Positions 1 through 64,000 are shown, counted from the stretch's first letter. The stretch: 64,000 nucleotides of DNA from Alkalispirochaeta sp. (GCA_965242725.1 CBDESZ010000016.1:96001-160000), one strand, 5' to 3'. A program made the numbers and translations. The notes: generated from the sequence alone by a model not told the origin.

Positions 1-6
1 ACGCCC

Positions 7-804
7 ATGATCCTTTCCGGACCGGGCTGGCGCGGCGGCTACGTCGTTCTCGTCGCAGTCGCGTCGGGAACACTCGCGCTTTTTGTACTCACCCGGCGAT
101 CCTGGGCGGATCAGCCCGCCCGGGAGGCGCGCAAGGCCGCGCAGAAAACGGCGGTTGGAGAAAACACAGTTGGTGCGGAACGCAACGCACCGGAGAACAC
201 GGACGGGGCCCCCGATGAGACGACGACGGTTCCTCGGTCAAAAATCCGCCTTCGCCTCATCGCAGTCGGCTCCGTGGCAATCTTCTTTCTGTACACGGGT
301 CTTGAGGTGGTTGCGGGACAGTGGGCGTTCAGTCTCTTTACCATTAATCGGGGCATCAGCGCCGCCCGGGCCGGAACATGGGTGGGAATCTACTGGACCG
401 CCCTGACGGTGGGACGCATCCTCTTCGGTTGGGTCTCGGAGCACCTGCCCGTTCCGGTCGTCCTCCGGGGCGCCCTGATCGGCGTGGGTCTCGGTATCGT
501 TCTTCTCATTCCGACGGGAATGGCGCTCCTCGCTCCGGTGGGGCTCGCAACGCTTGGTTTTTCTCTCGCTCCGATTTTCCCGCTTCTTATCGGAGAGACG
601 CCGCGACGGATCGGTGCCCGCCGGGCCAATCATCTCATCGGTTTTCAGATCGCCGCCGCAAACATCGGTGCGGTTTCCATTGTTGCCGCCGTAGGTCTCG
701 CCGTTGAGACGATCGGGCTGGAAGTGGTTCCCTGGTCACTGCTCATTACCTTTAGCGTCTTTATCATCCTTCACGAGGCGCTGGTACTCCTCAGTCGTCC
801 CTAA
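7..804 (+). CDS. MFS transporter (FucP-like), probably 5'-truncated by the window edge
   Basis: Multiple TM helices; 'FFLYTGLEVVAGQWAFS', 'YWTALTVGRI', 'LAPIFP' resemble the C-terminal half of MFS transporters. Confidence 0.8.
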   Translation: MILSGPGWRGGYVVLVAVASGTLALFVLTRRSWADQPAREARKAAQKTAVGENTVGAERNAPENTDGAPDETTTVPRSKIRLRLIAVGSVAIFFLYTGLEVVAGQWAFSLFTINRGISAARAGTWVGIYWTALTVGRILFGWVSEHLPVPVVLRGALIGVGLGIVLLIPTGMALLAPVGLATLGFSLAPIFPLLIGETPRRIGARRANHLIGFQIAAANIGAVSIVAAVGLAVETIGLEVVPWSLLITFSVFIILHEALVLLSRP

Positions 805-917
805 TGTATACACATTCGTGATGCAAAACGGGGTCGAAGTTCCCGCAGGGCGGGGGCGGAGAGATCGAGCCCGTTCTGCAACAACATTCTCTATACCGTC
901 CGGATAACAAGAGGTGA

Positions 918-1319
918 TTACTGCCGCCGGTATATGAGGTATGAAACACGCAGGAGCGCGCTCGATAAAAACAGCACGATCCCAAGGGAAAAAATCACCG
1001 GAATCTCCCAGTCTGGATTGACCGCAAAGGTGACGAGCATGACCCCGGAAAGTATGAACAGCGTCACCCGGACGGTGAAGAGCGCAGCCTTACCCGCCAT
1101 CATCACGTCCCGCTCGTCGTAGAGAACCATTTCACGTTCTTCGGCACGACGTCGCTTGCGCCGCCGTCCGATGGAAGCAACCGTCACCACCCCGAGACCG
1201 GCAATGAGAAAGCTGCTTCCCGACGCGACGTCGCCCGCGGCGATCCGGACCGCGCCGGCAATGATCATTGCGACGATAAACACGACCTGCACGCCAATTT
1301 TCACCGTTCGACTATTCAT
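918..1319 (-). CDS. DUF2178-like membrane protein
   Basis: About 4 TM segments with a central 'YDERD' motif; start overlaps stop of the upstream XRE gene. Confidence 0.7.
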   Translation of the reverse strand: MNSRTVKIGVQVVFIVAMIIAGAVRIAAGDVASGSSFLIAGLGVVTVASIGRRRKRRRAEEREMVLYDERDVMMAGKAALFTVRVTLFILSGVMLVTFAVNPDWEIPVIFSLGIVLFLSSALLRVSYLIYRRQ

Positions 1320-1518
1320 CGCTCTCATCCTCCAACTCAAAGAGCTCTTCGACGGTGCATTGAAAAACCCGGGCGAGCTGAAGCGCCAGAACGAGGGATG
1401 GCAAGTACCTCCCCCGCTCGATGGAGATGATCGTCTGCCGTGTAACCGCAGTGCGCTTCGCCAGCTCGACCTGAGTCATTCCCTTTTCTTCCCGTCGCAC
1501 CCGCACATTGTTAACCAT
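1312..1518 (-). CDS. XRE/Cro-C1 HTH transcriptional regulator
   Basis: 68 aa 'MVNNVRVRREEKGMTQVELAKRTAVTRQTIISIERGRYLPSLVLALQLA'. Confidence 0.92.
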   Translation of the reverse strand: MVNNVRVRREEKGMTQVELAKRTAVTRQTIISIERGRYLPSLVLALQLARVFQCTVEELFELEDESDE

Positions 1519-1533
1519 AGGAACCACACCACC

Positions 1534-1598
1534 ATGTAAAGCCTGCTTTACATCGATGATACACCGGGCACGGGGGAATGTAAAGGCTGTTTTACATT
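1534..1598. promoter_or_regulatory. Two ATGTAAA-N6-TTTACAT operators overlapping the XRE promoter
   Basis: Palindromes at 1534-1553 and 1578-1597; minus-strand TTTACA(1584-1579)-17-TATCAT(1561-1556). Confidence 0.8.
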
Positions 1599-1604
1599 TT
1601 TCCG

Positions 1605-2045
1605 CTACCCCACGGCCTTCCGTACAAGCTCCTTGATTTTCTCTTCTTCTGCAGGCGTCATCTGTGTCAGGGCGTACGCGGTGGCCCACATGTTTCCGTC
1701 GTCGAGATTTGCCGTGTCATTGAACCCGAAAGTGGCGTACCGGGAATCAAACTTGCCCGCCCCCTGGAAAAAACAGATAACCTTCCCATCCCGCGCATAG
1801 GCGGGCATGCCGTACCACGTCTTGGGCCACAGGTCAGGTGCCGTCGCGGTGACGATCTCATGAATTTTCTCCGCCATGGTCTTGTCCGTTTCGGCCATCG
1901 CCGCGATCGCGTCCCGGACCTGCTGTTCTCCCGCGTCGCGTTTCCGGCTTGCCCGCTTTTCCACAGCCAGTTCTCTCGCCCGGGCGTTCATTGCGTCCCG
2001 TTCCTGCCTGGAAAATCCCGTCTTCCCGGAATCATTTGCCGCCAT
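1605..2045 (-). CDS. DUF1801 (YdhG-like) protein
   Basis: 'PKTWYGMPAYARDGKVICFFQ...RYATFGF'; AGGAGG RBS upstream. Confidence 0.85.
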   Translation of the reverse strand: MAANDSGKTGFSRQERDAMNARARELAVEKRASRKRDAGEQQVRDAIAAMAETDKTMAEKIHEIVTATAPDLWPKTWYGMPAYARDGKVICFFQGAGKFDSRYATFGFNDTANLDDGNMWATAYALTQMTPAEEEKIKELVRKAVG

Positions 2046-2076
2046 AATTACCTCCTGTAGTGACATTCAGGCTAAT

Positions 2077-2110
2077 TAGCTTTATAATCAAGATACTTTA
2101 CTATAAAATA
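2077..2110. promoter_or_regulatory. Candidate MarR operator(s)
   Basis: Imperfect palindrome TAGCTTTAT-A-ATCAAGATA plus an adjacent weaker one in the divergent intergenic region. Confidence 0.4.
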
Positions 2111-2277
2111 TATGTCAACCTGTTTTTACTGTCCAAAAGCGTGCGGGTGGGCATGGAGCAACCTATTGTGAATAATACATTTTCGACGGCCTGTTTCGGA
2201 AAATCCATTGAATCCGGGCTTTGCAGGTACAATCCTTTGAAGGACAGTGACTTTGTCAGTCGGTCACCCGCACGGTT

Positions 2278-2772
2278 GTGGACACTACACAGAGGTTGGT
2301 TGTGAATTCAAAAGAAGAATTGGAAACTGCAGTCCTGATGGCTGCCCGGGACTATGGAATCGGTACGATCCTCTTCCGCAACGCCCTGGCAAAAAAACTG
2401 GGCCTCAACCTGACGGAGTCCCTGTGCCTGACGATACTTGGAATCAAGAATGTCTCATCCCCGTCAGAACTCGCCCGATATACCGGCCTTACCACCGGCG
2501 CAACGACGACAATGCTGGACCGGCTGGAAAAAAAGCATTTCCTCCGGCGACGGGCCAATCCCGACGACCGTCGCGGCGTACTCATTGAAATCGATGACCA
2601 TTACTCCGCGCTCGCCGCGGATCTGGTAAAGGGAATACAAAAAGCCTACCGGGATGTGATCGAAGGCTACTCCGTGGAGGAGCTGGCGGTCATCAGGGAC
2701 TTTCTCATCCGCTTCACCGGAAATCTGACCGAGGAGTCAGAACGGATCTCCGGCCGGGACGTGACTATATGA
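2278..2772 (+). CDS. MarR family transcriptional regulator (start may be GTG 2299)
   Basis: 'SPSELARYTGLTTGATTTMLDRLEKKHFLRRRANPDDRRGVLI'. Confidence 0.93.
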   Translation: MDTTQRLVVNSKEELETAVLMAARDYGIGTILFRNALAKKLGLNLTESLCLTILGIKNVSSPSELARYTGLTTGATTTMLDRLEKKHFLRRRANPDDRRGVLIEIDDHYSALAADLVKGIQKAYRDVIEGYSVEELAVIRDFLIRFTGNLTEESERISGRDVTI

Positions 2773-3262
2773 CACCCGCCGCGCCGGCGTCGCACATCCG
2801 GCGGGCGTGTTGCCCGACGCGAAGCAGGCGCTTCCGCACGCCGGAGATCGACATCCCCTGCCGCGCGGCGGTCTCGGCGAGGGTGTTCCCGTTGAGGTAG
2901 TGTTCCAGGGCGGTCTGCCGGTGCTCATCGCTCAAACCGGCCAGGATCGATTCGGCCACGGCTCGGTCCAGAATTCGGTCCGTCCCGTCATCATCGGAAG
3001 AAATCAGATCAAGGGCATCGCCGCCGGTGGTCGTCGCCATGCGCCGCGCCCTCCGGAGCCGATTCAGACACACCCGGGTCGCCATCGTGTAGAGAAGACT
3101 TGACGGCGCGTGATCGTTCAGCCGTTCCCGATACTCGAGAACCCGTACAAAGGTGTCCTGCATCGCATCCGCCGCCGCCTCTTCGTCCCCGAGCAGGGCG
3201 CGACAGCGCCGCATAACCATCGGTCCATACGTTCTATAGAGTCGTTCCACATCAAGTGCCAT
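2765..3262 (-). CDS. ECF-type RNA polymerase sigma factor
   Basis: Region 2 'LYRTYGPMVMRRCRALLGDEEAAADAMQDTFVR' and region 4 'GNTLAETAARQGMSISGVRKRL'. Confidence 0.88.
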   Translation of the reverse strand: MALDVERLYRTYGPMVMRRCRALLGDEEAAADAMQDTFVRVLEYRERLNDHAPSSLLYTMATRVCLNRLRRARRMATTTGGDALDLISSDDDGTDRILDRAVAESILAGLSDEHRQTALEHYLNGNTLAETAARQGMSISGVRKRLLRVGQHARRMCDAGAAGVI

Positions 3263-3458
3263 CGTTCCTCATTGCCTCCTGTGTTGAGGCAAGCCTACGG
3301 GCGCTCCGCAGACGGAACTATCGGTATATATTCGTATTTCGCATGTGCAACGCCGGCTAGGAAGAAATTCGTATTCCCTTTTGGGAGTCATTGAGGTTGA
3401 ACCCGAGGGTCACAACGAGCCCGCCCGCTCCTGTGGTGCCCCGCCTGCTCCTGCCGCC

Positions 3459-3551
3459 CGCCACCGGGCCGGGTCAACGAGCGGGCGGCATGAACCGCTC
3501 CGCCACCGTGCCGGGTCATTGAGCGGGCGGCATGAACCGCTCCGCTACCGT
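3459..3551. repeat. 42-bp imperfect tandem repeat (2 copies plus a partial)
   Basis: 3459-3500 and 3501-3542 differ at 3 positions; spans the LysR stop codon. Confidence 0.85.
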
Positions 3552-4423
3552 TCTTCTCAGCTCCGCAAGAAATGCCCGGGCGGCGGGGGACAGGTACGCG
3601 TTCCTGCGATAAATGACACCCACTTCATTCCCGGGAAGCCACGGGAGGCGCCGTTCGGTGAGGCGTCCGCTTTCTATCTCATGGACGGCGTTGAGCCGGG
3701 GTATGACGGAAACGCCCAGCCCGATTTCGGTGTAGCGCTTGATCACCTCAATGCTGCCCACCCGCATCACCGTCGCCGGCTCAACTCCGCCTGCACCGAT
3801 GTCCCGCAACAGACGGTTGTGGCTGACGCTGCCGCTGTGGAGGAGCAACAGCGGGTAGCCCGCAATGTCCCCGGGCGCCACCTTTTCCTTTTTCGCCAAC
3901 GGGTGATCGGGCCGGCAGATGAGGACATCCTCCCGGTCGTAAAGCTTCTGTGACTCCAGTCCGGCCCCCGACACGGGCAGCGTCACAACGCCAAGTTCAA
4001 CCTGACTCGCCACCACCCACCTTGCCACTTCACTGGAGTGGCTGTTGGCAAGGTGAATCGCGACGCCGGGATAGGAGTTCTGGAAGGAGGCCGATCACAT
4101 CGGGTAATACGTGAAGGCAGTTGCTGTCGTTGGTACCTATTTCCACCGTACCGCGCCGAAGCCCCTGAAGCGCCTCAATTTCGTCCCCTCGTATGGCCAA
4201 TGAGATCGAGCACCTCTTCCGCCCGGGCGAGAAGCATCTTTCCCGCCGCCGTCAGGACGAGGCTCCGGGGCTTCCGCTCAAAGAGCTTCTCGTCCAGTTC
4301 ATCTTCCAAGGCCTTTATCTGGGTGCTCACGGCGGGCTGTGTCAAATGTAGTTGCTGCGACGCCCTGGTAAGATTCCCTTCTCTGGCAACGCAGACAAAA
4401 CTTCGCAACTGGTACAGTTCCAT
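3516..4423 (-). pseudogene. LysR family regulator with two +1 frameshifts (pseudogene or sequencing error)
   Basis: HTH 'MELYQLRSF...LHLTQPAVSTQIKALE' (4175-4423) and substrate-binding domain (3516-4028) join into one frame if one base is removed at 4185-4188 and one at 4091-4092. Confidence 0.85.
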
Positions 4424-4517
4424 TTATCCTCCTCGGCCTCTGCAACGTGCGCCCCTGACGGGGCGGACGTGATGGGTGCTGCCCGTACGGTCGTCATGAC
4501 TGCCACGATCGCCTAAC

Positions 4518-4565
4518 TATAAATTATTTTAATGATAATCATTAAAACTTTCAATTTTACTAATG
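4518..4565. promoter_or_regulatory. LysR T-N11-A boxes overlapping a perfect 21-bp Fur-box-like palindrome
   Basis: TAA-N7-TAA at 4520-4532; TTTTAATGAT-A-ATCATTAAAA at 4527-4547. Confidence 0.65.
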
Positions 4566-4604
4566 GTCCGGAAGACCGTATTCTCTGATTGAAAGGAGTT
4601 CTTC

Positions 4605-5639
4605 ATGGAACGTGTAAAGGTCGGTATTAACGGAATGGGTCGGATCGGACGCAACCTCTACCGGGCAATTATGACGGAGTACGCGGATACACTGCAGGTG
4701 GTCGCCGTCAACGACCTCTTCGACACCGAGACGATTGCGAGGACACTTCGCCGGGACTCGGTGTATGGACGTTTTCCCGTGGATGTGCGGGCACTGGGTG
4801 ATGACTCCATCCAGGTCGGTGAGGAGACGGTGCGCGTGTTCCGTGCAGCCAGGCCGGCGGAGATCAACTGGAACGAGACGGGTGCGGAGGTTGTCTTTGA
4901 GTGTACAGGCATCAACCTGACGTCGGAGGCCACCAGGGACCATCTCGGCGGCAGCGTGGACCGGGTGGTTCTGAGCGCGCCACCCAAGGACGGCACACCG
5001 ATGTTTGTCATCGGCGTCAACGACCACGAACTTTCGGGCCGGGAGGAGATCGTCTCCAACGCGAGCTGCACCACCAACTGCCTCGCCCCGCTGGTGAAAG
5101 CTGTTGATGACGCTTTCGGCATCGTCGGAGGATTGATGACGACGACCCACGCGGTCACGAGCGGGCAGAAAACGGTGGACTCCGCCGGAAACGAGCGGGC
5201 GCGGTCGGCCCTGAACAACATTATCCCCACATCCACCGGCGCCGCCCGGGCGATCGGGAAGGTCATAAAGCACCTGGAGGGGAAACTGAACGGATCATCC
5301 CTGCGCGTACCGGTGACCACCGGATCGGTGGTGGAAGCGGTCTTCACCGTGCCGGGACGACGGACCACGGAAGACGTCATCGCGGCACTCCGGGCCGGTG
5401 CGGCGGCCATGAACCTCCGCAGCCCCATCGGACGCGTCCTTTATGTGGGAGACGACTATCAGGTGAGCGCCGACGCCATCGGATCAACCTGGAGTTCCAT
5501 GGTTCCCGGTAACGGCATCATGGCTGTCCCCGCGGGGGGTGAAACGATGATAAAAATCACCTCCTTCTACGACAACGAGCTGGGATACGCCCATCGTCTT
5601 GCCGAGTTGGGAATCCTCGTCGCCGGACAACGGGGGTAG
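4605..5639 (+). CDS. gap: Type I glyceraldehyde-3-phosphate dehydrogenase family protein (divergent)
   Basis: 'GINGMGRIGR', catalytic 'SNASCTTNCLAP', 'IIPTSTGAA', 'YDNELGY'. Confidence 0.9.
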   Translation: MERVKVGINGMGRIGRNLYRAIMTEYADTLQVVAVNDLFDTETIARTLRRDSVYGRFPVDVRALGDDSIQVGEETVRVFRAARPAEINWNETGAEVVFECTGINLTSEATRDHLGGSVDRVVLSAPPKDGTPMFVIGVNDHELSGREEIVSNASCTTNCLAPLVKAVDDAFGIVGGLMTTTHAVTSGQKTVDSAGNERARSALNNIIPTSTGAARAIGKVIKHLEGKLNGSSLRVPVTTGSVVEAVFTVPGRRTTEDVIAALRAGAAAMNLRSPIGRVLYVGDDYQVSADAIGSTWSSMVPGNGIMAVPAGGETMIKITSFYDNELGYAHRLAELGILVAGQRG

Positions 5640-5694
5640 TCCGGGCCTGCTGTCCACGACCGTGCGGGTGAGACGGAACGGCGTCCGGCGCGAC

Positions 5695-6492
5695 TTACCT
5701 GCGGGAGGAAAGGGTGCGTTTTATCGACACATTGAGGATGGAGCCCTCGTCGTCCCTGCGCACGAGAGTACTGAGGCTTGTATTCAATTCCTTCAGGAGG
5801 ACGTCACATCCCGCGAAGAGCGCCCGTTGCCCGTCGATATTGCCCGATGTCGATGGATAGTCGTAGGACATCGTCGACGTCTGGGTGACACGATAGCCTC
5901 CCGCGGTGTAGCCGTAGGTGCCGAAGAGGGACAGAATGAAGGGCCCGATATCGCCGGTAAACTGCACGCCGCCGTAGACGGTGCCGGTGGTCGTCGTCGT
6001 TTGCACGGTCGTATCGTCGTCGATCCACGTTGTCGTCATGGGAACCCATTGCGGTATGGTGACCGTCATGGACATGAGGCCGATATCTCCGCCGGCTCCG
6101 CCAAAGAGATACGCGTCGAGACGGCGCGTGTCCGCCGCTTCCACAACGGCGGTACATCTCAGGGGGAGCTGGACGCCGACAAGATCCATGCGGTCACCGA
6201 CAAGTATCGCGCCGCCTGCGGTCGCGCTCAATAAGAGGCGGTCGAGGGGGCTCTCCTGCATCGTGCCATAGACACCGAGGCCGCCGATACGGAATGCGGT
6301 GTTTCCGATCTCCCGTTCAAGGAACAGTCCCTGGAGTCCCGCCGTTACGATCTGCTCGCCCCGGACGATCCGGGGATACCCGACGGGCGGCGGCGCAACG
6401 TCAAATACGGCGACCGTCTCATCGGGGTACGCCAATACACTAAAGACCACGCCGAACACACCGAGCCAGAAGAAGCGAAAAAGACGTGCCAC
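5695..6492 (-). CDS. Hypothetical exported protein, possible beta-barrel
   Basis: Signal peptide-like N-terminus; alternating Gly/aromatic strands. Confidence 0.5.
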   Translation of the reverse strand: MARLFRFFWLGVFGVVFSVLAYPDETVAVFDVAPPPVGYPRIVRGEQIVTAGLQGLFLEREIGNTAFRIGGLGVYGTMQESPLDRLLLSATAGGAILVGDRMDLVGVQLPLRCTAVVEAADTRRLDAYLFGGAGGDIGLMSMTVTIPQWVPMTTTWIDDDTTVQTTTTTGTVYGGVQFTGDIGPFILSLFGTYGYTAGGYRVTQTSTMSYDYPSTSGNIDGQRALFAGCDVLLKELNTSLSTLVRRDDEGSILNVSIKRTLSSRR

Positions 6493-6598
6493 CCCACACC
6501 TCCCCTTCCCGGATTCGTCCAATCCACGGGAAGAACAGATAATCTGTCGGACGATATCGGAAGTATAGTCCACCCGACGGGGGAAAGGTATGGGGCGG

Positions 6599-6886
6599 TC
6601 AGATAAATTCTACGGAATATCCGGGAAAGCGCTCCTTGAAGGATTCGATCAAATCCCTGCGGATTCCCATGATGATCGTCATGGCGATGCCTGTGCACGC
6701 CATGCACCCGGGTACATGGCGGTCAAAGGGCACATCCAGGTAGATGACGCGATGCTCGTCGCTCACGCGGACGCGCTGCACCAGACCGAGATCACAGATC
6801 GGCAGCCCGCTCTCGGGATCCCGCACTTCCCGCAATATGGTGTCGATCTTATCCTGCACCACCGGGTCCGCTTTTTGGTTGGCCAT
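6599..6886 (-). CDS. DUF59 / Fe-S cluster assembly domain protein
   Basis: 'LREVRDPESGLPICDLGLVQRVRV...PGCMAC'. Confidence 0.8.
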   Translation of the reverse strand: MANQKADPVVQDKIDTILREVRDPESGLPICDLGLVQRVRVSDEHRVIYLDVPFDRHVPGCMACTGIAMTIIMGIRRDLIESFKERFPGYSVEFI

Positions 6887-6889
6887 ACC

Positions 6890-7618
6890 TTAAATATACC
6901 CCGGATTTCCCTCCTGTGCGGGGGCAGTTTTTGCGTTCCACTGTTCAATACGCACTCCCCGCACAAGGAGCCAGACCGGAAAGGCAAGCTCGGCCACGGC
7001 GATTGGTAACGCGACAATGCCGGGAGTCGTTTCGTATCCGGGGACAAACAGGAGCGAGGTGCTGTCGATCAAATATCCAGCCGAAGCGATAAGAAACAGG
7101 ACGCCGAGGATTCGGGGAAAATACCCGGACACCAGTATCAGATACCCCAGGAGGACGGCGTGCAGCGAGAGAAAGACGACACCGATCGTGAACCCCACGG
7201 CGTGTCCTTCCAGGAAGAGGGCCACCAGCTGATACCGTTGCTCCGGCTGGAAGGCGGCCATAAATCCGGAATCACCGGCAACGATCAATGCAAAAAAGTA
7301 GTTCAGGAGATTCAGTCCGTGAATGGTCGTCATCGCCAGACGGGCAACCGACGCGATCAGGGCGGGAACCCTGCCCACCGGCCTGAGCAGGACGTACAGC
7401 AGGACCGACAAAATGACTTCACTCAACAACACAATGAACTCGCTGCCGATCCCGATATGGAGAAGAGAGGGGTTGTCCACGAGATTGCGGGTGGTCGCCG
7501 CGGGATCTCCGTCGATGATCAGCTCACCGGGAACGTAGAAATGCGCCACAATTGCCGCAGCGGTGATCACCAGATACAGTACCCCGGCAAGTCGCGCCGT
7601 TCGATACACGTTCGTCAT
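6890..7618 (-). CDS. DUF4386 membrane protein
   Basis: 'ARLAGVLYL', 'LLYVLLRPV', 'SGYFPRILG', 'ELAFPVWLLVRG'. Confidence 0.82.
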   Translation of the reverse strand: MTNVYRTARLAGVLYLVITAAAIVAHFYVPGELIIDGDPAATTRNLVDNPSLLHIGIGSEFIVLLSEVILSVLLYVLLRPVGRVPALIASVARLAMTTIHGLNLLNYFFALIVAGDSGFMAAFQPEQRYQLVALFLEGHAVGFTIGVVFLSLHAVLLGYLILVSGYFPRILGVLFLIASAGYLIDSTSLLFVPGYETTPGIVALPIAVAELAFPVWLLVRGVRIEQWNAKTAPAQEGNPGYI

Positions 7619-7693
7619 CGGTAACTCCTTATTTTTCGCGATTGATAACAATGGTCACCCAAGAGTACGCAATCGGCGGTAAGAAGACAAATA

Positions 7694-8050
7694 TTATAAG
7701 GTATGTACGACGGTTTGCAGCCATTCCCGCAGCACCAGCGCGTGATTCCGTTCCCGGTCGCGGGCGGCGTAGAGGAGCGTGACCGTACCGGATACGGCTG
7801 CATCCGTGAGCCGCTCCAGCTCACCCCGACGCCCCTCCAGTTCCGTCCGATATCGCGCGACAAACTCCTCCCAGCGGTCGGGATGTGAATGGATCCAGCG
7901 GCGCAGCTCGTCGCTCGGCGCGGCAATCCTGGCCCACCAGTCCATGGAAAGATTCTCTTTGCGGACACCCCGGGGCCACAGTCTGTCCACCAGTACCCTG
8001 AAGCCGTCGTCGGGCGCAACGTCGTCGTATACTCGCTTGCAATGAATCAT
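7694..8050 (-). CDS. DUF488 (YeaO-like) protein
   Basis: 'KRVYD...DGFRVLVDRLWPRGVRKE...APSDELRRW...NHALVL'. Confidence 0.9.
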   Translation of the reverse strand: MIHCKRVYDDVAPDDGFRVLVDRLWPRGVRKENLSMDWWARIAAPSDELRRWIHSHPDRWEEFVARYRTELEGRRGELERLTDAAVSGTVTLLYAARDRERNHALVLREWLQTVVHTL

Positions 8051-8112
8051 ACGTTCCCTCCGAAACCATCCATTTTCAGGTATTTTACGTATATTTGTCA
8101 TGGGAGGAACCA

Positions 8113-8526
8113 ATGGCGGAACTCAAGACACAACCGACCGACGGGGACGTAACGGCTTTTCTCAATTCCATAGAAGACCCTCAGAAACGGGAGGACGCCT
8201 TCGCGATTCTTGAAATGATGCGGGACGTCACCGCTGCGGAGCCGAAGATGTGGGGCGAGAGCATCGTCGGTTTCGGTGACTACCACTACAAATACGCCAG
8301 CGGCAGGGAAGGAGACTGGTTTCAGGTCGGTTTCTCACCGCGGAAACAGAGCATGACGCTGTATCTGACCTACGGAATCGAGGAGAAGACGGAGCTGATG
8401 AAGGATCTCGGAACGTACAAAACCGGCAAGGCGTGCCTCTATGTGAAACGGCTGTCCGACGTCAATCGGGATACGCTGAAGGAGCTTGTCCGGAGTTCCG
8501 TCGCGGAGTATCAGAAGGGAAAATGA
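8113..8526 (+). CDS. DUF1801 protein
   Basis: 'PKMWGESIVGFGDYHYKYASGREGDW...GFSPRK...GKACLYVKRL'. Confidence 0.88.
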   Translation: MAELKTQPTDGDVTAFLNSIEDPQKREDAFAILEMMRDVTAAEPKMWGESIVGFGDYHYKYASGREGDWFQVGFSPRKQSMTLYLTYGIEEKTELMKDLGTYKTGKACLYVKRLSDVNRDTLKELVRSSVAEYQKGK

Positions 8527-8568
8527 CCGACCGACCCGCCCCGGATTGACAACGCTCCACAGGGCACC

Positions 8569-8597
8569 TTGCTTTTCATCAAGAGGGCTTTTACGAT
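8569..8597 (+). promoter_or_regulatory. Sigma70-like promoter of the MoxR operon, apparently leaderless
   Basis: TTGCTT-17-TACGAT, 6 nt before ATG 8604, no Shine-Dalgarno. Confidence 0.55.
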
Positions 8598-8603
8598 TTC
8601 CTC

Positions 8604-9935
8604 ATGCGCAGGGGAATGGTCCTGATATGTCTGCTTCTGTTCCCGGCTTCAACATGGACACAGAATGTCGATGTATACGGTCTCTACGGGTTCGATTCGG
8701 CGGTCATGGCGAATCGCTGGAATCCGCTGACCCTCTACATCAGCAACCTCCCTGCCCTTCCTGAACTAGCCGTTACCGTATCGGCAACGATCGACCCCGT
8801 CGCCCGCCCCGACCGGACCGTCTACTCCGTCGTCAATACCGTCTATCCGTCGTCGGACGGTACCGCAACGGTTCGAACGATCGTCCCGGTAGGACGTTTT
8901 CCCCTGCCGGTGGAGGTTTCGGCTCTGGATTCCCGATGGACCGTCAACCCTGCACAGTGGAACGCACCGGAGCGCCTGGTGGTGGCCATCACCGATCCGG
9001 ACACGCCGTTTTCGCCCTTTCCCGGTGCAGACGGGAACGAGACGGCGCGCCCCGTCATGGAAACACTCCCGGACCATCCCCTCGGGTATGACGCCGCCGA
9101 CGCACTCATCGTGTGGGCGACTCATTTTGAGCGGGCGACGGCCGCCCAGATACGCGCTCTGACCCACGCCGTTGAATGGGAGACCACCGTTCCCGTTCCC
9201 ATCGTCGGCGCTCGCAGAAACGATACCGACGCCATCGGCAATATTCTTCTCTCCCAGCCGGTCTACCGGTTCCCGTCTCGGTGGATACTGCTGGTCGTTC
9301 TCGGCACCTATCTGGGTGCGCTGGCGGTACTCGGCAGGTCCGGTTCGGTCCTCACCTTTACGGCTATGCCCCTGGGACTGTCCCTCCTCTTCCTCGTGGT
9401 CTATGCGGTGGTGGACCCGCCGCCGGCGGAGGTACATGTTGAGGTGCAGCGTGTCGAAGGCGTGGCCGGTGAATCGGGGGCCCTCCTCGTGCGGGACGTG
9501 CTTGCCATGTCGATACACGGAAACAGCCGTGAAGTCGCGATACCTCCGGAGTCGGTCCTGTTGCCCCGTCCAGGCGAACAGGTAACCGTGACCGGCGACA
9601 GGTACATCCCGACTGCCGGCCGCTGGAGCAGCGATCACTTTTCAACTGCGGAGATCATTCCCAACCCGTACGGATCGACCCCGGAACGGAGAGGCGGTAT
9701 CACCGTGCGAATCGACCCCGCGGGCATCCACTATCTCAACGCCGCCGACGAGGGAAAGGACGCCGCGGCAGACCGTATTTTCAGATACTTCCTTGGAGAA
9801 TACGGGAATGAAGGCGCCGGCGCAGTGGAGGTGGTCGTCTCCGACGGGGTGGTAGATCCGCTGGCAACGACACCGCCCGCCGATCGCGTCGGTGTTCGAT
9901 CGGTGTCGGTATTTCACCTGGAGACGGAAGGATGA
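8604..9935 (+). CDS. Hypothetical membrane protein, first gene of MoxR operon
   Basis: Signal peptide, 'LPDHPLGYDAADALIV' segment, two TM helices; overlaps next start. Confidence 0.65.
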   Translation: MRRGMVLICLLLFPASTWTQNVDVYGLYGFDSAVMANRWNPLTLYISNLPALPELAVTVSATIDPVARPDRTVYSVVNTVYPSSDGTATVRTIVPVGRFPLPVEVSALDSRWTVNPAQWNAPERLVVAITDPDTPFSPFPGADGNETARPVMETLPDHPLGYDAADALIVWATHFERATAAQIRALTHAVEWETTVPVPIVGARRNDTDAIGNILLSQPVYRFPSRWILLVVLGTYLGALAVLGRSGSVLTFTAMPLGLSLLFLVVYAVVDPPPAEVHVEVQRVEGVAGESGALLVRDVLAMSIHGNSREVAIPPESVLLPRPGEQVTVTGDRYIPTAGRWSSDHFSTAEIIPNPYGSTPERRGGITVRIDPAGIHYLNAADEGKDAAADRIFRYFLGEYGNEGAGAVEVVVSDGVVDPLATTPPADRVGVRSVSVFHLETEG

Positions 9936-10507
9936 GGAAAAAAGCTGCGGGAGGTATGGTCTTCTTCTCCTCGGTGACGATGTTCATCACCCTCCTCATC
10001 TGGCCGACGGAGAGCTATGCCCAGCTCGTGCGGTACGGCACAATTCCGTCCCTCTTTACCACCCTGCCCTACCTGCTGAGCTTTGCCACGCTGATATCGG
10101 CGTTTTACACCGGTCTCTATCGCACACCCCGGTCAATCTTTTTACAGGCCCTCCCCGCCGCCTCGGTGGGACTGCCTGTATTGACCATGGGTGCAATCAT
10201 CTCCCACCTGCCCCCCTCTTCCGGTTTGGCGGTTGTACTGTATCTCTACGCCCTCGCCCTCGTAGCCTTTGACCTTGGCGCCATGTGGTCCCGCCTGAAA
10301 GCCGTTCCGACGCTCCTGCGGATCGGTGTGTGGGGTGCGGCGATTCTCCTCCTCGTTGGCTTCCTCCGTTATGCGCCCGCCTTCCTTCCGGCCCGTGTCA
10401 TGACCGCCGTGCTGGAAGGGGGAACATCTATCCGTCTCTTTGTGACGATAGCCGCATCGGTTCCCTTCACCTTTGTGACCATGGGGGTTCTCCGTGTTTC
10501 CAGATAG
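9932..10507 (+). CDS. Small integral membrane protein (ABC-2 permease-like)
   Basis: About 6 hydrophobic helices; ATGA coupling. Confidence 0.55.
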   Translation: MRKKAAGGMVFFSSVTMFITLLIWPTESYAQLVRYGTIPSLFTTLPYLLSFATLISAFYTGLYRTPRSIFLQALPAASVGLPVLTMGAIISHLPPSSGLAVVLYLYALALVAFDLGAMWSRLKAVPTLLRIGVWGAAILLLVGFLRYAPAFLPARVMTAVLEGGTSIRLFVTIAASVPFTFVTMGVLRVSR

Positions 10508-11909
10508 GATCGGGCGGAAACTGCGCCGGAGAAAAACCCTCATCCTGGCGATTTCCCGGATGGAAAGGCAGCTCTTCTACTTTCTCCTTCTGCTTTCCAT
10601 TCCATTGACCTTTCGATTCCATCCGAGAACGCCCACACTGATTACCCTCTGCATTCTCCTGCTCGGAGGAGCCGTTGCGGCGTTCCTGCGCAGTGCGCGG
10701 GAAACGCGGCGGATGAATCCCCTCGCCGATGCGGACCGCCTCTTTCGCGCCAACTCTCTCCTCACCACCGCGTGGGACGTGCGGGAGAGCGACGAGCGGC
10801 GCTATTCAGAATTGTCACGGCAGATCGTCCTGAACCGCGCCGCTCCCCTCCTGGGACGAATCAGGACGGAGCGGATATATCCCTACGAGCCCTCCCGTCA
10901 CCTTCGCCTCATGCCGCTGGCGCTCCTCTTTCTTGGCGGCGTGTGGCTCGCCACCATCGCCTTCGACACAAGCGGGCCCGCATGGAGCGGCTATTCGGAC
11001 GATGATCTTTCGCGCTACCGGAATCCGGCGCCGGAAAACCTGCCCGAGGAGGACCGGAGCGGGGCGGCCCTTGCAGATGAACTGACGCAACTTTCTGAGG
11101 CTCTCGAACGGCGACCCTCAGAGAAGGATCTAATGCGCGATCAGGGACTTGTCCTCCCCGATGATTCCATACGCAACCGCCGACTCGGTGCGACGGACCT
11201 TCTCAACCAGGACTCCGGAAGACCACTCGCCGAGGGAAATACCGCACCAGACGCGTCACTTCGGGAGACCCGGGAAGATGAAACACAACCGCTATCCGGA
11301 CTCGACTCCGGTGGAGTACCGACCGATCCTCCGACCGGCGACGGGGAAGACATGGGAACGCCCCGTTCCGACGGAACCGACCAGACACCCGGAGAAGAGA
11401 CTACCTCCCGGGATGGTCCGTCCGACGACGGTGCCCCCGGGGGCGGCACTGAGCGCACCTCGCCCGATGAGGACGCCACGGACGAGAACGGGACTCGTCG
11501 CTCCTCGGATACCGAGGAATCGGAAAAGGCGGCGACGAACGGTGAGGCCGGGGAGGAGAGCGATCAGGAGAGCGACAGTGAGAATGAGCCGGGCCTCGGA
11601 GAACCGGGAACCGACGCGATGCCTGACCTTCCCGATACCGGACCTCCCCGACCCCGGACGATGAATGACGCGATCCGGCAGGTCCTGGAACTGCCCCGGA
11701 TCGACGCGGACGGAGAGGTAACGGAGCTGCTCGCCTTGGAAACTGCCGGTGAGTCCAATGGTGCCGACCCGCAGTCAGGCACGCTCAATCCGGAGTTTGA
11801 ACGGCGATTACAGATGACCCTGAACCGCTCCGCGATCCCCCGGGAATTGCAGGAGTACGTGCGTAACTATTTTATCATTATCGCCCGACGGCAGGAGGAG
11901 GAGGAATGA
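10494..11909 (+). CDS. Membrane protein with long acidic low-complexity region (DUF4175-like MoxR-associated)
   Basis: N-terminal TMs, 'ADRLFRANSLLTTAW', D/E/G/T-rich middle, C-terminal 'IPRELQEYVRNYF'. Confidence 0.65.
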   Translation: MFPDRIGRKLRRRKTLILAISRMERQLFYFLLLLSIPLTFRFHPRTPTLITLCILLLGGAVAAFLRSARETRRMNPLADADRLFRANSLLTTAWDVRESDERRYSELSRQIVLNRAAPLLGRIRTERIYPYEPSRHLRLMPLALLFLGGVWLATIAFDTSGPAWSGYSDDDLSRYRNPAPENLPEEDRSGAALADELTQLSEALERRPSEKDLMRDQGLVLPDDSIRNRRLGATDLLNQDSGRPLAEGNTAPDASLRETREDETQPLSGLDSGGVPTDPPTGDGEDMGTPRSDGTDQTPGEETTSRDGPSDDGAPGGGTERTSPDEDATDENGTRRSSDTEESEKAATNGEAGEESDQESDSENEPGLGEPGTDAMPDLPDTGPPRPRTMNDAIRQVLELPRIDADGEVTELLALETAGESNGADPQSGTLNPEFERRLQMTLNRSAIPRELQEYVRNYFIIIARRQEEEE

Positions 11910-12913
11910 ACGAAAAAGTCCCGGCAGAACAATTGCTCGCGGAGCGGGGTCGCACCTATGCCTCCCGGATTCGTACCGCCCAGGCGCAGGTCCGTCGTGT
12001 CATGGTGGAGCAGGACGAACTCGTGGAGGATGTCTTTGCATGTCTTCTCACCGGCGGTCACGCCCTGCTGGAAGGCGTACCCGGCCTGGGAAAGACGCTC
12101 CTCATCAGAAGCATCGCACGGGTCGTGGACCTGAAGAACAGTCGCATTCAGTTTACCCCCGACCTCATGCCCGCCGACATCATCGGCACCGATACACTGG
12201 TACAGGACGAGCGGGGCGGTCAGGATATACGGTTCCGCCCGGGGCCCGTCTTCACCAACGTTCTTCTCGCCGACGAAATCAATCGGGCGACACCAAAGAC
12301 TCAATCGGCACTGCTGGAGGCGATGGAGGAGCGTTCGGTCACCACCGGCGGAAAGACGCACCGCCTCGAAGAACCGTTCATCGTCCTGGCTACACAGAAT
12401 CCCATCGAACTTGAAGGGACCTATCCCCTCCCGGAAGCGCAGCTTGACCGATTTTTCTTCAAATTGCACGTCCCCTTCCCGACGAGAAAAGGGATGCTCC
12501 AAATCCTTGCACGCACGACCGGCACCGCCGTCGAAACACCTGAAGGCGTCCTGTCCGGTGCCGATATCATTGAAATGAGGTCCTTTGTCAGGGGCATCAT
12601 TGCGGGAGAGACGCTTCTCAATTATGCGACAAGCCTCGTACTGGCGACGCACCCCGACGATCCCTCCGCCCCGGAGCAGGTCCGGGCGTATTTGCGCTAC
12701 GGGGCGAGCCCCCGGGCGGCACAGGCACTCATTCTGGCGGGCAAGGTCTACGCGTTTCTGGAAGGACGTTTTCACGTCTCGGCTGAAGATATCAAACGCG
12801 CCGCCCTGCCGGCGCTGAGGCACCGCATCGTTCCAGGCTTCCGCGCCGAGGCGGAAGGCATATCCGCAGATGCCGTCATCGAAGAAATTCTCAGAAAGGT
12901 ATCCCCTCCGTGA
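11906..12913 (+). CDS. moxR: MoxR family AAA+ ATPase
   Basis: 'LEGVPGLGKT', 'RIQFTPDLMPADIIG', 'LADEINRATPKTQSALLEAM', 'ATQNPIELEGTYPLPEAQLDRF'. Confidence 0.96.
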   Translation: MNEKVPAEQLLAERGRTYASRIRTAQAQVRRVMVEQDELVEDVFACLLTGGHALLEGVPGLGKTLLIRSIARVVDLKNSRIQFTPDLMPADIIGTDTLVQDERGGQDIRFRPGPVFTNVLLADEINRATPKTQSALLEAMEERSVTTGGKTHRLEEPFIVLATQNPIELEGTYPLPEAQLDRFFFKLHVPFPTRKGMLQILARTTGTAVETPEGVLSGADIIEMRSFVRGIIAGETLLNYATSLVLATHPDDPSAPEQVRAYLRYGASPRAAQALILAGKVYAFLEGRFHVSAEDIKRAALPALRHRIVPGFRAEAEGISADAVIEEILRKVSPP

Positions 12914-13779
12914 TCGACCGCACGCTCTTCAACGACGAGTTTTTTCATGCCCTCGGCGGTCTCTCTCTTCCCCGGCGCCTCCGCGGCGGCAGCGACGGAG
13001 GTATGCATGAAACCAACCGACTGGGCGAGAGTCTCGAGTTTGCGGAATTGCGCCCCTATCAGAGCGGCGACGACCTGCGACAGGTGGACTGGAACGCCTA
13101 TCGTCGATTCCAGCGGCTCCTCGTCCGCCGGTATCAGGCTGAACGCAGCCACGACGTCTATGTATTGATCGATGCGAGCGCGTCCATGGCGGTGCCGGCG
13201 CAACGATTCGACAGGAGCAGACAGATCGCCGGCGCCGTCGCGGTGCTTGCGTCTCGGCGACAGGATCGGGTCACCCTCATGAGTTTTTCGCACGTGGTGA
13301 ACAACCTTTTCATGCAGTCCCGTCGCGACCGGGGTGCACTGAAACTGCTGGAGCACCTGTCGGCAATGAAAACGGGAGGGGAAACCGATATCGCCGGATG
13401 TCTCACAACCGCGACGGATCACATCAGGAGAAATTCGCTGCTCGTTGTCATATCGGACTTTTTTTCCGTTCCGGAGGATATGGAGGCGGTCCTGGCCGTG
13501 CTTGAACGCCTCTCGGTACAGATGCTCTTTATTCGCGTCACGACGAGGGAAGAACGCAATCCCGACTTTCGCGGCGACGTTCTCCTTGAAGACAGTGAAA
13601 CGGGGCACATGCTTGAGACCCGCGGAAAGGAGCGCGCCCTCGCCCTCTATCGGAAGAACTTCCAGGCACATACTGACCTTCTCTCGCTCCATGCCGCATC
13701 CCATGGCGGACGGCTGGCCGACGTCGCCGCGGAGGATTCCCTCGGAACCATCATGAAGGAGGTTATCCATCCTGCATGA
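12910..13779 (+). CDS. DUF58 protein
   Basis: 'EFAELRPYQSGDDLRQVDWNAY', MIDAS 'DASASM', 'VVISDFF'. Confidence 0.92.
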   Translation: MIDRTLFNDEFFHALGGLSLPRRLRGGSDGGMHETNRLGESLEFAELRPYQSGDDLRQVDWNAYRRFQRLLVRRYQAERSHDVYVLIDASASMAVPAQRFDRSRQIAGAVAVLASRRQDRVTLMSFSHVVNNLFMQSRRDRGALKLLEHLSAMKTGGETDIAGCLTTATDHIRRNSLLVVISDFFSVPEDMEAVLAVLERLSVQMLFIRVTTREERNPDFRGDVLLEDSETGHMLETRGKERALALYRKNFQAHTDLLSLHAASHGGRLADVAAEDSLGTIMKEVIHPA

Positions 13780-15563
13780 TTCACTTTACCGCTCCTCAAT
13801 GGCTGTACCTTCTCTTCCTTCTGCCCCTGCTCATTCTCGCTCATCTGCTGTACCACAGGAGACGGCGGCTCATCGTTTCGTCACTACTCATCTGGCAACA
13901 ATCGTCGGACCGGATTCAAAGGTCCCTCGCATTTCGCCGCCTCCTGAATATCAATCTCCTTCTCCAGTCTCTGACCCTTGTTACGGCGGTCCTGGCATTG
14001 GCGCAACCGGAAGTACTACAGGGCGATCGTCGGGACGACCGGCCGGTGGTGCTCATCCTCGACAGAAGCGCCGGCATGGCGGTCAGGGAAGAGGAGGGCT
14101 CGCGGATGGATATCCTCCGGAAAAGCGTTTCGGAGATGCTTTCCCAATTGGAGAGCCGGCGGGAGACGACGGTCATTACCTGCGCCGCCCGGGCGGAGTT
14201 TATCGGACGCTTCACCTCGGACGATCGGGAGCTCCGCACAATCGTCTCACATCTGGAAGCAACGAATGAAACGTCAGACCTCGCCTCCGCCCTCGATCTT
14301 GCCCGGGAACTCTATCCGGACGGTGAAATTCATATATTTACCGACGGCGCCTGGGACGGCGGGGCCGTCGATATTGACCGGGGACTCGACCACCTGCACC
14401 TTCTGGGCACAGCCCGGGGAAACGCCGGTTTCGTTCACGCCTCGGCAACCCCACGGGGGAGCGGCACGGATTTTTTCGCCCTCATCGGGAGTTACGGACT
14501 GCCGGAGCTTCCCGCTACGGCGACGCTCTACGCAGGCGACACCATTGCGGGGAAAAAGACCGTGACATTGAAAGAGAATACGACCACGGAATTTCTTCTT
14601 TCGGTACCGGATGGAGCGGCCTCCGGCGACCGCTGGGTCCTTCAGCTCACGTCCCCCCGGGACAGTCTGGAAGCGGACAATCGTGCCTATCTCATTCCCG
14701 CCCAGCGCCGGCCCCTTCGCATCGCCTGGGCGGGCGATACAAATCCCTTTCTCGATTCGGTTCTGTCGGTCTATCCCGACAGCGACATGCGGCACTACCT
14801 GCAATATTCGCCTGCCGTCACGGCTGATCTCGTTATTCTGGACGGGCTCAGGGGCGCCACAGTTCCGGAGGGTCGACTGCTGGCGATAGATTCCACAATT
14901 GCGGGGGTTCATCCCCTGGCGCCGCACTATCTGTCTGAAGGAAGCTCCCTTGAGGCGGCGACGGATCATCCGATCGTCGCCGGTATCGATCTCGGCTCGG
15001 CGTATTTTGAACGGGTCTTTACCGTTCCACCCCGGGACGGCCTGAGACCACTCCTGTACCATAACGATTCCTACGCCGGATTTACCCTTGAAACGGAACG
15101 ACTCAAGGTGGTCTCCCTCAATTTCGACACCACCCGTACCAACCTGGTGCTGCAGAACGCCTTTCCCCTGCTCATACATAACGCCCTCTCCTGGCTGTCG
15201 GGCGACCTGTCACGAACGGAAGCGATCCGCACGGGAGAGACGATACATATAGATTCGATGCCCGGTGATGCGATTTCCGTGACAACTCCGCGGGGAGAAC
15301 GGTGGTCGCAAACGGCGTCGGGAACATCGACGGACTATACCGGGACGGAGACTGCCGGTATCTATTCGGTGGAACGCAACGGCCGTCCATGGTCGATTGC
15401 GGTCAACCTCTTCAGTCGGGATGAAACCAACACCCTTCCCCGGGTGCAGGCGACTCCCGTTGTCGGGAGGGCTCCGCGACAACGGACGCTCTGGCGAATC
15501 CTCACATTGGCGGCGATCGCTTTCCTCGCTGCCGATACACTGCTGTGGAGCAGAAAAGGGTGA
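13776..15563 (+). CDS. BatA N-terminal + vWA domain protein
   Basis: 'MIHFTAPQWLYLL...LALAQP', 'LILDRSAGM', 'IFTDG'. Confidence 0.87.
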   Translation: MIHFTAPQWLYLLFLLPLLILAHLLYHRRRRLIVSSLLIWQQSSDRIQRSLAFRRLLNINLLLQSLTLVTAVLALAQPEVLQGDRRDDRPVVLILDRSAGMAVREEEGSRMDILRKSVSEMLSQLESRRETTVITCAARAEFIGRFTSDDRELRTIVSHLEATNETSDLASALDLARELYPDGEIHIFTDGAWDGGAVDIDRGLDHLHLLGTARGNAGFVHASATPRGSGTDFFALIGSYGLPELPATATLYAGDTIAGKKTVTLKENTTTEFLLSVPDGAASGDRWVLQLTSPRDSLEADNRAYLIPAQRRPLRIAWAGDTNPFLDSVLSVYPDSDMRHYLQYSPAVTADLVILDGLRGATVPEGRLLAIDSTIAGVHPLAPHYLSEGSSLEAATDHPIVAGIDLGSAYFERVFTVPPRDGLRPLLYHNDSYAGFTLETERLKVVSLNFDTTRTNLVLQNAFPLLIHNALSWLSGDLSRTEAIRTGETIHIDSMPGDAISVTTPRGERWSQTASGTSTDYTGTETAGIYSVERNGRPWSIAVNLFSRDETNTLPRVQATPVVGRAPRQRTLWRILTLAAIAFLAADTLLWSRKG

Positions 15564-18070
15564 TCCGTCCCTTCTCCCTCGCCGTCAGATCAATATGCAT
15601 CGTTCTCGCCGTCGCAGCGCTTATGGAACCGGGCGGTCGAGCCGTTGATCACGGTATTCACACGGTCTATCTCCTGGACGGTTCCGCCTCCATGGAGCCG
15701 GACGTGCGTTCCGGAATGGTTGGGTTTGTAGCCACTTCCGTGGAAACGCTGGCTCCGCCCGATACGGCCTCCCTCATCTCTTTCAGCGCCTCCCCGGAAA
15801 TCCTCCAGGAACCGGTCTCCTCCTCGGGAGATATCAGACAAGCCCTTGAGCGGTGGTCCGACACTACGTCACGAGATACGTTCACCACCGGGAGAGGTTA
15901 TACCCGATACGGTCAGGCGCTCTCCCTGGCGGCGGCGCTCCTACCCGACACGGGGGACCGCCGGATCGTACTCCTGTCGGACGGACTTCCCACGGACATG
16001 GCCGCCGCGGGAGAAATACCGCCCCTCCCCGAAGACCTGCGGATCTCCACGGTGTTTGTCTCCTCCGATACACCCTTCCCGGAGGTGAGAATTGCCCGCC
16101 TCACCGCACCGCGCAGGGCGGCGCAGGGGGACTTATACGACCTCGCAGTCACCGTTGAAAGCAACTTCAGGACGTCGGTCATCCTGGAAATGGACCAGAA
16201 CGGTGTCCAACCGGTCAGAGACCGACTGGACCTCGTTCCGGGTATGCAGACCTTCACCTATCGGAGAACCGCCGGCACCTCCGATCCGGTAGAGGTTACC
16301 ATCAGTCCCGAACTGGACAGGCTGCCGGAGAACAACCGCTCGGAAATCCGAGTGCTCCTCCGGGAAGAACGTTCACTGCTGTACCTCCGACCCCGGAACG
16401 AGACGGGTCAAATGAATCCGCCGCCCCTGGCACAGGCGCTCTCCCTGCAGGGGTACGCGGTGACGGAGGGGAACCCGTCGGTGCTCACCGGAGGCGGCGG
16501 TACCCTGCTTGCCTACGAGCTCATCATCCTTGACGACATTCCCTCGACGGAGCTGCCCCTTCCGGCCCAGGCGATGCTGGACCGTTATGTACGCCAGGGT
16601 GGGGGGGTGATCGTCGTCGGCGGGCCCGACTCCTTTGGATCGGGAACCTATGCCCACACACCGGTGGAAGCGCTGATGCCCGTCAGCTTTGACATCACCT
16701 CACGACTGCAGATACCGTCACTTGCGATACTCTATCTGGTGGACAAATCGGGGAGCATGCGGGGAACCCGGCAGGGCATCAGCAAGCTCGATCTGGTGAA
16801 GGAGGCGGTTCTCTCATCGGTGGAGGTATTGCAGCCAAACCAGGTAGTCGCCCTGCTCTCCTTTGATGCCGACACGGAGTGGACAATCCCCTTCACCGCG
16901 GCATCACAGCGGGAACTGATCATCACCGATGTGGAGAAACTGTCTCCCGGGGGCGGTACCGAGCTCGCACAGGCGATGGAGACCGCCCTTGTCGCCATGG
17001 GTGAAATCGAAACGGCGGCCAGACACGTCATTCTCCTCTCCGACGGCCTCACCAGGGAGGCGGATTTTGACGAAATAGCGCAGCGGTTCCACGAGGAGGA
17101 GGTAACCGTTTCCGCAGTATCCATCGGATCGGAAGCGGACCGGGAACTCATGGAGCGCATCGCCCGCATCGGCGGCGGCCGCAGTTATCATGCGGAGGGC
17201 GTCGACGAGATTCCGCAGATCTTTGCCCGTGAGACAGGAATCGTGGCGCGAAACTCAGTGGTAACGGAGACCTTTTTTCCCGTGCCCGGTGACGACCCGA
17301 CAATTCTCTCGGGAATCGATCCTCTCGAATTTCCGCCGCTGGGGGGATTTGTCCTGACCTACCCGAAGGCGACCGCCCGGATAGTGCTTGAGGCACCAGG
17401 GGGCCAGCCTCTTCTCGCATGGTGGCAGTACGGAACGGGACAGGCGGCGGCATTTACCTCGGATATCAACGGCTTCTGGGGAAGCTCCTGGGCGGAGTGG
17501 TCCCGTCTCCCTCTGCTGGCGGGACAACTGGCGGACGCGACGGTTCGGACGACGGACAACCCCGGCGTCTCACTTACCGTCGACTCGACGGAGACAACGT
17601 TCACCGTATCCCTCTCCCTCCTGGACGAAACCGGAACGCCCCGGCACCCCGACGATCCCGTATCCCTCCATACGGTCCTCCCCAATCTCCGGGAAACGAC
17701 GGATGTGATGACACCGATCGGCCCGGGACGGCTGGAGCATACCCTGCCGATGGAAGTGCCGGGCACCTATCTCTTCACCGTCACCGAAGGGACGAACTAC
17801 CTCACATCCTTTTCCCACACCAACCCCTATTCCGGAGAGTTCTCGATGCGCTCGCCGAATCCTGCGATTCTCAAAGAGATCGCCCGCAAAGGGGGTGGGA
17901 TATCCGTGTCCATCGAAGAAGGCAGCTTTCCGGCTGAACGGCTTCCCCTTCTCTCCCGCCCCGTACCCGCCCGCCGAGCGTTATGGCCGTTGCTGTTGAC
18001 GGCGGCGGTGGTTCTCTTCGTCGTCGAGACGCTGATATCGGCGTTCTTTCTTCGAAGAACTAGGGAGTAA
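15560..18070 (+). CDS. Double vWA protein with glutamine amidotransferase-like domain
   Basis: MIDAS 'DGSASM' and 'DKSGSM', 'LLSDG' twice, 'GGGVIVVGGPDSFGSGTY', C-terminal TM. Confidence 0.87.
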   Translation: MIRPFSLAVRSICIVLAVAALMEPGGRAVDHGIHTVYLLDGSASMEPDVRSGMVGFVATSVETLAPPDTASLISFSASPEILQEPVSSSGDIRQALERWSDTTSRDTFTTGRGYTRYGQALSLAAALLPDTGDRRIVLLSDGLPTDMAAAGEIPPLPEDLRISTVFVSSDTPFPEVRIARLTAPRRAAQGDLYDLAVTVESNFRTSVILEMDQNGVQPVRDRLDLVPGMQTFTYRRTAGTSDPVEVTISPELDRLPENNRSEIRVLLREERSLLYLRPRNETGQMNPPPLAQALSLQGYAVTEGNPSVLTGGGGTLLAYELIILDDIPSTELPLPAQAMLDRYVRQGGGVIVVGGPDSFGSGTYAHTPVEALMPVSFDITSRLQIPSLAILYLVDKSGSMRGTRQGISKLDLVKEAVLSSVEVLQPNQVVALLSFDADTEWTIPFTAASQRELIITDVEKLSPGGGTELAQAMETALVAMGEIETAARHVILLSDGLTREADFDEIAQRFHEEEVTVSAVSIGSEADRELMERIARIGGGRSYHAEGVDEIPQIFARETGIVARNSVVTETFFPVPGDDPTILSGIDPLEFPPLGGFVLTYPKATARIVLEAPGGQPLLAWWQYGTGQAAAFTSDINGFWGSSWAEWSRLPLLAGQLADATVRTTDNPGVSLTVDSTETTFTVSLSLLDETGTPRHPDDPVSLHTVLPNLRETTDVMTPIGPGRLEHTLPMEVPGTYLFTVTEGTNYLTSFSHTNPYSGEFSMRSPNPAILKEIARKGGGISVSIEEGSFPAERLPLLSRPVPARRALWPLLLTAAVVLFVVETLISAFFLRRTRE

Positions 18071-18968
18071 GGGGCACCACCACCAACTTCTTGCTGATTC
18101 GCGGCGTTCCATATACAAACGCCGCAACTCCCTGGGCGGGATCCCATGAGATGTGATCTATATAGGATCCGGGGTTGCGATCAGTCAGGGGCGTCACCGT
18201 ACCCTCCGAGAGGTCCACGAGACGATCGTGAATGAGGAGATACCGATCATTCCGGCGCACGCTTCGCAGCAGCCGCTGGACCTCGGCATCGAGAAGCTCC
18301 TTCATTCCGAAGGTTGTCCGGGGAAGACTGAAACGGACGACCTCGGCGCCTCCGGCTCGGACAAAGACGAAAATCCTCCGTGTGTCCCCCTCCTCGCTGC
18401 CGGAAACGCGAAACTCCACCGATACGGGGCCGACGCCGGTCGGGGCCCCGGCCGGGGCCGGCACGGTGATCATCATCTGCCAGAACAGGGACCGTCCGTC
18501 GGAAGGGGTGCTCCAGAAAATCGGGCCGGGATCATCCTCCCCGGGCTCTTCAAAGCCCGCAGTTGCGGAACGGAAATCCGTAAGCACCGGAAAGAAAAGA
18601 AGCGCATCGTCACAGGTTTCCATCGCTCTCAGCGATGATGCGCCGCCGTCCGGAGCGGGAACAATGACCGTCCGGCTCACATCAGCTGCGGTGAGATGCG
18701 GATCATCCTCCCTCGTTCGGTCGACGTAAAAGAGCGCCGTCGCGCCGCCGGGAATCACCGCGGTTGCCACGAGGCGGTCGTTTTCAATCTCCATAGAGAC
18801 GGGCGTTCCCGCGGCCAGATCGGCGCGATCCATTTCCAGAGGTGACGTAAACTCAATGTATCGCTCGGGCTGAACAGTCCAGCACCCGGAAAGCACCATC
18901 AAGACGACGGCAAGCGTCGCCGCCGCGGCGTACCGCGTCCTGACTGATCTCATTCGAACATCGGTCAT
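18060..18968 (-). CDS. Hypothetical lipoprotein
   Basis: Lipobox-like 'VLSG-C' after hydrophobic stretch; TATAAT 8 nt upstream. Confidence 0.55.
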   Translation of the reverse strand: MTDVRMRSVRTRYAAAATLAVVLMVLSGCWTVQPERYIEFTSPLEMDRADLAAGTPVSMEIENDRLVATAVIPGGATALFYVDRTREDDPHLTAADVSRTVIVPAPDGGASSLRAMETCDDALLFFPVLTDFRSATAGFEEPGEDDPGPIFWSTPSDGRSLFWQMMITVPAPAGAPTGVGPVSVEFRVSGSEEGDTRRIFVFVRAGGAEVVRFSLPRTTFGMKELLDAEVQRLLRSVRRNDRYLLIHDRLVDLSEGTVTPLTDRNPGSYIDHISWDPAQGVAAFVYGTPRISKKLVVVPLTP

Positions 18969-19061
18969 GTATTGAAATTATACCGCCCACATCCCTGAAA
19001 TGACAGCGGTCGGAACTGCGGCACTGGAACCCATCGCCCCCTTGCCGCTATCATTGAACCC

Positions 19062-20213
19062 GTGCATGGTTTCAAGACATCCCCGTTTCTATTGATCGTC
19101 CTTCTGTTCGCCATTCTGATACCCGCGGAGGCTCAGGAAAAAAGATCGACCTCAGCCGTCTCCGTATCTACCCTTCGGGCACGGCTCCAGCCCGACCTGG
19201 AGGTGATACTGCCAACAGGCGAAGTCTCCCAGGCATCAAATTTTCTGCTTTCGCCGATCCTGCTCCACACCGAATTTGTCTTTCACACCCTGGAGAACCA
19301 GGTGATGGGCCTGGTAACGGTCTCACGGGCCGAGGGGGCGGTCATTCCCTACATTTCAGTAAGTGAACATGTCGATTTTGAGCGCGATATCGATCCCCGA
19401 CTGACAGACGGAAACGTCGAAATAACGCCGACGGAACGGCGGGTCGCCCGAACCAGAACGCTTGAGCCGGGCATAAGCTGGCGTCCGTTCCAGCCACTCA
19501 CCATCAAATTCGACGTGGCAATCGAGGACCGATACAGCGGAAATCTGGATGGAGACACCGAGGCGGTGCAGGATCTCGGGTTGACCCCGCAATTGGGAGT
19601 CACATTCGATCGTCTGCGCCCGCTGTCCGCCGCACGATCGCCCCTCATCGTCGGCGACTACTACCATCTCGGTGTTCACCAGCTTTTTGCCGAGAACTTC
19701 TCCCATCCCGTCGCATCAGGACTGCGGGCCACCTTCATCGGCGGGTACACCGTCACCCCCCATTTCCACGCCAGTCACCGTCTCTCCGTCCTTGTCCCGA
19801 TCCATATTCAGGACACCGAACGGTTCACGCCTCTCGCGCTGGGGGGGTACGACAACGTCCGCGGCTATACCGCCGGCGACGTTGCCGGAATCGGCGCACT
19901 TCTCAGCAGAAATACCTTTGCCTTCATACCCGTCCCCGACGGGGCGAATTCGTCCGGAGGATCCACAAAACAGAAACTTCGGATTCACAGTCTTCGCATG
20001 CTCCTCGCCCTTGATGGAGCACTCATGGACCAGAACATGGCGATAGATTCACAGTTCGACCTCTTTGGGAGTATCGGCCCGGGACTAGGCATGACCATCT
20101 CAACACGCCGGGGCCTGCACCTCGACGTCACCGCCCTCACCGCCTTTGCGGACTTCAACGCTCCCCCGGTTTTCTATATTCGCACCAGTCTGTATGTGTT
20201 TAACGGGAAGTAG
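19062..20213 (+). CDS. Omp85/BamA-TamA-like outer membrane beta-barrel without POTRA domains
   Basis: Signal peptide (AEA), amphipathic strands, loop-6-like 'LGGYDNVRGY'. Confidence 0.6.
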   Translation: MHGFKTSPFLLIVLLFAILIPAEAQEKRSTSAVSVSTLRARLQPDLEVILPTGEVSQASNFLLSPILLHTEFVFHTLENQVMGLVTVSRAEGAVIPYISVSEHVDFERDIDPRLTDGNVEITPTERRVARTRTLEPGISWRPFQPLTIKFDVAIEDRYSGNLDGDTEAVQDLGLTPQLGVTFDRLRPLSAARSPLIVGDYYHLGVHQLFAENFSHPVASGLRATFIGGYTVTPHFHASHRLSVLVPIHIQDTERFTPLALGGYDNVRGYTAGDVAGIGALLSRNTFAFIPVPDGANSSGGSTKQKLRIHSLRMLLALDGALMDQNMAIDSQFDLFGSIGPGLGMTISTRRGLHLDVTALTAFADFNAPPVFYIRTSLYVFNGK

Positions 20214-20235
20214 GAAATTGGCTTAGTAATCAGTT

Positions 20236-21264
20236 TCACCCTATTCCCGCAATCTCTCGAATGTTCCCGTTGTATATCCGTTCAAGCTCTTCAGACGACA
20301 GGCCCAGGCGGTCGATGACATCGATAGTCTTTTCTATATACATAGGGCCGCCTTCCGGATCAAAGGGACTGTCCGAGGCAAAAAGCACCCGATCCAATCC
20401 AAAGAAGTCCAACCCGCATTTCGTACCCGCTTCCGCACCGAACAGCGCCGTATCGGCGTAAAAGCGCCGGAAATACTCGATGGGGCGCTCAGGCATGGCC
20501 GCGACCAGGTCACCTAACTCGGTGCCCGGTGTACGCGCGCCGAGCTGATCATTTCCGTATCCAATCCTCCCTTCAAAGTAGGGAATCATGCCGCCCATGT
20601 GATGGGTGATAACTTTAAGACGCGGATGCTTCTCCATGATTCTCGAAAAGACGAGACGGGACATTGCGACACTAGTTTCATAAGGCCATCCGAGGGTCCA
20701 CCAGATTTCGTATTCGGAGCGCTCTTCCCCGACGTAATCACTGACCTGCGCCGTCCGTGCGGGATGGAGCCAAATCGGTCGATCCCGCTCTTCCATTTCC
20801 GCAAAGAGGGGGCGATACGTCGGATTGTCTATCGGTTTGCCTGCAATATTGGTATATATCTGAACGCCGCAACATCCGGGGTGTTTAAATACCCGTTCGA
20901 TTTCACGTATCACGGCGTCAAATGAATTCATCGGCAGTGAAGCCACCCATGCGGGAAAGCGATCGGGATGGCGCTCTTGCAACTCCGCCATGAGATCATT
21001 GGCCCGTCTCGCAACCTCCGGGGCCTGGTTCGGAGTAGTTATGTTTTCTATCGGCGGTGATGAGAGAATGAGGATTTGCTGGTATCCGGGAAAACCATCC
21101 ATCATCCTGAGCCGGGCTTCGAGGTCCCACAGAGCGGGAATGGTCAGCCACCGTTTTACTGCCCCTTTGTTCGGCACAATTTCTTTCAGCAGTTCAAAAT
21201 AAGGCTGTGGAAGAATGTGACTGTATGCATCGATCTTTGTGAAACTGTCTGATGTTGCATTCAT
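20236..21264 (-). CDS. Amidohydrolase_2 family (ACMSD-like decarboxylase/hydratase)
   Basis: 'IDAYSHILP', 'IWLHP', 'THHMGGMIPYF', 'FYADTA', 'FASDSPF'. Confidence 0.87.
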   Translation of the reverse strand: MNATSDSFTKIDAYSHILPQPYFELLKEIVPNKGAVKRWLTIPALWDLEARLRMMDGFPGYQQILILSSPPIENITTPNQAPEVARRANDLMAELQERHPDRFPAWVASLPMNSFDAVIREIERVFKHPGCCGVQIYTNIAGKPIDNPTYRPLFAEMEERDRPIWLHPARTAQVSDYVGEERSEYEIWWTLGWPYETSVAMSRLVFSRIMEKHPRLKVITHHMGGMIPYFEGRIGYGNDQLGARTPGTELGDLVAAMPERPIEYFRRFYADTALFGAEAGTKCGLDFFGLDRVLFASDSPFDPEGGPMYIEKTIDVIDRLGLSSEELERIYNGNIREIAGIG

Positions 21265-21266
21265 AT

Positions 21267-22079
21267 TTATTTCCTGCTCACTGAAGGGAGCCATCGGGTA
21301 ACCCGAAGTTCTACGATTCGGACAACCATTGAGGCGGCCCAGGCGACGATAATGATCACCAGCACCACTGCAAGAACTTCGGGAGCGTCAAAACGTCCGC
21401 CCGCTCTCGTAACAACTCGGCCGAGTCCGACTACGGCGATGAACATCTCGCCCATGATGGTCCCTTTTACCGCCCTGCTGACGCCGAGCCGCAATCCAGC
21501 CATGATCATCGGTGTAGCCGCCGGAAGGACCACCTTCCAAAGCGTCTGGAATCTGGTCGCGTTGTAGGACCGCGCCATTTCAATGAGGTTTCTCGGTACC
21601 ATCCGTACCCCGTCGGCGGTATTGAGAGTGATAATGAACACGGAATATATGACGATTACCCCGATGATCGATCCACTTCCCATTCCAAAGATGGAAAAGA
21701 AAATCGGCGCGAATACGAGCGGAGGCGCAGTCAGAAGGGCGTATACATAGCGATCAAGCGCCGCGTTAACGAGCGGAAACATTCCCATGAGCGTGCCCAC
21801 CGCAACGCCGGCTCCGGCGGAAATGCAGAAACCGATACCAAGGTTGACGACCGTCGTTATCAGATTACCGAAAATCTCGCCTCTTGCGGTCATCTCAAAC
21901 AATGCAACAATGACCGCTGAAAAGGGGGGAAGAAACGTAACGTTCCATACTCTTCCGATCAATTCCCACGCAGCGATGCCGGCCAGTAGTGAGAATGTCG
22001 AGACCGCGAAGTTATTCTGTCCTATCCGGAACAACAGGCGACGGCCCGTCGTGCCCTGGTCCATTGAGATACGGCTCAT
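21267..22079 (-). CDS. NitT/TauT ABC transporter permease
   Basis: EAA-like loop 'LIEMARSYNA...LPAATPMIMAGLRLG'. Confidence 0.9.
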   Translation of the reverse strand: MSRISMDQGTTGRRLLFRIGQNNFAVSTFSLLAGIAAWELIGRVWNVTFLPPFSAVIVALFEMTARGEIFGNLITTVVNLGIGFCISAGAGVAVGTLMGMFPLVNAALDRYVYALLTAPPLVFAPIFFSIFGMGSGSIIGVIVIYSVFIITLNTADGVRMVPRNLIEMARSYNATRFQTLWKVVLPAATPMIMAGLRLGVSRAVKGTIMGEMFIAVVGLGRVVTRAGGRFDAPEVLAVVLVIIIVAWAASMVVRIVELRVTRWLPSVSRK

Positions 22080-22870
22080 GGAGTGCCCACCCCGTTAACT
22101 TTATCAGGCTGATAATTACGGAGCTTTTCCCACAACTTCGTCGTAACATCGGCGATGGTGTGGCTGTTTGCGGCGTACTCCGTTGCATTTGCCCGGGGTC
22201 TGCCCAGAGGCACGTCCACCATTTCATCGATCTTGCCGGGTCGGGAAGTCATAACCATGACACGGTCGCCGAGAATGACCGCCTCTTCGATACTGTGAGT
22301 GATGAACACCACGGTGATACGCCGGTCTTCCCATATTCCAAGAAGTTCCTCCTGGAGGAGTCGCCGGGTCTGTTCATCAAGAGCACCGAAAGGTTCATCC
22401 ATGAGCAGTACCGTCGGTTTCACCGCCAGCGCCCGGGCAATTCCTACTCTCTGCTGCATTCCTCCGGAAAGAGCATTGGGCAGGTGGTCTTCAAACCCAT
22501 CGAGACCAACTAGATGGATGAGATCCCGTGCCGTGGCGATTCGCTCGGACTTTGACACGCCCCGGAGTTCAAGGCCAAAGGTGATATTATGCAAGACTGT
22601 TGCCCAGGGAAGGAGCGCGAAACTCTGGAAAACCATGGCTCGCTCCGGTCCCGGTCCGGTGATTGCGGTACCGTCAAGTGTGATTTCGCCTTCTTCCCAA
22701 TCTACGAGACCCGCAATACAGCGCAAAAGCGTTGTTTTCCCACACCCCGACGGTCCAAGAATGGTGACAAATTCATTGTCCTTCACCGTGAAATTGATGT
22801 CAGACAGCGCTTGAATCACACTTCCATCGGTACCGATAAACGCTTTTGATAGCCCGGAAACTTCGATCAT
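22076..22870 (-). CDS. NitT/TauT ABC transporter ATP-binding protein
   Basis: 'GPSGCGKTT', 'LSGGMQQRV', 'LMDEPFGALD'. Confidence 0.95.
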   Translation of the reverse strand: MIEVSGLSKAFIGTDGSVIQALSDINFTVKDNEFVTILGPSGCGKTTLLRCIAGLVDWEEGEITLDGTAITGPGPERAMVFQSFALLPWATVLHNITFGLELRGVSKSERIATARDLIHLVGLDGFEDHLPNALSGGMQQRVGIARALAVKPTVLLMDEPFGALDEQTRRLLQEELLGIWEDRRITVVFITHSIEEAVILGDRVMVMTSRPGKIDEMVDVPLGRPRANATEYAANSHTIADVTTKLWEKLRNYQPDKVNGVGTP

Positions 22871-23676
22871 GACGTTACTCCATCGTGTGCTGCCCAAGGT
22901 GTCAGTTTTTGTTCCAGCCGCCGGGCAAGTGAAATAAGTACTAGTGCTTCAAAGACAACGACGATAACGACGCCGTAGAGATGGCCGCTTCTGAAGGAAG
23001 CGCGGTAATTTAGTATGAGTCCCCCAACTCCCGCCGAAACCATGAGCAATTCGACAACGACCATACCGGTAATTGCCCGCCCAAGGCCAATTCTGATACC
23101 TGCCATGATAGACGGCATCGCGCCGGGGAGAAATATCCGTCGCCAGATCTCGCGTTCCGACGCACCGAATGAACGAGCCATTTCGATAAGATTGGAGTCC
23201 ACCTGACGCACACCGGTCTGGGTGTTGACGATCACCATTGGGAGTGAAAACAACACGACCAGGCTGACCCGGGACAGGAGACCCAACCCCACGGACATGA
23301 CCAGCAGAGGAATGACCGCTGCCATCGGTGTCGTCAGCATGATACTCACATACGGATCGGCAATTTTCTGCAATGTTTCAAAACGGCCCATCATCAGACC
23401 GATCGGGACACCGAAAACGACTGATACGGCAAATCCGATCGCCAGTGCCTGGTTGGATACGCCCAACTCCAGCCATAGTTCGAGACTCGTCAGGAGCTCC
23501 GCCAGGGCGAACATCGTTTCCGTAAATGTCGGAATCAAAAGTCCGCCCGATCGCTCCGCAAAAACCTGCCACGCAAAGGCAAATACCACAAAGGTGATCA
23601 CCCGGGCGATTGTTTTTTGTCGACGCGTTACCTTCCCGCGCCGTTGTATAACTCCGGTTGCTCCTGACTTTGCCAT
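22867..23676 (-). CDS. NitT/TauT ABC transporter permease
   Basis: 'LIEMARSFGAS...LPGAMPSIMAGIRIG'. Confidence 0.9.
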   Translation of the reverse strand: MAKSGATGVIQRRGKVTRRQKTIARVITFVVFAFAWQVFAERSGGLLIPTFTETMFALAELLTSLELWLELGVSNQALAIGFAVSVVFGVPIGLMMGRFETLQKIADPYVSIMLTTPMAAVIPLLVMSVGLGLLSRVSLVVLFSLPMVIVNTQTGVRQVDSNLIEMARSFGASEREIWRRIFLPGAMPSIMAGIRIGLGRAITGMVVVELLMVSAGVGGLILNYRASFRSGHLYGVVIVVVFEALVLISLARRLEQKLTPWAAHDGVTS

Positions 23677-23688
23677 GCCGTCCGTTCC

Positions 23689-24702
23689 CTATTGAGCCAA
23701 AGACGCTGCCGCCGCCCGGACGAGATCAAGGTTGGCGATTTCGTCTGGAGTCAGTCCCGGTTCAATGGTCCCGGCACCTTCAAAGAAATCAATGGTATAT
23801 GCGAGATTCTCTTCGGTCAGTGCATTTGCGTTGAAAAGTCCTGAATCGACGTACCGCTGGGCCATCCCCTGCCATTCGTCCACCGTTCCGCCGAGATAAT
23901 TTGCCGCAAGTTCCGCGAGGTACGATGCGTCGTCGTTTATGAGTGCGTGCTGCTGAAGCAGTGCCCTCAAGTATAGTTGTACCGATTCAGGCGATTCGTT
24001 TACAAAATCGGCATTTGCATATATGGCGGATGGCCGAAGTCGGGAAAGATCTTCCGAGAAGTTGGCGAGAACATTAAAATCTCCTTCTTCCTGTTCAAGG
24101 TTCAACACTTCGCCAACACCGAGGGCCGTCGCACCTATTTCACCGGCAACCAATGCCTGATAACGAATTTCCGAGCCACCCAGCACGAGGTAGTCCGGTT
24201 CGATTCCGCTGCAATTCTCATTGATCCAGCTTCGCACCATGGCGGTTGCCACCGCACCTTCGCTGAAAATCCCAACCCGCTCTCCGTCCAGGTCGGCGCA
24301 TCGGGTGATATCGCCTTGTGAAGTCAGGACCCATGCATTTCCGACGACATCACCGATAACAGTGATGGGTGCACCCCGTTGTATGGCAACCAGCGCTGCC
24401 GTGATCGTTTCTCCTGATATATCAAACTCCCTGCGAATGAGACCTTCAATTGCGAGTTCCGGTTCCGCTACTTCCACCCAATCGACATCATATCCTTCTT
24501 CCTGGAGGGACTCGACGGCGGCCAGAATCGGTACGGCAGCAATATCCGGCTCCACAACCGCCACGGTAAAACTCACAGCGCTCATATCCCCGCCGTCGCC
24601 GTCACTCTCGCTCCTGCCGGACGCGAAAAGGGGTGACGCGATCAGTATCGCCAAAGTCACCAGACCGACCAACAGTGAAATCCGTCGTGTTCGATTACTC
24701 AT
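23689..24702 (-). CDS. ABC substrate-binding protein (NMT1/SsuA-like)
   Basis: Signal peptide; 'DLDGERVGI', 'RYQALVAGEI'; operon position. Confidence 0.82.
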   Translation of the reverse strand: MSNRTRRISLLVGLVTLAILIASPLFASGRSESDGDGGDMSAVSFTVAVVEPDIAAVPILAAVESLQEEGYDVDWVEVAEPELAIEGLIRREFDISGETITAALVAIQRGAPITVIGDVVGNAWVLTSQGDITRCADLDGERVGIFSEGAVATAMVRSWINENCSGIEPDYLVLGGSEIRYQALVAGEIGATALGVGEVLNLEQEEGDFNVLANFSEDLSRLRPSAIYANADFVNESPESVQLYLRALLQQHALINDDASYLAELAANYLGGTVDEWQGMAQRYVDSGLFNANALTEENLAYTIDFFEGAGTIEPGLTPDEIANLDLVRAAAASLAQ

Positions 24703-24722
24703 AGTGCTCCTCCTTGAAAAAT

Positions 24723-24778
24723 ATAGAAAACGTTTTCTATGCTGTTTGTACCGTAACCCCCTTTTTCTGATCTGTCAA
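24723..24778 (-). promoter_or_regulatory. Sigma70 promoter with LacI-family operator
   Basis: Perfect palindrome ATAGAAAACGTTTTCTAT (24723-24740) just downstream of TTGACA-17-TACGGT. Confidence 0.8.
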
Positions 24779-24814
24779 ATTTTTTTCACGTGAATGTCAC
24801 CGGGAGGATCGTCA

Positions 24815-25852
24815 CTATATAAACAGGACGGATCCTCGTTCAATCAGACGCGGTTTCAGGAAAGGAGCACGTATCTGATCCTGTACCGAATCTTCGAGCG
24901 GCCGATCGTTTAATAGGCATTCCACGGCGTGGACTCCGGTTTCATAACGAAATGTATCGTAGGTTGTGAGCTGCGGCCGTACATATCGGCCTGCGACTGA
25001 GTTTCCTATTCCGACAATAGAAACGTCGTCCGGGACTCGTATACCTCGTTCTCCCAGCGTATGCATCGCACCCACGGCCATATTGTCGTTTCCAGCGCAC
25101 AGGGCGGTAAAAGAGCTCGTACGATTCAGCAATTGTTGACATGCCAGATCACCACCCTCCTCGCTGAAAGCACCGTAGGCGACTTCGGATTCGTCAAACG
25201 GCACCCCCCACTCTTCCATGGCGAGACGATACCCGCGAACATGTTCCTGACTGGTGATGACGTTGGAGGGTCCGGCAATAAACCCGATCTTTCGATGACC
25301 CGCTTTCAACAAATACTCGGTCATTCGTCTTCCCAGAGCACGGTGGTCGTAACTCAGACACGGTAATTCGATACCCTGCGGCGCTAGGGCAAGCACTTTG
25401 AGCCCCTCGGTATCCATTCGTTCGATCTGTCGCGACAGAATCTCCGTATATCGGGCGTCCGCAATACCACCGCCGGCAACAATGACGCCTCTCACGCGAT
25501 GCTGCCAAAGAAGCTCGTGATAGGCAAACTCCTTTTCCAGGCTGCGTCCTGTGTTGCATATGAAGGCAAGACACCCCTGTTCGAGGGAGCCTTCAGTCAC
25601 GCCCCGGGCAACCTGACCGAAAAAGGCAAACTGAATATCCCGGACTATCAGACCGATAACGTCGGTAGTCGCTCGTTTCAGGCTTTGGGCGGAACGGTTC
25701 GGCGCATATTTCAGCCGTTCCGCGGCATTGAGCACGCGATCGCGAAGTTCGGAAGACACCGGGTAATCGACATTATTCAGAACCCTGGAGACGGTGGTAA
25801 TCGAAACCCCTGCCTCCCTGGCAACGTCCCGTATCGATTGGCGTGGGGGCAA
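24815..25852 (-). CDS. LacI family transcriptional regulator
   Basis: 'SIRDVAREAGVSITTVSRVLN', 'GIRVPDDVSIVG', 'PQLTT'; TTG start after AGGAGG. Confidence 0.93.
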   Translation of the reverse strand: MPPRQSIRDVAREAGVSITTVSRVLNNVDYPVSSELRDRVLNAAERLKYAPNRSAQSLKRATTDVIGLIVRDIQFAFFGQVARGVTEGSLEQGCLAFICNTGRSLEKEFAYHELLWQHRVRGVIVAGGGIADARYTEILSRQIERMDTEGLKVLALAPQGIELPCLSYDHRALGRRMTEYLLKAGHRKIGFIAGPSNVITSQEHVRGYRLAMEEWGVPFDESEVAYGAFSEEGGDLACQQLLNRTSSFTALCAGNDNMAVGAMHTLGERGIRVPDDVSIVGIGNSVAGRYVRPQLTTYDTFRYETGVHAVECLLNDRPLEDSVQDQIRAPFLKPRLIERGSVLFI

Positions 25853-25878
25853 TATGGACCTCCTGATTATCGTTCTCA

Positions 25879-25896
25879 ACGGAAACCGTTTTCTAT
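25879..25896. promoter_or_regulatory. Second LacI operator copy (autoregulation)
   Basis: ACGGAAACCGTTTTCTAT matches the 24723 palindrome at 15/18. Confidence 0.65.
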
Positions 25897-26358
25897 AAGG
25901 ATAGAGAATGACCGTTCGCAACGCAAGTGTACGGATAACACCGTTCAATTAATCATTTGAAGAGTTGCCTTTCTAAAAATCCACAAGAATGAACTTTTGT
26001 ATACACGCCAACTTCATTGTGGAGACGTAGTCGAAACGTATCCCCGGAAATGCTATGGAACTGACCCCCGTAGATATTCACAAAATACCACTGTAGACAA
26101 GAGCCCGTTACCCATTCAGACATACAGAGAACCCGGAGATAGAAGTGTCGGAAAAGGGGGAAATCTGATCGCCTGTCATCTCGGTCGCGTCTACCATCGA
26201 TGCCGAGTATTAAATACCGTTCTTTCAGCAGGGCCGGCTCGTTGTTCACAAGACGGCCTATTTTCCCACAACGGTTATTACCCGGATTGAATGGGCGCAA
26301 AGTGTATTTTCGTCACATTGTTCGTTCTGTACTCGGGATATCTACAACTTCTGCAACA

Positions 26359-27465
26359 TCATTCCATACACTGCCCACTGGCCGGCGGCATACACAACAA
26401 TACCTCCAGAGGCTCCCTGCCGGTACTGATCCACTCCACAGGTGAACCGGAAAAAGGCAGAAAGAGCTCATCGGCACGGGAAATCTTCAGCTCACCCCCG
26501 TTACTGCGCAGAAGACCGGAGCCGGATACGACAACGGCTGTGAGGAAGGTTTCTTCCGGAGGTACAACGCACCGTTCGGTCACGACGAGACTGTCCATCG
26601 CGAAAAACGGCGTATCGGCGAGGGATATCAGAGCCCGACGACTATGTCCCTCCGTTTTCTCCAGGACCCGCGGCACTTTTCGCGCCCTCACCATGATTTC
26701 GTCGGGCGTATAACCGTCATAGTGGAAGCAGTCATACATTTTTTCGTACCCGATCCCCTGATGATAGACCTCTTCGGGATACGGTTCCGATCCATTTGTC
26801 ATCTTTTCGACGCGAAAGGTAATGTCCGTCGGTTCCTGTACTTCCGCAAGGAGACATCCCGATCCGATTGCATGGGGAGTTCCACTTTCCACAAGAAATA
26901 CGTCGCCCCGCTGTACAGGGATCCTGTGGAGAGCCGACTCCAGCCCGGGGATGTCCTGATCGGCGGCAAGTTGTTCCCATCGCTCCCGTGTGATACCCGG
27001 TTTGAATCCCAGGAGAATGTAGGGATCCTCGCCGTCAATGACTCTCGTATCGATGATGTACCACGCCTCTGTTTTTCCCCAGGGCGAACCGAAATACTCC
27101 CGCGCCTTTTCGCGGGTCGGATGGGTCTGAATGTTCAACCGCTTGTCGGAGTCTATCAGCTTGGTGAGAAAGCCGGGGTTTTCACCGAACTCCGCGACGT
27201 GGTTCGGTCCGAGGTGCCCTGCCGGATCGTCACTGATCACATCCCGCAAAAAGCGACCGTCGTGACGGCCCCCGTTGACGATGCTCAATCCCGTGTCGGG
27301 ATCCGGTGCGTAGCGGGAAGTCGTAGTCGAAGCGACCCACTCCTCCGGTTTATTGCCGTCTGCGGCGGGACGTACTCCCTGCCATTGGTCGAGCAGTTTC
27401 CCGCCCGTATAGGTTCTCACTACGCGATTGTGGTGCAGCTTCATTGGGTGTTCTTGGAACGACAT
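26359..27465 (-). CDS. Class I mannose-6-phosphate isomerase-like cupin
   Basis: 'KLIDSDKRLNIQTHP', 'GKTEAWY', 'GTPHAIG', 'EVQEPTDITFR'. Confidence 0.82.
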   Translation of the reverse strand: MSFQEHPMKLHHNRVVRTYTGGKLLDQWQGVRPAADGNKPEEWVASTTTSRYAPDPDTGLSIVNGGRHDGRFLRDVISDDPAGHLGPNHVAEFGENPGFLTKLIDSDKRLNIQTHPTREKAREYFGSPWGKTEAWYIIDTRVIDGEDPYILLGFKPGITRERWEQLAADQDIPGLESALHRIPVQRGDVFLVESGTPHAIGSGCLLAEVQEPTDITFRVEKMTNGSEPYPEEVYHQGIGYEKMYDCFHYDGYTPDEIMVRARKVPRVLEKTEGHSRRALISLADTPFFAMDSLVVTERCVVPPEETFLTAVVVSGSGLLRSNGGELKISRADELFLPFSGSPVEWISTGREPLEVLLCMPPASGQCME

Positions 27466-27496
27466 CGGTAGGTATCTCTCCTTGCTCTGATTCGGA

Positions 27497-28795
27497 TTAC
27501 ATGAATTGCGGTACGATGAGACGGGGAAGGAAGAGCACGATATCCGGAAACAATGCAAGCAGAATAAGAATTCCGAGCATCGGCAGCAGAATGATCGTGA
27601 CGTCTTTTAATACACTGTGTACCTGCTCCTCTCCGATTCGGGACGTAATGAGCAGACACAGACCGTACGGCGGCGTCACCAGCCCGAATGCGAGTGAGAC
27701 AATACCGATGATGGAGAAATGAATCGGATGGAGTCCCGCAGCCAGAGCGACGGGATACAGGATGCTCCCCATGATGATGATCGCCGGAATTGCGTCGATG
27801 AACATGCCGACCACGAGGAACACAAAGGCAATCACCAGGGTAATCCCCGCCGGCCCCACCGGAAGGCGTTCGACAAAGCCGACCAGCGCCCGCGGGATTT
27901 GATGATAGGCCATCAGCCAGCTGAAGACGGAAGCCGTTCCCACGCAGAACAGGGCGATACCCGTGAGCTTTGCGGTCTCGATCAGGGTGGCCACAATCTT
28001 CGCACCGGAGAGAGAGCGATTGGCAATCCCGACGGCGAGGGAGTAGAGAACTGCGATTGCCGACGCTTCGGTGGGCGTAAAGAAGCCGAAGGCGATACCC
28101 CCGATAATAATGACCGGCGTCATGAGACCGGGTATCGCGTCCAACGCGGCGACGAAGAACTCCTTCAGCGTTGCCCGCTCGTAAATCGGATAATTGTATT
28201 TTCTGGCATAGACATAGACGGTAACCATCATGGACAGCCCCAGGAGAATCCCCGGTACGATACCCGCGAGAAAGAGGGATCCAACGGAAATGGACATGGT
28301 ACCGCCCCAGATCAGCATAAGGATGCTTGGGGGTATAATGACGCCCATCACCGCGGAACACGCAGTGATGGCAATCGAAAACTTCCGATCGTATCCCTGA
28401 TCGATCATCGCGGGAATCAGCACCTTTCCTATGCCGGCGGCGTCTGCGTTGGATGATCCGGAAATACCGGCAAACAGCATTGAAACAAACACGTTGATAT
28501 GACCGAGACCGCCGGGGAAATGTCCCACCGTCACCCGTGAAAGATTGATCAGCTTCCGGGTAATACCGCTTTCATTCATCAGATTTGCCGCGAGGAGAAA
28601 AAACGGAACCGACAGCAACAAAAAGGAGTTATAGGAAATGTACGTCCTGTCGATGAGCGCAAAGAACGAAACGCTGTCGGTCAACAAAATGACCGGTACC
28701 GATGCGAGGCCGAGTGCAAATGCCACCGGTATTCTGAGAAATACCAGGACCAAAAAACCGCCAAAAAGTAATAACGCTATTCCCAAAGGGCCCAT
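27497..28795 (-). CDS. dctM: TRAP transporter large permease
   Basis: 'FAGISGSSNAD', 'IIPPSI', 'FTPTEA', 'GLVTPPYG'. Confidence 0.94.
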   Translation of the reverse strand: MGPLGIALLLFGGFLVLVFLRIPVAFALGLASVPVILLTDSVSFFALIDRTYISYNSFLLLSVPFFLLAANLMNESGITRKLINLSRVTVGHFPGGLGHINVFVSMLFAGISGSSNADAAGIGKVLIPAMIDQGYDRKFSIAITACSAVMGVIIPPSILMLIWGGTMSISVGSLFLAGIVPGILLGLSMMVTVYVYARKYNYPIYERATLKEFFVAALDAIPGLMTPVIIIGGIAFGFFTPTEASAIAVLYSLAVGIANRSLSGAKIVATLIETAKLTGIALFCVGTASVFSWLMAYHQIPRALVGFVERLPVGPAGITLVIAFVFLVVGMFIDAIPAIIIMGSILYPVALAAGLHPIHFSIIGIVSLAFGLVTPPYGLCLLITSRIGEEQVHSVLKDVTIILLPMLGILILLALFPDIVLFLPRLIVPQFM

Positions 28796-28798
28796 AGG

Positions 28799-29323
28799 TT
28801 ACCTCTCACTTTCCTGAAGTATCGTGGTGAACAACTGATCCAGAAGAAACAGGACACTTAAAAACCCGAAAAGGGGAATTGCCGCGCCAACCCAGAGCAT
28901 CGAAATCTGGGCGATGTCTGAAATGTCATAGAGGAGTACCATCGCGTAGCTGAAACCGCGATACATAAAAATCCACGCAATGGAACCCATCCCCAGGATC
29001 ACAAAGATGTTCCACGCCGTTCGCAGCGTGCGCGAGTGGGGATCCCGGAAAATGTTGACGACAAAATGGGTGGTTTCCTTCACGCCGACCGATGCTCCGA
29101 TAAAAATCAGCCAGATCAACAAAAAGCGGGATATCTCTTCCGTCCAGAGCATGTAGGGTAAGAATGGAATAAACCGTCCCATGACCTGCAATGAGACAAT
29201 CAACACCAATGCGGCGAGAAGTACCGTAATGATGAAAACAAGGGCGCGATGGAGGTGTCCCATCGCCTTTCGGTACAGGGTTACCGCAGAGAACCCCGCA
29301 GATTGCTTTTGTAACTGCTTCAC
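28799..29323 (-). CDS. dctQ: TRAP transporter small permease
   Basis: 'WTEEISRFLLIWLIFIGAS...HFVV'. Confidence 0.9.
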   Translation of the reverse strand: MKQLQKQSAGFSAVTLYRKAMGHLHRALVFIITVLLAALVLIVSLQVMGRFIPFLPYMLWTEEISRFLLIWLIFIGASVGVKETTHFVVNIFRDPHSRTLRTAWNIFVILGMGSIAWIFMYRGFSYAMVLLYDISDIAQISMLWVGAAIPLFGFLSVLFLLDQLFTTILQESER

Positions 29324-29358
29324 ACTAATTCTCTTTCCTCGTCCAGGGGCAGAACGAT

Positions 29359-29389
29359 GAACCGCACCCCCCGAGCGGCGGTGCGGTTC
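29359..29389. other. Intercistronic stem-loop after dctP
   Basis: GAACCGCACC / GGTGCGGTTC 10-bp inverted repeat. Confidence 0.6.
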
Positions 29390-29413
29390 CCTGCGCGTCA
29401 TGTATGACTGAGC

Positions 29414-30457
29414 TTACTGTACGGCCTGGATCGCTTCGTACAGCTCCTCAAATCCCGACTCTTCCACATAGTTCATCAGAGCAGGACGTGCCCGTTCACG
29501 GAACTCCGCCTTGTCGGCGTCGGAAAAGGGGTGAGCCGTCGCGAGACCCTCTTCGACAAGTTCGCTGAGTTGTCGGTTCGCCATGTCAATTTCATACTGC
29601 GAGCCATATTCACCCGCCTCGGCGCCCGCCTTGAGTACCGCTTCCTGAAGAACCGGGGACAGGCTCTGAAAGGTCTTTTCCGAGATAAAAAGGGGACGAA
29701 CGGTGATTGAATGCTCGTTCTGGGTGTAATGGGGTGCGACTTCAAAGAAGCGCATCTGTGCGTATCCGACCTTCTCGTTTTCAAGGCCGTCAATCACACC
29801 GGTCTGAATGGCGCTGTATACCTCGTCGTAGGCGATGACCGAAGGAGACGCACCAACGGCTGAAAAGACCTCAGCCCAGATCGGCGCTCCCTGGACACGC
29901 AGCTTGAAGCCCTGAAGCTCTTCCATATTGCGGATCGGATAGTTCGAAATGATGCTGCGGCTGGCGCCACCGGCGTAGCCGATCGGCCGGATGTTGGCTC
30001 GTTTAATGATCTCTTCCGAGATTTCATCAAAGAGCGAACTTTCGAGAACCGCGTTGCGGTGTTCGATGTCCCTGAAGAGCAGAGGCATGTCGACGATCGC
30101 GATTCGGGGAACCCGCTGGGCGATATGGGCGGGTGCAATAATCGCAAGATCAACGGACTCACCCTGGCTCATGAATCTGAGGTAATCGGACTCAATTCCG
30201 AGAGAACGGTCCAGGTTCATGTTCAGTTCCACCGTCGCTTCATCCTGGTACTCATTCACCAGCTCTTCAAATTTGACGAGCGTCTGGGTGAAGGGATGAT
30301 CCATGCCGAACATGGACGCAGCATTGAGAACGATCACCTGATTCTCCCCGGCATCACCGGCCGCTTCACCCTGTCCGGCCCCGAAAAGAAACGCCGGAAA
30401 GAGCACAAACGCTGCGACGGCGACCAGCACCATGCGGCGCATTGTCTTAATTGTCAT
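29414..30457 (-). CDS. dctP: TRAP transporter substrate-binding protein
   Basis: 'ELQGFKLRV', 'EVYSAIQTGVIDGLEN'. Confidence 0.93.
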   Translation of the reverse strand: MTIKTMRRMVLVAVAAFVLFPAFLFGAGQGEAAGDAGENQVIVLNAASMFGMDHPFTQTLVKFEELVNEYQDEATVELNMNLDRSLGIESDYLRFMSQGESVDLAIIAPAHIAQRVPRIAIVDMPLLFRDIEHRNAVLESSLFDEISEEIIKRANIRPIGYAGGASRSIISNYPIRNMEELQGFKLRVQGAPIWAEVFSAVGASPSVIAYDEVYSAIQTGVIDGLENEKVGYAQMRFFEVAPHYTQNEHSITVRPLFISEKTFQSLSPVLQEAVLKAGAEAGEYGSQYEIDMANRQLSELVEEGLATAHPFSDADKAEFRERARPALMNYVEESGFEELYEAIQAVQ

Positions 30458-30637
30458 ATACAATCCTCCTGATATTGATATGTCATTATCGGGCCAAATG
30501 TATGATCCCGCAAGGAAAAAATTCGACTGAACACAATTTTGTGTCGATTACAGCCTCTCAAACCGGCAAAAAGTGGTCGTTGACACGGAAACAGGTCCCC
30601 GGCAGCTTGCCACCTCGGGATTTAGATATGACAATAA
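30450..30637. promoter_or_regulatory. Candidate GntR-type operators
   Basis: TTGTCATAT at 30451-30459 (+) and 30626-30634 (-); related TTGATATGTCATT at 30475-30487. Confidence 0.35.
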
Positions 30638-30682
30638 GTCGGTCGGCGGGATGCCACATGTTGTCGGCAATCGAGGTAGATA

Positions 30683-31873
30683 TTGAACGATAAGACAAAG
30701 TCGCCACTGTACGACAGGATATTTCAGGCTCTGGAGAAACGGATAATTGATGGAACGTATCCGGAAGGTGCCCGCATCCCGACTGAAAAACAGCTCATGG
30801 AGGAGTATCGTACGAGCCGAATCACCGCGATGCGGGCGGTGAAAGAACTTGAAAATCGGGGATATGTGAGCCGTGTACGCGCCAAAGGAACCTTTGTGAA
30901 TACCCGGACTCACTGGAAAGAGAACAACGGAGGGTCCGTATACGCGGTAAAGCCGCTTGTCGCAATCGTGTTTCCCGCACCGGTTACGAAGGTCGCCCTG
31001 AACATGGAGGTCCTCCAGGGGGTTGAAGCGGCGTGTCGTCAAATGGGATATACCCTTTCGGTGACAAGTATCGATATCGAGGAAAGCCCCGAGACGGGAC
31101 CCCTTGATATGGAGAAAAACCTGATCGGCGAAATCATTGAGAGCGGCGCGGTCGGCGCGATTATCTATCCATATTCGACCAGAAGCAGTCAGGAGATGTA
31201 CAACCGGATGATTGTGAGGTCCTTTCCCTTTGTTCTCGTCGACCGGCGCGTGTTCGGCGTTGATGCATCGGTTGTCGCCTCGGACAACAGGGGCGGATTT
31301 TACTCAATCGTGAAACACGTGATATCCCGGGGTCACCGGCGCATCGCCTTTGTCTCCGGAGACACCTTTGAGTCAAGCAGTCGCAGCGACCGCTTCCACG
31401 GCTACGTACAGGCAATGAACGACCACAAGATCCTGATAGCCGATGAACTCATCGTCCATGACCTTGTTCCCTTTGACTATAATTACGTCTTTTACGATCA
31501 GGAAGTTGCCGGGTCCGAGTCGCTCCGGGAATCCATCAGGGCGATGCTGACCCGCTTCACCGCTCTTTCCGAGCCGCCCACGGCGATCGCCGCAACCAAC
31601 GATTACATCGCATTGAACATCGTAAAGCTCGCCCGGGAGATGGGGATTCGTGTACCCGAAGATCTTTCCGTCACGGGTTTCGACAATCTCTCGATGTGCT
31701 CCCTGGTAAGCCCGCGGCTTACAACGGTGTCACAGCCCTTTGTCCAAATGGGCAGCGGGGCGGTTGAGTTGCTTGATAAACACATCAAGGACCCCACCAA
31801 GACGACGGAGATCGTATCGCTCCCGACGACGCTGATTACGGGAGAATCGGTTGCGGAGCTGCACGGATCCTGA
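30683..31873 (+). CDS. GntR-HTH / LacI sugar-binding domain regulator (AraR-type)
   Basis: 'IPTEKQLMEEYRTSRITAMRAVKELENRGYV...KGTFV' fused to 'GIRVPEDLSVTGFDN...LTTVSQP'. Confidence 0.92.
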   Translation: MNDKTKSPLYDRIFQALEKRIIDGTYPEGARIPTEKQLMEEYRTSRITAMRAVKELENRGYVSRVRAKGTFVNTRTHWKENNGGSVYAVKPLVAIVFPAPVTKVALNMEVLQGVEAACRQMGYTLSVTSIDIEESPETGPLDMEKNLIGEIIESGAVGAIIYPYSTRSSQEMYNRMIVRSFPFVLVDRRVFGVDASVVASDNRGGFYSIVKHVISRGHRRIAFVSGDTFESSSRSDRFHGYVQAMNDHKILIADELIVHDLVPFDYNYVFYDQEVAGSESLRESIRAMLTRFTALSEPPTAIAATNDYIALNIVKLAREMGIRVPEDLSVTGFDNLSMCSLVSPRLTTVSQPFVQMGSGAVELLDKHIKDPTKTTEIVSLPTTLITGESVAELHGS

Positions 31874-31959
31874 TTGACGGGGACCCTCAGTCCGCACTTC
31901 GCCGCAGAATACCCCGTATCGGTTGTCTTTCCATACACCCGATACGTATCATTACAATC

Positions 31960-34194
31960 ATGAATATCGGTGACATCGCGACCACCGTTCTGATACTTAT
32001 CGGAGCGGGGGGCATGGCGATGGCTCTCGGCATTACGAGGGCCATTCGCACGGCGGTGGCGGCGCACCATTACGCACGACGGTGGCGCACCCTCTCAATT
32101 CTGATGGGGTTCTTTCTCGGCTGTTACCTCTGTACCGTTGTGCTTATCCTCTTCGGCCGTTCCGACGTCCTGCTCTTGCTGACGGGAATCGTCTTTCTCT
32201 TCGGCGCGGCCTTTGTTCTTCTCGTCGTTCGCCTTGGACTGACCACAATCGAAGATCTCACGGAATCGGAGAAGCGATACCGGGGCCTCTTCAACGAGGT
32301 TCCCGTGGGCCTCTATCGGACGACCCCCGCATCGGGCTTCGTCGATGCAAATCCGGCCCTCCTCGAAATGCTCGGCTATACCAGCCTTGAATCGCTTCGC
32401 GCAGTCCCGACGGACAGCTTCTACACGGACCCTGCCGAGCGCGCGCGGTGGCGAACCCTCCTTGAAGAGACGGGTACCGTCCGCGATTTTGAAGTGAGTC
32501 TCACCCGCGCCGACGGCGAGGTCATCTGGGTCAGGGACAACGCCCGGGCGATCCGCGGCGACGACGGCGTTCAGTTTCAGGGTGCCATAGAGGACGTGAC
32601 GGAACGAAAACTCGCGGAAGACGCCCTCCGGGCGGCGAAAACGGCCGCGGAAAACGCAAACCGCGCCAAAAGCATCTTCCTCGCAAACATGAGCCATGAG
32701 CTGCGGACGCCTCTCAACGCGATCATCGGATACAGTGAGTTGTTAATGGAGGACGCCGAGGAGCTCGGTCAGGAAGACTTCATTCCCGACCTCAACAAGA
32801 TCAAGGTCGCGGGAAAGCACCTCCTTGAGCTGATCAACGCGATACTCGACCTCTCCAAGATCGAGGCGGGGAAGATGCAGCTCCACCTGGACACCTTCAA
32901 TATCGCGGAAATGGTGCGGGACGTATGCACCACCGTTGACCCCCTCATGACCAAAAACAGCAACGCCCTCGTCGTGAACTGTCCCGAAGAAATCGGCGCC
33001 ATGCGGAGCGACCTCACCAAGGTGCGACAGGTCCTCTTCAACCTGCTCAGCAATGCGTCGAAATTCACGGAACACGGCACGATCACCGTCGACGTCGAGG
33101 CGGACGACTCCGGCGAAAGGATCATTATTCGCGTCACCGATACGGGGATCGGCATGTCCGAGGAACAGGTGGACCGCGTCTTTGAGGAGTTTGCCCAGGC
33201 GGACAGCTCCACGACGCGGCACTACGGCGGTACCGGCCTCGGCCTCTCCATCAGCCGCCGCTTCTGCCGGCTCATGGACGGAGAACTCTCCGTTTCCAGT
33301 CAGGAGGGCAGCGGTTCAACCTTTACCGTCACCCTGCCGCGAACCTTAACGGATATGAGCGCACCCGCCCAAAGCGCCGAGGGCGGTGCGGAAGGGCGCT
33401 CTCCCGATATTTTTCCCGCCGGAGCAACGTCGGTACTTGTCATTGACGACGACCCGGCGGTGCGGGAACTCATGTCGAGATTCCTTGCAAAGGAAGGTTT
33501 TCAGACGATCGCCGCCGCCGACGGCGCCCAGGGACTGGCGAAGGCGAAGGAGCTCAAGCCCGACATCATCACCCTTGACGTCATGATGCCCGGTATCGAC
33601 GGGTGGTCCGTATTGCGGTCACTGAAGGATGAGGAGGAGACGGCGTCCATTCCGGTGGTCATGCTCACCATCGTGGACGATCAGAACCTCGGCTTTGCCC
33701 TGGGAGCCGCCGACTACCTCTCCAAGCCGATCGACCGCAACAATCTCCTCAAAGTGCTTGGAAAACACTGCTGCACTCCCGAGCGCTGCACCGTGCTTGT
33801 CGTCGACGACGATCCGGAGACGCGGGAAATGCTCCGCCGTACCATGGAGAAGGAGCACTGGACGGTGGCGGAAGCGGTCAACGGCCGGGCAGCTCTCGAG
33901 CTTATCGCCAGGCAGACACCGGAACTGATCGTTCTCGATCTCATGATGCCCGAGATGGACGGTTTTGAGTTTGTGACCCAATTGCGGGCACATGAAAGGT
34001 GGCGTACCATTCCCATAGTGGTGATAACCGCGAAGGAGTTGACCCTGGAGGAACGGGAACAGCTCCGGGGAGAGGTGCAGCGAATCCTCCAGAAGGGCGG
34101 GCACACGAGAGACGATCTGCTCGCGGAACTGCGGACTCTCGTCAAGGCCACGGTGGTAACCGGGTGCGACGAGAACGAATCCGCACAGGGATAA
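31960..34194 (+). CDS. Hybrid sensor histidine kinase (TM-PAS-HisKA-HATPase-REC-REC)
   Basis: 'FLANMSHELRTPLNAIIG', 'NLLSNASKFT', 'DTGIGM', 'GGTGLGL', receivers 'LDVMMPG' and 'LDLMMPE'. Confidence 0.95.
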   Translation: MNIGDIATTVLILIGAGGMAMALGITRAIRTAVAAHHYARRWRTLSILMGFFLGCYLCTVVLILFGRSDVLLLLTGIVFLFGAAFVLLVVRLGLTTIEDLTESEKRYRGLFNEVPVGLYRTTPASGFVDANPALLEMLGYTSLESLRAVPTDSFYTDPAERARWRTLLEETGTVRDFEVSLTRADGEVIWVRDNARAIRGDDGVQFQGAIEDVTERKLAEDALRAAKTAAENANRAKSIFLANMSHELRTPLNAIIGYSELLMEDAEELGQEDFIPDLNKIKVAGKHLLELINAILDLSKIEAGKMQLHLDTFNIAEMVRDVCTTVDPLMTKNSNALVVNCPEEIGAMRSDLTKVRQVLFNLLSNASKFTEHGTITVDVEADDSGERIIIRVTDTGIGMSEEQVDRVFEEFAQADSSTTRHYGGTGLGLSISRRFCRLMDGELSVSSQEGSGSTFTVTLPRTLTDMSAPAQSAEGGAEGRSPDIFPAGATSVLVIDDDPAVRELMSRFLAKEGFQTIAAADGAQGLAKAKELKPDIITLDVMMPGIDGWSVLRSLKDEEETASIPVVMLTIVDDQNLGFALGAADYLSKPIDRNNLLKVLGKHCCTPERCTVLVVDDDPETREMLRRTMEKEHWTVAEAVNGRAALELIARQTPELIVLDLMMPEMDGFEFVTQLRAHERWRTIPIVVITAKELTLEEREQLRGEVQRILQKGGHTRDDLLAELRTLVKATVVTGCDENESAQG

Positions 34195-34200
34195 CGGGAA

Positions 34201-34575
34201 ATGGCCAGGATATTGATCGTAGAAGACAACGAGATGAACCGGGACATGCTCTCCCGGCGCCTTGCCCGGCGGGGTTATGAAATCGAGACCGCCGTCGACG
34301 GCAGCGAGGGCGTCCGCGCCGCCCGGGAGCGACACCCCGACCTCGTGCTCATGGATCTCAGCCTTCCGGTCATGGACGGGTGGGAAGCGATCAGAATTCT
34401 CAAGGGCGACGACGCTTCAAAGGCGATACCGGTGATCGCCCTCACCGCCCACGCGCTGGTAACGGACCGTGAAGAGGCGCTTGCAACGGGAAGCGACGAG
34501 TTCGAGACCAAGCCGGTCGACCTGCCCCGGCTGCTTGAGAAGATCGAACGGCTCCTCGATGGCCGGAGCACGTGA
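34201..34575 (+). CDS. Single-domain response regulator (DivK-like)
   Basis: 'ILIVEDNEMN...LMDLSLP...IALTAHA...TKPVD'. Confidence 0.93.
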   Translation: MARILIVEDNEMNRDMLSRRLARRGYEIETAVDGSEGVRAARERHPDLVLMDLSLPVMDGWEAIRILKGDDASKAIPVIALTAHALVTDREEALATGSDEFETKPVDLPRLLEKIERLLDGRST

Positions 34576-35639
34576 TGAATGTCGAACAACCATATTCGAT
34601 CCTCGTCGTCGACGACAACGAGATGAACCGGGACGTCCTCGTGCGACGGTTGTCGCGGCAGGGTTACGCCACGGAAACCGCGGAAGACGGACGCGCCGCG
34701 CTTGACCGCATCGTCGCTGAACCGGGAAAATTCGACCTGATCCTCCTGGACATCATGATGCCCCGCATGACCGGTTTTGAAGTGCTTGAGACGCTCAAGG
34801 ACGACACGGCCCTCCGGCACATTCCGGTCATCATGATCTCCGCAATGACCGACCTGGAAAGCACGGTCCGCTGCATTCAGCTGGGAGCGGAGGATTATCT
34901 CCCCAAACCTTTTGAACCGACGCTGCTGAAGGCGCGCATCGGTGCTTCCCTGGAAAAGAAACGACTCCGCGACGTCGAGCAGGCATACCTGGCACAGCTC
35001 AGTGAGGAACGGGCGCGCTCCGAGCGGCTGCTCCTCAACATTCTTCCCCGGCAGATCGCCGAGCGCCTCAAGGCGGAGGAAGGCACAATCGCCGACTACT
35101 TCCCGGAGGCGTCGGTCCTGTTTGCGGACATTGTCGATTTTACGAGCCTCACATCCGAGGCGGCACCGGAGGAACTGATTCGTGTCCTGAATGAGATATT
35201 CAGCGAATTTGACCGCCTTGCCGTCACTCACGGCCTGGAAAAGATAAAGACCATCGGCGACGCCTATATGGTCGTCGGCGGCATACCCGAGCCCAACCCC
35301 CGGCACATCCACGAGGCGGCGCTGATGGCGCGGGAAATGCAGCGGACCGTCACATCCTACACCGGCTATGCCGGCAGGTCCTTTTCAATACGCGTTGGAA
35401 TGAATGTGGGCCCCGTCATCGCCGGCGTAATCGGAACAAGCAAGTTCATATACGATCTCTGGGGCGACACGGTAAATGTAGCCAGTCGCATGGAAGCGCA
35501 GGGAGTGCCCGGCGAGGTTCAGGTGACCGAAGCGGTACGCAACCGACTGGCCGACCGCTTTCACGTTACGGAACGGGGAAAGCTGTATATCAAGGGCCGG
35601 GGCGAGATGACCGCATTTCTGCTGGGTGAACCGAAATAG
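34572..35639 (+). CDS. Receiver + class III adenylate cyclase
   Basis: REC domain, then 'LFADIVDFT', 'EKIKTIGDAYM', 'YDLWGDTVNVASRME'. Confidence 0.93.
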   Translation: MMNVEQPYSILVVDDNEMNRDVLVRRLSRQGYATETAEDGRAALDRIVAEPGKFDLILLDIMMPRMTGFEVLETLKDDTALRHIPVIMISAMTDLESTVRCIQLGAEDYLPKPFEPTLLKARIGASLEKKRLRDVEQAYLAQLSEERARSERLLLNILPRQIAERLKAEEGTIADYFPEASVLFADIVDFTSLTSEAAPEELIRVLNEIFSEFDRLAVTHGLEKIKTIGDAYMVVGGIPEPNPRHIHEAALMAREMQRTVTSYTGYAGRSFSIRVGMNVGPVIAGVIGTSKFIYDLWGDTVNVASRMEAQGVPGEVQVTEAVRNRLADRFHVTERGKLYIKGRGEMTAFLLGEPK

Positions 35640-35664
35640 GAGAAGTCCGGCGCGGAGCCCGGCG

Positions 35665-36411
35665 TCACTCCGCCCGGGCGACCACGTAAAGCCGTCCCGG
35701 TTCAATGGAGCCTACCCGGGCTTGTCCCGCCCAGTCACTCCTCATTATCGCGTCTTCAAGCTCCTCCTTCAGAAATCCCCGCCGTATGGAGAGGGCGCCA
35801 TCGTCGGGGGCAAAACTGCGGCGCAGAAACAGAGGCGCCGCGACGCGGTAGGCGGTGTAGGAAAGGCGGGAACGTTGAAGGTCATTGCACAACAGCGTGC
35901 CCGAGCAGAGCCGTCGACTTGTATTGAAAAAGGCAACGAGTTCCTTCGCCGACAGGTGGTGGAGAAAATGGTTGGAAAAGACGTAGTCGTAGGGGGAAGT
36001 GGCATCCGGGAGATCAAGGACGGAGCGCTCCACGACGGACACGGTCGGATAGTCCGCACACGCCCGCCTGGCGAACTCCGCAACCCGGGGATCGGCCTCA
36101 CAACAGTCTACATGCATGACCGCACCGGAGGTGTTCCTGGCCGCGCGGACGAGATATCGGGCGATATCACCTCCGCCTGCGCCCGCATCAAGGAGGCGGA
36201 CACTTCTGAGCCCCCTCCTGCGGATGTCTTCAAGCAAATACTGCTTCAGGAGGTATCGGGATCGGGAGACCAGGCGATTCAACAGCGGAAACTGCCGCAG
36301 TGTCCGCCGCAGGCGCCCGGGATCGCTGTGAAGGTCGTCCATACGTTCGACCGCGTCCAATCTCCCGGCAAGGTCGGGCCACCATGGTATCCGTTCCGGC
36401 GGTCTTGTCAT
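35665..36411 (-). CDS. SAM-dependent methyltransferase (type III PKS-associated)
   Basis: 'ERMDD', 'LLDAGAGGGD', 'SNHFLHH', 'NDLQRS', 'DGALSIRRGF'; ATGA-coupled to the PKS. Confidence 0.88.
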   Translation of the reverse strand: MTRPPERIPWWPDLAGRLDAVERMDDLHSDPGRLRRTLRQFPLLNRLVSRSRYLLKQYLLEDIRRRGLRSVRLLDAGAGGGDIARYLVRAARNTSGAVMHVDCCEADPRVAEFARRACADYPTVSVVERSVLDLPDATSPYDYVFSNHFLHHLSAKELVAFFNTSRRLCSGTLLCNDLQRSRLSYTAYRVAAPLFLRRSFAPDDGALSIRRGFLKEELEDAIMRSDWAGQARVGSIEPGRLYVVARAE

Positions 36412-37535
36412 ACCGCTTCAAGAAGCGCCGATTCCACCGTCAGTCCGGGACCGAAGGCCGCCGCAAAAACGCGTCCACCGTCGCCCCGTTCCAGAATTCG
36501 CCGCAGCACAAAGAAGATCGTCGCCGAGCTCATGTTCCCGTATTCCCGCAGCACCTCATAGGAGTCGGAGAACGCCTCCTGGTGGAGGTCAAGCGCCGCG
36601 GCGGCGCGGTCAAGGATTGCCCTGCCGCCCGGATGAATCGCCCAGGTATCGACGGAACGGCGGTTGTGCCCTGACTTTTCCAGGAGGCCGTCCACGATGT
36701 CACCGATGTTCTTCTGTATGAACTTCGGTACATAGGCGGAGAGGCGCATATCAAAGGCGATGGGACCGATGCGCCACGCCATGTCCGACTCACTGCCGTC
36801 GATGACACGCCCGGCGTAGTCGATCAACCTGAGGCCCCGTGCGCCGTCCCTCCGGTGGTCGGGAAGACCCGCCGGTCCCGTCATCAGTGCGGCCGAGACG
36901 CCGTCGGCAAAGAGGGCGTTTGCCACCATCATGTCCGTCTCCGCCTTCAGCTGCAGATGGAGCGAACAGAGCTCGGCATTTACAATGAGCACCCTGGCTC
37001 CGGGATCTGCGGTGCAGATACTGTGTCCGAGTTTGAGAGCGGGAAAGGCGGCATAACAGCCCATAAATCCGATATGAAAGCGGTGTACCGTCGGTGCAAG
37101 GGGAATTTGACGCATGATGTCAAAGTCGAACCCCAGCGCCGAAAACCCTGTGCAACTGACGGTAATGAGATGGGTGATATCCTCTGGGTCCATATCCTCC
37201 CGTCGGCGCAGGAGCGTCCGGACCGCCTCGAGTGAAAGAGTGCGGGCGTGGGTGATAAACAGATCATTCCGCTGTTCCAGCCCCGGTTCGGGCTCAAATT
37301 CGGCATTTGGTGCGTAAAAGGTGTGTTCTTCGGGCGGGCGGTGGTAGTCATCCACCACGGTGTGTCTCTTTTCGATTGCAGTACCTTCGTAAATGCGATT
37401 CAAAAAGCGTTTCTGCGCATCGGTATACCGGGAGAGGCCGGTGACAAACTGCCGCGCTTCTTCCTGTGTATAGGATTGGGACGGAACCGCGGTGGCAATA
37501 TCAGTAATGAATACCGGCGAGTTCGAGTTTGACAT
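36408..37535 (-). CDS. Type III polyketide synthase (chalcone synthase-like)
   Basis: Catalytic triad 'FMGCYAA' (Cys), 'AIHPGG' (His), 'YGNMSSAT' (Asn); 'AFGPGLT'. Confidence 0.96.
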   Translation of the reverse strand: MSNSNSPVFITDIATAVPSQSYTQEEARQFVTGLSRYTDAQKRFLNRIYEGTAIEKRHTVVDDYHRPPEEHTFYAPNAEFEPEPGLEQRNDLFITHARTLSLEAVRTLLRRREDMDPEDITHLITVSCTGFSALGFDFDIMRQIPLAPTVHRFHIGFMGCYAAFPALKLGHSICTADPGARVLIVNAELCSLHLQLKAETDMMVANALFADGVSAALMTGPAGLPDHRRDGARGLRLIDYAGRVIDGSESDMAWRIGPIAFDMRLSAYVPKFIQKNIGDIVDGLLEKSGHNRRSVDTWAIHPGGRAILDRAAAALDLHQEAFSDSYEVLREYGNMSSATIFFVLRRILERGDGGRVFAAAFGPGLTVESALLEAV

Positions 37536-37576
37536 GAAAAAAAAGTAACGGTAACTTCACCGCGAGTACAGCAGGA

Positions 37577-38407
37577 ATGGACCGGAACAGCTACAGACTC
37601 TCCGATCAAAGTGCCCGCGAAATCCTTGGTCATCCGGAGACAAAACGGGAGTATAACCGCCGCCTCTTTTCCACCGTAGCCCCCCGGTACTATCTGGCGA
37701 CACGACTGCTCTCCTTCGGTCGCGACCAGGCGTGGAAACGGACGCTCGTCGGGATGTGCGCCGAAGCCCTGCCGGCACAACCGCGCCGGATACTCGATAT
37801 CGCCTGCGGGACCGGAGATCTCACCCTCGCCCTTTCCTCCCGCTTTCCCGAAACAGAAGTGGTCGGGGTCGATTTGAATCCCCATATGCTCGCAGAAGCG
37901 CGACGCCGACGGGAATCGGCACCGCAGTCGGACGGCTTGGTGCACTTCATGGAAGGAGACATGACGACCCTCCCGTTCCCGGACGGGTCATTTGACCTTG
38001 TCACCGGCGGGTATGCACTGCGGAATGCCCCGGACCTCGCTGCCGCTCTCGGTGAAATACGACGCGTTCTGGTCCCGCAGGGTGTTCTGGGAATACTCGA
38101 TTTTTCCCGCTCTCCCCGCCCCGCCGTGGCGGCCCTGTCGCGCGCCCTTCTTTCTTTTTGGGGAAACCTCTGGGGTATCGTCCTCCACGGTGACGGAGGC
38201 GTATATGGATACATCGCCCGCAGTCTCGCCCACTTTCCCGACAGGAAGTCCCTGGCACGACTTCTCTCCCGCGCAGGTTTTCCCCGGCTGACCAGAAAGC
38301 TCCGCATGTTCGGCATGCTTGAGGTCATCGTCGCGACCGAAGATCACCGCCTACCTACGGGCCCACCGACGCCCTCCGACAGGCCCTCCATCGGGCCCCG
38401 CGAGTGA
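37577..38407 (+). CDS. UbiE/MenG-family quinone C-methyltransferase
   Basis: 'LFSTVAPRY...LLSFGRDQAWKR', 'LDIACGTGD', 'LPFPDGSFD', 'YALRN', 'YGYIARSL'. Confidence 0.88.
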   Translation: MDRNSYRLSDQSAREILGHPETKREYNRRLFSTVAPRYYLATRLLSFGRDQAWKRTLVGMCAEALPAQPRRILDIACGTGDLTLALSSRFPETEVVGVDLNPHMLAEARRRRESAPQSDGLVHFMEGDMTTLPFPDGSFDLVTGGYALRNAPDLAAALGEIRRVLVPQGVLGILDFSRSPRPAVAALSRALLSFWGNLWGIVLHGDGGVYGYIARSLAHFPDRKSLARLLSRAGFPRLTRKLRMFGMLEVIVATEDHRLPTGPPTPSDRPSIGPRE

Positions 38408-39711
38408 AGACTCCGCCGGAAGGGAATGGTCCGCATCGTGAAGTGGGAGGCGAGAAATCCCGCCGCTGCCGACCGAAGCAGCACCGCGATGACGATACTC
38501 CGGAGGGCCGACGGAAAGCGCCCCCGCAATGAACCGATGCGGGTCCCCAGGGCGGCGCGTCGCGCCGCGGCGCGACCGGAACGCATACGGGCACTCCGGT
38601 AGACCCGGTGTATCTCTTGTAACTCGAGCGGGCGGACCGATCCGGCGTCGCCCCCCTTTGCACGCCATTCCCGGACCAACAGGTCCGCCAACAGCTCCGC
38701 ATCGGCAAGACCGCTGTTCATACCCTGCCCGCCGATGGGTGACATCGTGTGGAGTGCGTCACCAACGAGAAAGCAGCGACCGATCCCGGCACGACGGGCA
38801 ATGCGGGTTACCGGTATGAATGAACTCGTCCAGGTGAACTTTTCGCTTATGAGCGCATAGCCCGTACGTTCCTGTACATGCTGCCGCAATAGGTCCCCGA
38901 TACGGCTTGTATCCGGCGTGCCTTCGGGTCGCCCGTCCGATAGCCCGACTGATCGCTGCCTCTCGGGAGGTCGGAATCGGCCGGGAAGCTGGGCGATCCA
39001 CCGTCGCCTGCCGTGGGTGAGCGGAAAGGATTCCACCGCTCCCCGGGGAGTAAACCAGAGGTGTGCATCGTTACCGAAACCGCTGTGATCGACGGTGTCC
39101 CCCATGATGAAGCGGTAGGGCATGTAACGGGGAACCCCGGCGACACCCGCATGTCGGGCGCCCTGCCCGTGAAAGCCGTCGGCCCAGACTATCCAGGATG
39201 CGTTGAGGACCCGTTCTTCTTCGCCGGAACGGCCGGAACCCAACGCCCCGGACGCATCCGCCCGGCGCAGGAGAACTCCCGGCGCGTCACTATTCCGCTC
39301 GCCGAGGCATGCCGGACGATCACCCGTCATCCCAACCACCTCCGTACCCTCCAGAACGGGCACGCCCAGCGCGGCCAGACGGCGGCGCAGCAGATCTTCT
39401 GTTTCTACCTGAGGCATCACCAGCACATAGGGGTGACTGCCGGAAATACCGGAGAAATGAAGTTGTCCGAGAGATCTGTACCCATCGTGGACGAAGGCCC
39501 TTCTCACCGGAAGACCCCGCTCCACCATGGAGCGTCCCAGACCGATTCGATCAAGGATCTCCAGCGACGCCGGCATGACGCCGATCGCCCGGGACCCTTC
39601 CCGCGGTCCCGACCGCCGTTCCACCACAACGGTATCCAGCCCGCCCGCGGCGCACAGCGCCGCAACGGTCATCCCGACGGGTCCGGCGCCGACCACTACC
39701 AGTTCGTGCAT
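38344..39711 (-). CDS. FAD-dependent monooxygenase (aromatic hydroxylase family)
   Basis: 'VVVGAGPVG', 'WADG', 'LVGDALHTMSPIGGQGMNSGLADA'. Confidence 0.9.
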   Translation of the reverse strand: MHELVVVGAGPVGMTVAALCAAGGLDTVVVERRSGPREGSRAIGVMPASLEILDRIGLGRSMVERGLPVRRAFVHDGYRSLGQLHFSGISGSHPYVLVMPQVETEDLLRRRLAALGVPVLEGTEVVGMTGDRPACLGERNSDAPGVLLRRADASGALGSGRSGEEERVLNASWIVWADGFHGQGARHAGVAGVPRYMPYRFIMGDTVDHSGFGNDAHLWFTPRGAVESFPLTHGRRRWIAQLPGRFRPPERQRSVGLSDGRPEGTPDTSRIGDLLRQHVQERTGYALISEKFTWTSSFIPVTRIARRAGIGRCFLVGDALHTMSPIGGQGMNSGLADAELLADLLVREWRAKGGDAGSVRPLELQEIHRVYRSARMRSGRAAARRAALGTRIGSLRGRFPSALRSIVIAVLLRSAAAGFLASHFTMRTIPFRRSLHSRGPMEGLSEGVGGPVGRR

Positions 39712-39754
39712 GTACTCAGTTTAATCTTCAGGGAGAAACGGACAAGGTAAAAAC

Positions 39755-40687
39755 CTACTCCAGCACCATCACCCTGTTTTTACCGGCGGCTTTGGCGTGG
39801 TACATCGCCGTATCGGCACGGTTGACGATCTGTTCCCACGAGTTGGTTTCATCGTCGGTGGGCAGGGTTTCACTCCACTCCTCAGCCTCCACGCCGCCGC
39901 TGACGGTGAGGCGGATGACTTTGCCGGGAGAGACGGGAATGCTGAGTGCCTCGATTGCGGCCCGGCATTTCTCGGCGACCTTGAGCGTCTGATTACGATC
40001 CACTTCCGGACAGAGAACGAGAAACTCCTCACCCCCCCAGCGGCCGCACACATCGGTCGTCCTGAGGACGGAGCGAAGCGTTTCCGCCACGGCGATGAGG
40101 GCGTTATCTCCGGCCTTATGTCCGAAACTGTCGTTGATACTCTTGAATCGATCGATATCGAATACGATGATCCCGTAGGACCGCTTGTTCCGGGCACACC
40201 GGGCGGATTCAATGGTAATGCGCTCAACCATATCCCGGCGGTTCGGCAGATCCGTGAGGGTGTCGGTCCGGGCCATTCGTGCCAGCTGCAGCGTGGTCTC
40301 CCGCAACTGCGCCTGATATCCGTCACTGATGGACATGATCTTGTCGAGCTGCTTCTGGAGACGGAGATAATTCTTTGCAAGCGTCGCGACATCCTTGTCC
40401 AGATGGCGCTTCAGACGTTCCGCGAGCGAAACGGCGAGGCTGGACTTTGTCTGTGGCGACCCCTTCGTGCTGCCCTGGGCGGGAACAATCGTCGGTTGTT
40501 CCACCGTTCGGATCAGTGCGTGGTACTTGTCGCTGATATCGAGAATTTTGGAAAAGCGCGAGGAAATCCTGATATACGTTTCCGCCAGATCACGAAACTC
40601 CGCGACGGAAACCGTTTCATCGGTCCCCTGCCCGGACAACTCGGACAGCCGTACCCTGAGATTCTCGATGCGCTCGTCGTCGTTCAC
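39755..40687 (-). CDS. siaD: Diguanylate cyclase SiaD
   Basis: 'DTLTDLPNRR', 'RWGGEEF', repeated N-terminal ISD(K/G)Y helix; last gene of sia operon. Confidence 0.87.
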   Translation of the reverse strand: MNDDERIENLRVRLSELSGQGTDETVSVAEFRDLAETYIRISSRFSKILDISDKYHALIRTVEQPTIVPAQGSTKGSPQTKSSLAVSLAERLKRHLDKDVATLAKNYLRLQKQLDKIMSISDGYQAQLRETTLQLARMARTDTLTDLPNRRDMVERITIESARCARNKRSYGIIVFDIDRFKSINDSFGHKAGDNALIAVAETLRSVLRTTDVCGRWGGEEFLVLCPEVDRNQTLKVAEKCRAAIEALSIPVSPGKVIRLTVSGGVEAEEWSETLPTDDETNSWEQIVNRADTAMYHAKAAGKNRVMVLE

Positions 40688-41073
40688 GAGTACGCTTCTT
40701 CCGGAGTCACCGGAACCGTTTCAAAGGGAATTTCAAGATCCTCAAGAAACTCCTCGGCCAGCTCGAGAGCGCGTTCATTCTCCCGGTCATAGAGCCAGCG
40801 CACACGGACCGTTCCGCCCGCTTCGGCGCGTTCACTCACCACATCAAGAATGTCGAGCATGCATTTGGTGCTGCTTGAATTCATATACCGGATATTGATC
40901 TCCAGAATAAAGGAGTCAATCCTGGGCAGTTCCGTCTGAAGCCACTCAAAAACGGGTTCGTAAAACTCAAAGGAGTTCTCCGGATAGGATTCACCGGTAA
41001 TTGTCAAAATATGTAGTTTCTCATCGTATGTGACGGTGGGACTCGATGTCGTCCCTTCAATTAAAAGCATCAC
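40684..41073 (-). CDS. siaC: SiaC phosphoprotein (DUF1987)
   Basis: 'GESYPENSFEFYEPVFEWL...YMNSSSTK...ELAEEF'. Confidence 0.9.
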   Translation of the reverse strand: MMLLIEGTTSSPTVTYDEKLHILTITGESYPENSFEFYEPVFEWLQTELPRIDSFILEINIRYMNSSSTKCMLDILDVVSERAEAGGTVRVRWLYDRENERALELAEEFLEDLEIPFETVPVTPEEAYS

Positions 41074-41615
41074 GATTCTCCTGCCACCGACACTTCAAGT
41101 ATGAAGTAGTCATATTCATCATCCACGGCGTCAAAGTGGTACTCCATAGGCGCCGTTGCGCGGCGGGCAATGTCCAGGAGCCCCAGACCGGCACCGGTAG
41201 CCTCCGGTGGATGGTCACGCCGGAGCTGCTCCTTGTATGCCTTCCGCAGTCCCTTCTTGTCCAGTCCGCTCAACGTGTCCAGCCTGGACTTCAGATCGGG
41301 AACATCACTTTTCAATATATAGTTGCCCGCTGAAACGGTGTAGCGTTTATCTTCATAACCGATGACAACGATCGCCGCGTCCTTTCCTCGTTTCTTCAGC
41401 TCTCTGCGAACCGAGTAGTTCCGGACATTCTGCGTCTGTTCGACATAGACGGCAAAAACGTCGATGACCTGCTGGGGGGCGATCTTTTCCGCCTGCAGGT
41501 ACGTCTTTGCCGCGTTTCCAAGCTCTTCAATGAGACTGTGCGTGAAAGCACCGTTGAAGGCGATGAGAATTCCCTGTCGATCAAAAATGGTACGGAGCTG
41601 TGCGATATCCTTCAC
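41070..41615 (-). CDS. siaB: SiaB family kinase
   Basis: 'FAVYVEQTQNVRNY', 'VSAGN', 'GAGLGLLDIAR'. Confidence 0.9.
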   Translation of the reverse strand: MKDIAQLRTIFDRQGILIAFNGAFTHSLIEELGNAAKTYLQAEKIAPQQVIDVFAVYVEQTQNVRNYSVRRELKKRGKDAAIVVIGYEDKRYTVSAGNYILKSDVPDLKSRLDTLSGLDKKGLRKAYKEQLRRDHPPEATGAGLGLLDIARRATAPMEYHFDAVDDEYDYFILEVSVAGES

Positions 41616-41628
41616 AATTTCCTGCCTT

Positions 41629-43614
41629 TTATGTATCGCGATCAGTTTCGCGTAATATCGGAGAGAAGGCAAGAAGGATCATATCGTCTTTGGGGCGTAG
41701 ATCTCCCCGATACTCATCAAGGGCGCGGGCCACTTCATGTTCCTGTTCCGACAGGGGCAGGGAGCAGGAACCGTGGAGAATCTCCTTCAGTCGTCGCCGT
41801 CCCAGCCCGTAGCCCCGTTTTCCGCCGGGCAAATCGAGGACGCCGTCGCTGAAGAGATAGAAGACGGAATTTCCCCCTGCCGGGACCGTCGTGTGCGACA
41901 GCGAGGGTGTTCGATCGGTGGACCGGAACCCGAGGCGGACGCGGTTTCCTCCAACGTGAACCATCTCTCCCCCGGAAGCGTAGAGGAGCGGCAACCCCGC
42001 CCCGGAGAAATCGATGGTGCCCGTTGATTCGTGGTATCGGCACAAGGCGATGTCGAAGCCGTTGTCCAGATGGGCAACGTCGTCGGAGCCTCGGAGACTG
42101 TCCTGAACGTATTGGTGGAGGCGGACGAGCATTTCCCTCGACAGGGTATTCACCGTTGACGTTTCAATTACCCGGTTCAACTGCGCTCCCACGAGCATCG
42201 TCATAAACGCACCGGGAATACCGTGTCCCGTACAATCGACCACGGCGGCGCAGAAACCGTCTTCCATCGGTCGCACAAAGGCAAAATCACCGCCCACGGT
42301 GTCCAGGGGGCGATGAATGATGAAACTGTCTCTGAAGTGGAGTTCACGGTCGGTCCGGGACGGCATGACCGAGTCCTGTATCAGTTTTCCGTATCGTATC
42401 GATTCAAGAATCCGCTCCTGGCTGCGCCGGAGTTCCTGCGTCCGTTCCGCAACCTCCCGCTCCAGATTTTCCGTGTAGTTCCCGACCTGTTCGGTCATGC
42501 GGATAAAGGTGTCGGAGACGTTTCCGATTTCGTCGGGTCGGGAGCGATCAAGTTCCACGTCAAAGTTGCCCCCCGCGACCTGGAGTGCCGCCTCCGCCAA
42601 CGTGCCGAGGGGTCGCAGGATTTGCCTGTCCAGCAGCAGGACAACAACCCCCGCAAGTGCGAGAAGGGAGAGAATCATCATGGCAAGGAGGGGAAGAAAG
42701 TCCCGGGCACCCATGATCTGCTTGTCGTCAACCAGAACCAGGTTATACCAGTCCAGTTCCGGAATATGCCCCACCGCTGCGGTGACCGACACATCACCAA
42801 CCTTCAGCGGAAGAGTGACCGGCGTCGATCCGACTGTGGAAAACGCCTCTTCCAGGCGGACCCTGTCTTCACCGCGGGAAAGGAGGGACGGCAGATCGAT
42901 GCGATCTTCATCTCTCGTAACCCGGGCGTTGTGATCGATGATGGACCGGTCGGGGTGGGCGAGAATCTGGGCGTCGCTGTTCACCACGATGGACGTCACG
43001 CCGGAACCTCCTTCGGCAACGAGCGTATCCAGCACCTCGCTGAGGTCCAGCCCCGTTCCTGCGGCGCCAATGGTCGTACCGTCGGAGTCCCGTACAAGAC
43101 TGTTGATCCAGACGCGGACCTCCTGGAGAAAGGCGTTGTAGTCGACGTTGATCCAGAAATTCCGATCCGACTCCAGGGTGGCAAAAAACCAGCGGTCCCG
43201 GGGATCATCCCGTTCCATCACCGTCAGCTCCCGCCCTGCGGTTTGCGGCGTTTCCACATAGTACGCCAGCGTCTCGGCAATGGCGACAAAATAGGAGTTG
43301 TCGCTGAAGAGTCGACGATAGCTGTCCAGCTGCGCAGCGGCGGCCCGTTCCGCCGCTGCGTCGTCGGGGTTGTTCATCCATTGAATAACCGCCGGATCGT
43401 CTGCGAGTTTCAGGCTCAGTGCGGCATCCCGTTCAACGACCGTCAGAATGCGTGAGCGTTCGAGAAGATTCCGGGAGACGGCAAAACGGTCCACATATTC
43501 CCGGGTGATTCCGTCGATGGTAAAGAGAAAAATGATACCTGCGGCGACGGCGGTAACGAGATACAATGCGCCGATGGCGACGATAAACCGTCGTTTCAGG
43601 GAACTTCGAATCAT
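41629..43614 (-). CDS. siaA: SiaA membrane PP2C/SpoIIE phosphatase (Cache-HAMP-PP2C)
   Basis: Two TMs, 'DRWFFATL...WIN', HAMP 'DEIG', 'VGGDF', 'DCTGHGIPGA', 'SDG', 'DDM'. Confidence 0.9.
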   Translation of the reverse strand: MIRSSLKRRFIVAIGALYLVTAVAAGIIFLFTIDGITREYVDRFAVSRNLLERSRILTVVERDAALSLKLADDPAVIQWMNNPDDAAAERAAAAQLDSYRRLFSDNSYFVAIAETLAYYVETPQTAGRELTVMERDDPRDRWFFATLESDRNFWINVDYNAFLQEVRVWINSLVRDSDGTTIGAAGTGLDLSEVLDTLVAEGGSGVTSIVVNSDAQILAHPDRSIIDHNARVTRDEDRIDLPSLLSRGEDRVRLEEAFSTVGSTPVTLPLKVGDVSVTAAVGHIPELDWYNLVLVDDKQIMGARDFLPLLAMMILSLLALAGVVVLLLDRQILRPLGTLAEAALQVAGGNFDVELDRSRPDEIGNVSDTFIRMTEQVGNYTENLEREVAERTQELRRSQERILESIRYGKLIQDSVMPSRTDRELHFRDSFIIHRPLDTVGGDFAFVRPMEDGFCAAVVDCTGHGIPGAFMTMLVGAQLNRVIETSTVNTLSREMLVRLHQYVQDSLRGSDDVAHLDNGFDIALCRYHESTGTIDFSGAGLPLLYASGGEMVHVGGNRVRLGFRSTDRTPSLSHTTVPAGGNSVFYLFSDGVLDLPGGKRGYGLGRRRLKEILHGSCSLPLSEQEHEVARALDEYRGDLRPKDDMILLAFSPILRETDRDT

Positions 43615-43709
43615 AGGAAGCCGTCTTCACCCGATGCAAACATGTGCGTTAATTATGGGTGATACGGAACGAAACGGCAACGGGCCGGGTAACGGGCACG
43701 GTCAGCCAA

Positions 43710-44180
43710 TTACACATCCTTGCACAGCGTCGCCTTTAAATAGCCCTCAAGGTCGGGATTTGAAGCCTTTTTCAGCACGAAGTCGACCCAGGCGTCCCGC
43801 TCATGACCGATGAGGAACAGGTCCCACGCACACGCGGTAAGACCGGTAGGGGTCATATACGTCAGGGCTTCAGGCCGGTCGGTGGGCGACACGTACACGT
43901 GATGATGAAGCTCATTCTCATCTGCCCACCAGTCCACAAAGACAAAATTGCCGGTCTTTCCTTCATGAATGCCGACAAAGCCGACGCGGTAGTGGTGCGT
44001 CTTTTCCGCACTCTCCGACAACCGGTCATCCGTAACCCGACGTGCTGCGTCAATCAGGTCCTGCCTGGGACGCCCACCGGTATAGGAAATACCGTAGGTT
44101 TTCAGTCTCCAATGACCGGCTTTCCAGAGACCGAGAAAGCAGAGTGACCGTGTTTTATACGCTTCCGATATTGTGACCAT
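43710..44180 (-). CDS. Hypothetical protein
   Basis: Globular-looking ORF 'WRLKTYGI...WWADENELHH...CAWDL...HERDAW'. Confidence 0.6.
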   Translation of the reverse strand: MVTISEAYKTRSLCFLGLWKAGHWRLKTYGISYTGGRPRQDLIDAARRVTDDRLSESAEKTHHYRVGFVGIHEGKTGNFVFVDWWADENELHHHVYVSPTDRPEALTYMTPTGLTACAWDLFLIGHERDAWVDFVLKKASNPDLEGYLKATLCKDV

Positions 44181-44223
44181 GCCGCACTCCGAATTGGAAA
44201 AATACGCCGACTCGCCGGCACCA

Positions 44224-45054
44224 CTACCGTTGCCGGAACCTCCCGCTTCCGGACATTGAAATCTCCTCGATGTCCGAACCCTTCGCCACTTCCACATCGC
44301 CTGACCCGGTAATACGCACCGTGACGCTGCCCGCCGCCAGGTCGCCGCCGCGAAAACTGCCCGAACCGGTCGTACGGATGCGTGCGGACGCCACCGCCCC
44401 GTCAACCGTCGCGGATCCGCTTCCGGAAAGGGAAACAACGAGCTGTTGTGCCCGTACGGACGTCGTCGCACCGCCGGAACCGGTCAAATCGATGGAAACA
44501 TCGCCCCCCTCGATCGTACCCGTCCTGATATCGCCGGAACCCGTCGCACGGAGCTCCACCTCACCGGCGCCGACGGACCCGACCTCAACGTGACCGGAAC
44601 CGGTTGAACGGACTTCCAACGAATCGGCGGTAATCGCGGCAAACCGGATATCCCCCGAGCCCGTCGCGGTCAGCTGCACGGCGTCACCGATCCATTGATC
44701 CCGGGACACAATGGATCCCGAAGAGGTGAGTCGCACCGCTTCAATTTCCGGCATCGTGATTGCCAGCCGGATCACATCGCCCCGGCGAATCCGCAACCAC
44801 GGTTCATCGGTATCTACAACCAGCGTTCCGCCGTCATTCCGAATACGAATGTCCCGGACGTACCGGTCGGGAATATCCGCCTCCACCGCCCAGTCCCCGC
44901 CGCGCTCAAGCACCGTCTCCGCGGGAATCCGGATATCCACACTCTCAAACCGCCCGTAATCGCGCCGTCCAAAGGGATCCTCCCCATCACCCGCCGCGTA
45001 TGCTATTCCCGCCGCCGCAACACACATCACAACCGTCGTCCACACATGTCTCAT
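44224..45054 (-). CDS. DUF2807 (adhesin head GIN domain) protein
   Basis: Signal peptide; repeated (T/S)GSG beta-helix units. Confidence 0.87.
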   Translation of the reverse strand: MRHVWTTVVMCVAAAGIAYAAGDGEDPFGRRDYGRFESVDIRIPAETVLERGGDWAVEADIPDRYVRDIRIRNDGGTLVVDTDEPWLRIRRGDVIRLAITMPEIEAVRLTSSGSIVSRDQWIGDAVQLTATGSGDIRFAAITADSLEVRSTGSGHVEVGSVGAGEVELRATGSGDIRTGTIEGGDVSIDLTGSGGATTSVRAQQLVVSLSGSGSATVDGAVASARIRTTGSGSFRGGDLAAGSVTVRITGSGDVEVAKGSDIEEISMSGSGRFRQR

Positions 45055-45352
45055 AATTCACCTCTCGACACGTCCATTTGTGAGTGTAACACCGTTGCTG
45101 TTGTCTTCTGTCACCAATAAATATAATCGAACCATCCGGTTCCGCGGAGAGTAATCATCACATCGTCGGTCCAACACCGGGATCGGGGGGCAGGCGTCCA
45201 TGCGTTTTTTATCTGAAAAGGGCTATATCTGCAGGTACCGGAGCACTGAAGGTGTGGCCATCCCACGGTGTTTTTAGTTCCTGAGTGTTATAATCAACTA
45301 CATCGCCACGGTGGAGACGAATCCACACACGGCGCGTCAACAGGAGAACAAA

Positions 45353-46042
45353 ATGCTGAGAACGACCCAATCAATACGGAAAGCCCTCCCCGACCACATT
45401 GCCGGCCCCCTCATTGTGCTCGCCCTCTTCTTCTTTGCGGGAGCAACGATTTCGGCGCAGTCCCGGACAGTGGGCGCGCGCATCGTGTGGATGGACGATC
45501 CCGACGAGGTGATCATCCGCGACAACAACGGCGAGTCCATCCAATCCGATTTCGGGCTGATGCTGGAGGGCGGTTACTCTATCGAGACTGCGAATTCGGT
45601 GGTAGAGCTGGAACTCGTACCCAACGGGTCGGTCGTAATTCTCGACGCCGACACGTCGTTCCACGTAGACGGGCTCGCCGGGGAGAGACGCAATCGCGCA
45701 TCCCGTGAGAACGCCTTCTCTCTCGTCGCAGGGAAGATGCGCCTCGTCGCGGCTCGGAACACCGGGGCATCCTACGTGGTGCGCACCGAAACCGCCGTTG
45801 CCGGCGTCCGCGGGACCGATTTTTACCGCCAATACGATCCCGAAGAGGACAAAGACTGGCTCTGCGTTACCGAAGGCGCAGTGCAATTTTCCTCGCCGAA
45901 CGGCGACCGTAGTGTCCTCGTTCCTGCCGGTGCCTTTGTCGATCTCAATGTGGGTTTCGAGATCTCCCGGCCGGACGAGGAGTGGCTGCAGTCAAACCTC
46001 ACCCTGGAATCGCTTCAGGGCGCTGAGCTTCCATCGCGATAG
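45353..46042 (+). CDS. FecR domain-containing exported protein
   Basis: 'LVAGKM...VRTETAVAGVRGTDF...VTEGAV'. Confidence 0.82.
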   Translation: MLRTTQSIRKALPDHIAGPLIVLALFFFAGATISAQSRTVGARIVWMDDPDEVIIRDNNGESIQSDFGLMLEGGYSIETANSVVELELVPNGSVVILDADTSFHVDGLAGERRNRASRENAFSLVAGKMRLVAARNTGASYVVRTETAVAGVRGTDFYRQYDPEEDKDWLCVTEGAVQFSSPNGDRSVLVPAGAFVDLNVGFEISRPDEEWLQSNLTLESLQGAELPSR

Positions 46043-46131
46043 TGCTTCCGGCAGTACAAGCACGGTTCGTCCGTCTGCGATTGCAGCGCGATGCGCTGCA
46101 CGCAGCGGCAATCGGCAAAGACGGTGGCGTC

Positions 46132-46893
46132 TCAAAGAATTCCAAACAACCGCAGGGAACTCAGCGCCACTGTGGCAACGATGACCCAGCGTACTGCTCC
46201 GGTACCCCGCTTCACGGCAAAGTTCACCCCCACCCAGGCGCCGGTCATGGACCCGATACCAAGAAGCAGCCCGTAGTGCCAGAGCACCTTGCCGTAAAAC
46301 GCGAAGACCACCAGGGAAAGAATGGTGAAAAAAACGACTACCAGCAGTTTTGTGGCATTCGTCTTGATCAGGTCCTGTCCCAGAAGCACCGATACCGCGC
46401 TGATCAGGAGAAATCCGACACCGGCCTGTATAAAACCGGCGTATACACCAATCAGAAAGAATGACGAGTAACGGACCCAGACGGATGTGGTCCAGGACGG
46501 CCGTTCTCCCCCGCCTTCGGGCTTTCGGATAAAGAGGGTGAGAAGAACAAGGATCAACACAAATCCGAGAACGAGATTGAAAACGGCGTCACTCAGATTA
46601 GCCGCAATAAAGGCCCCGCCGATGGCGCCAACGAGCCCGGGCACCGCCGCCTGCCAGGCAACGCCGAGATCAAGCTGCCCTTTCCGTCTGAATCGTTCCG
46701 CGCCGACGAGACTCTGAAGAAGGACCGCAATGCGATTCGTGGCGTTGGCGACGGTACTCGGTATGCCGAGGAATAGCAAAGCCGGAATCGTCAGAAGAGA
46801 GCCACCTCCGGCAAGACTGTTTACAAATCCGGCGATACCTCCCGCCAGGACGAGGAGCGCGAGTTTTCCGATTTCAGTCCAATCCACATTCAA
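46132..46893 (-). CDS. TauE/SafE family transporter
   Basis: 'AGFVNSLAGGGSLLTIPAL...ANATN', 'GVYAGFIQAGVG'. Confidence 0.9.
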   Translation of the reverse strand: MNVDWTEIGKLALLVLAGGIAGFVNSLAGGGSLLTIPALLFLGIPSTVANATNRIAVLLQSLVGAERFRRKGQLDLGVAWQAAVPGLVGAIGGAFIAANLSDAVFNLVLGFVLILVLLTLFIRKPEGGGERPSWTTSVWVRYSSFFLIGVYAGFIQAGVGFLLISAVSVLLGQDLIKTNATKLLVVVFFTILSLVVFAFYGKVLWHYGLLLGIGSMTGAWVGVNFAVKRGTGAVRWVIVATVALSSLRLFGIL

Positions 46894-46938
46894 CTCCTGA
46901 AAAAAGCGTTATGCCCCGGCCGATCGACGCGGCAGTTG

Positions 46939-47784
46939 CTACAAACCCTCAAACACTTCCGCCAGCTGTCCCGCGTCCGGACGGGTACCGTACTCGCACG
47001 GCTCAAATGCCTCTGCCTCAACGACGGCGTTTCCGTGCTTCTCGCCGTATCGTTCGACCAGAAATGTTCGGTATCTGTCGGCAATCGTCGGAACAAATCG
47101 GTGTTTATAGTATCGTTCGAGCCACGCCTTCCGTTTCCCCTGATCCTGCGGAATCGGATCAGGATATCGCTCCACCCATGGCAGCCATTCAAAGAGCTGA
47201 CTCTCATGCTTCCCCAGCATATCCAGCTTGTCCCCGATAACGGGATCGATGTCTATCACAACCGCCGGTGCAAAGGGCCGGGGATATTCAAAGGCGTCAG
47301 CCCAGTAAAAAATGATCGGATTGTACTGCAACGGCTCACTGTCCGGCACCACGTGGGGTACCATGAACATATAGGCGGAATCCTGCACAAGCAGCGACAT
47401 ATAGCGGTGGTCCGGATGATAATCATTGGGTCGATTCGTGACGATGACGTCAGGCTTCACCTCACGTACAAGGCGTATTATCTTCTCGCGGTTCTCCAGC
47501 GTCGGCTCGAGGGACCCGTCAGGAATACCGAGAATCCGGCTTTCGGCGCCGATCCTCCCCGCCGCTTCGGCAGCTTCCTTCCTGCGTCTGGCCGCAACCT
47601 CCTCCGGCTTCATGAGATGATGCCCCGAGCGGCCGTCGGTCACACTCACAATGACGACTTCGTTTCCGGCCTGTGCCCATCGTGCCGCGGTTCCGGATGC
47701 CCGGAACTCGGTATCGTCGGGATGAGCGCCAAGGAAGAGAATCGTCATGGTTCCCGATTTCGTCGTCAATCGATTTTTATTCAC
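46939..47784 (-). CDS. PIG-L family deacetylase
   Basis: 'GAHPDDTE', 'TDG', 'RRRKEA', 'DYHPDH'. Confidence 0.92.
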   Translation of the reverse strand: MNKNRLTTKSGTMTILFLGAHPDDTEFRASGTAARWAQAGNEVVIVSVTDGRSGHHLMKPEEVAARRRKEAAEAAGRIGAESRILGIPDGSLEPTLENREKIIRLVREVKPDVIVTNRPNDYHPDHRYMSLLVQDSAYMFMVPHVVPDSEPLQYNPIIFYWADAFEYPRPFAPAVVIDIDPVIGDKLDMLGKHESQLFEWLPWVERYPDPIPQDQGKRKAWLERYYKHRFVPTIADRYRTFLVERYGEKHGNAVVEAEAFEPCEYGTRPDAGQLAEVFEGL

Positions 47785-47816
47785 AGGGATACCTCCAATA
47801 CGTCAGGTAATATCGT

Positions 47817-48818
47817 TTATGGCGCCAGCGGAAGGGGAACGGTGACCCCTGATGCGGCAGACCGATACGCCGCGAGAACGACTTCCAACGCCACGCAGCC
47901 ATCTTCTCCGGTTGCGCCTTTGTTCTCTTTCCCCGCTATGGCGGCACAAAAATCAAGGATCATCTCGCGGCTTGTGTTTCGCCCGTAGGGCACATACTCA
48001 ACGGGTTTTACACCTTCACCATATCTGACAATCCGCGACGCCTGCGTGTCCACCCGCAGCGAGCGGAGAGAACCGTTTATTTCAAGGACGTTGTCTCCCC
48101 ATGTCGGAAAGCTCGCGGGTCGGGACCAGCTTGCGTCAATTGTAAGGGGAACGCCGCCCTGCATTTCGACGAGGACCAGACCTGCATCTTCTACGGCGAT
48201 ATCTGAAAAAAACACAGCCTGCTCCGCGTACACCCTTTCAGGTTCAAGACCGAAAATCCACCGCGCAAAGTCCAGCTGATGAACGATATGGTCCATCATG
48301 GATCCACCGCCGGAAAGCGCGGATTCCACAAACCATCCGCCCGGGTTCTGTCCCCTGTTCATACCCACAAGTGTTATGGGATCCCCAATTTCACCTCGTC
48401 TGACCAGGGGAACAAGCTGTTCTGCAGCTTCCGAGAACCGTGTCGTAAAGGCGATTTTCAGGATACGACCTCCGGCTGCGGCAGAATCGATGATTGCCCG
48501 GGCGTCGTACAGGGTCGTGGCAATCGGCTTCTCACACAGAACGTGTACCCCCGCGTCCAGTGCGGCGACGCAGTGATCCCGGTGGCGGCTGTTCTCGGAA
48601 CAAACAATGACACCGTCGGGACGGTCACCGCCGTTTCCGCCGGCAAGAAGTTGGTCGAGGTCGGGATAAAACCGCGTTCCATGTTTCTGCGCCGCCGCCC
48701 GACCCCGTTCGGCGTCTTCGTCGAAAATACCGACACATTCGATACCGGGGGTGCTGTTGAGAACCGCCTGATAGCGTTCCGCATGGACATGGGCAAAGCT
48801 GACAATTGCCAGTTTCAT
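47817..48818 (-). CDS. Gfo/Idh/MocA oxidoreductase
   Basis: 'MKLAIVSFAHVHA', 'HVLCEKPIA', 'GGGSMMDHIVH'. Confidence 0.9.
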   Translation of the reverse strand: MKLAIVSFAHVHAERYQAVLNSTPGIECVGIFDEDAERGRAAAQKHGTRFYPDLDQLLAGGNGGDRPDGVIVCSENSRHRDHCVAALDAGVHVLCEKPIATTLYDARAIIDSAAAGGRILKIAFTTRFSEAAEQLVPLVRRGEIGDPITLVGMNRGQNPGGWFVESALSGGGSMMDHIVHQLDFARWIFGLEPERVYAEQAVFFSDIAVEDAGLVLVEMQGGVPLTIDASWSRPASFPTWGDNVLEINGSLRSLRVDTQASRIVRYGEGVKPVEYVPYGRNTSREMILDFCAAIAGKENKGATGEDGCVALEVVLAAYRSAASGVTVPLPLAP

Positions 48819-49708
48819 AGCATCACCGCCTCATTAGTCGTCACGCTCTCCCGGTATGCGGTAAGGGCACGAACGACGCGCCGCACCACACCGTTGTCCG
48901 GTTCGCCCGAACCGGTTGACAACCCGACGACGGGGCCTCCGTGGGGATCATGTTCAGTGATTCCTGCTTCGCTGCCATCCACCCGTGATTGCGGGGCGTC
49001 TTCCTGCGCGCCGATCCGTTGCGCCACCGTCTCAAGAGCCCTTCCAATCCCGGGTGGCCCGAGCGCGGTCGCCCCCTCGTCGATGTCGTGATCCGTTCCG
49101 AGGGAGGTGATTCCATGTGCGTGACGTCGCTCCCAGGCAAGCATCCCGCCCCGCCAGGCGTGTTCCCATTCGGTCGCCCCCGGTTCCGTGTCTTCCACGG
49201 CGAGATTGATATGCACCAGGGTACCGAGTTGCATACGCAGAATAATGAGGCTGTATTGCCCGTCGCCACATTCAACCGCACGAATCCGCGACACAGCACC
49301 GAGATTGCGTGCAAGGAAATAGAAGGCTTCACCCAATGCCCGCTGCCTGCGCACGCCCGCAGCATATCCCCCGGCGTAGCGCCAACTCATACGCAGCACA
49401 CCCATCCGGCTTTTTTCGGCCGACAACCATTGCGTCACAAGTGTCGAAAAAGAGTCGCCGTATCCGCAGGCAGTCAGAGCATAGATCGGCATATCCTCGG
49501 AGTCGGGAGAGAGCTGCCGGAGGATCGTCGGATCGGCACAGAGCGCCGGGTCTACCACAAGAGGGGATTTCCCGCGCCCTCGTTCAGGGAGTACTCCCGT
49601 CTCCCGTCGACGCCATCCGCCGGTGCCGGGCAGTTCATAGCTGCCAAGCGCCGCGTCCATTTCGCCGGCAATATCTTCTGCCGTCCAGACTGATACGTCA
49701 GACACCAT
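48815..49708 (-). CDS. Degenerate Gfo/Idh/MocA-like protein
   Basis: Tightly coupled between two Gfo genes; C-terminus 'ALTAYRESVTTNEAVML' parallels neighbour 'VLAAYRSAASGVTVPL'. Confidence 0.55.
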   Translation of the reverse strand: MVSDVSVWTAEDIAGEMDAALGSYELPGTGGWRRRETGVLPERGRGKSPLVVDPALCADPTILRQLSPDSEDMPIYALTACGYGDSFSTLVTQWLSAEKSRMGVLRMSWRYAGGYAAGVRRQRALGEAFYFLARNLGAVSRIRAVECGDGQYSLIILRMQLGTLVHINLAVEDTEPGATEWEHAWRGGMLAWERRHAHGITSLGTDHDIDEGATALGPPGIGRALETVAQRIGAQEDAPQSRVDGSEAGITEHDPHGGPVVGLSTGSGEPDNGVVRRVVRALTAYRESVTTNEAVML

Positions 49709-50710
49709 TCACGTGCCCGCTGTCGTTTCCAGAGAAGAGATCAGCTTCAGGGCGGTCTCTACCGCCAGCCGTGCATCCTGCAGGCTGATTTTGAAATCAT
49801 CCCCATCCCGCAGGCGGTCGCTGAAGTGCTGCAGCTCTTCCGCATAAGGGTTCGTGCCGAGTATAGGAGGAAGCTCGGAAAACTCCTTCCGCTCCCGTCC
49901 GCTTTCGGTGAACACCTCAACATAGGCGTGGCTGTTTTCGCGAAATTCGCACTCCATCGTCCCCTCTTCAAAAAGCATGCGAAAACCGCTGGTAAAGGGA
50001 TACGTCTGAGGCATAAGGTGGCTCGCTTCAATGCTCGACCGCCCGCCTGAGGGGTAGGTCAGAGCCGAAACAACATGGCTCGGGCCTCCGGGCTCCGTCA
50101 CGACTTCCCGTGCCATGAAATCGGCGGGGGCCCCGAAACACCAGTTTGAAATATCCAGGTCGTGAATGGAGAGGTCCATAATGGTGCCGCCGCTTTTACT
50201 CCGGTCCAGAAGCCAGCTGTTCCAGCTCCACGTCGGTGTAAAGGACTCCCTCCATGCCGAGAAGAAGAGCGGTTTTCCCATCGTTCCGGAATCGATAGTG
50301 CTTCGCAGGTACATATATTCGGGCTTGAAACGGCAGACATGGGCGACCATCATTCTCTGCCCGCTTTTCCGGGATGCATCGATCATTGCGTCGATGTCCT
50401 CGAGAGAAATTGCAAACGGTTTTTCCACGAGGGCGGCCAGTCCCGCGTCAAATGCCGCTTCCGCCGCTTTGCGGTGCAACGTGCTGGGCAGACAGATGTC
50501 GAGAACGTCAAGGTTTGCGCGTTCGATCATCTCCTCCATCGTTTTGTAGCCCGGGGCATCCGCCTCCTTCGCAAGGGCATTCCGCTTGGTCTCGTCCATC
50601 TCCGCGATGCCGACCACTCGGGCGCCTTTGACAAGGTGCCACGCCGGAACGTGTCGCTCGCCGATAAAGCCTGCGCCAACTACGCCAATTCGCAATTCAT
50701 CGTTCTTCAC
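49709..50710 (-). CDS. Gfo/Idh/MocA oxidoreductase
   Basis: 'IGVVGAGFIG', 'LVEKPFA', 'GGTIMDLSIHDLD'. Confidence 0.92.
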   Translation of the reverse strand: MKNDELRIGVVGAGFIGERHVPAWHLVKGARVVGIAEMDETKRNALAKEADAPGYKTMEEMIERANLDVLDICLPSTLHRKAAEAAFDAGLAALVEKPFAISLEDIDAMIDASRKSGQRMMVAHVCRFKPEYMYLRSTIDSGTMGKPLFFSAWRESFTPTWSWNSWLLDRSKSGGTIMDLSIHDLDISNWCFGAPADFMAREVVTEPGGPSHVVSALTYPSGGRSSIEASHLMPQTYPFTSGFRMLFEEGTMECEFRENSHAYVEVFTESGRERKEFSELPPILGTNPYAEELQHFSDRLRDGDDFKISLQDARLAVETALKLISSLETTAGT

Positions 50711-50723
50711 GGTACGCTCCTTA

Positions 50724-51713
50724 TCACTGTCGAATCGATCGCTCTCTATTGTAGAGGGCGAGCAGCAGTAGCAGGATACTGCCGTTGATAATCATCTTCA
50801 CCGGTGAACTTGCCCTGACCATAATGAGAAGACTTGCCAGAAGGGTAAGCACTATGGCGCCTACAACGGAGCCGGAATAACGTCCCCGGCCCCCGGAAAA
50901 CGGCGAGCCCCCGATCAGGACGGCGGCCACCGCCGGGAGGACGTAGTCGTTTGCAATGTTGATGTTTACAAATGTGTTGTACGCCGCAAACCAGAACCCT
51001 GCCATTCCCGCCAGCATACCGCTCAGGACATATACGAGACCGCGAATTCTGTTTGCCCTGATCCCGGCAAAGTTGGCGGCGTTCTCGTTACTCCCGGTCG
51101 CGAGAAACTGCCTCCCGAATACGGTGCGAAACATCAGGACATTCATGATAAGTATCATGAGGGCTCCCAGGATAACCATGTACGGCAGCCACGGGAAAAT
51201 ACGGGTTGTACCGATATAGCTGATTGCAGGCGCCGGTTTTCCGTCCGGCGTTCCTCCGGAGACGAGCATTTGTATCGTAATGACCACATTTGCCATTGAA
51301 AGCGTCATGACCAGCGGCGGAACCTTTGCCTTGATAATACCCAGGGCGTTGCAGAATCCTATTGCCGCGCCCGACGCCAGAATGATCAGTATTGCCGGCA
51401 GGATCATCGCGTTGTTCTGACGCATCACCTGAACCGCAATGATCGCTCCAAGGGACATGACCGATCCCATACTGATATCGATGCCCCCTCCCACAATCAC
51501 GACAAGGGTCTGCCCGGCTGCGGCGAGGGCGAGAATGACGCTCAAACCGAGTATGTTTCCGATATTCGCCGGGGACATGAAATTACTGTTCAGGAAGCGG
51601 CCGACGACGAGAAGCAGCAACGCAACAAGGATCATTGTGAATGTCTGATTCTCCCGCAGCCGCCTGTAGAACGCTGCCGTGCTCAGTTCACGGGCCGGGT
51701 CCGGCATTTTCAT
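50724..51713 (-). CDS. Sugar ABC transporter permease (RbsC-like)
   Basis: 'GQTLVVIVGGGIDISMG', 'FGRQFLATGSNENAA', 'AVLIGG'. Confidence 0.92.
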   Translation of the reverse strand: MKMPDPARELSTAAFYRRLRENQTFTMILVALLLLVVGRFLNSNFMSPANIGNILGLSVILALAAAGQTLVVIVGGGIDISMGSVMSLGAIIAVQVMRQNNAMILPAILIILASGAAIGFCNALGIIKAKVPPLVMTLSMANVVITIQMLVSGGTPDGKPAPAISYIGTTRIFPWLPYMVILGALMILIMNVLMFRTVFGRQFLATGSNENAANFAGIRANRIRGLVYVLSGMLAGMAGFWFAAYNTFVNINIANDYVLPAVAAVLIGGSPFSGGRGRYSGSVVGAIVLTLLASLLIMVRASSPVKMIINGSILLLLLALYNRERSIRQ

Positions 51714-52735
51714 ACCTCACCGTCCTCACCGGGTCCCGGTTCAACGATAACGACTTCTTTGCGACTTCGCTTGAAAAAGACGGCGCTGACCAGGCCGAAA
51801 ATAATGATAAGGTTCGCAAGTAAATCCTGGTAAAAGGTCGAAGGATTGAATCCGGGAATCATCACCTGCATGCGGTTGAACGCGAAAAAGACGATATTGG
51901 AGACGATAACGAAGAAAAGCGCTCCCGATACGGTTCCTCCAACGGATCCCCAGCCGGAGTCAAACATGGTACCTCCCAGGATGACCGTGGCAAGGGACTT
52001 GAGCGTGTAGGGCCCCCCGATCAGGGGATCACCCGCACCCATGTATGCGGTAAGGCTCAATCCCGCGCACCCGCTGAAGAACCCTCCGAGGGTGAAGGCG
52101 GCCAGTTTGGTCAGTTCCACATTGATACCGGAGACGTAGGCGTTACGCTGATTTCCCCCGACCGCCCGGATATGCTTGCCCAGGGGCATGCGAAAAATGA
52201 AGAGCCAGAGGAGCACCGCCGCGGCGATGACAAATACGGGAGTCGGAATACCCAAGGTAAAACCGCCGAAACGGGTGTAGATTTCCCGGGGTACCGAGCC
52301 GCCCGGCGACGGGAGGACTACCAGGGCAAGTCCGAGGACAATGGACATGCTTGCAAAAGTTGACAGAAAAGGTGGAAGCCGCACATAGGCGACAACAAGA
52401 CCGTTGAGAAAACCGATCGCCGTCCCGGCGAGGAGTGCCAGTGCCCACGCCTGGAATATCGGCAGGCCAAGCTGATTGCTCGCCGTAATGGCCACGGCGT
52501 TGACGAAGGCAATATTGGCTCCCAGGGAGAGATCGACGCCGCCGACGAGGATTACCGTCATTTGCGCCATTGAGACGAGGATTAACGGTGTCGCCGTATT
52601 GATGATGGAGCTGAAGTTCCACGGCCGGAAAAAATCCCCCCCCTGGATGAGAATATTGATCCCGATCGCGATAAGAACCAGCACGTATCCCGGTGCCGAG
52701 GGGGAGCTGCCAAGAAATTTTTTCAAACGCTTCAT
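51710..52735 (-). CDS. Sugar ABC transporter permease (RbsC-like)
   Basis: 'GGVDLSLG', 'GKHIRAVGGN...SGI', 'VILGG'. Confidence 0.92.
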   Translation of the reverse strand: MKRLKKFLGSSPSAPGYVLVLIAIGINILIQGGDFFRPWNFSSIINTATPLILVSMAQMTVILVGGVDLSLGANIAFVNAVAITASNQLGLPIFQAWALALLAGTAIGFLNGLVVAYVRLPPFLSTFASMSIVLGLALVVLPSPGGSVPREIYTRFGGFTLGIPTPVFVIAAAVLLWLFIFRMPLGKHIRAVGGNQRNAYVSGINVELTKLAAFTLGGFFSGCAGLSLTAYMGAGDPLIGGPYTLKSLATVILGGTMFDSGWGSVGGTVSGALFFVIVSNIVFFAFNRMQVMIPGFNPSTFYQDLLANLIIIFGLVSAVFFKRSRKEVVIVEPGPGEDGEV

Positions 52736-54231
52736 TTTTTAACCCCCAGCATCGCAGAGACGAGGCGCTCTTCCTTGAGACCCTCGCCGCGTAACACATC
52801 GACAATTCTGCCTTCATAGAAAACAAGGATCGTGTCCGCCAGATCCAGCAGCTCCTCGTTTTCACTTGAGGATATGATTATCGCTGTTCCGTCCTGGGCC
52901 ATACGGCGCAGCAGGGTGTGAATCTCGAGGCGGGAGGTGACGTCGACCCCTTTTGTCGGATCATCGAGCAGGAGAACCCGCGGTTTCACCTTGAGCCAGC
53001 GTCCAACAACCAGCTTCTGCTGATTCCCTCCGCTGAGACTGTTCGCCTGATCCGACGCACTTCCGATTTTTATTGAGAGTTTCTTGACCATCTCCTCCGC
53101 GCCGTCGGCAATGACGCCGGGACTGACAGGCGCGGCGATTGTCTGCTTTGCAAATTCCGCCATATAGATATTGTCTATGATGGGTCTGACGGGAAAGATC
53201 CCTTCCCGTTCCCGATCACCCGGAATAAAACCGAACCCATGACGGACGGCGTCCGCCGCAGACTTGAATCGTACCGATTCGCCGTCAATGAGTATCTCCC
53301 CGGAATCCGGTCTGAGATAGCCATAGACGGCGCGAAGGAGCTCTTCCTGGCCCTGCCCCTGCAGACCGCCAATCCCGATTATCTGCCCCTTCCTTGCTGA
53401 AAAGCTCACTCCCTGCACTTTGGGGTCAAGACGCAGATCGCGAACTTCCAACAGCACTTCCTCGGTCACCCGCGTTTCCTGATCCTCGTCGGAACGCTGA
53501 AGTTGACTCACCTTCATTCCGGTCATGTGGTATACCAGGTCGTGTTCTTCGACTTCCCCGGTGTGCACCTCCGCGACGCTTTTACCGCCGCGTAGAATGG
53601 TCGCCGTGTCGCACAGCTCAAACACCTCGTCCAGCCGATGTGAGACAAAGACGATTGCCATCCCTTCGTCCCGGAGCTTCTTGAGTACCGTAAAAACGCT
53701 CTTTACCTGTTCTCTCCGCAGGGAGGCCGTTACCTCGTCCAGCAGCAATACCTTCGGTTGCCGGGAGAGCGCCTTCGCTATTTCGACGATGCTTAAGGTG
53801 GAAGAGTCCAGGTCCATGGCGAGGGCGTCCATGTTTACTCTGGTGTTGAGTTGTCGAAGATACTCTTCAGCGAGAGCCGTTACCCGTCGTTCATCGACGA
53901 CGCCCCGCCGGGTCGGCTCGTTTCCGAGCATGATGTTTTCCGCAACGGGGAGGCGCGGAATGAGGCTGAGATCCTGATAGGCCGCCGCTATTCCCAGTAC
54001 GCGTGAATCCCGGGGAGAACGGATCTGCACCTTTCTCCCGTCCATGGTGACGGTGCCAGTGTCCCTGCGTACCAGCCCGCTCAGAATCTTCACCATGGTG
54101 CTCTTCCCGGAGCCGTTGGCCCCGAGAAGGGCCCGGATCTCTCCGGGCCGCACCGTGAGTGATGCCTCATTGAGGGCGTGGACCGCGCCAAACGCCTTTG
54201 ATACATTCGTCAGTTCAAGCAAGTCCGGCAT
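52732..54231 (-). CDS. Sugar ABC transporter ATP-binding protein (RbsA-like, two domains)
   Basis: 'GANGSGKST', 'LSGGNQQK', 'LDDPTKGVDV'. Confidence 0.95.
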   Translation of the reverse strand: MPDLLELTNVSKAFGAVHALNEASLTVRPGEIRALLGANGSGKSTMVKILSGLVRRDTGTVTMDGRKVQIRSPRDSRVLGIAAAYQDLSLIPRLPVAENIMLGNEPTRRGVVDERRVTALAEEYLRQLNTRVNMDALAMDLDSSTLSIVEIAKALSRQPKVLLLDEVTASLRREQVKSVFTVLKKLRDEGMAIVFVSHRLDEVFELCDTATILRGGKSVAEVHTGEVEEHDLVYHMTGMKVSQLQRSDEDQETRVTEEVLLEVRDLRLDPKVQGVSFSARKGQIIGIGGLQGQGQEELLRAVYGYLRPDSGEILIDGESVRFKSAADAVRHGFGFIPGDREREGIFPVRPIIDNIYMAEFAKQTIAAPVSPGVIADGAEEMVKKLSIKIGSASDQANSLSGGNQQKLVVGRWLKVKPRVLLLDDPTKGVDVTSRLEIHTLLRRMAQDGTAIIISSSENEELLDLADTILVFYEGRIVDVLRGEGLKEERLVSAMLGVKK

Positions 54232-54253
54232 CCTCTACCATGTGACTGCTGCA

Positions 54254-55291
54254 CTAATCGACAAAGAACTCGTCGACCTGCTCCTCGGTCATCACCGAGT
54301 CAATGTAGTCATTGTCAGCGAGATGGGCGGTCTTCTCTACCCACTCGTCCCGTGTGTCCCGGGTGATGATGAGATTCTGGGCGAGGCGGATGACATTTCC
54401 GTCTTCCAGTTTGGCGGGATCGAGTTCCTGTCCGCCGAGAAGCCGAACGCCGATCATTAATCCATGTACGCCCACCGCCGGCGGATTCTCAACCATGATT
54501 GAGTTGTAGTCATGCTCGGCCCAGGTTCGAAGTCCGTCGATAGACTCGTCACCACTGATCGCCTGGGGAAAATCCCGGCCGGCTTCCACAAATGCGGCCA
54601 CGATACCTGGAGTCGCCTCCTGGGTGAGCACCGCGTCTATCTGCGGATGTGCCGCGAGAAGTCCCGCCATGAGCTGCTTTGCCTTGGAGGTGTTCCATCC
54701 GTGATACTCGGTGGCGAGGACTTCCACTTCAGGATACCGTGCGAGATAGGCTTCGTAGATACTCTCCCGCTCGTCGTTTGCCGGTACACCCGCAATGGCA
54801 TTGAAATGAATGATCTTCCCTGAGTAGTCGATCTGCTCGAGCAACCATTCAACGTGGAGTTTCGCGTAGTTGTACTGGTCGTTGGTAACGGTAATGACGT
54901 CGGGATGGTCGATTGTGGAATCGACGGCAATAACGAGAATGCCCCGCTGCACCGCGCGATCGATGATCGGGTTCAATGACGTTGAAGAGACGGGATTGAC
55001 GAGAATCAGGTCTACCCCCTGGTTAACCAGTTGCTCCATTTGCTGCGACTGCACCGACGCCTCATTGTTGGCCGAGAATGCCGAGTACTCCGAGACAAGT
55101 CCCTGCTCCTTGTATTCGTCGATCTTCGCCTGAATGTTGTTTTCAAACTGGATTCTCCAGGCGTTGTTGTTATTTGCATTGAGCAACGCAACGCGATAGC
55201 CACCGCCCTCCTCTGCGGTCTCGACGGAACCCGCTGCAAACACCATAACCGCCATTGCAAAGAACAGGATTACTGCAGTTATTCTTTTCAT
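54254..55291 (-). CDS. Sugar ABC substrate-binding protein
   Basis: Signal peptide; 'NNNNAWR', 'GVDLILVNP', 'GVPANDER'. Confidence 0.9.
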   Translation of the reverse strand: MKRITAVILFFAMAVMVFAAGSVETAEEGGGYRVALLNANNNNAWRIQFENNIQAKIDEYKEQGLVSEYSAFSANNEASVQSQQMEQLVNQGVDLILVNPVSSTSLNPIIDRAVQRGILVIAVDSTIDHPDVITVTNDQYNYAKLHVEWLLEQIDYSGKIIHFNAIAGVPANDERESIYEAYLARYPEVEVLATEYHGWNTSKAKQLMAGLLAAHPQIDAVLTQEATPGIVAAFVEAGRDFPQAISGDESIDGLRTWAEHDYNSIMVENPPAVGVHGLMIGVRLLGGQELDPAKLEDGNVIRLAQNLIITRDTRDEWVEKTAHLADNDYIDSVMTEEQVDEFFVD

Positions 55292-55387
55292 CCTACACTC
55301 CTTTGAAAGAATCTTTCCGAATACCGCCAACGGCGGCGTGTCGGTTCATGAATTACCGGAGCGCGCGGCAACACACGCTCCCGTCCC

Positions 55388-56323
55388 CTACATCAGCGGC
55401 GCATTGATGAGCGCCCGCATATACTCGTACGCCATCTGCGTCTGGTCGTGGACGTACTCAATTCCCTGCAGGACGTGGTCCTTCAGCGCGGGATGACAGA
55501 ACTCGAAGGACATGTAACCGTCGTATCCGCTCTTCTTGAGCTCATCCACAAAGGCCGGGTAGTTTACCTGACGCACCCCGAGGAACGGGTATTTGATCAG
55601 CTCCGGTTGCCCGTCACCGTCCCGCAACCACTCCCCGTTGTAATGGGAGAGCACCTGCAGATCGCCGGTATTGCGTACCGCCTGCCGCAGATGCGTCTCT
55701 CCCTGCGATGCTTCACACGGCGCGTCAAGGCAGCATTTGACCCACGGAGAATTGACTTCATTCACCATTTCCAGCATGTATTCATGGCCGTGAATGACCG
55801 GTTCGTGGTTCTGCAGGGCGAGATAGACGCCGTACTCCTCCGCCCATCGGGCGCACTCCTTGATGCAGTCGCGAACCCACCGCCATCGTTCGATTCGTGT
55901 GCTGTCCAGATTGCGTGCCCCGATGCCCTGTCGGGCGATATCGTACGTTGCCACGCCGTCCCGGAAGGTGATTCCGCTCCAGGCGGCAAAGATCCGCAGG
56001 TATTTTGCCCCCAAATCCCGGGTCAGTTTGAGCTGCTCGTGCACCATGACCAGTTCGTTTTCCCGCAGTTCCGGGATCGGACTGGAAAAATTGTTGTTCG
56101 CCGCCATCGCCGGTAACTCGATGTTTCTGCTCGCGGCGTATTCCACAAAGCGCTTGCGCCGGTCGTCGCTCCAGTCGAGGGGAAAGCCGTGCGGCCGCTT
56201 GAGGTCCAGCTCCACACCGTCAAATCCAATCTCGGCGGCACGGTCAACGAGCTGCTCCGGCGTGAGTGCATCTCCCCGGTACCACGTTCCGGAATAGGTA
56301 ATTGAATAGAGACCAAGCTTCAT
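55388..56323 (-). CDS. Sugar phosphate isomerase/epimerase (AP endonuclease 2 TIM barrel)
   Basis: 'AEIGFDGVEL', 'LALQNH', 'GYDGYMSFEFCH'. Confidence 0.85.
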   Translation of the reverse strand: MKLGLYSITYSGTWYRGDALTPEQLVDRAAEIGFDGVELDLKRPHGFPLDWSDDRRKRFVEYAASRNIELPAMAANNNFSSPIPELRENELVMVHEQLKLTRDLGAKYLRIFAAWSGITFRDGVATYDIARQGIGARNLDSTRIERWRWVRDCIKECARWAEEYGVYLALQNHEPVIHGHEYMLEMVNEVNSPWVKCCLDAPCEASQGETHLRQAVRNTGDLQVLSHYNGEWLRDGDGQPELIKYPFLGVRQVNYPAFVDELKKSGYDGYMSFEFCHPALKDHVLQGIEYVHDQTQMAYEYMRALINAPLM

Positions 56324-56334
56324 CGTTCCTCCCA

Positions 56335-58467
56335 TTACTTCAGTGCCTGTCTCAGTTCCAGAGACAGCGTATTCACGACGCGTCCGTTCGGGTTGACAAT
56401 CGCACCCCTGTCGGTGTCGTACCCGTCCACCATCAGTCCCGCTTCCGCTCCTTCCCGTACGGCGGCGTGCAGATTTCTCGGTGAAACCGCGTCTCCAACG
56501 CGTATGGTCGGAATACCCGCACGGCGGAGCTCTTCGTGAAGGCTCCCATCCGGCTGCATACGACAGCACACGACGGTGTCGGCTTCGATTTCCCGCGTTT
56601 TGAGATCCCCCGTAAGAACGACGACACGGTCCTGACGGATTTCCACAATCTCGGCGGCTTCCACAATTTCGACGGGATGTCTGAAAGGTTTTGTTTCCAG
56701 TGCAGGGGCAGTTTGCACTTTGAACTGCTGATTCATGACCCAGCGGTGAATCACCTCTATCCCGGCGCCAAACTCCACCTCGGATGTAACGATGGTGACC
56801 CGACGCCCAATCCGCGCGAGGTGAGCTGCCGTGTCCGCCGCAGGGTAGTGATCACCCCAGACAAGGACGCGTTCACCCGTCTTTACCGGCTTCCGGCCGT
56901 TTTGTGGATGAAACTCGCAGCTTACCTTCGGGCAGGTCATCACCGCCTCAAGGGGGAGTACATGAGCCCCCTCGGCTCCCGGCACCCGGGGTCGAACGGA
57001 ACGGGCACCGGTGGCGTCAATGACATAGTCAAACCGCCTGAGTTCCTCCACCGACGGCGGGTGGTTCAATTCCACATGAACCGGCGATTGTCTGATACGG
57101 TCTCGAATCCAGTCGGTGTACCAACGGATCTTTTCCTTGCCGTCTACGAGGCAGCACCCCAAAATGGCCCCGCCCAACTCGCCGCTTCTTTCAAAGAGCG
57201 TCACCGAATGTCCGCGGAGCGAAGCGATGCGTGCCGCCTCCATACCCGCGGGGCCGCCGCCCACCACGCCAACCTTGAGGGGGAACTGGGCGGGTTCGAT
57301 TTCGGTGAAGCGCATGTCGCCGCACGCCGGATTGATGGTGCACGCGATTTCACGCTTGGCCATGATAGAGTCCTGCCAGCACCCTTCAAGACAGGAAATA
57401 CAGCGTCGTATTTCCGACTCCCTGCCTAAAAACGCCTTGGTCGGCCACCAGGGGTCGGCGAGCAGCTGTCGGGAGAGACCCACCATATCGGCCTTCCCCT
57501 CAGCAAGGGCGCGGTCGCAAAATGCCGGATTGCGCAGGGTATGACTCGCCAAAACCGGAATCCGCACCCGCTTCCTGATCGCTTCGGAGATGTGGAGATT
57601 CCATCCCTCTTGTATCTGGATCGGATCGAGGCCGACCGACGGTGCGCCGCTGGTACTGACGTTGATACAGGCCACACCGGCACGCTCCAGCTCCTGCGCC
57701 ACCGCAATGGCCTCCTCAAGATCGCGCCCGCCCGGGGTAAATTCGACGGCGTTAAACCGCACCGAAATTGAGAAGTCCCGGCCGCACTTCTTCTGTATCG
57801 AGGCGACAATTGCGAGAGGAAAACGCATCCGGTTTTCAAAACTGACGCCGAACCGATCGTCCCGCCGATTGAGATAGGGACTCATGAAATCAGAGATCAA
57901 ATAGCCGTGGGCCGCGTGGAGTTCGACACCGTCAAAGCCCGCCTGTCTGACCCGCCACGCCGCCTCGGAAAAGAGGTCCACCATTTCAAGGACTTCATTG
58001 GTGGACATCCCCCGCGCAGTCGTTCCTTTCGACTCGTCATCCGCGTAGACAACTTCGTGACCGGAGCCCCAGAATATCCTGGATACCCGGTCATTGGTGG
58101 TAAACATGTCGCGTCGCGGTATTGAAGACTTTGGACCCGGATGCTGGAGCTGAACCATGCAGCGCGCTCCGTATCGGTGCATCACCTCCGCCAGTCGCGC
58201 CAGCCCGGGAATGTAGTTATCCCCGTCGGCGACGAGGCAGCCCACCGTGGGACGTCCGGTCGCTGCATCCGGCGTGGTGGCGCCGACGATAATGAGGCCC
58301 GTACCGCCCTTGGCAATTTCCTGATGGTGATGAATGTCCCGCTCGCTCACCGATCCGTCCGCGTTTGACGAGCTGGTATCCGTCGGCTGGTGGACAATGC
58401 GATTTGGTATAATCAGTGACCCCACTTCGATCGGCCTGAACAGGTGGGGATATCGCAGATCGTTCAT
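56335..58467 (-). CDS. OYE/FadH-like FMN-[4Fe-4S]-FAD oxidoreductase (paralog 2)
   Basis: 'GFDGVELHAAHGYL', 'CISCLEGC-x12-C', 'VVGGGPAGMEAA'. Confidence 0.92.
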   Translation of the reverse strand: MNDLRYPHLFRPIEVGSLIIPNRIVHQPTDTSSSNADGSVSERDIHHHQEIAKGGTGLIIVGATTPDAATGRPTVGCLVADGDNYIPGLARLAEVMHRYGARCMVQLQHPGPKSSIPRRDMFTTNDRVSRIFWGSGHEVVYADDESKGTTARGMSTNEVLEMVDLFSEAAWRVRQAGFDGVELHAAHGYLISDFMSPYLNRRDDRFGVSFENRMRFPLAIVASIQKKCGRDFSISVRFNAVEFTPGGRDLEEAIAVAQELERAGVACINVSTSGAPSVGLDPIQIQEGWNLHISEAIRKRVRIPVLASHTLRNPAFCDRALAEGKADMVGLSRQLLADPWWPTKAFLGRESEIRRCISCLEGCWQDSIMAKREIACTINPACGDMRFTEIEPAQFPLKVGVVGGGPAGMEAARIASLRGHSVTLFERSGELGGAILGCCLVDGKEKIRWYTDWIRDRIRQSPVHVELNHPPSVEELRRFDYVIDATGARSVRPRVPGAEGAHVLPLEAVMTCPKVSCEFHPQNGRKPVKTGERVLVWGDHYPAADTAAHLARIGRRVTIVTSEVEFGAGIEVIHRWVMNQQFKVQTAPALETKPFRHPVEIVEAAEIVEIRQDRVVVLTGDLKTREIEADTVVCCRMQPDGSLHEELRRAGIPTIRVGDAVSPRNLHAAVREGAEAGLMVDGYDTDRGAIVNPNGRVVNTLSLELRQALK

Positions 58468-58477
58468 CTGTTGTCGC

Positions 58478-60607
58478 TCATGTGGCCGTCCCCAGTCCGT
58501 GCTGCAGCTCCAGGGAAAGGGTGTCCACAACCCGTCCATTTGGATTGACGAGCGGTGCACCTTCAAGTACCCGTGCTGCCTCCGCCCCTTCTCTCACCGC
58601 GGAGTGAAGATTACGCGGGGCGACAGAGTCGCCCACATTGACGACGGGAATGCCCGCCGCCCGCAGCTGGTCGTACAGCGAGCGGTCGGGAACCATTCGA
58701 CAGCACACAACGGTATCCGCAGGAATCTCCTGTTTCTCAAAACGGTCGTTCATCACCACCACGGCGTTGTCGCGAATCTCGACGATTTCACTCGACTGAA
58801 CCAGCCGCACGGGGTGCTTGAAGGGTTTTGAATCCAGCGCCTCCGCATCGGAGAGGGCAAAGCGCTTACGGAGCACATACATGTGAATGACTTCTATGTT
58901 GCGACCAAACTCGCTCTCCGCGGTGACGATGGTTACGTCCCGTCCCATGCGCGCCAAATGAGCCGCCGTATCCGCGGCGGGATAGTGATCGCCCCAGATC
59001 ACCACCTTTTCCCCCGTCTTATACGGCTTGCGCCCATTTTGGGGATGGTACTCGCAGGAAATCCTGGGGCAGGTAAGAACGCTCTCCATCGATACCACGT
59101 GACTCAGCTCATTCCCCGGAACGTCCGGTTTGGTCGAATGTGCGCCGGTGGCGTTGATGACCATGTCAAAGGAGGAAAGCTCCTCAACGGTGGGCTCATG
59201 ATTGCGCTTCACCGTTACATCCATTTCGCCGATCGTGTCGCGTATCCAATCGGCGTACCAGCGCATCTTCTCTTCCTTCCCTTCCACAAAACAGCAGCCG
59301 AGAATGGCGCCTCCCAGCTCGGCGCTTTTTTCAAAGAGGGTGACCTGGTGACCCCGCAGCGCGGCGATGCGCGCCGCCTCCATGCCGGCGGGTCCGCCGC
59401 CGACAACTGCAAGTTTGATCGCCTCTTTGGCCGGTGCAAGATTGTCGTAGAGGTCGTTTCCACAGCCGGGGTTGATGGAGCACATGATCTCTTTCTTGGC
59501 GAGCATTGAGAGCTGCCAGCACCCTTCCAGACAGGAGATACAACGACGTATCTTTTTCTCCTTGCCGACAAACGCCTTCATGGCCCAGTACGGATCCGCA
59601 AGGATTTGACGGGAAAGACCGACCATGTCGGTTTTGCCCTCCTTCAGGATGCGCTCGCAGTACTCGGGATTCCGCAGGGTGTGGCTGTTGATGACGGGAA
59701 TCCTGACGTGTTTCTTGATCTCTTCAGAATGGAAGACGGTCCACCCCTCGGGGTAGTACATCGGATCAAACCCCGCGGCGGGGCTCTCCTGCACGCACTG
59801 ACTCAAGTCCAGAGCGGCTACACCGGCACGCTCAAACTCCCTGGCTACCTCGACACTCTCTTCCAGGGTCCGTCCCCCGGGAACCCACTCGTCCACGGAG
59901 TAGCGCACGAGAATTGGAAAGCTCTTGCCGCACTTTTTCTGAATGGAAGCGATGATCGCCAGGGGGAAGCGCATTCTGTTCTCAAAGCTGCCGCCGAATC
60001 GGTCGTTCCGCCGATTGATGTAGGGACTCATGAACATTGAAATCAGATATCCGTGGGCGGCGTGAAGTTCAACGCCGTCAAACCCGGCCTGTTTCACCCG
60101 CCACGCGGCTTCGGAGAAGAGGTCCACCATCTCGAGGACCTCGTTCGTCGTCATCGCGCGCGCCTCTTTGCCATGCTCCTCGGCATTCTCGTAGACGATC
60201 TCGTGACCCGCTGACCACGGCAGTTTGAGGACCATGTCGTTTGTGGACATGATGTTGTGGCGGGGTATTGCGCATTGCCGGCCGGGGTGCTGCAGCTGGA
60301 GGACGCATTTCGCGCCGTAACGCTGCATCGACTCCGCCATCCGGGCGAGACCGGGGATATAGTTGTCCCCGTCGGCCACCAGACACGTGACGGTGGGACG
60401 TCCGGACTTGGCGTCCGGAGTGGTCGCCCCGACCACGATGAGCCCCGTGCCGCCCTTGGCGACCTCCGTATGGTGGTGGATGTCCCGCTCACTGACCGAG
60501 CCGTCGGCGTTTGAGGAACTGATATCCGTCGGGACGTGACAGACGCGGTTGGGAACGGTCATGGTACCGATTTCAATGGGTGAAAACAGATGGGGAAACT
60601 TGGTCAC
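58478..60607 (-). CDS. OYE/FadH-like FMN-[4Fe-4S]-FAD oxidoreductase (paralog 1)
   Basis: Same motifs as paralog 2. Confidence 0.92.
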   Translation of the reverse strand: MTKFPHLFSPIEIGTMTVPNRVCHVPTDISSSNADGSVSERDIHHHTEVAKGGTGLIVVGATTPDAKSGRPTVTCLVADGDNYIPGLARMAESMQRYGAKCVLQLQHPGRQCAIPRHNIMSTNDMVLKLPWSAGHEIVYENAEEHGKEARAMTTNEVLEMVDLFSEAAWRVKQAGFDGVELHAAHGYLISMFMSPYINRRNDRFGGSFENRMRFPLAIIASIQKKCGKSFPILVRYSVDEWVPGGRTLEESVEVAREFERAGVAALDLSQCVQESPAAGFDPMYYPEGWTVFHSEEIKKHVRIPVINSHTLRNPEYCERILKEGKTDMVGLSRQILADPYWAMKAFVGKEKKIRRCISCLEGCWQLSMLAKKEIMCSINPGCGNDLYDNLAPAKEAIKLAVVGGGPAGMEAARIAALRGHQVTLFEKSAELGGAILGCCFVEGKEEKMRWYADWIRDTIGEMDVTVKRNHEPTVEELSSFDMVINATGAHSTKPDVPGNELSHVVSMESVLTCPRISCEYHPQNGRKPYKTGEKVVIWGDHYPAADTAAHLARMGRDVTIVTAESEFGRNIEVIHMYVLRKRFALSDAEALDSKPFKHPVRLVQSSEIVEIRDNAVVVMNDRFEKQEIPADTVVCCRMVPDRSLYDQLRAAGIPVVNVGDSVAPRNLHSAVREGAEAARVLEGAPLVNPNGRVVDTLSLELQHGLGTAT

Positions 60608-60688
60608 GAGGCGATCCTTTTCACTTGTTGCGATATGGCGTCGGTCCCGACGGATTGTCCCGCCCGATTCCCCACGCCCATACCTGCG

Positions 60689-61540
60689 CTACAGTGACCG
60701 CAGAAACTCCACGGCCAGCCTGATATCGTCTTCCGGAGAATCACCAACTTCCCGCTCTATGGTGAGGAAGCCGGAGTATCCGATTGTGCGTAAAGCCGAA
60801 AGATAGCGCTCCCAGTCGACGCCGCCCTGACCGAGGGGGACCTCGTCAAAGTACTCGCCGAAATTGAGTCCTTCGATGCCTCCGACGGCAAAGGCTTCGT
60901 ACACTTTGACGGGGTCGCACGGGGCGTAGCGTTTGCCGTCCTTTGCGTGGGTGTGCACGATGTGGTTACCGAGAATGATCGCTTCCTGCGCCGGATCGAG
61001 GCCGAGAACCATGAAAAGATTTGCGGGATCGAAATTGACGGCCATACCGGCGGTGTCGACATCCTGAAGGAACTGCTTCAGACGGGCCGCCGGCTCGGGA
61101 CCCGTTTCGATTGCGAACTGTACACCCCTCGCTTCGGCATACAGACCGATCTCGCGACACGCCTCAACCATTATGGCGTAGGTGTCGCTGGTAACATCTT
61201 CGGGCACGACACCGATATGGGTCGTCACCACGGAGGTGCCCAGATCAACGGCAAGATCAACAATCGCCTTGGAGCGGGGTACTTTGGTGGTGTTTTCTTC
61301 CCGTTGCTGAAAACCGTGGCCACCCAGGTCGCCGCAGAGTGCCGCGATTTCCAGATTCTGACGGGCGCAGAACGCCTTGAAGTCTCTGCGATCGTCGGCG
61401 TTCATTCGCTCCGGGGCGGTGTCACCGTCGACGACCCATACCTGTACGCCGTCGGCACCAACCTCCCGGGCTTTGAGAATTCCTTCCCGCGTACCAACCC
61501 TGAAGGAGTCACTGATCACGCCGACTTTAAAATCCGTCAC
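60689..61540 (-). CDS. Sugar phosphate isomerase/epimerase (AP endonuclease 2 TIM barrel)
   Basis: 'AIETGPE', 'NFDPAN', 'HTHAKDG', 'FLTIERE'. Confidence 0.9.
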   Translation of the reverse strand: MTDFKVGVISDSFRVGTREGILKAREVGADGVQVWVVDGDTAPERMNADDRRDFKAFCARQNLEIAALCGDLGGHGFQQREENTTKVPRSKAIVDLAVDLGTSVVTTHIGVVPEDVTSDTYAIMVEACREIGLYAEARGVQFAIETGPEPAARLKQFLQDVDTAGMAVNFDPANLFMVLGLDPAQEAIILGNHIVHTHAKDGKRYAPCDPVKVYEAFAVGGIEGLNFGEYFDEVPLGQGGVDWERYLSALRTIGYSGFLTIEREVGDSPEDDIRLAVEFLRSL

Positions 61541-61657
61541 AAGGCTCTCCCCGCCCGCGGTCGCATCAACCGGTAACAATCGAGGTAGACGCAAACGATA
61601 AGCTAGTGAAAATTGGACTATTTCAGCGTAGACCCACTTTTATGGGCTGTCAATTAA

Positions 61658-61699
61658 TTTGTTTACTGAAATAACATATTTGTCGCTTGATGGAACAAA
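61658..61699. promoter_or_regulatory. Two abutting ROK-type operators
   Basis: TTTGTT-N9-AACATA then TTTGTC-N9-AACAAA in the divergent intergenic region. Confidence 0.55.
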
Positions 61700-61724
61700 A
61701 TAATTGCTTCATAGTAGAAATAAT

Positions 61725-62969
61725 ATGAATACAGGCGGCGGCGTTTCCAACGGACTGGCGATCATGCAGGTACTCAACCTGATTCGGGTACATGGACCGG
61801 TCACACGGGCGCGACTCGGAGAAATGAGCGGCTATTCCCGCTCCACGATTTCAATAAACAGCGATCGCCTCCTTGAGATGGACCTGATCCGAGAGGAACC
61901 TTCCCAGACGGGCGGACGGAAGTCCAAACGGACACAGCTGCGGGTCAACGGCGAAAAAGGTGTCATCGCCGGCATCGAATTGGGCGCGACGGGCTGTGAA
62001 ATCGGACTCTGCAACCTTGAAGCCGAACTTCTCGGCTACGACTCCTACCCGATAACCATGAAGCGCGGCCCCGGACCCATCATGAAACACATACGGGATA
62101 CCATAGACGCGCTCCTCAGTCGGCCCGAAATCAAGGGGAAACCCCTCCTTGGCATCGGTGTCGGTCTTCCCTGTTCCGTCGATTTCAACAGGGGATTTGC
62201 CGTAAGCAGCTCGTTCATGCCCGGATGGACCGCCTTCCCGGTACGTGACATCCTCCGCGACGCGTATCAGTGTCCCGTATTTGTCGATAACGAAGTGAAT
62301 ACGATGGCCCTTGGTGAGTACTCTCTCGGGACGGATCGCAAGTATAAAAACATGCTCTACGTCAAAGTGGGGACAGGCATCGGCGCGGGCCTGATCATCA
62401 ACGGCGAAATCTATCGCGGAAGTACCGGCGTCGCAGGCAATCTGGGACATGTCTCCATAGACGGCAACGGAACGCCGTGCAAATGCGGTCGGGTCGGCTG
62501 TGTAGAGGCGATAGCCGGCGGGGGCGCCATCGCGGAACAGGCACGAAAAATCGTTGAAAGCGGAGAAGACGGCCTGCTCGCTTCGATATGTGCGGATGCC
62601 GGCCAGGTGACGGCGCAGGAAGTACAGCTCGCGGCGGAAGCGGGGGACCCCCGTTCCATAGAAATAATCCAACAGGCGGGAACCGTCCTTGGAGAAGTAC
62701 TCGGCAGGTTTGTCACCTTCCTCGATCCTTCCGTGGTGATCATCGGAGGCGGATTGGCGGGATTCGGTCCAACATACCTATCCTTTATCAGAGAAGGCAT
62801 CGTGCATCAATCGGAGCCCCGGGTACACGCCAACCTGCCGGTCCTCTTTTCAACCTTCGGGGACAAGGCGGGCATCATCGGCTCGGCGATCCTGTGCACA
62901 AAGGAAATTTTCAGAAGCGGCGAACTTCTCGCCTCCCTGTCTACTGAGGAGACGCCGTCAGACCGGTAA
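61725..62969 (+). CDS. ROK family transcriptional regulator (NagC/XylR-like)
   Basis: N-terminal HTH; 'GTGIGAG', 'AGNLGH', 'CKCGRVGCVE'. Confidence 0.93.
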   Translation: MNTGGGVSNGLAIMQVLNLIRVHGPVTRARLGEMSGYSRSTISINSDRLLEMDLIREEPSQTGGRKSKRTQLRVNGEKGVIAGIELGATGCEIGLCNLEAELLGYDSYPITMKRGPGPIMKHIRDTIDALLSRPEIKGKPLLGIGVGLPCSVDFNRGFAVSSSFMPGWTAFPVRDILRDAYQCPVFVDNEVNTMALGEYSLGTDRKYKNMLYVKVGTGIGAGLIINGEIYRGSTGVAGNLGHVSIDGNGTPCKCGRVGCVEAIAGGGAIAEQARKIVESGEDGLLASICADAGQVTAQEVQLAAEAGDPRSIEIIQQAGTVLGEVLGRFVTFLDPSVVIIGGGLAGFGPTYLSFIREGIVHQSEPRVHANLPVLFSTFGDKAGIIGSAILCTKEIFRSGELLASLSTEETPSDR

Positions 62970-63998
62970 CGGGGAAATCTGATCGATCTGCTTTCGATTA
63001 ATGAGGACAAGCACCATCGCGATCAGCGGAAGCAGACCATACCCGCCGTATAAGACGTTGTAACCGTAGAGATCGACGATTCGGCCTCCAAGAGAGCTGC
63101 CGACAAACCCGGCGAGCCCAAACCCTATGGCAATATACAGGGCGATACCCAGTCCGCGGTGCTCAACCGGCGACCGTCGCCTGATAAAGGCGAGGGCGCT
63201 CGTGTGCAGGGTTCCATAGGTCAGACCATGCAGAATCTGCACAACATAGAGCGGCGCGATCGTCGGCGTAAGAAAGTAGATATACAGACGAACGGTCCCC
63301 GCACCGAGACTCACAAGTAACAACCGCGAAATGTTGAATCGTCTGATCAAATACCCGGAAAAGAAGATAAAGGGAACCTCCGCGAGGGGGCCTATCGCCC
63401 AGAATCCTGAAACCCGGGAAACACCGAATCGCTCCTGCACAAAAAGGGAGAAAAAATAGTAGTGCGAGGCCATCGCCATGATCATCAGAAAGACGATGGC
63501 GATACCCGCCCAAAAGACCGGCGGAAAGGACCTGAGCGCCGCGAGAGTGATTTTCGGCGGCGCCGCATCGATGTGCACCCGTGCTCGAGGCAGGAACTGT
63601 ACAAAGACGGCGTAGGTGACCGCCATCAGTCCGAAGCCGGTAATAATCGACACTAATGAAGAGGCATCGATCCAACCGGTCAACTGGACGACAAGGGCGG
63701 CGGAGAAAAATCCGAGGCTGCCCGCAAGACGCGCCTTGCCGTAATTCTGCTCAAACCCGGGCAGTGTGTGGGATGCGTAGGCGTCAATGAGCGAAAAATG
63801 GCTCTTGTAGAGGAAACCCATCGGTGCGATAAGGAGAAACGCGACCGCAGTCAGTGTGTTGAAGTACTGCAGTACGAACAGGCCGACCACAAGAAGGATG
63901 CTTCCGCTCATAATCCGTCTGAAGTGACCCGTTCTGTCGCCAAGCGCCCCCAGCGCGATGGGACCCAGCACGCCGGCAAGCTCGTACACGCCAAGCAT
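62958..63998 (-). CDS. MFS transporter (MFS_1-like/HcaT-like), 5'-truncated
   Basis: 'YGKARLAGSLGF', 'LAEVPFIFF', 'QILHGLTYG'; runs off window end. Confidence 0.85.
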   Translation of the reverse strand: MLGVYELAGVLGPIALGALGDRTGHFRRIMSGSILLVVGLFVLQYFNTLTAVAFLLIAPMGFLYKSHFSLIDAYASHTLPGFEQNYGKARLAGSLGFFSAALVVQLTGWIDASSLVSIITGFGLMAVTYAVFVQFLPRARVHIDAAPPKITLAALRSFPPVFWAGIAIVFLMIMAMASHYYFFSLFVQERFGVSRVSGFWAIGPLAEVPFIFFSGYLIRRFNISRLLLVSLGAGTVRLYIYFLTPTIAPLYVVQILHGLTYGTLHTSALAFIRRRSPVEHRGLGIALYIAIGFGLAGFVGSSLGGRIVDLYGYNVLYGGYGLLPLIAMVLVLINRKQIDQISPLPV

Positions 63999-64000
63999 CA

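Follow-up and report, generated by a model that had tools for sequence, protein, structure and literature searches.

The question raised by this locus is what four adjoining genes of a spirochaete make together, and whether one of them, a homologue of the quinone methyltransferase UbiE/MenG, takes part in that pathway or is simply the ordinary MenG of the cell. The genes were found in a 64,000-nucleotide stretch of Alkalispirochaeta sp. DNA (hereafter the window), and they encode a type III polyketide synthase (PKS), two methyltransferases and a flavin hydroxylase. The first-pass annotation proposed that they turn a fatty-acyl starter into an alkylquinone.

Organization of the locus

All four open reading frames are intact, and reading-frame and profile searches agree with the first-pass annotation on the identities of the genes, their coordinates, the gap of 41 bp and the overlap of 64 bp. 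On the minus strand, the type III PKS (375 aa, 36408-37535; PF00195, 86.4 bits; PF02797, 84.3 bits), a predicted alkylresorcinol synthase, is followed by a PRK06202-like class I SAM methyltransferase (248 aa, 35665-36411, minus strand; PF13649 (Methyltransf_25), 43.2 bits; PRK06202, 169 bits against a cut-off of 243). The two genes overlap by 4 bp on the same strand, in line with the coupling that had been proposed for them. Across a divergent intergenic region of 41 bp between the two start codons (37536-37576), in which promoter and terminator scans returned no more sites than in shuffled sequence, lies the gene of the UbiE/MenG/Coq5-family methyltransferase (276 aa, 37577-38407, plus strand; PF01209, 135 bits; TIGR01934, 171.4 against 158.35), a member of a PKS-linked clade. 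Its 3' end overlaps by 64 bp with that of a class A FAD-dependent aromatic monooxygenase gene (455 aa, 38344-39711, minus strand; PF01494, 147.2 bits). This overlap is due to non-conserved C-terminal tails, since relatives align only to residues 1-253 of the UbiE homologue and 1-439 of the hydroxylase; at one related locus (L001) 10 bp separate the two gene ends.

Conservation of the four genes

The order hydroxylase>, <UbiE, PKS>, methyltransferase> is kept in 6/6 close relatives, contig ends truncating two of the loci (L002 and L003). The four-gene arrangement is seen again in several further spirochaete families, where PKS identity is about 50% and the flanking genes differ, which argues that the linkage goes beyond chance; the synteny that the first-pass annotation had suggested checking extends from the close relatives into these families. 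A phylum sample of 401 genomes held 10 other PKS-bearing genomes, and at their PKS loci the UbiE gene is adjacent in 5, 2 kb off in 1 and absent in 4. The coupled methyltransferase lies directly downstream of the PKS in 5/6 close relatives (at L002 the contig ends first) and at 8/10 phylum-sample loci, that is, at 13 of the 16 spirochaete loci. The hydroxylase adjoins UbiE in all six close relatives and at five of the ten phylum-sample loci.

It had been remarked that no described example with a dedicated UbiE, or from a spirochaete, was known. The combination is not confined to spirochaetes, as a UbiE relative adjoins a type III PKS in 16/80 metagenome loci in various gene orders, and genome surveys have already recorded a second methyltransferase in type III PKS clusters (PMC8086630, PMC10896814). 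All four gene types occur together in 2 of these 16 metagenome loci, and many of the metagenomic PKS-UbiE pairs have no neighbouring hydroxylase. At one locus a U32-family gene (a weak match, 35.5 bits) lies between PKS and UbiE; the oxygen-independent ubiquinone hydroxylases belong to this family, so the hydroxylation step may be kept there.

The polyketide synthase and its predicted tailoring enzymes

The catalytic triad of the PKS (Cys160, His301 and Asn334) is present, and it is kept in 25/25 full-length homologues checked. Trp254 aligns with the single G/W site (ArsB-W281/ArsC-G284) that separates PDB entries 3vs8 and 3vs9, which we take to be ArsC and its G284W mutant; 23 of the 25 homologues have Trp at this site and 2 have Tyr. 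Trp is reported here in the resorcinol formers ArsB, FtpA, SrsA, PKS10 and PKS11, and PKSs of the Trp type are associated with long-chain alkylresorcinols (PMC5916927). The enzyme, to which the source genome holds no second match, is thus predicted to be of the resorcinol-forming type. Its best curated match, DpgA, scores far below the cut-off (150.6 against 425), and its best solved relative is 4b0n, which is not known as an alkylresorcinol synthase.

For the coupled methyltransferase no relative of solved structure was found. It shares motifs with the mtr product of Gimesia maris, as judged from a by-eye translation of the supplement of PMC10896814, and we predict that it fills the place of the canonical phenol methyltransferase in the pathway. 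The FAD monooxygenase matches TIGR01988 (Ubi-OHases) with 89.3 bits, under the cut-off, and among solved structures it is nearest to aromatic polyketide hydroxylases, rifampin monooxygenase and PnpA; the predicted role is that of a ring hydroxylase creating the 1,4-quinol.

A UbiE homologue of a PKS-linked clade

The UbiE-like protein covers positions 3-221 of the 223 of the TIGR01934 profile, over the subfamily cut-off, and stays below every UbiE/MenG equivalog cut-off, the best being NF001244 (175.2 against 216). Its best solved relative is Coq5 (4obw), and a ring C-methyltransferase is predicted. Its identities to the UbiE homologues of the phylum are bimodal, with the PKS-linked copies at 40-48% and 174-207 bits and the rest at 39% and 115 bits or less. 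A tree of 106 homologues places every one of the 26 PKS-linked rows in a single clade of 54 rows (SH-aLRT 99), and the 19 housekeeping spirochaete rows stand across a branch with SH-aLRT 99 from the protein of the window; housekeeping copies adjoin MenA-like genes in three genomes (G063, G051 and G060). The clade is not exclusively PKS-linked, for no PKS is present at 7 of the 17 clade loci whose flanks extend 2.5 kb or more on either side, and in one spirochaete genome (G057) a clade member occurs without any PKS. By tree and identity, the homologue belongs to the PKS-linked clade, separate from the housekeeping MenG of spirochaetes. The first-pass annotation had named a housekeeping MenG that is not conserved with the PKS as the finding that would overturn it; synteny and the clade split instead indicate a gene that is conserved with the PKS and is not an ordinary MenG.

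Proposed pathway

On balance, we favour reading the locus as a conserved four-gene phenolic-lipid cluster whose likely product would be a methoxylated, C-methylated 6-alkyl-1,4-benzoquinol or quinone, in which a head resembling that of a ubiquinone precursor carries a fatty-acyl-derived tail. The type III PKS would extend a fatty-acyl starter with malonyl units, and ring closure through aldol condensation would give a 5-alkylresorcinol or alkylresorcylic acid. The PRK06202-like enzyme would then methylate a phenol oxygen, and the FAD monooxygenase would hydroxylate para to the remaining hydroxyl to give 2-methoxy-6-alkyl-1,4-benzoquinol, the alkyl analogue of the natural benzoquinol substrate of UbiE, to which the UbiE-clade enzyme would add the ring C-methyl. 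The last three steps may follow another order, and the UbiE-type enzyme may even act on the resorcinol itself, given the many metagenomic PKS-UbiE pairs that have no hydroxylase beside them. The product would be a membrane redox-active lipid, with respiratory electron carriage or membrane protection as its possible functions.

The same enzyme classes may also yield something other than a redox-cycling quinone, namely a methylated alkylresorcinol or a hierridin-like dimethoxy-alkylphenol, with each methyltransferase capping one position. This lipid would have a structural, protective or signalling part in the membrane. Hierridin B is the product of a PKS, a methyltransferase and an FAD oxidoreductase (PMC6836626, PMC8086630), clusters with two methyltransferases have been reported, also from 'Saltatorellus ferox' (PMC10896814), and such lipids are known in antibiotic tolerance and cyst walls (PMC10896814, PMC7064976). 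The hydroxylase-free metagenomic pairs and the little quinone-dependent machinery seen in the source genome are consistent with such a product, yet we think it rather unlikely, since the hydroxylase is conserved with UbiE in 11/16 spirochaete loci and the U32-family gene, weak match though it is, occupies the place between PKS and UbiE at one locus. To our knowledge, moreover, UbiE/MenG/Coq5 enzymes of characterised function methylate a ring carbon of quinols, which again points away from a non-quinone lipid.

Quinone genes elsewhere in the genomes

The source genome is 92% complete, so gene absences are provisional. The first-pass annotation had suggested looking for men, mqn and ubi pathways, and no ring-building genes came to light: MenB and MqnA exceed the cut-off in 0/13 cluster-bearing genomes, and MenD and UbiD were not found in the source genome. 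Few quinone-using enzymes were found in that genome either, where cytochrome bd, heme-copper oxidase, NrfD and VKOR were searched for and not found, the NuoH homologue sits in an Mbh/Mrp-like cluster and an FrdAB-like pair has no recognised membrane anchor. The earlier statement that there is no prenyltransferase holds for the cluster, with none inside any of the 16 spirochaete loci and no UbiA-family gene in the window, and fails for the genome, whose only PF01040 matches lie on two contigs (C18 and C25) other than that of the window (C16). Two MenA-like genes are present, and one shares its operon with genes for an NDH-2-like flavoprotein and a YceI-like lipid-binding protein. The NDH-2-like/MenA-like/YceI operon is found again in G401, the closest relative, 5.4 kb from the cluster, and G401 also carries an SdhA-SdhB-SdhE-like-MenA operon.

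These prenyltransferases mean that the sole UbiE could also serve a prenylquinone, and they lend weight to an account in which the UbiE homologue is the MenG of the cell. The MenA-like enzymes would prenylate scavenged 1,4-dihydroxy-2-naphthoate (DHNA), UbiE would methylate the demethylmenaquinone, and the adjacency of the PKS would be incidental or regulatory. The failure to find a DHNA pathway fits scavenging, both G401 operons fit a prenylquinone, and no other gene of the source genome gives a full-length TIGR01934 match; the PKS-linked copy is likewise the top TIGR01934 match in 12/12 other cluster-bearing genomes and, as in the source genome, the sole recognisable UbiE in 11 of these. We nevertheless consider this account improbable. 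Besides its place in the PKS-linked clade, apart from the housekeeping copies, the gene keeps its PKS neighbour in a number of families and with varying gene order. A TIGR00751 match is present in 6/12 other cluster genomes, the other 6 having none at 1e-8, and the UbiA-family genes of G067, G077, G133, G140 and G175 stand in unrelated contexts, for example beside COX2 or sugar transferases. The one exception to the sole-UbiE pattern, G401, has a second UbiE-type gene, cut by a contig end, that follows polyprenyl synthase, MenA-like and Rce1-like genes, so that MenG function there does not call for the PKS-linked copy.

Very improbable is a scheme in which the PKS supplies the head group of a new isoprenoid quinone, a MenA-like enzyme prenylating the polyketide ring, perhaps decarboxylatively on resorcylic acid, before the cluster enzymes finish it: MenA-like genes without a DHNA or futalosine pathway found, the operon near the G401 cluster, reports of a prenyltransferase within type III PKS clusters (PMC8086630) and the polyprenyl synthase, MenA-like, MMPL and tocopherol-cyclase-like genes standing together in G077 would suit it, but no spirochaete cluster contains a prenyltransferase, half of the 12 cluster genomes have no MenA-type match, and the Trp254 type of PKS goes with long-chain alkylresorcinols (PMC5916927).

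A further proposal is one that we regard as improbable and hold only as a speculation. The polyketide cluster would be the only source of quinone rings in these spirochaetes, its product would feed the NDH-2-like/MenA-like/YceI operon and fumarate-reductase-type enzymes, directly as an alkylquinone or after prenylation, and sister clusters with a U32-family gene instead of the flavin hydroxylase would make the same quinone without oxygen. If true, respiratory quinones would have a third, chorismate-independent route of synthesis.

Comparison with known systems

Two assignments were rejected. The Agq-type cluster combines a type III PKS with a UbiA-family prenyltransferase, and it was ruled against by the location of PF01040 matches on C18 and C25 only and by the prenyltransferase-free spirochaete loci. 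A housekeeping Spirochaetota MenG was ruled against by the tree split (SH-aLRT 99) and by identities of at most 39% to the MenA-associated copies.

With ArsB/ArsC of Azotobacter vinelandii, the PKS shares the site of resorcinol-versus-pyrone closure, at which it has Trp; the Ars PKSs are partnered by dedicated type I fatty acid synthases and are not known to have tailoring methyltransferases or a hydroxylase. The UbiE/MenG/Coq5 enzymes are matched over nearly the whole length of PF01209, and the predicted substrate differs from the UbiE benzoquinol only in its tail, whereas the gene here adjoins neither MenA nor another isoprenoid-quinone gene and belongs to its separate clade. CepAB of 'Entotheonella' likewise joins a phenolic-lipid type III PKS to a methyltransferase that has MenG among its best Swiss-Prot relatives, but the identity of CepB to MenG is only 26-28% at poor coverage, and the cep cluster, as described, has neither a hydroxylase nor a second methyltransferase (PMC7064976).

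Precedents for the chemistry are srsABC, pkqABC and hidABC (PMC9927152, PMC6836626, PMC10896814). The hidABC genes of picocyanobacteria (hierridin) and the planctomycetal mtr-fdo-t3pks operon have three enzyme classes in common with the cluster, and their PKSs were shown to make alkylresorcinols, the end product there being a methylated phenol and not a quinone (PMC6836626, PMC10896814). The Mtr of G. maris is apparently of the same type as the coupled methyltransferase (by-eye translation). The gene order there is MT-FDO-PKS, unlike that of the spirochaete cluster, no UbiE-family gene is described, and by eye the G. maris FDO resembles flavoproteins of the geranylgeranyl-reductase type, as opposed to the PF01494 hydroxylase of the spirochaete cluster.

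The analogy that the first-pass annotation drew to SrsABC and the mycobacterial polyketide-quinone operon holds at the level of enzyme classes: SrsABC of Streptomyces griseus and PkqABC (the pks10 operon; Mycobacterium smegmatis, Streptomyces sp. MNU77) share with the cluster a resorcinol-type PKS, a SAM methyltransferase and a flavin hydroxylase or oxidoreductase. They convert an alkylresorcinol to a methoxy-methyl-alkylbenzoquinone, and the mycobacterial quinone is reported to carry electrons at low oxygen (PMC9927152, PMC5916927). The spirochaete cluster adds the divergently encoded UbiE/MenG-family methyltransferase, and its hydroxylase lies beyond the UbiE gene, outside the PKS operon, the tailoring enzymes being compared by class only. 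Its ring C-methyl would come from SAM and not, as in Streptomyces griseus, from a methylmalonyl extender, and no menaquinone ring pathway is recognisable in its spirochaete host. Taken by its genes, with the product predicted from them, the cluster appears to be a new variant of the Srs/Pkq/Hid-type clusters that lead from alkylresorcinols to alkylquinones.

Gene Content and Surroundings of the Cluster

The cluster is real, conserved and intact. Its four open reading frames were recovered at the coordinates that the first-pass annotation had given, and the gene names proposed there agree with Pfam and NCBIfam matches. A PRK06202-like methyltransferase (35665-36411, minus strand; 248 aa; PRK06202 169 bits, cut-off 243) overlaps by 4 bp the type III PKS (36408-37535, minus strand; 375 aa; chalcone/stilbene synthase domains 86.4 and 84.3 bits). 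The start of the PKS lies 41 bp from that of a UbiE-like methyltransferase on the opposite strand (37577-38407, plus strand; 276 aa), which scores 171.4 bits against the MenG/MenH/UbiE subfamily model TIGR01934 (cut-off 158.35). The fourth gene encodes an FAD monooxygenase of the class A flavoproteins (38344-39711, minus strand; 455 aa; PF01494, 147.2 bits), and its 3' end overlaps the 3' end of the UbiE-like gene by 64 bp.

No equivalog was passed by the PKS, for which DpgA was the best curated one (150.6 bits, cut-off 425), and the UbiE-like methyltransferase passed its subfamily cut-off while failing every equivalog cut-off. The nearest solved structures of the hydroxylase are aromatic polyketide hydroxylases, rifampin monooxygenase and PnpA. 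The coupled methyltransferase has no relative among solved structures; a word-based search returned 19 relatives, the remoter ones from Microbacteriaceae. An ESM Atlas search gave generic methyltransferase and UbiE clusters only. Scanning for promoters and terminators yielded counts at the level of shuffled sequence. A foreign-island origin was considered and rejected, the GC content of the cluster (0.60-0.64) not being distinctive against 0.53-0.62 elsewhere in the window.

The cluster is flanked in the window by signalling genes. On one side, a phosphatase, a kinase, a phosphoprotein and a diguanylate cyclase are encoded by a SiaA-SiaB-SiaC-SiaD-like operon (39755-43614, minus strand), which has the orientation of the FAD monooxygenase gene and stops 43 bp upstream of it; the SiaB-family model NF038262 alone was passed (193.4 bits, cut-off 85), and the SiaA, SiaC and SiaD models stayed below their cut-offs. 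On the other side (31960-35639, plus strand), genes for a hybrid PAS histidine kinase, a single-domain response regulator and a response regulator-adenylate/guanylate cyclase fusion converge on the downstream end of the cluster.

Predicted Activity of the Type III PKS

Cys160, His301 and Asn334 of the PKS are in place. Comparison of residues 225-300 with solved structures retrieved 3vs8 and 3vs9, which differ at one aligned position (G versus W); in the window's PKS this site is occupied by Trp254. We take the two structures to be Azotobacter ArsC and its G284W mutant, in which the substitution presumably diverts the enzyme from pyrones to resorcinols. Among 25 full-length PKS homologues of related loci, 23 have the Trp too, and Tyr replaces it in the metagenome locus L086 and in locus L075. 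According to one study, Trp at the equivalent position is essential for resorcinol formation by ArsB and is conserved in FtpA, SrsA, PKS10 and PKS11 (PMC5916927). Because of this site and its conservation, an alkylresorcinol or alkylresorcylic acid is the best guess for the predicted PKS product.

Distribution and Conservation of the Four Genes

The host genome (4.34 Mb in 34 contigs, 92% complete) is one of 11 among the 401 genomes of the Spirochaetota sample with a PKS match at E <= 1e-30, and the nearest PKS homologues come from Spirochaeta and Alkalispirochaeta-like metagenome-assembled genomes. Synteny of the four genes, which the first-pass annotation had named as a check, is kept in all six close relatives and at several loci of the phylum sample. 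The six relatives, whose PKSs are 73-84% identical to that of the window, have the hydroxylase and the PKS-methyltransferase pair on either side of the oppositely oriented UbiE gene (hydroxylase>, <UbiE, PKS>, methyltransferase>); locus L002 stops short of the methyltransferase and L003 is truncated on both sides. Around the cluster in these six, the genes that flank it in the window were absent save for one weak GGDEF match; the SiaABCD-like neighbourhood is not kept in relatives.

In the phylum sample, ten further genomes carry the PKS, at 42-53% identity. Three loci (L036, L038 and L039) have the window's four-gene arrangement, and two more (L028 and L043) have it as far as their short contigs show. 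In L040 a hydroxylase-UbiE pair lies 2 kb from an inverted PKS-methyltransferase pair, L041 carries the classical three genes without UbiE, L042 only the PKS and methyltransferase, and L037 the PKS alone. On the 2.8-kb contig of L032 the PKS and methyltransferase are present, with no UbiE within 835 bases upstream.

The UbiE Homologue and Housekeeping MenG

With the window's UbiE as query, matches were obtained in 158 of the 401 genomes, and these fall cleanly into two groups. The PKS-linked copies, together with one unlinked copy in genome G057, show 40-48% identity and 174-207 bits, apart from a lower-scoring copy in G140 that is split over two contigs. All remaining copies reach at most 39% identity and 115 bits, and in G063, G051 and G060 a low-scoring copy lies directly beside a MenA-like gene.

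The window's UbiE was aligned with its best homologues, metagenome contigs were scanned with this alignment, and the best 80 of 586 matches were kept, a sample that favours the clade of the window's UbiE since the alignment was seeded on it. By PKS profile, a type III PKS adjoins the UbiE relative in 16 of these best 80 loci. Gene orders vary among the 16, including PKS-UbiE, UbiE-PKS and PKS-hydroxylase-UbiE; L086 has the order PKS-hydroxylase-UbiE-methyltransferase, and L090 and L046 repeat the window's own arrangement.

From 106 homologues a quick maximum-likelihood tree (LG+G4) was computed, with SH-aLRT as its only support measure; seven rows whose matched part contained in-frame stops had been removed beforehand. 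One side of a branch with support 99 is made up of the 19 housekeeping spirochaete copies, and all 26 PKS-linked rows fall inside one 54-row clade (support 99, branch length 0.51); none of them occurs in a further group of 33 metagenome rows. A PKS is present at 10 of the 17 clade loci that have 2.5 kb or more of sequence on each side, at 18 of 29 when 1.2 kb is enough, and at 0 of 8 loci of the other metagenome group. The clade is enriched for PKS linkage, not pure. The first-pass annotation had named a housekeeping MenG not conserved with the PKS as fatal to its proposal. The UbiE homologue is not the ordinary MenG; it belongs to a separate clade and is conserved with the PKS.

Some unlinked members of this clade adjoin YceI-like and MMPL or LolA-like lipid-handling genes. 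In a soil-metagenome subclade (L048, L081 and L084, at about 4180-5720 in each) a YceI-like gene and an MMPL or LolA-like gene precede the UbiE relative and there is no PKS, and in the near-identical L077 a PKS is inserted between UbiE and a bestrophin-like gene. The G057 copy (L134 6111-7301, contig C129) has an N-terminal extension of about 165 aa and adjoins IspG (GcpE); a search of G057 for a PKS gave no match at E <= 1e-30. In L054 a 417-aa gene (634-1887, plus strand) lies between the PKS and the UbiE relative, with a weak Peptidase_U32 match (35.5 bits) and no NCBIfam match; U32 is the family of the oxygen-independent ubiquinone hydroxylases UbiU/UbiV.

Quinone-Related Genes in the Host Genome and Its Relatives

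The first-pass annotation had also suggested looking for men, mqn and ubi pathways. In the 92% complete host genome, where absences are provisional, neither MenB nor MenD was over cut-off, and MqnA/MqnD and UbiD were not found; nor were cytochrome bd, heme-copper oxidase, NrfD or VKOR. The PKS-linked UbiE is the only match over the TIGR01934 cut-off. Two genes on contig C6 were rejected as further copies, as they match only the N-terminal two-thirds of that model and score best with a phospholipid N-methyltransferase model. The genome also has an FrdA-FrdB-like pair, for which no anchor was recognised, and an isolated SdhB-like gene. The sole NuoH homologue was rejected as a sign of quinone-reducing complex I because it lies in an Mbh/Mrp-like membrane complex with MnhB/MbhE, NuoK-like, antiporter-like and 30-kDa subunits (L126 4202-10852, contig C20), neighbours that suggest a ferredoxin-linked, not quinone-linked, complex.

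The claim that no prenyltransferase is present holds for the four genes but not for the genome, which has two MenA-like UbiA-family genes, both below MenA cut-offs. One of the two prenyltransferase genes belongs to an operon on contig C18 (L044 7353-10272), where it stands with genes for an NDH-2-like pyridine-nucleotide-disulfide oxidoreductase and a YceI-like lipid-binding protein; no DHNA or futalosine pathway was found in the genome.

In all 12 other cluster-bearing genomes the PKS-linked UbiE is the top TIGR01934 match, the remaining matches being partial and at most 81 bits, and MenB was over cut-off in none of the 12 and MqnA found in none. MenA (TIGR00751) matches occur in six of them at 1e-8, two being over cut-off. 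PF01040 genes were present in all five of G067, G077, G133, G140 and G175, in contexts unrelated to each other, such as next to COX2 in G140 and next to sugar transferases in both G067 and G077. G077, itself a bearer of the PKS-UbiE cluster, also has a row of genes (L130 587-5713, contig C160) for a polyprenyl synthase, a MenA-like prenyltransferase, an MMPL transporter and a tocopherol-cyclase-like protein, which may represent a prenylated chromanol pathway.

In the closest relative, G401, the NDH-2-like/MenA-like/YceI operon has orthologues (58-83% identity) on the contig that carries the cluster, at a distance of 5.4 kb from it (L157 9872-12854, contig C19); the oxidoreductase gene is split into two frames there. 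A separate operon (L158 1791-6260, contig C72) encodes SdhA, SdhB, a CCG-domain SdhE-like anchor and MenA. The best match of this anchor is the 8-methylmenaquinol:fumarate reductase anchor (185.8 bits, cut-off 500). G401 gave no MenB or MqnA match. It also carries a second UbiE-type gene after polyprenyl synthase, MenA-like and Rce1-like genes, truncated by the contig end, of which the host genome has no counterpart.

These gene sets bear on whether the PKS-linked UbiE is instead the housekeeping MenG of the cell. Such a role would fit the host genome, where the gene is the only UbiE and MenA-like genes exist, and a dual role there is possible. Nevertheless, this explanation is weakened by the position of the PKS-linked copies apart from the housekeeping ones, by a linkage that is kept in several gene orders and by the second UbiE-type gene in G401.

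Proposed Pathway

The simplest account of the cluster remains a phenolic-lipid pathway of the Srs/Pkq/Hid type with one added step, and we infer all four steps. The type III PKS would make an alkylresorcinol, which the coupled methyltransferase would then O-methylate; the flavoprotein would hydroxylate the para position, and the UbiE-clade enzyme would C-methylate the ring. The putative intermediate, 2-methoxy-6-alkyl-1,4-benzoquinol, would be the benzoquinol substrate of UbiE with an alkyl tail replacing the polyprenyl tail, and this likeness offers a chemical reason for recruiting the UbiE family. The steps may come in another order, since many PKS-UbiE pairs in metagenomes have no hydroxylase nearby. 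The predicted product is plausible.

Significance

To our knowledge, polyketide quinones have so far been an actinobacterial curiosity, and in actinobacteria they sit beside a normal menaquinone pool. Here, such chemistry would be combined with an enzyme clade taken over from ubiquinone/menaquinone biosynthesis, in genomes with no recognisable ring-building pathway and no other UbiE save the cut second copy of G401, and many uncultured bacteria have the PKS-UbiE pairing as well. A product that works as a quinone would add to the electron carriers known from bacteria, account for the use of quinone-type enzymes by some 'quinone-less' anaerobes, and make genome-based calls of 'menaquinone methyltransferase present' misleading for the PKS-linked clade. 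If it is only a protective lipid, the cluster would tidily illustrate how a methyltransferase of primary metabolism can be drawn into a small natural-product pathway locus.

Comparison with Published Clusters

A search of openly accessible literature, with most hits judged by title and opening of the abstract, found neither a published UbiE-family partner of a type III PKS nor a published spirochaete type III PKS cluster; PMC5552033, on Rathayibacter, and PMC6305584 proved unrelated. Searches on Alkalispirochaeta and quinones returned only unrelated papers, and those on alkylresorcinol, C-methyltransferase and type III only the planctomycete paper and fungal work. Clusters in which a PKS gene is accompanied by one methyltransferase and one FAD oxidoreductase gene are well documented; examples of these three-gene clusters are srsABC, the mycobacterial and Streptomyces pkq operon and the cyanobacterial hidABC, besides 58 of 96 planctomycetal PKS genes (PMC9927152, PMC5916927, PMC6836626, PMC8086630, PMC10896814). 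Surveys mention variants that have two methyltransferases and a single one that includes a prenyltransferase (PMC8086630, PMC10896814), and CepB of 'Entotheonella' is weakly MenG-like (PMC7064976). In a by-eye translation from the supplement of PMC10896814, G. maris mtr has motifs in common with the window's coupled methyltransferase. By this reading, which depends on a by-eye motif comparison, it is the UbiE-type gene, not the coupled methyltransferase, that would be the addition to the three-gene cluster.
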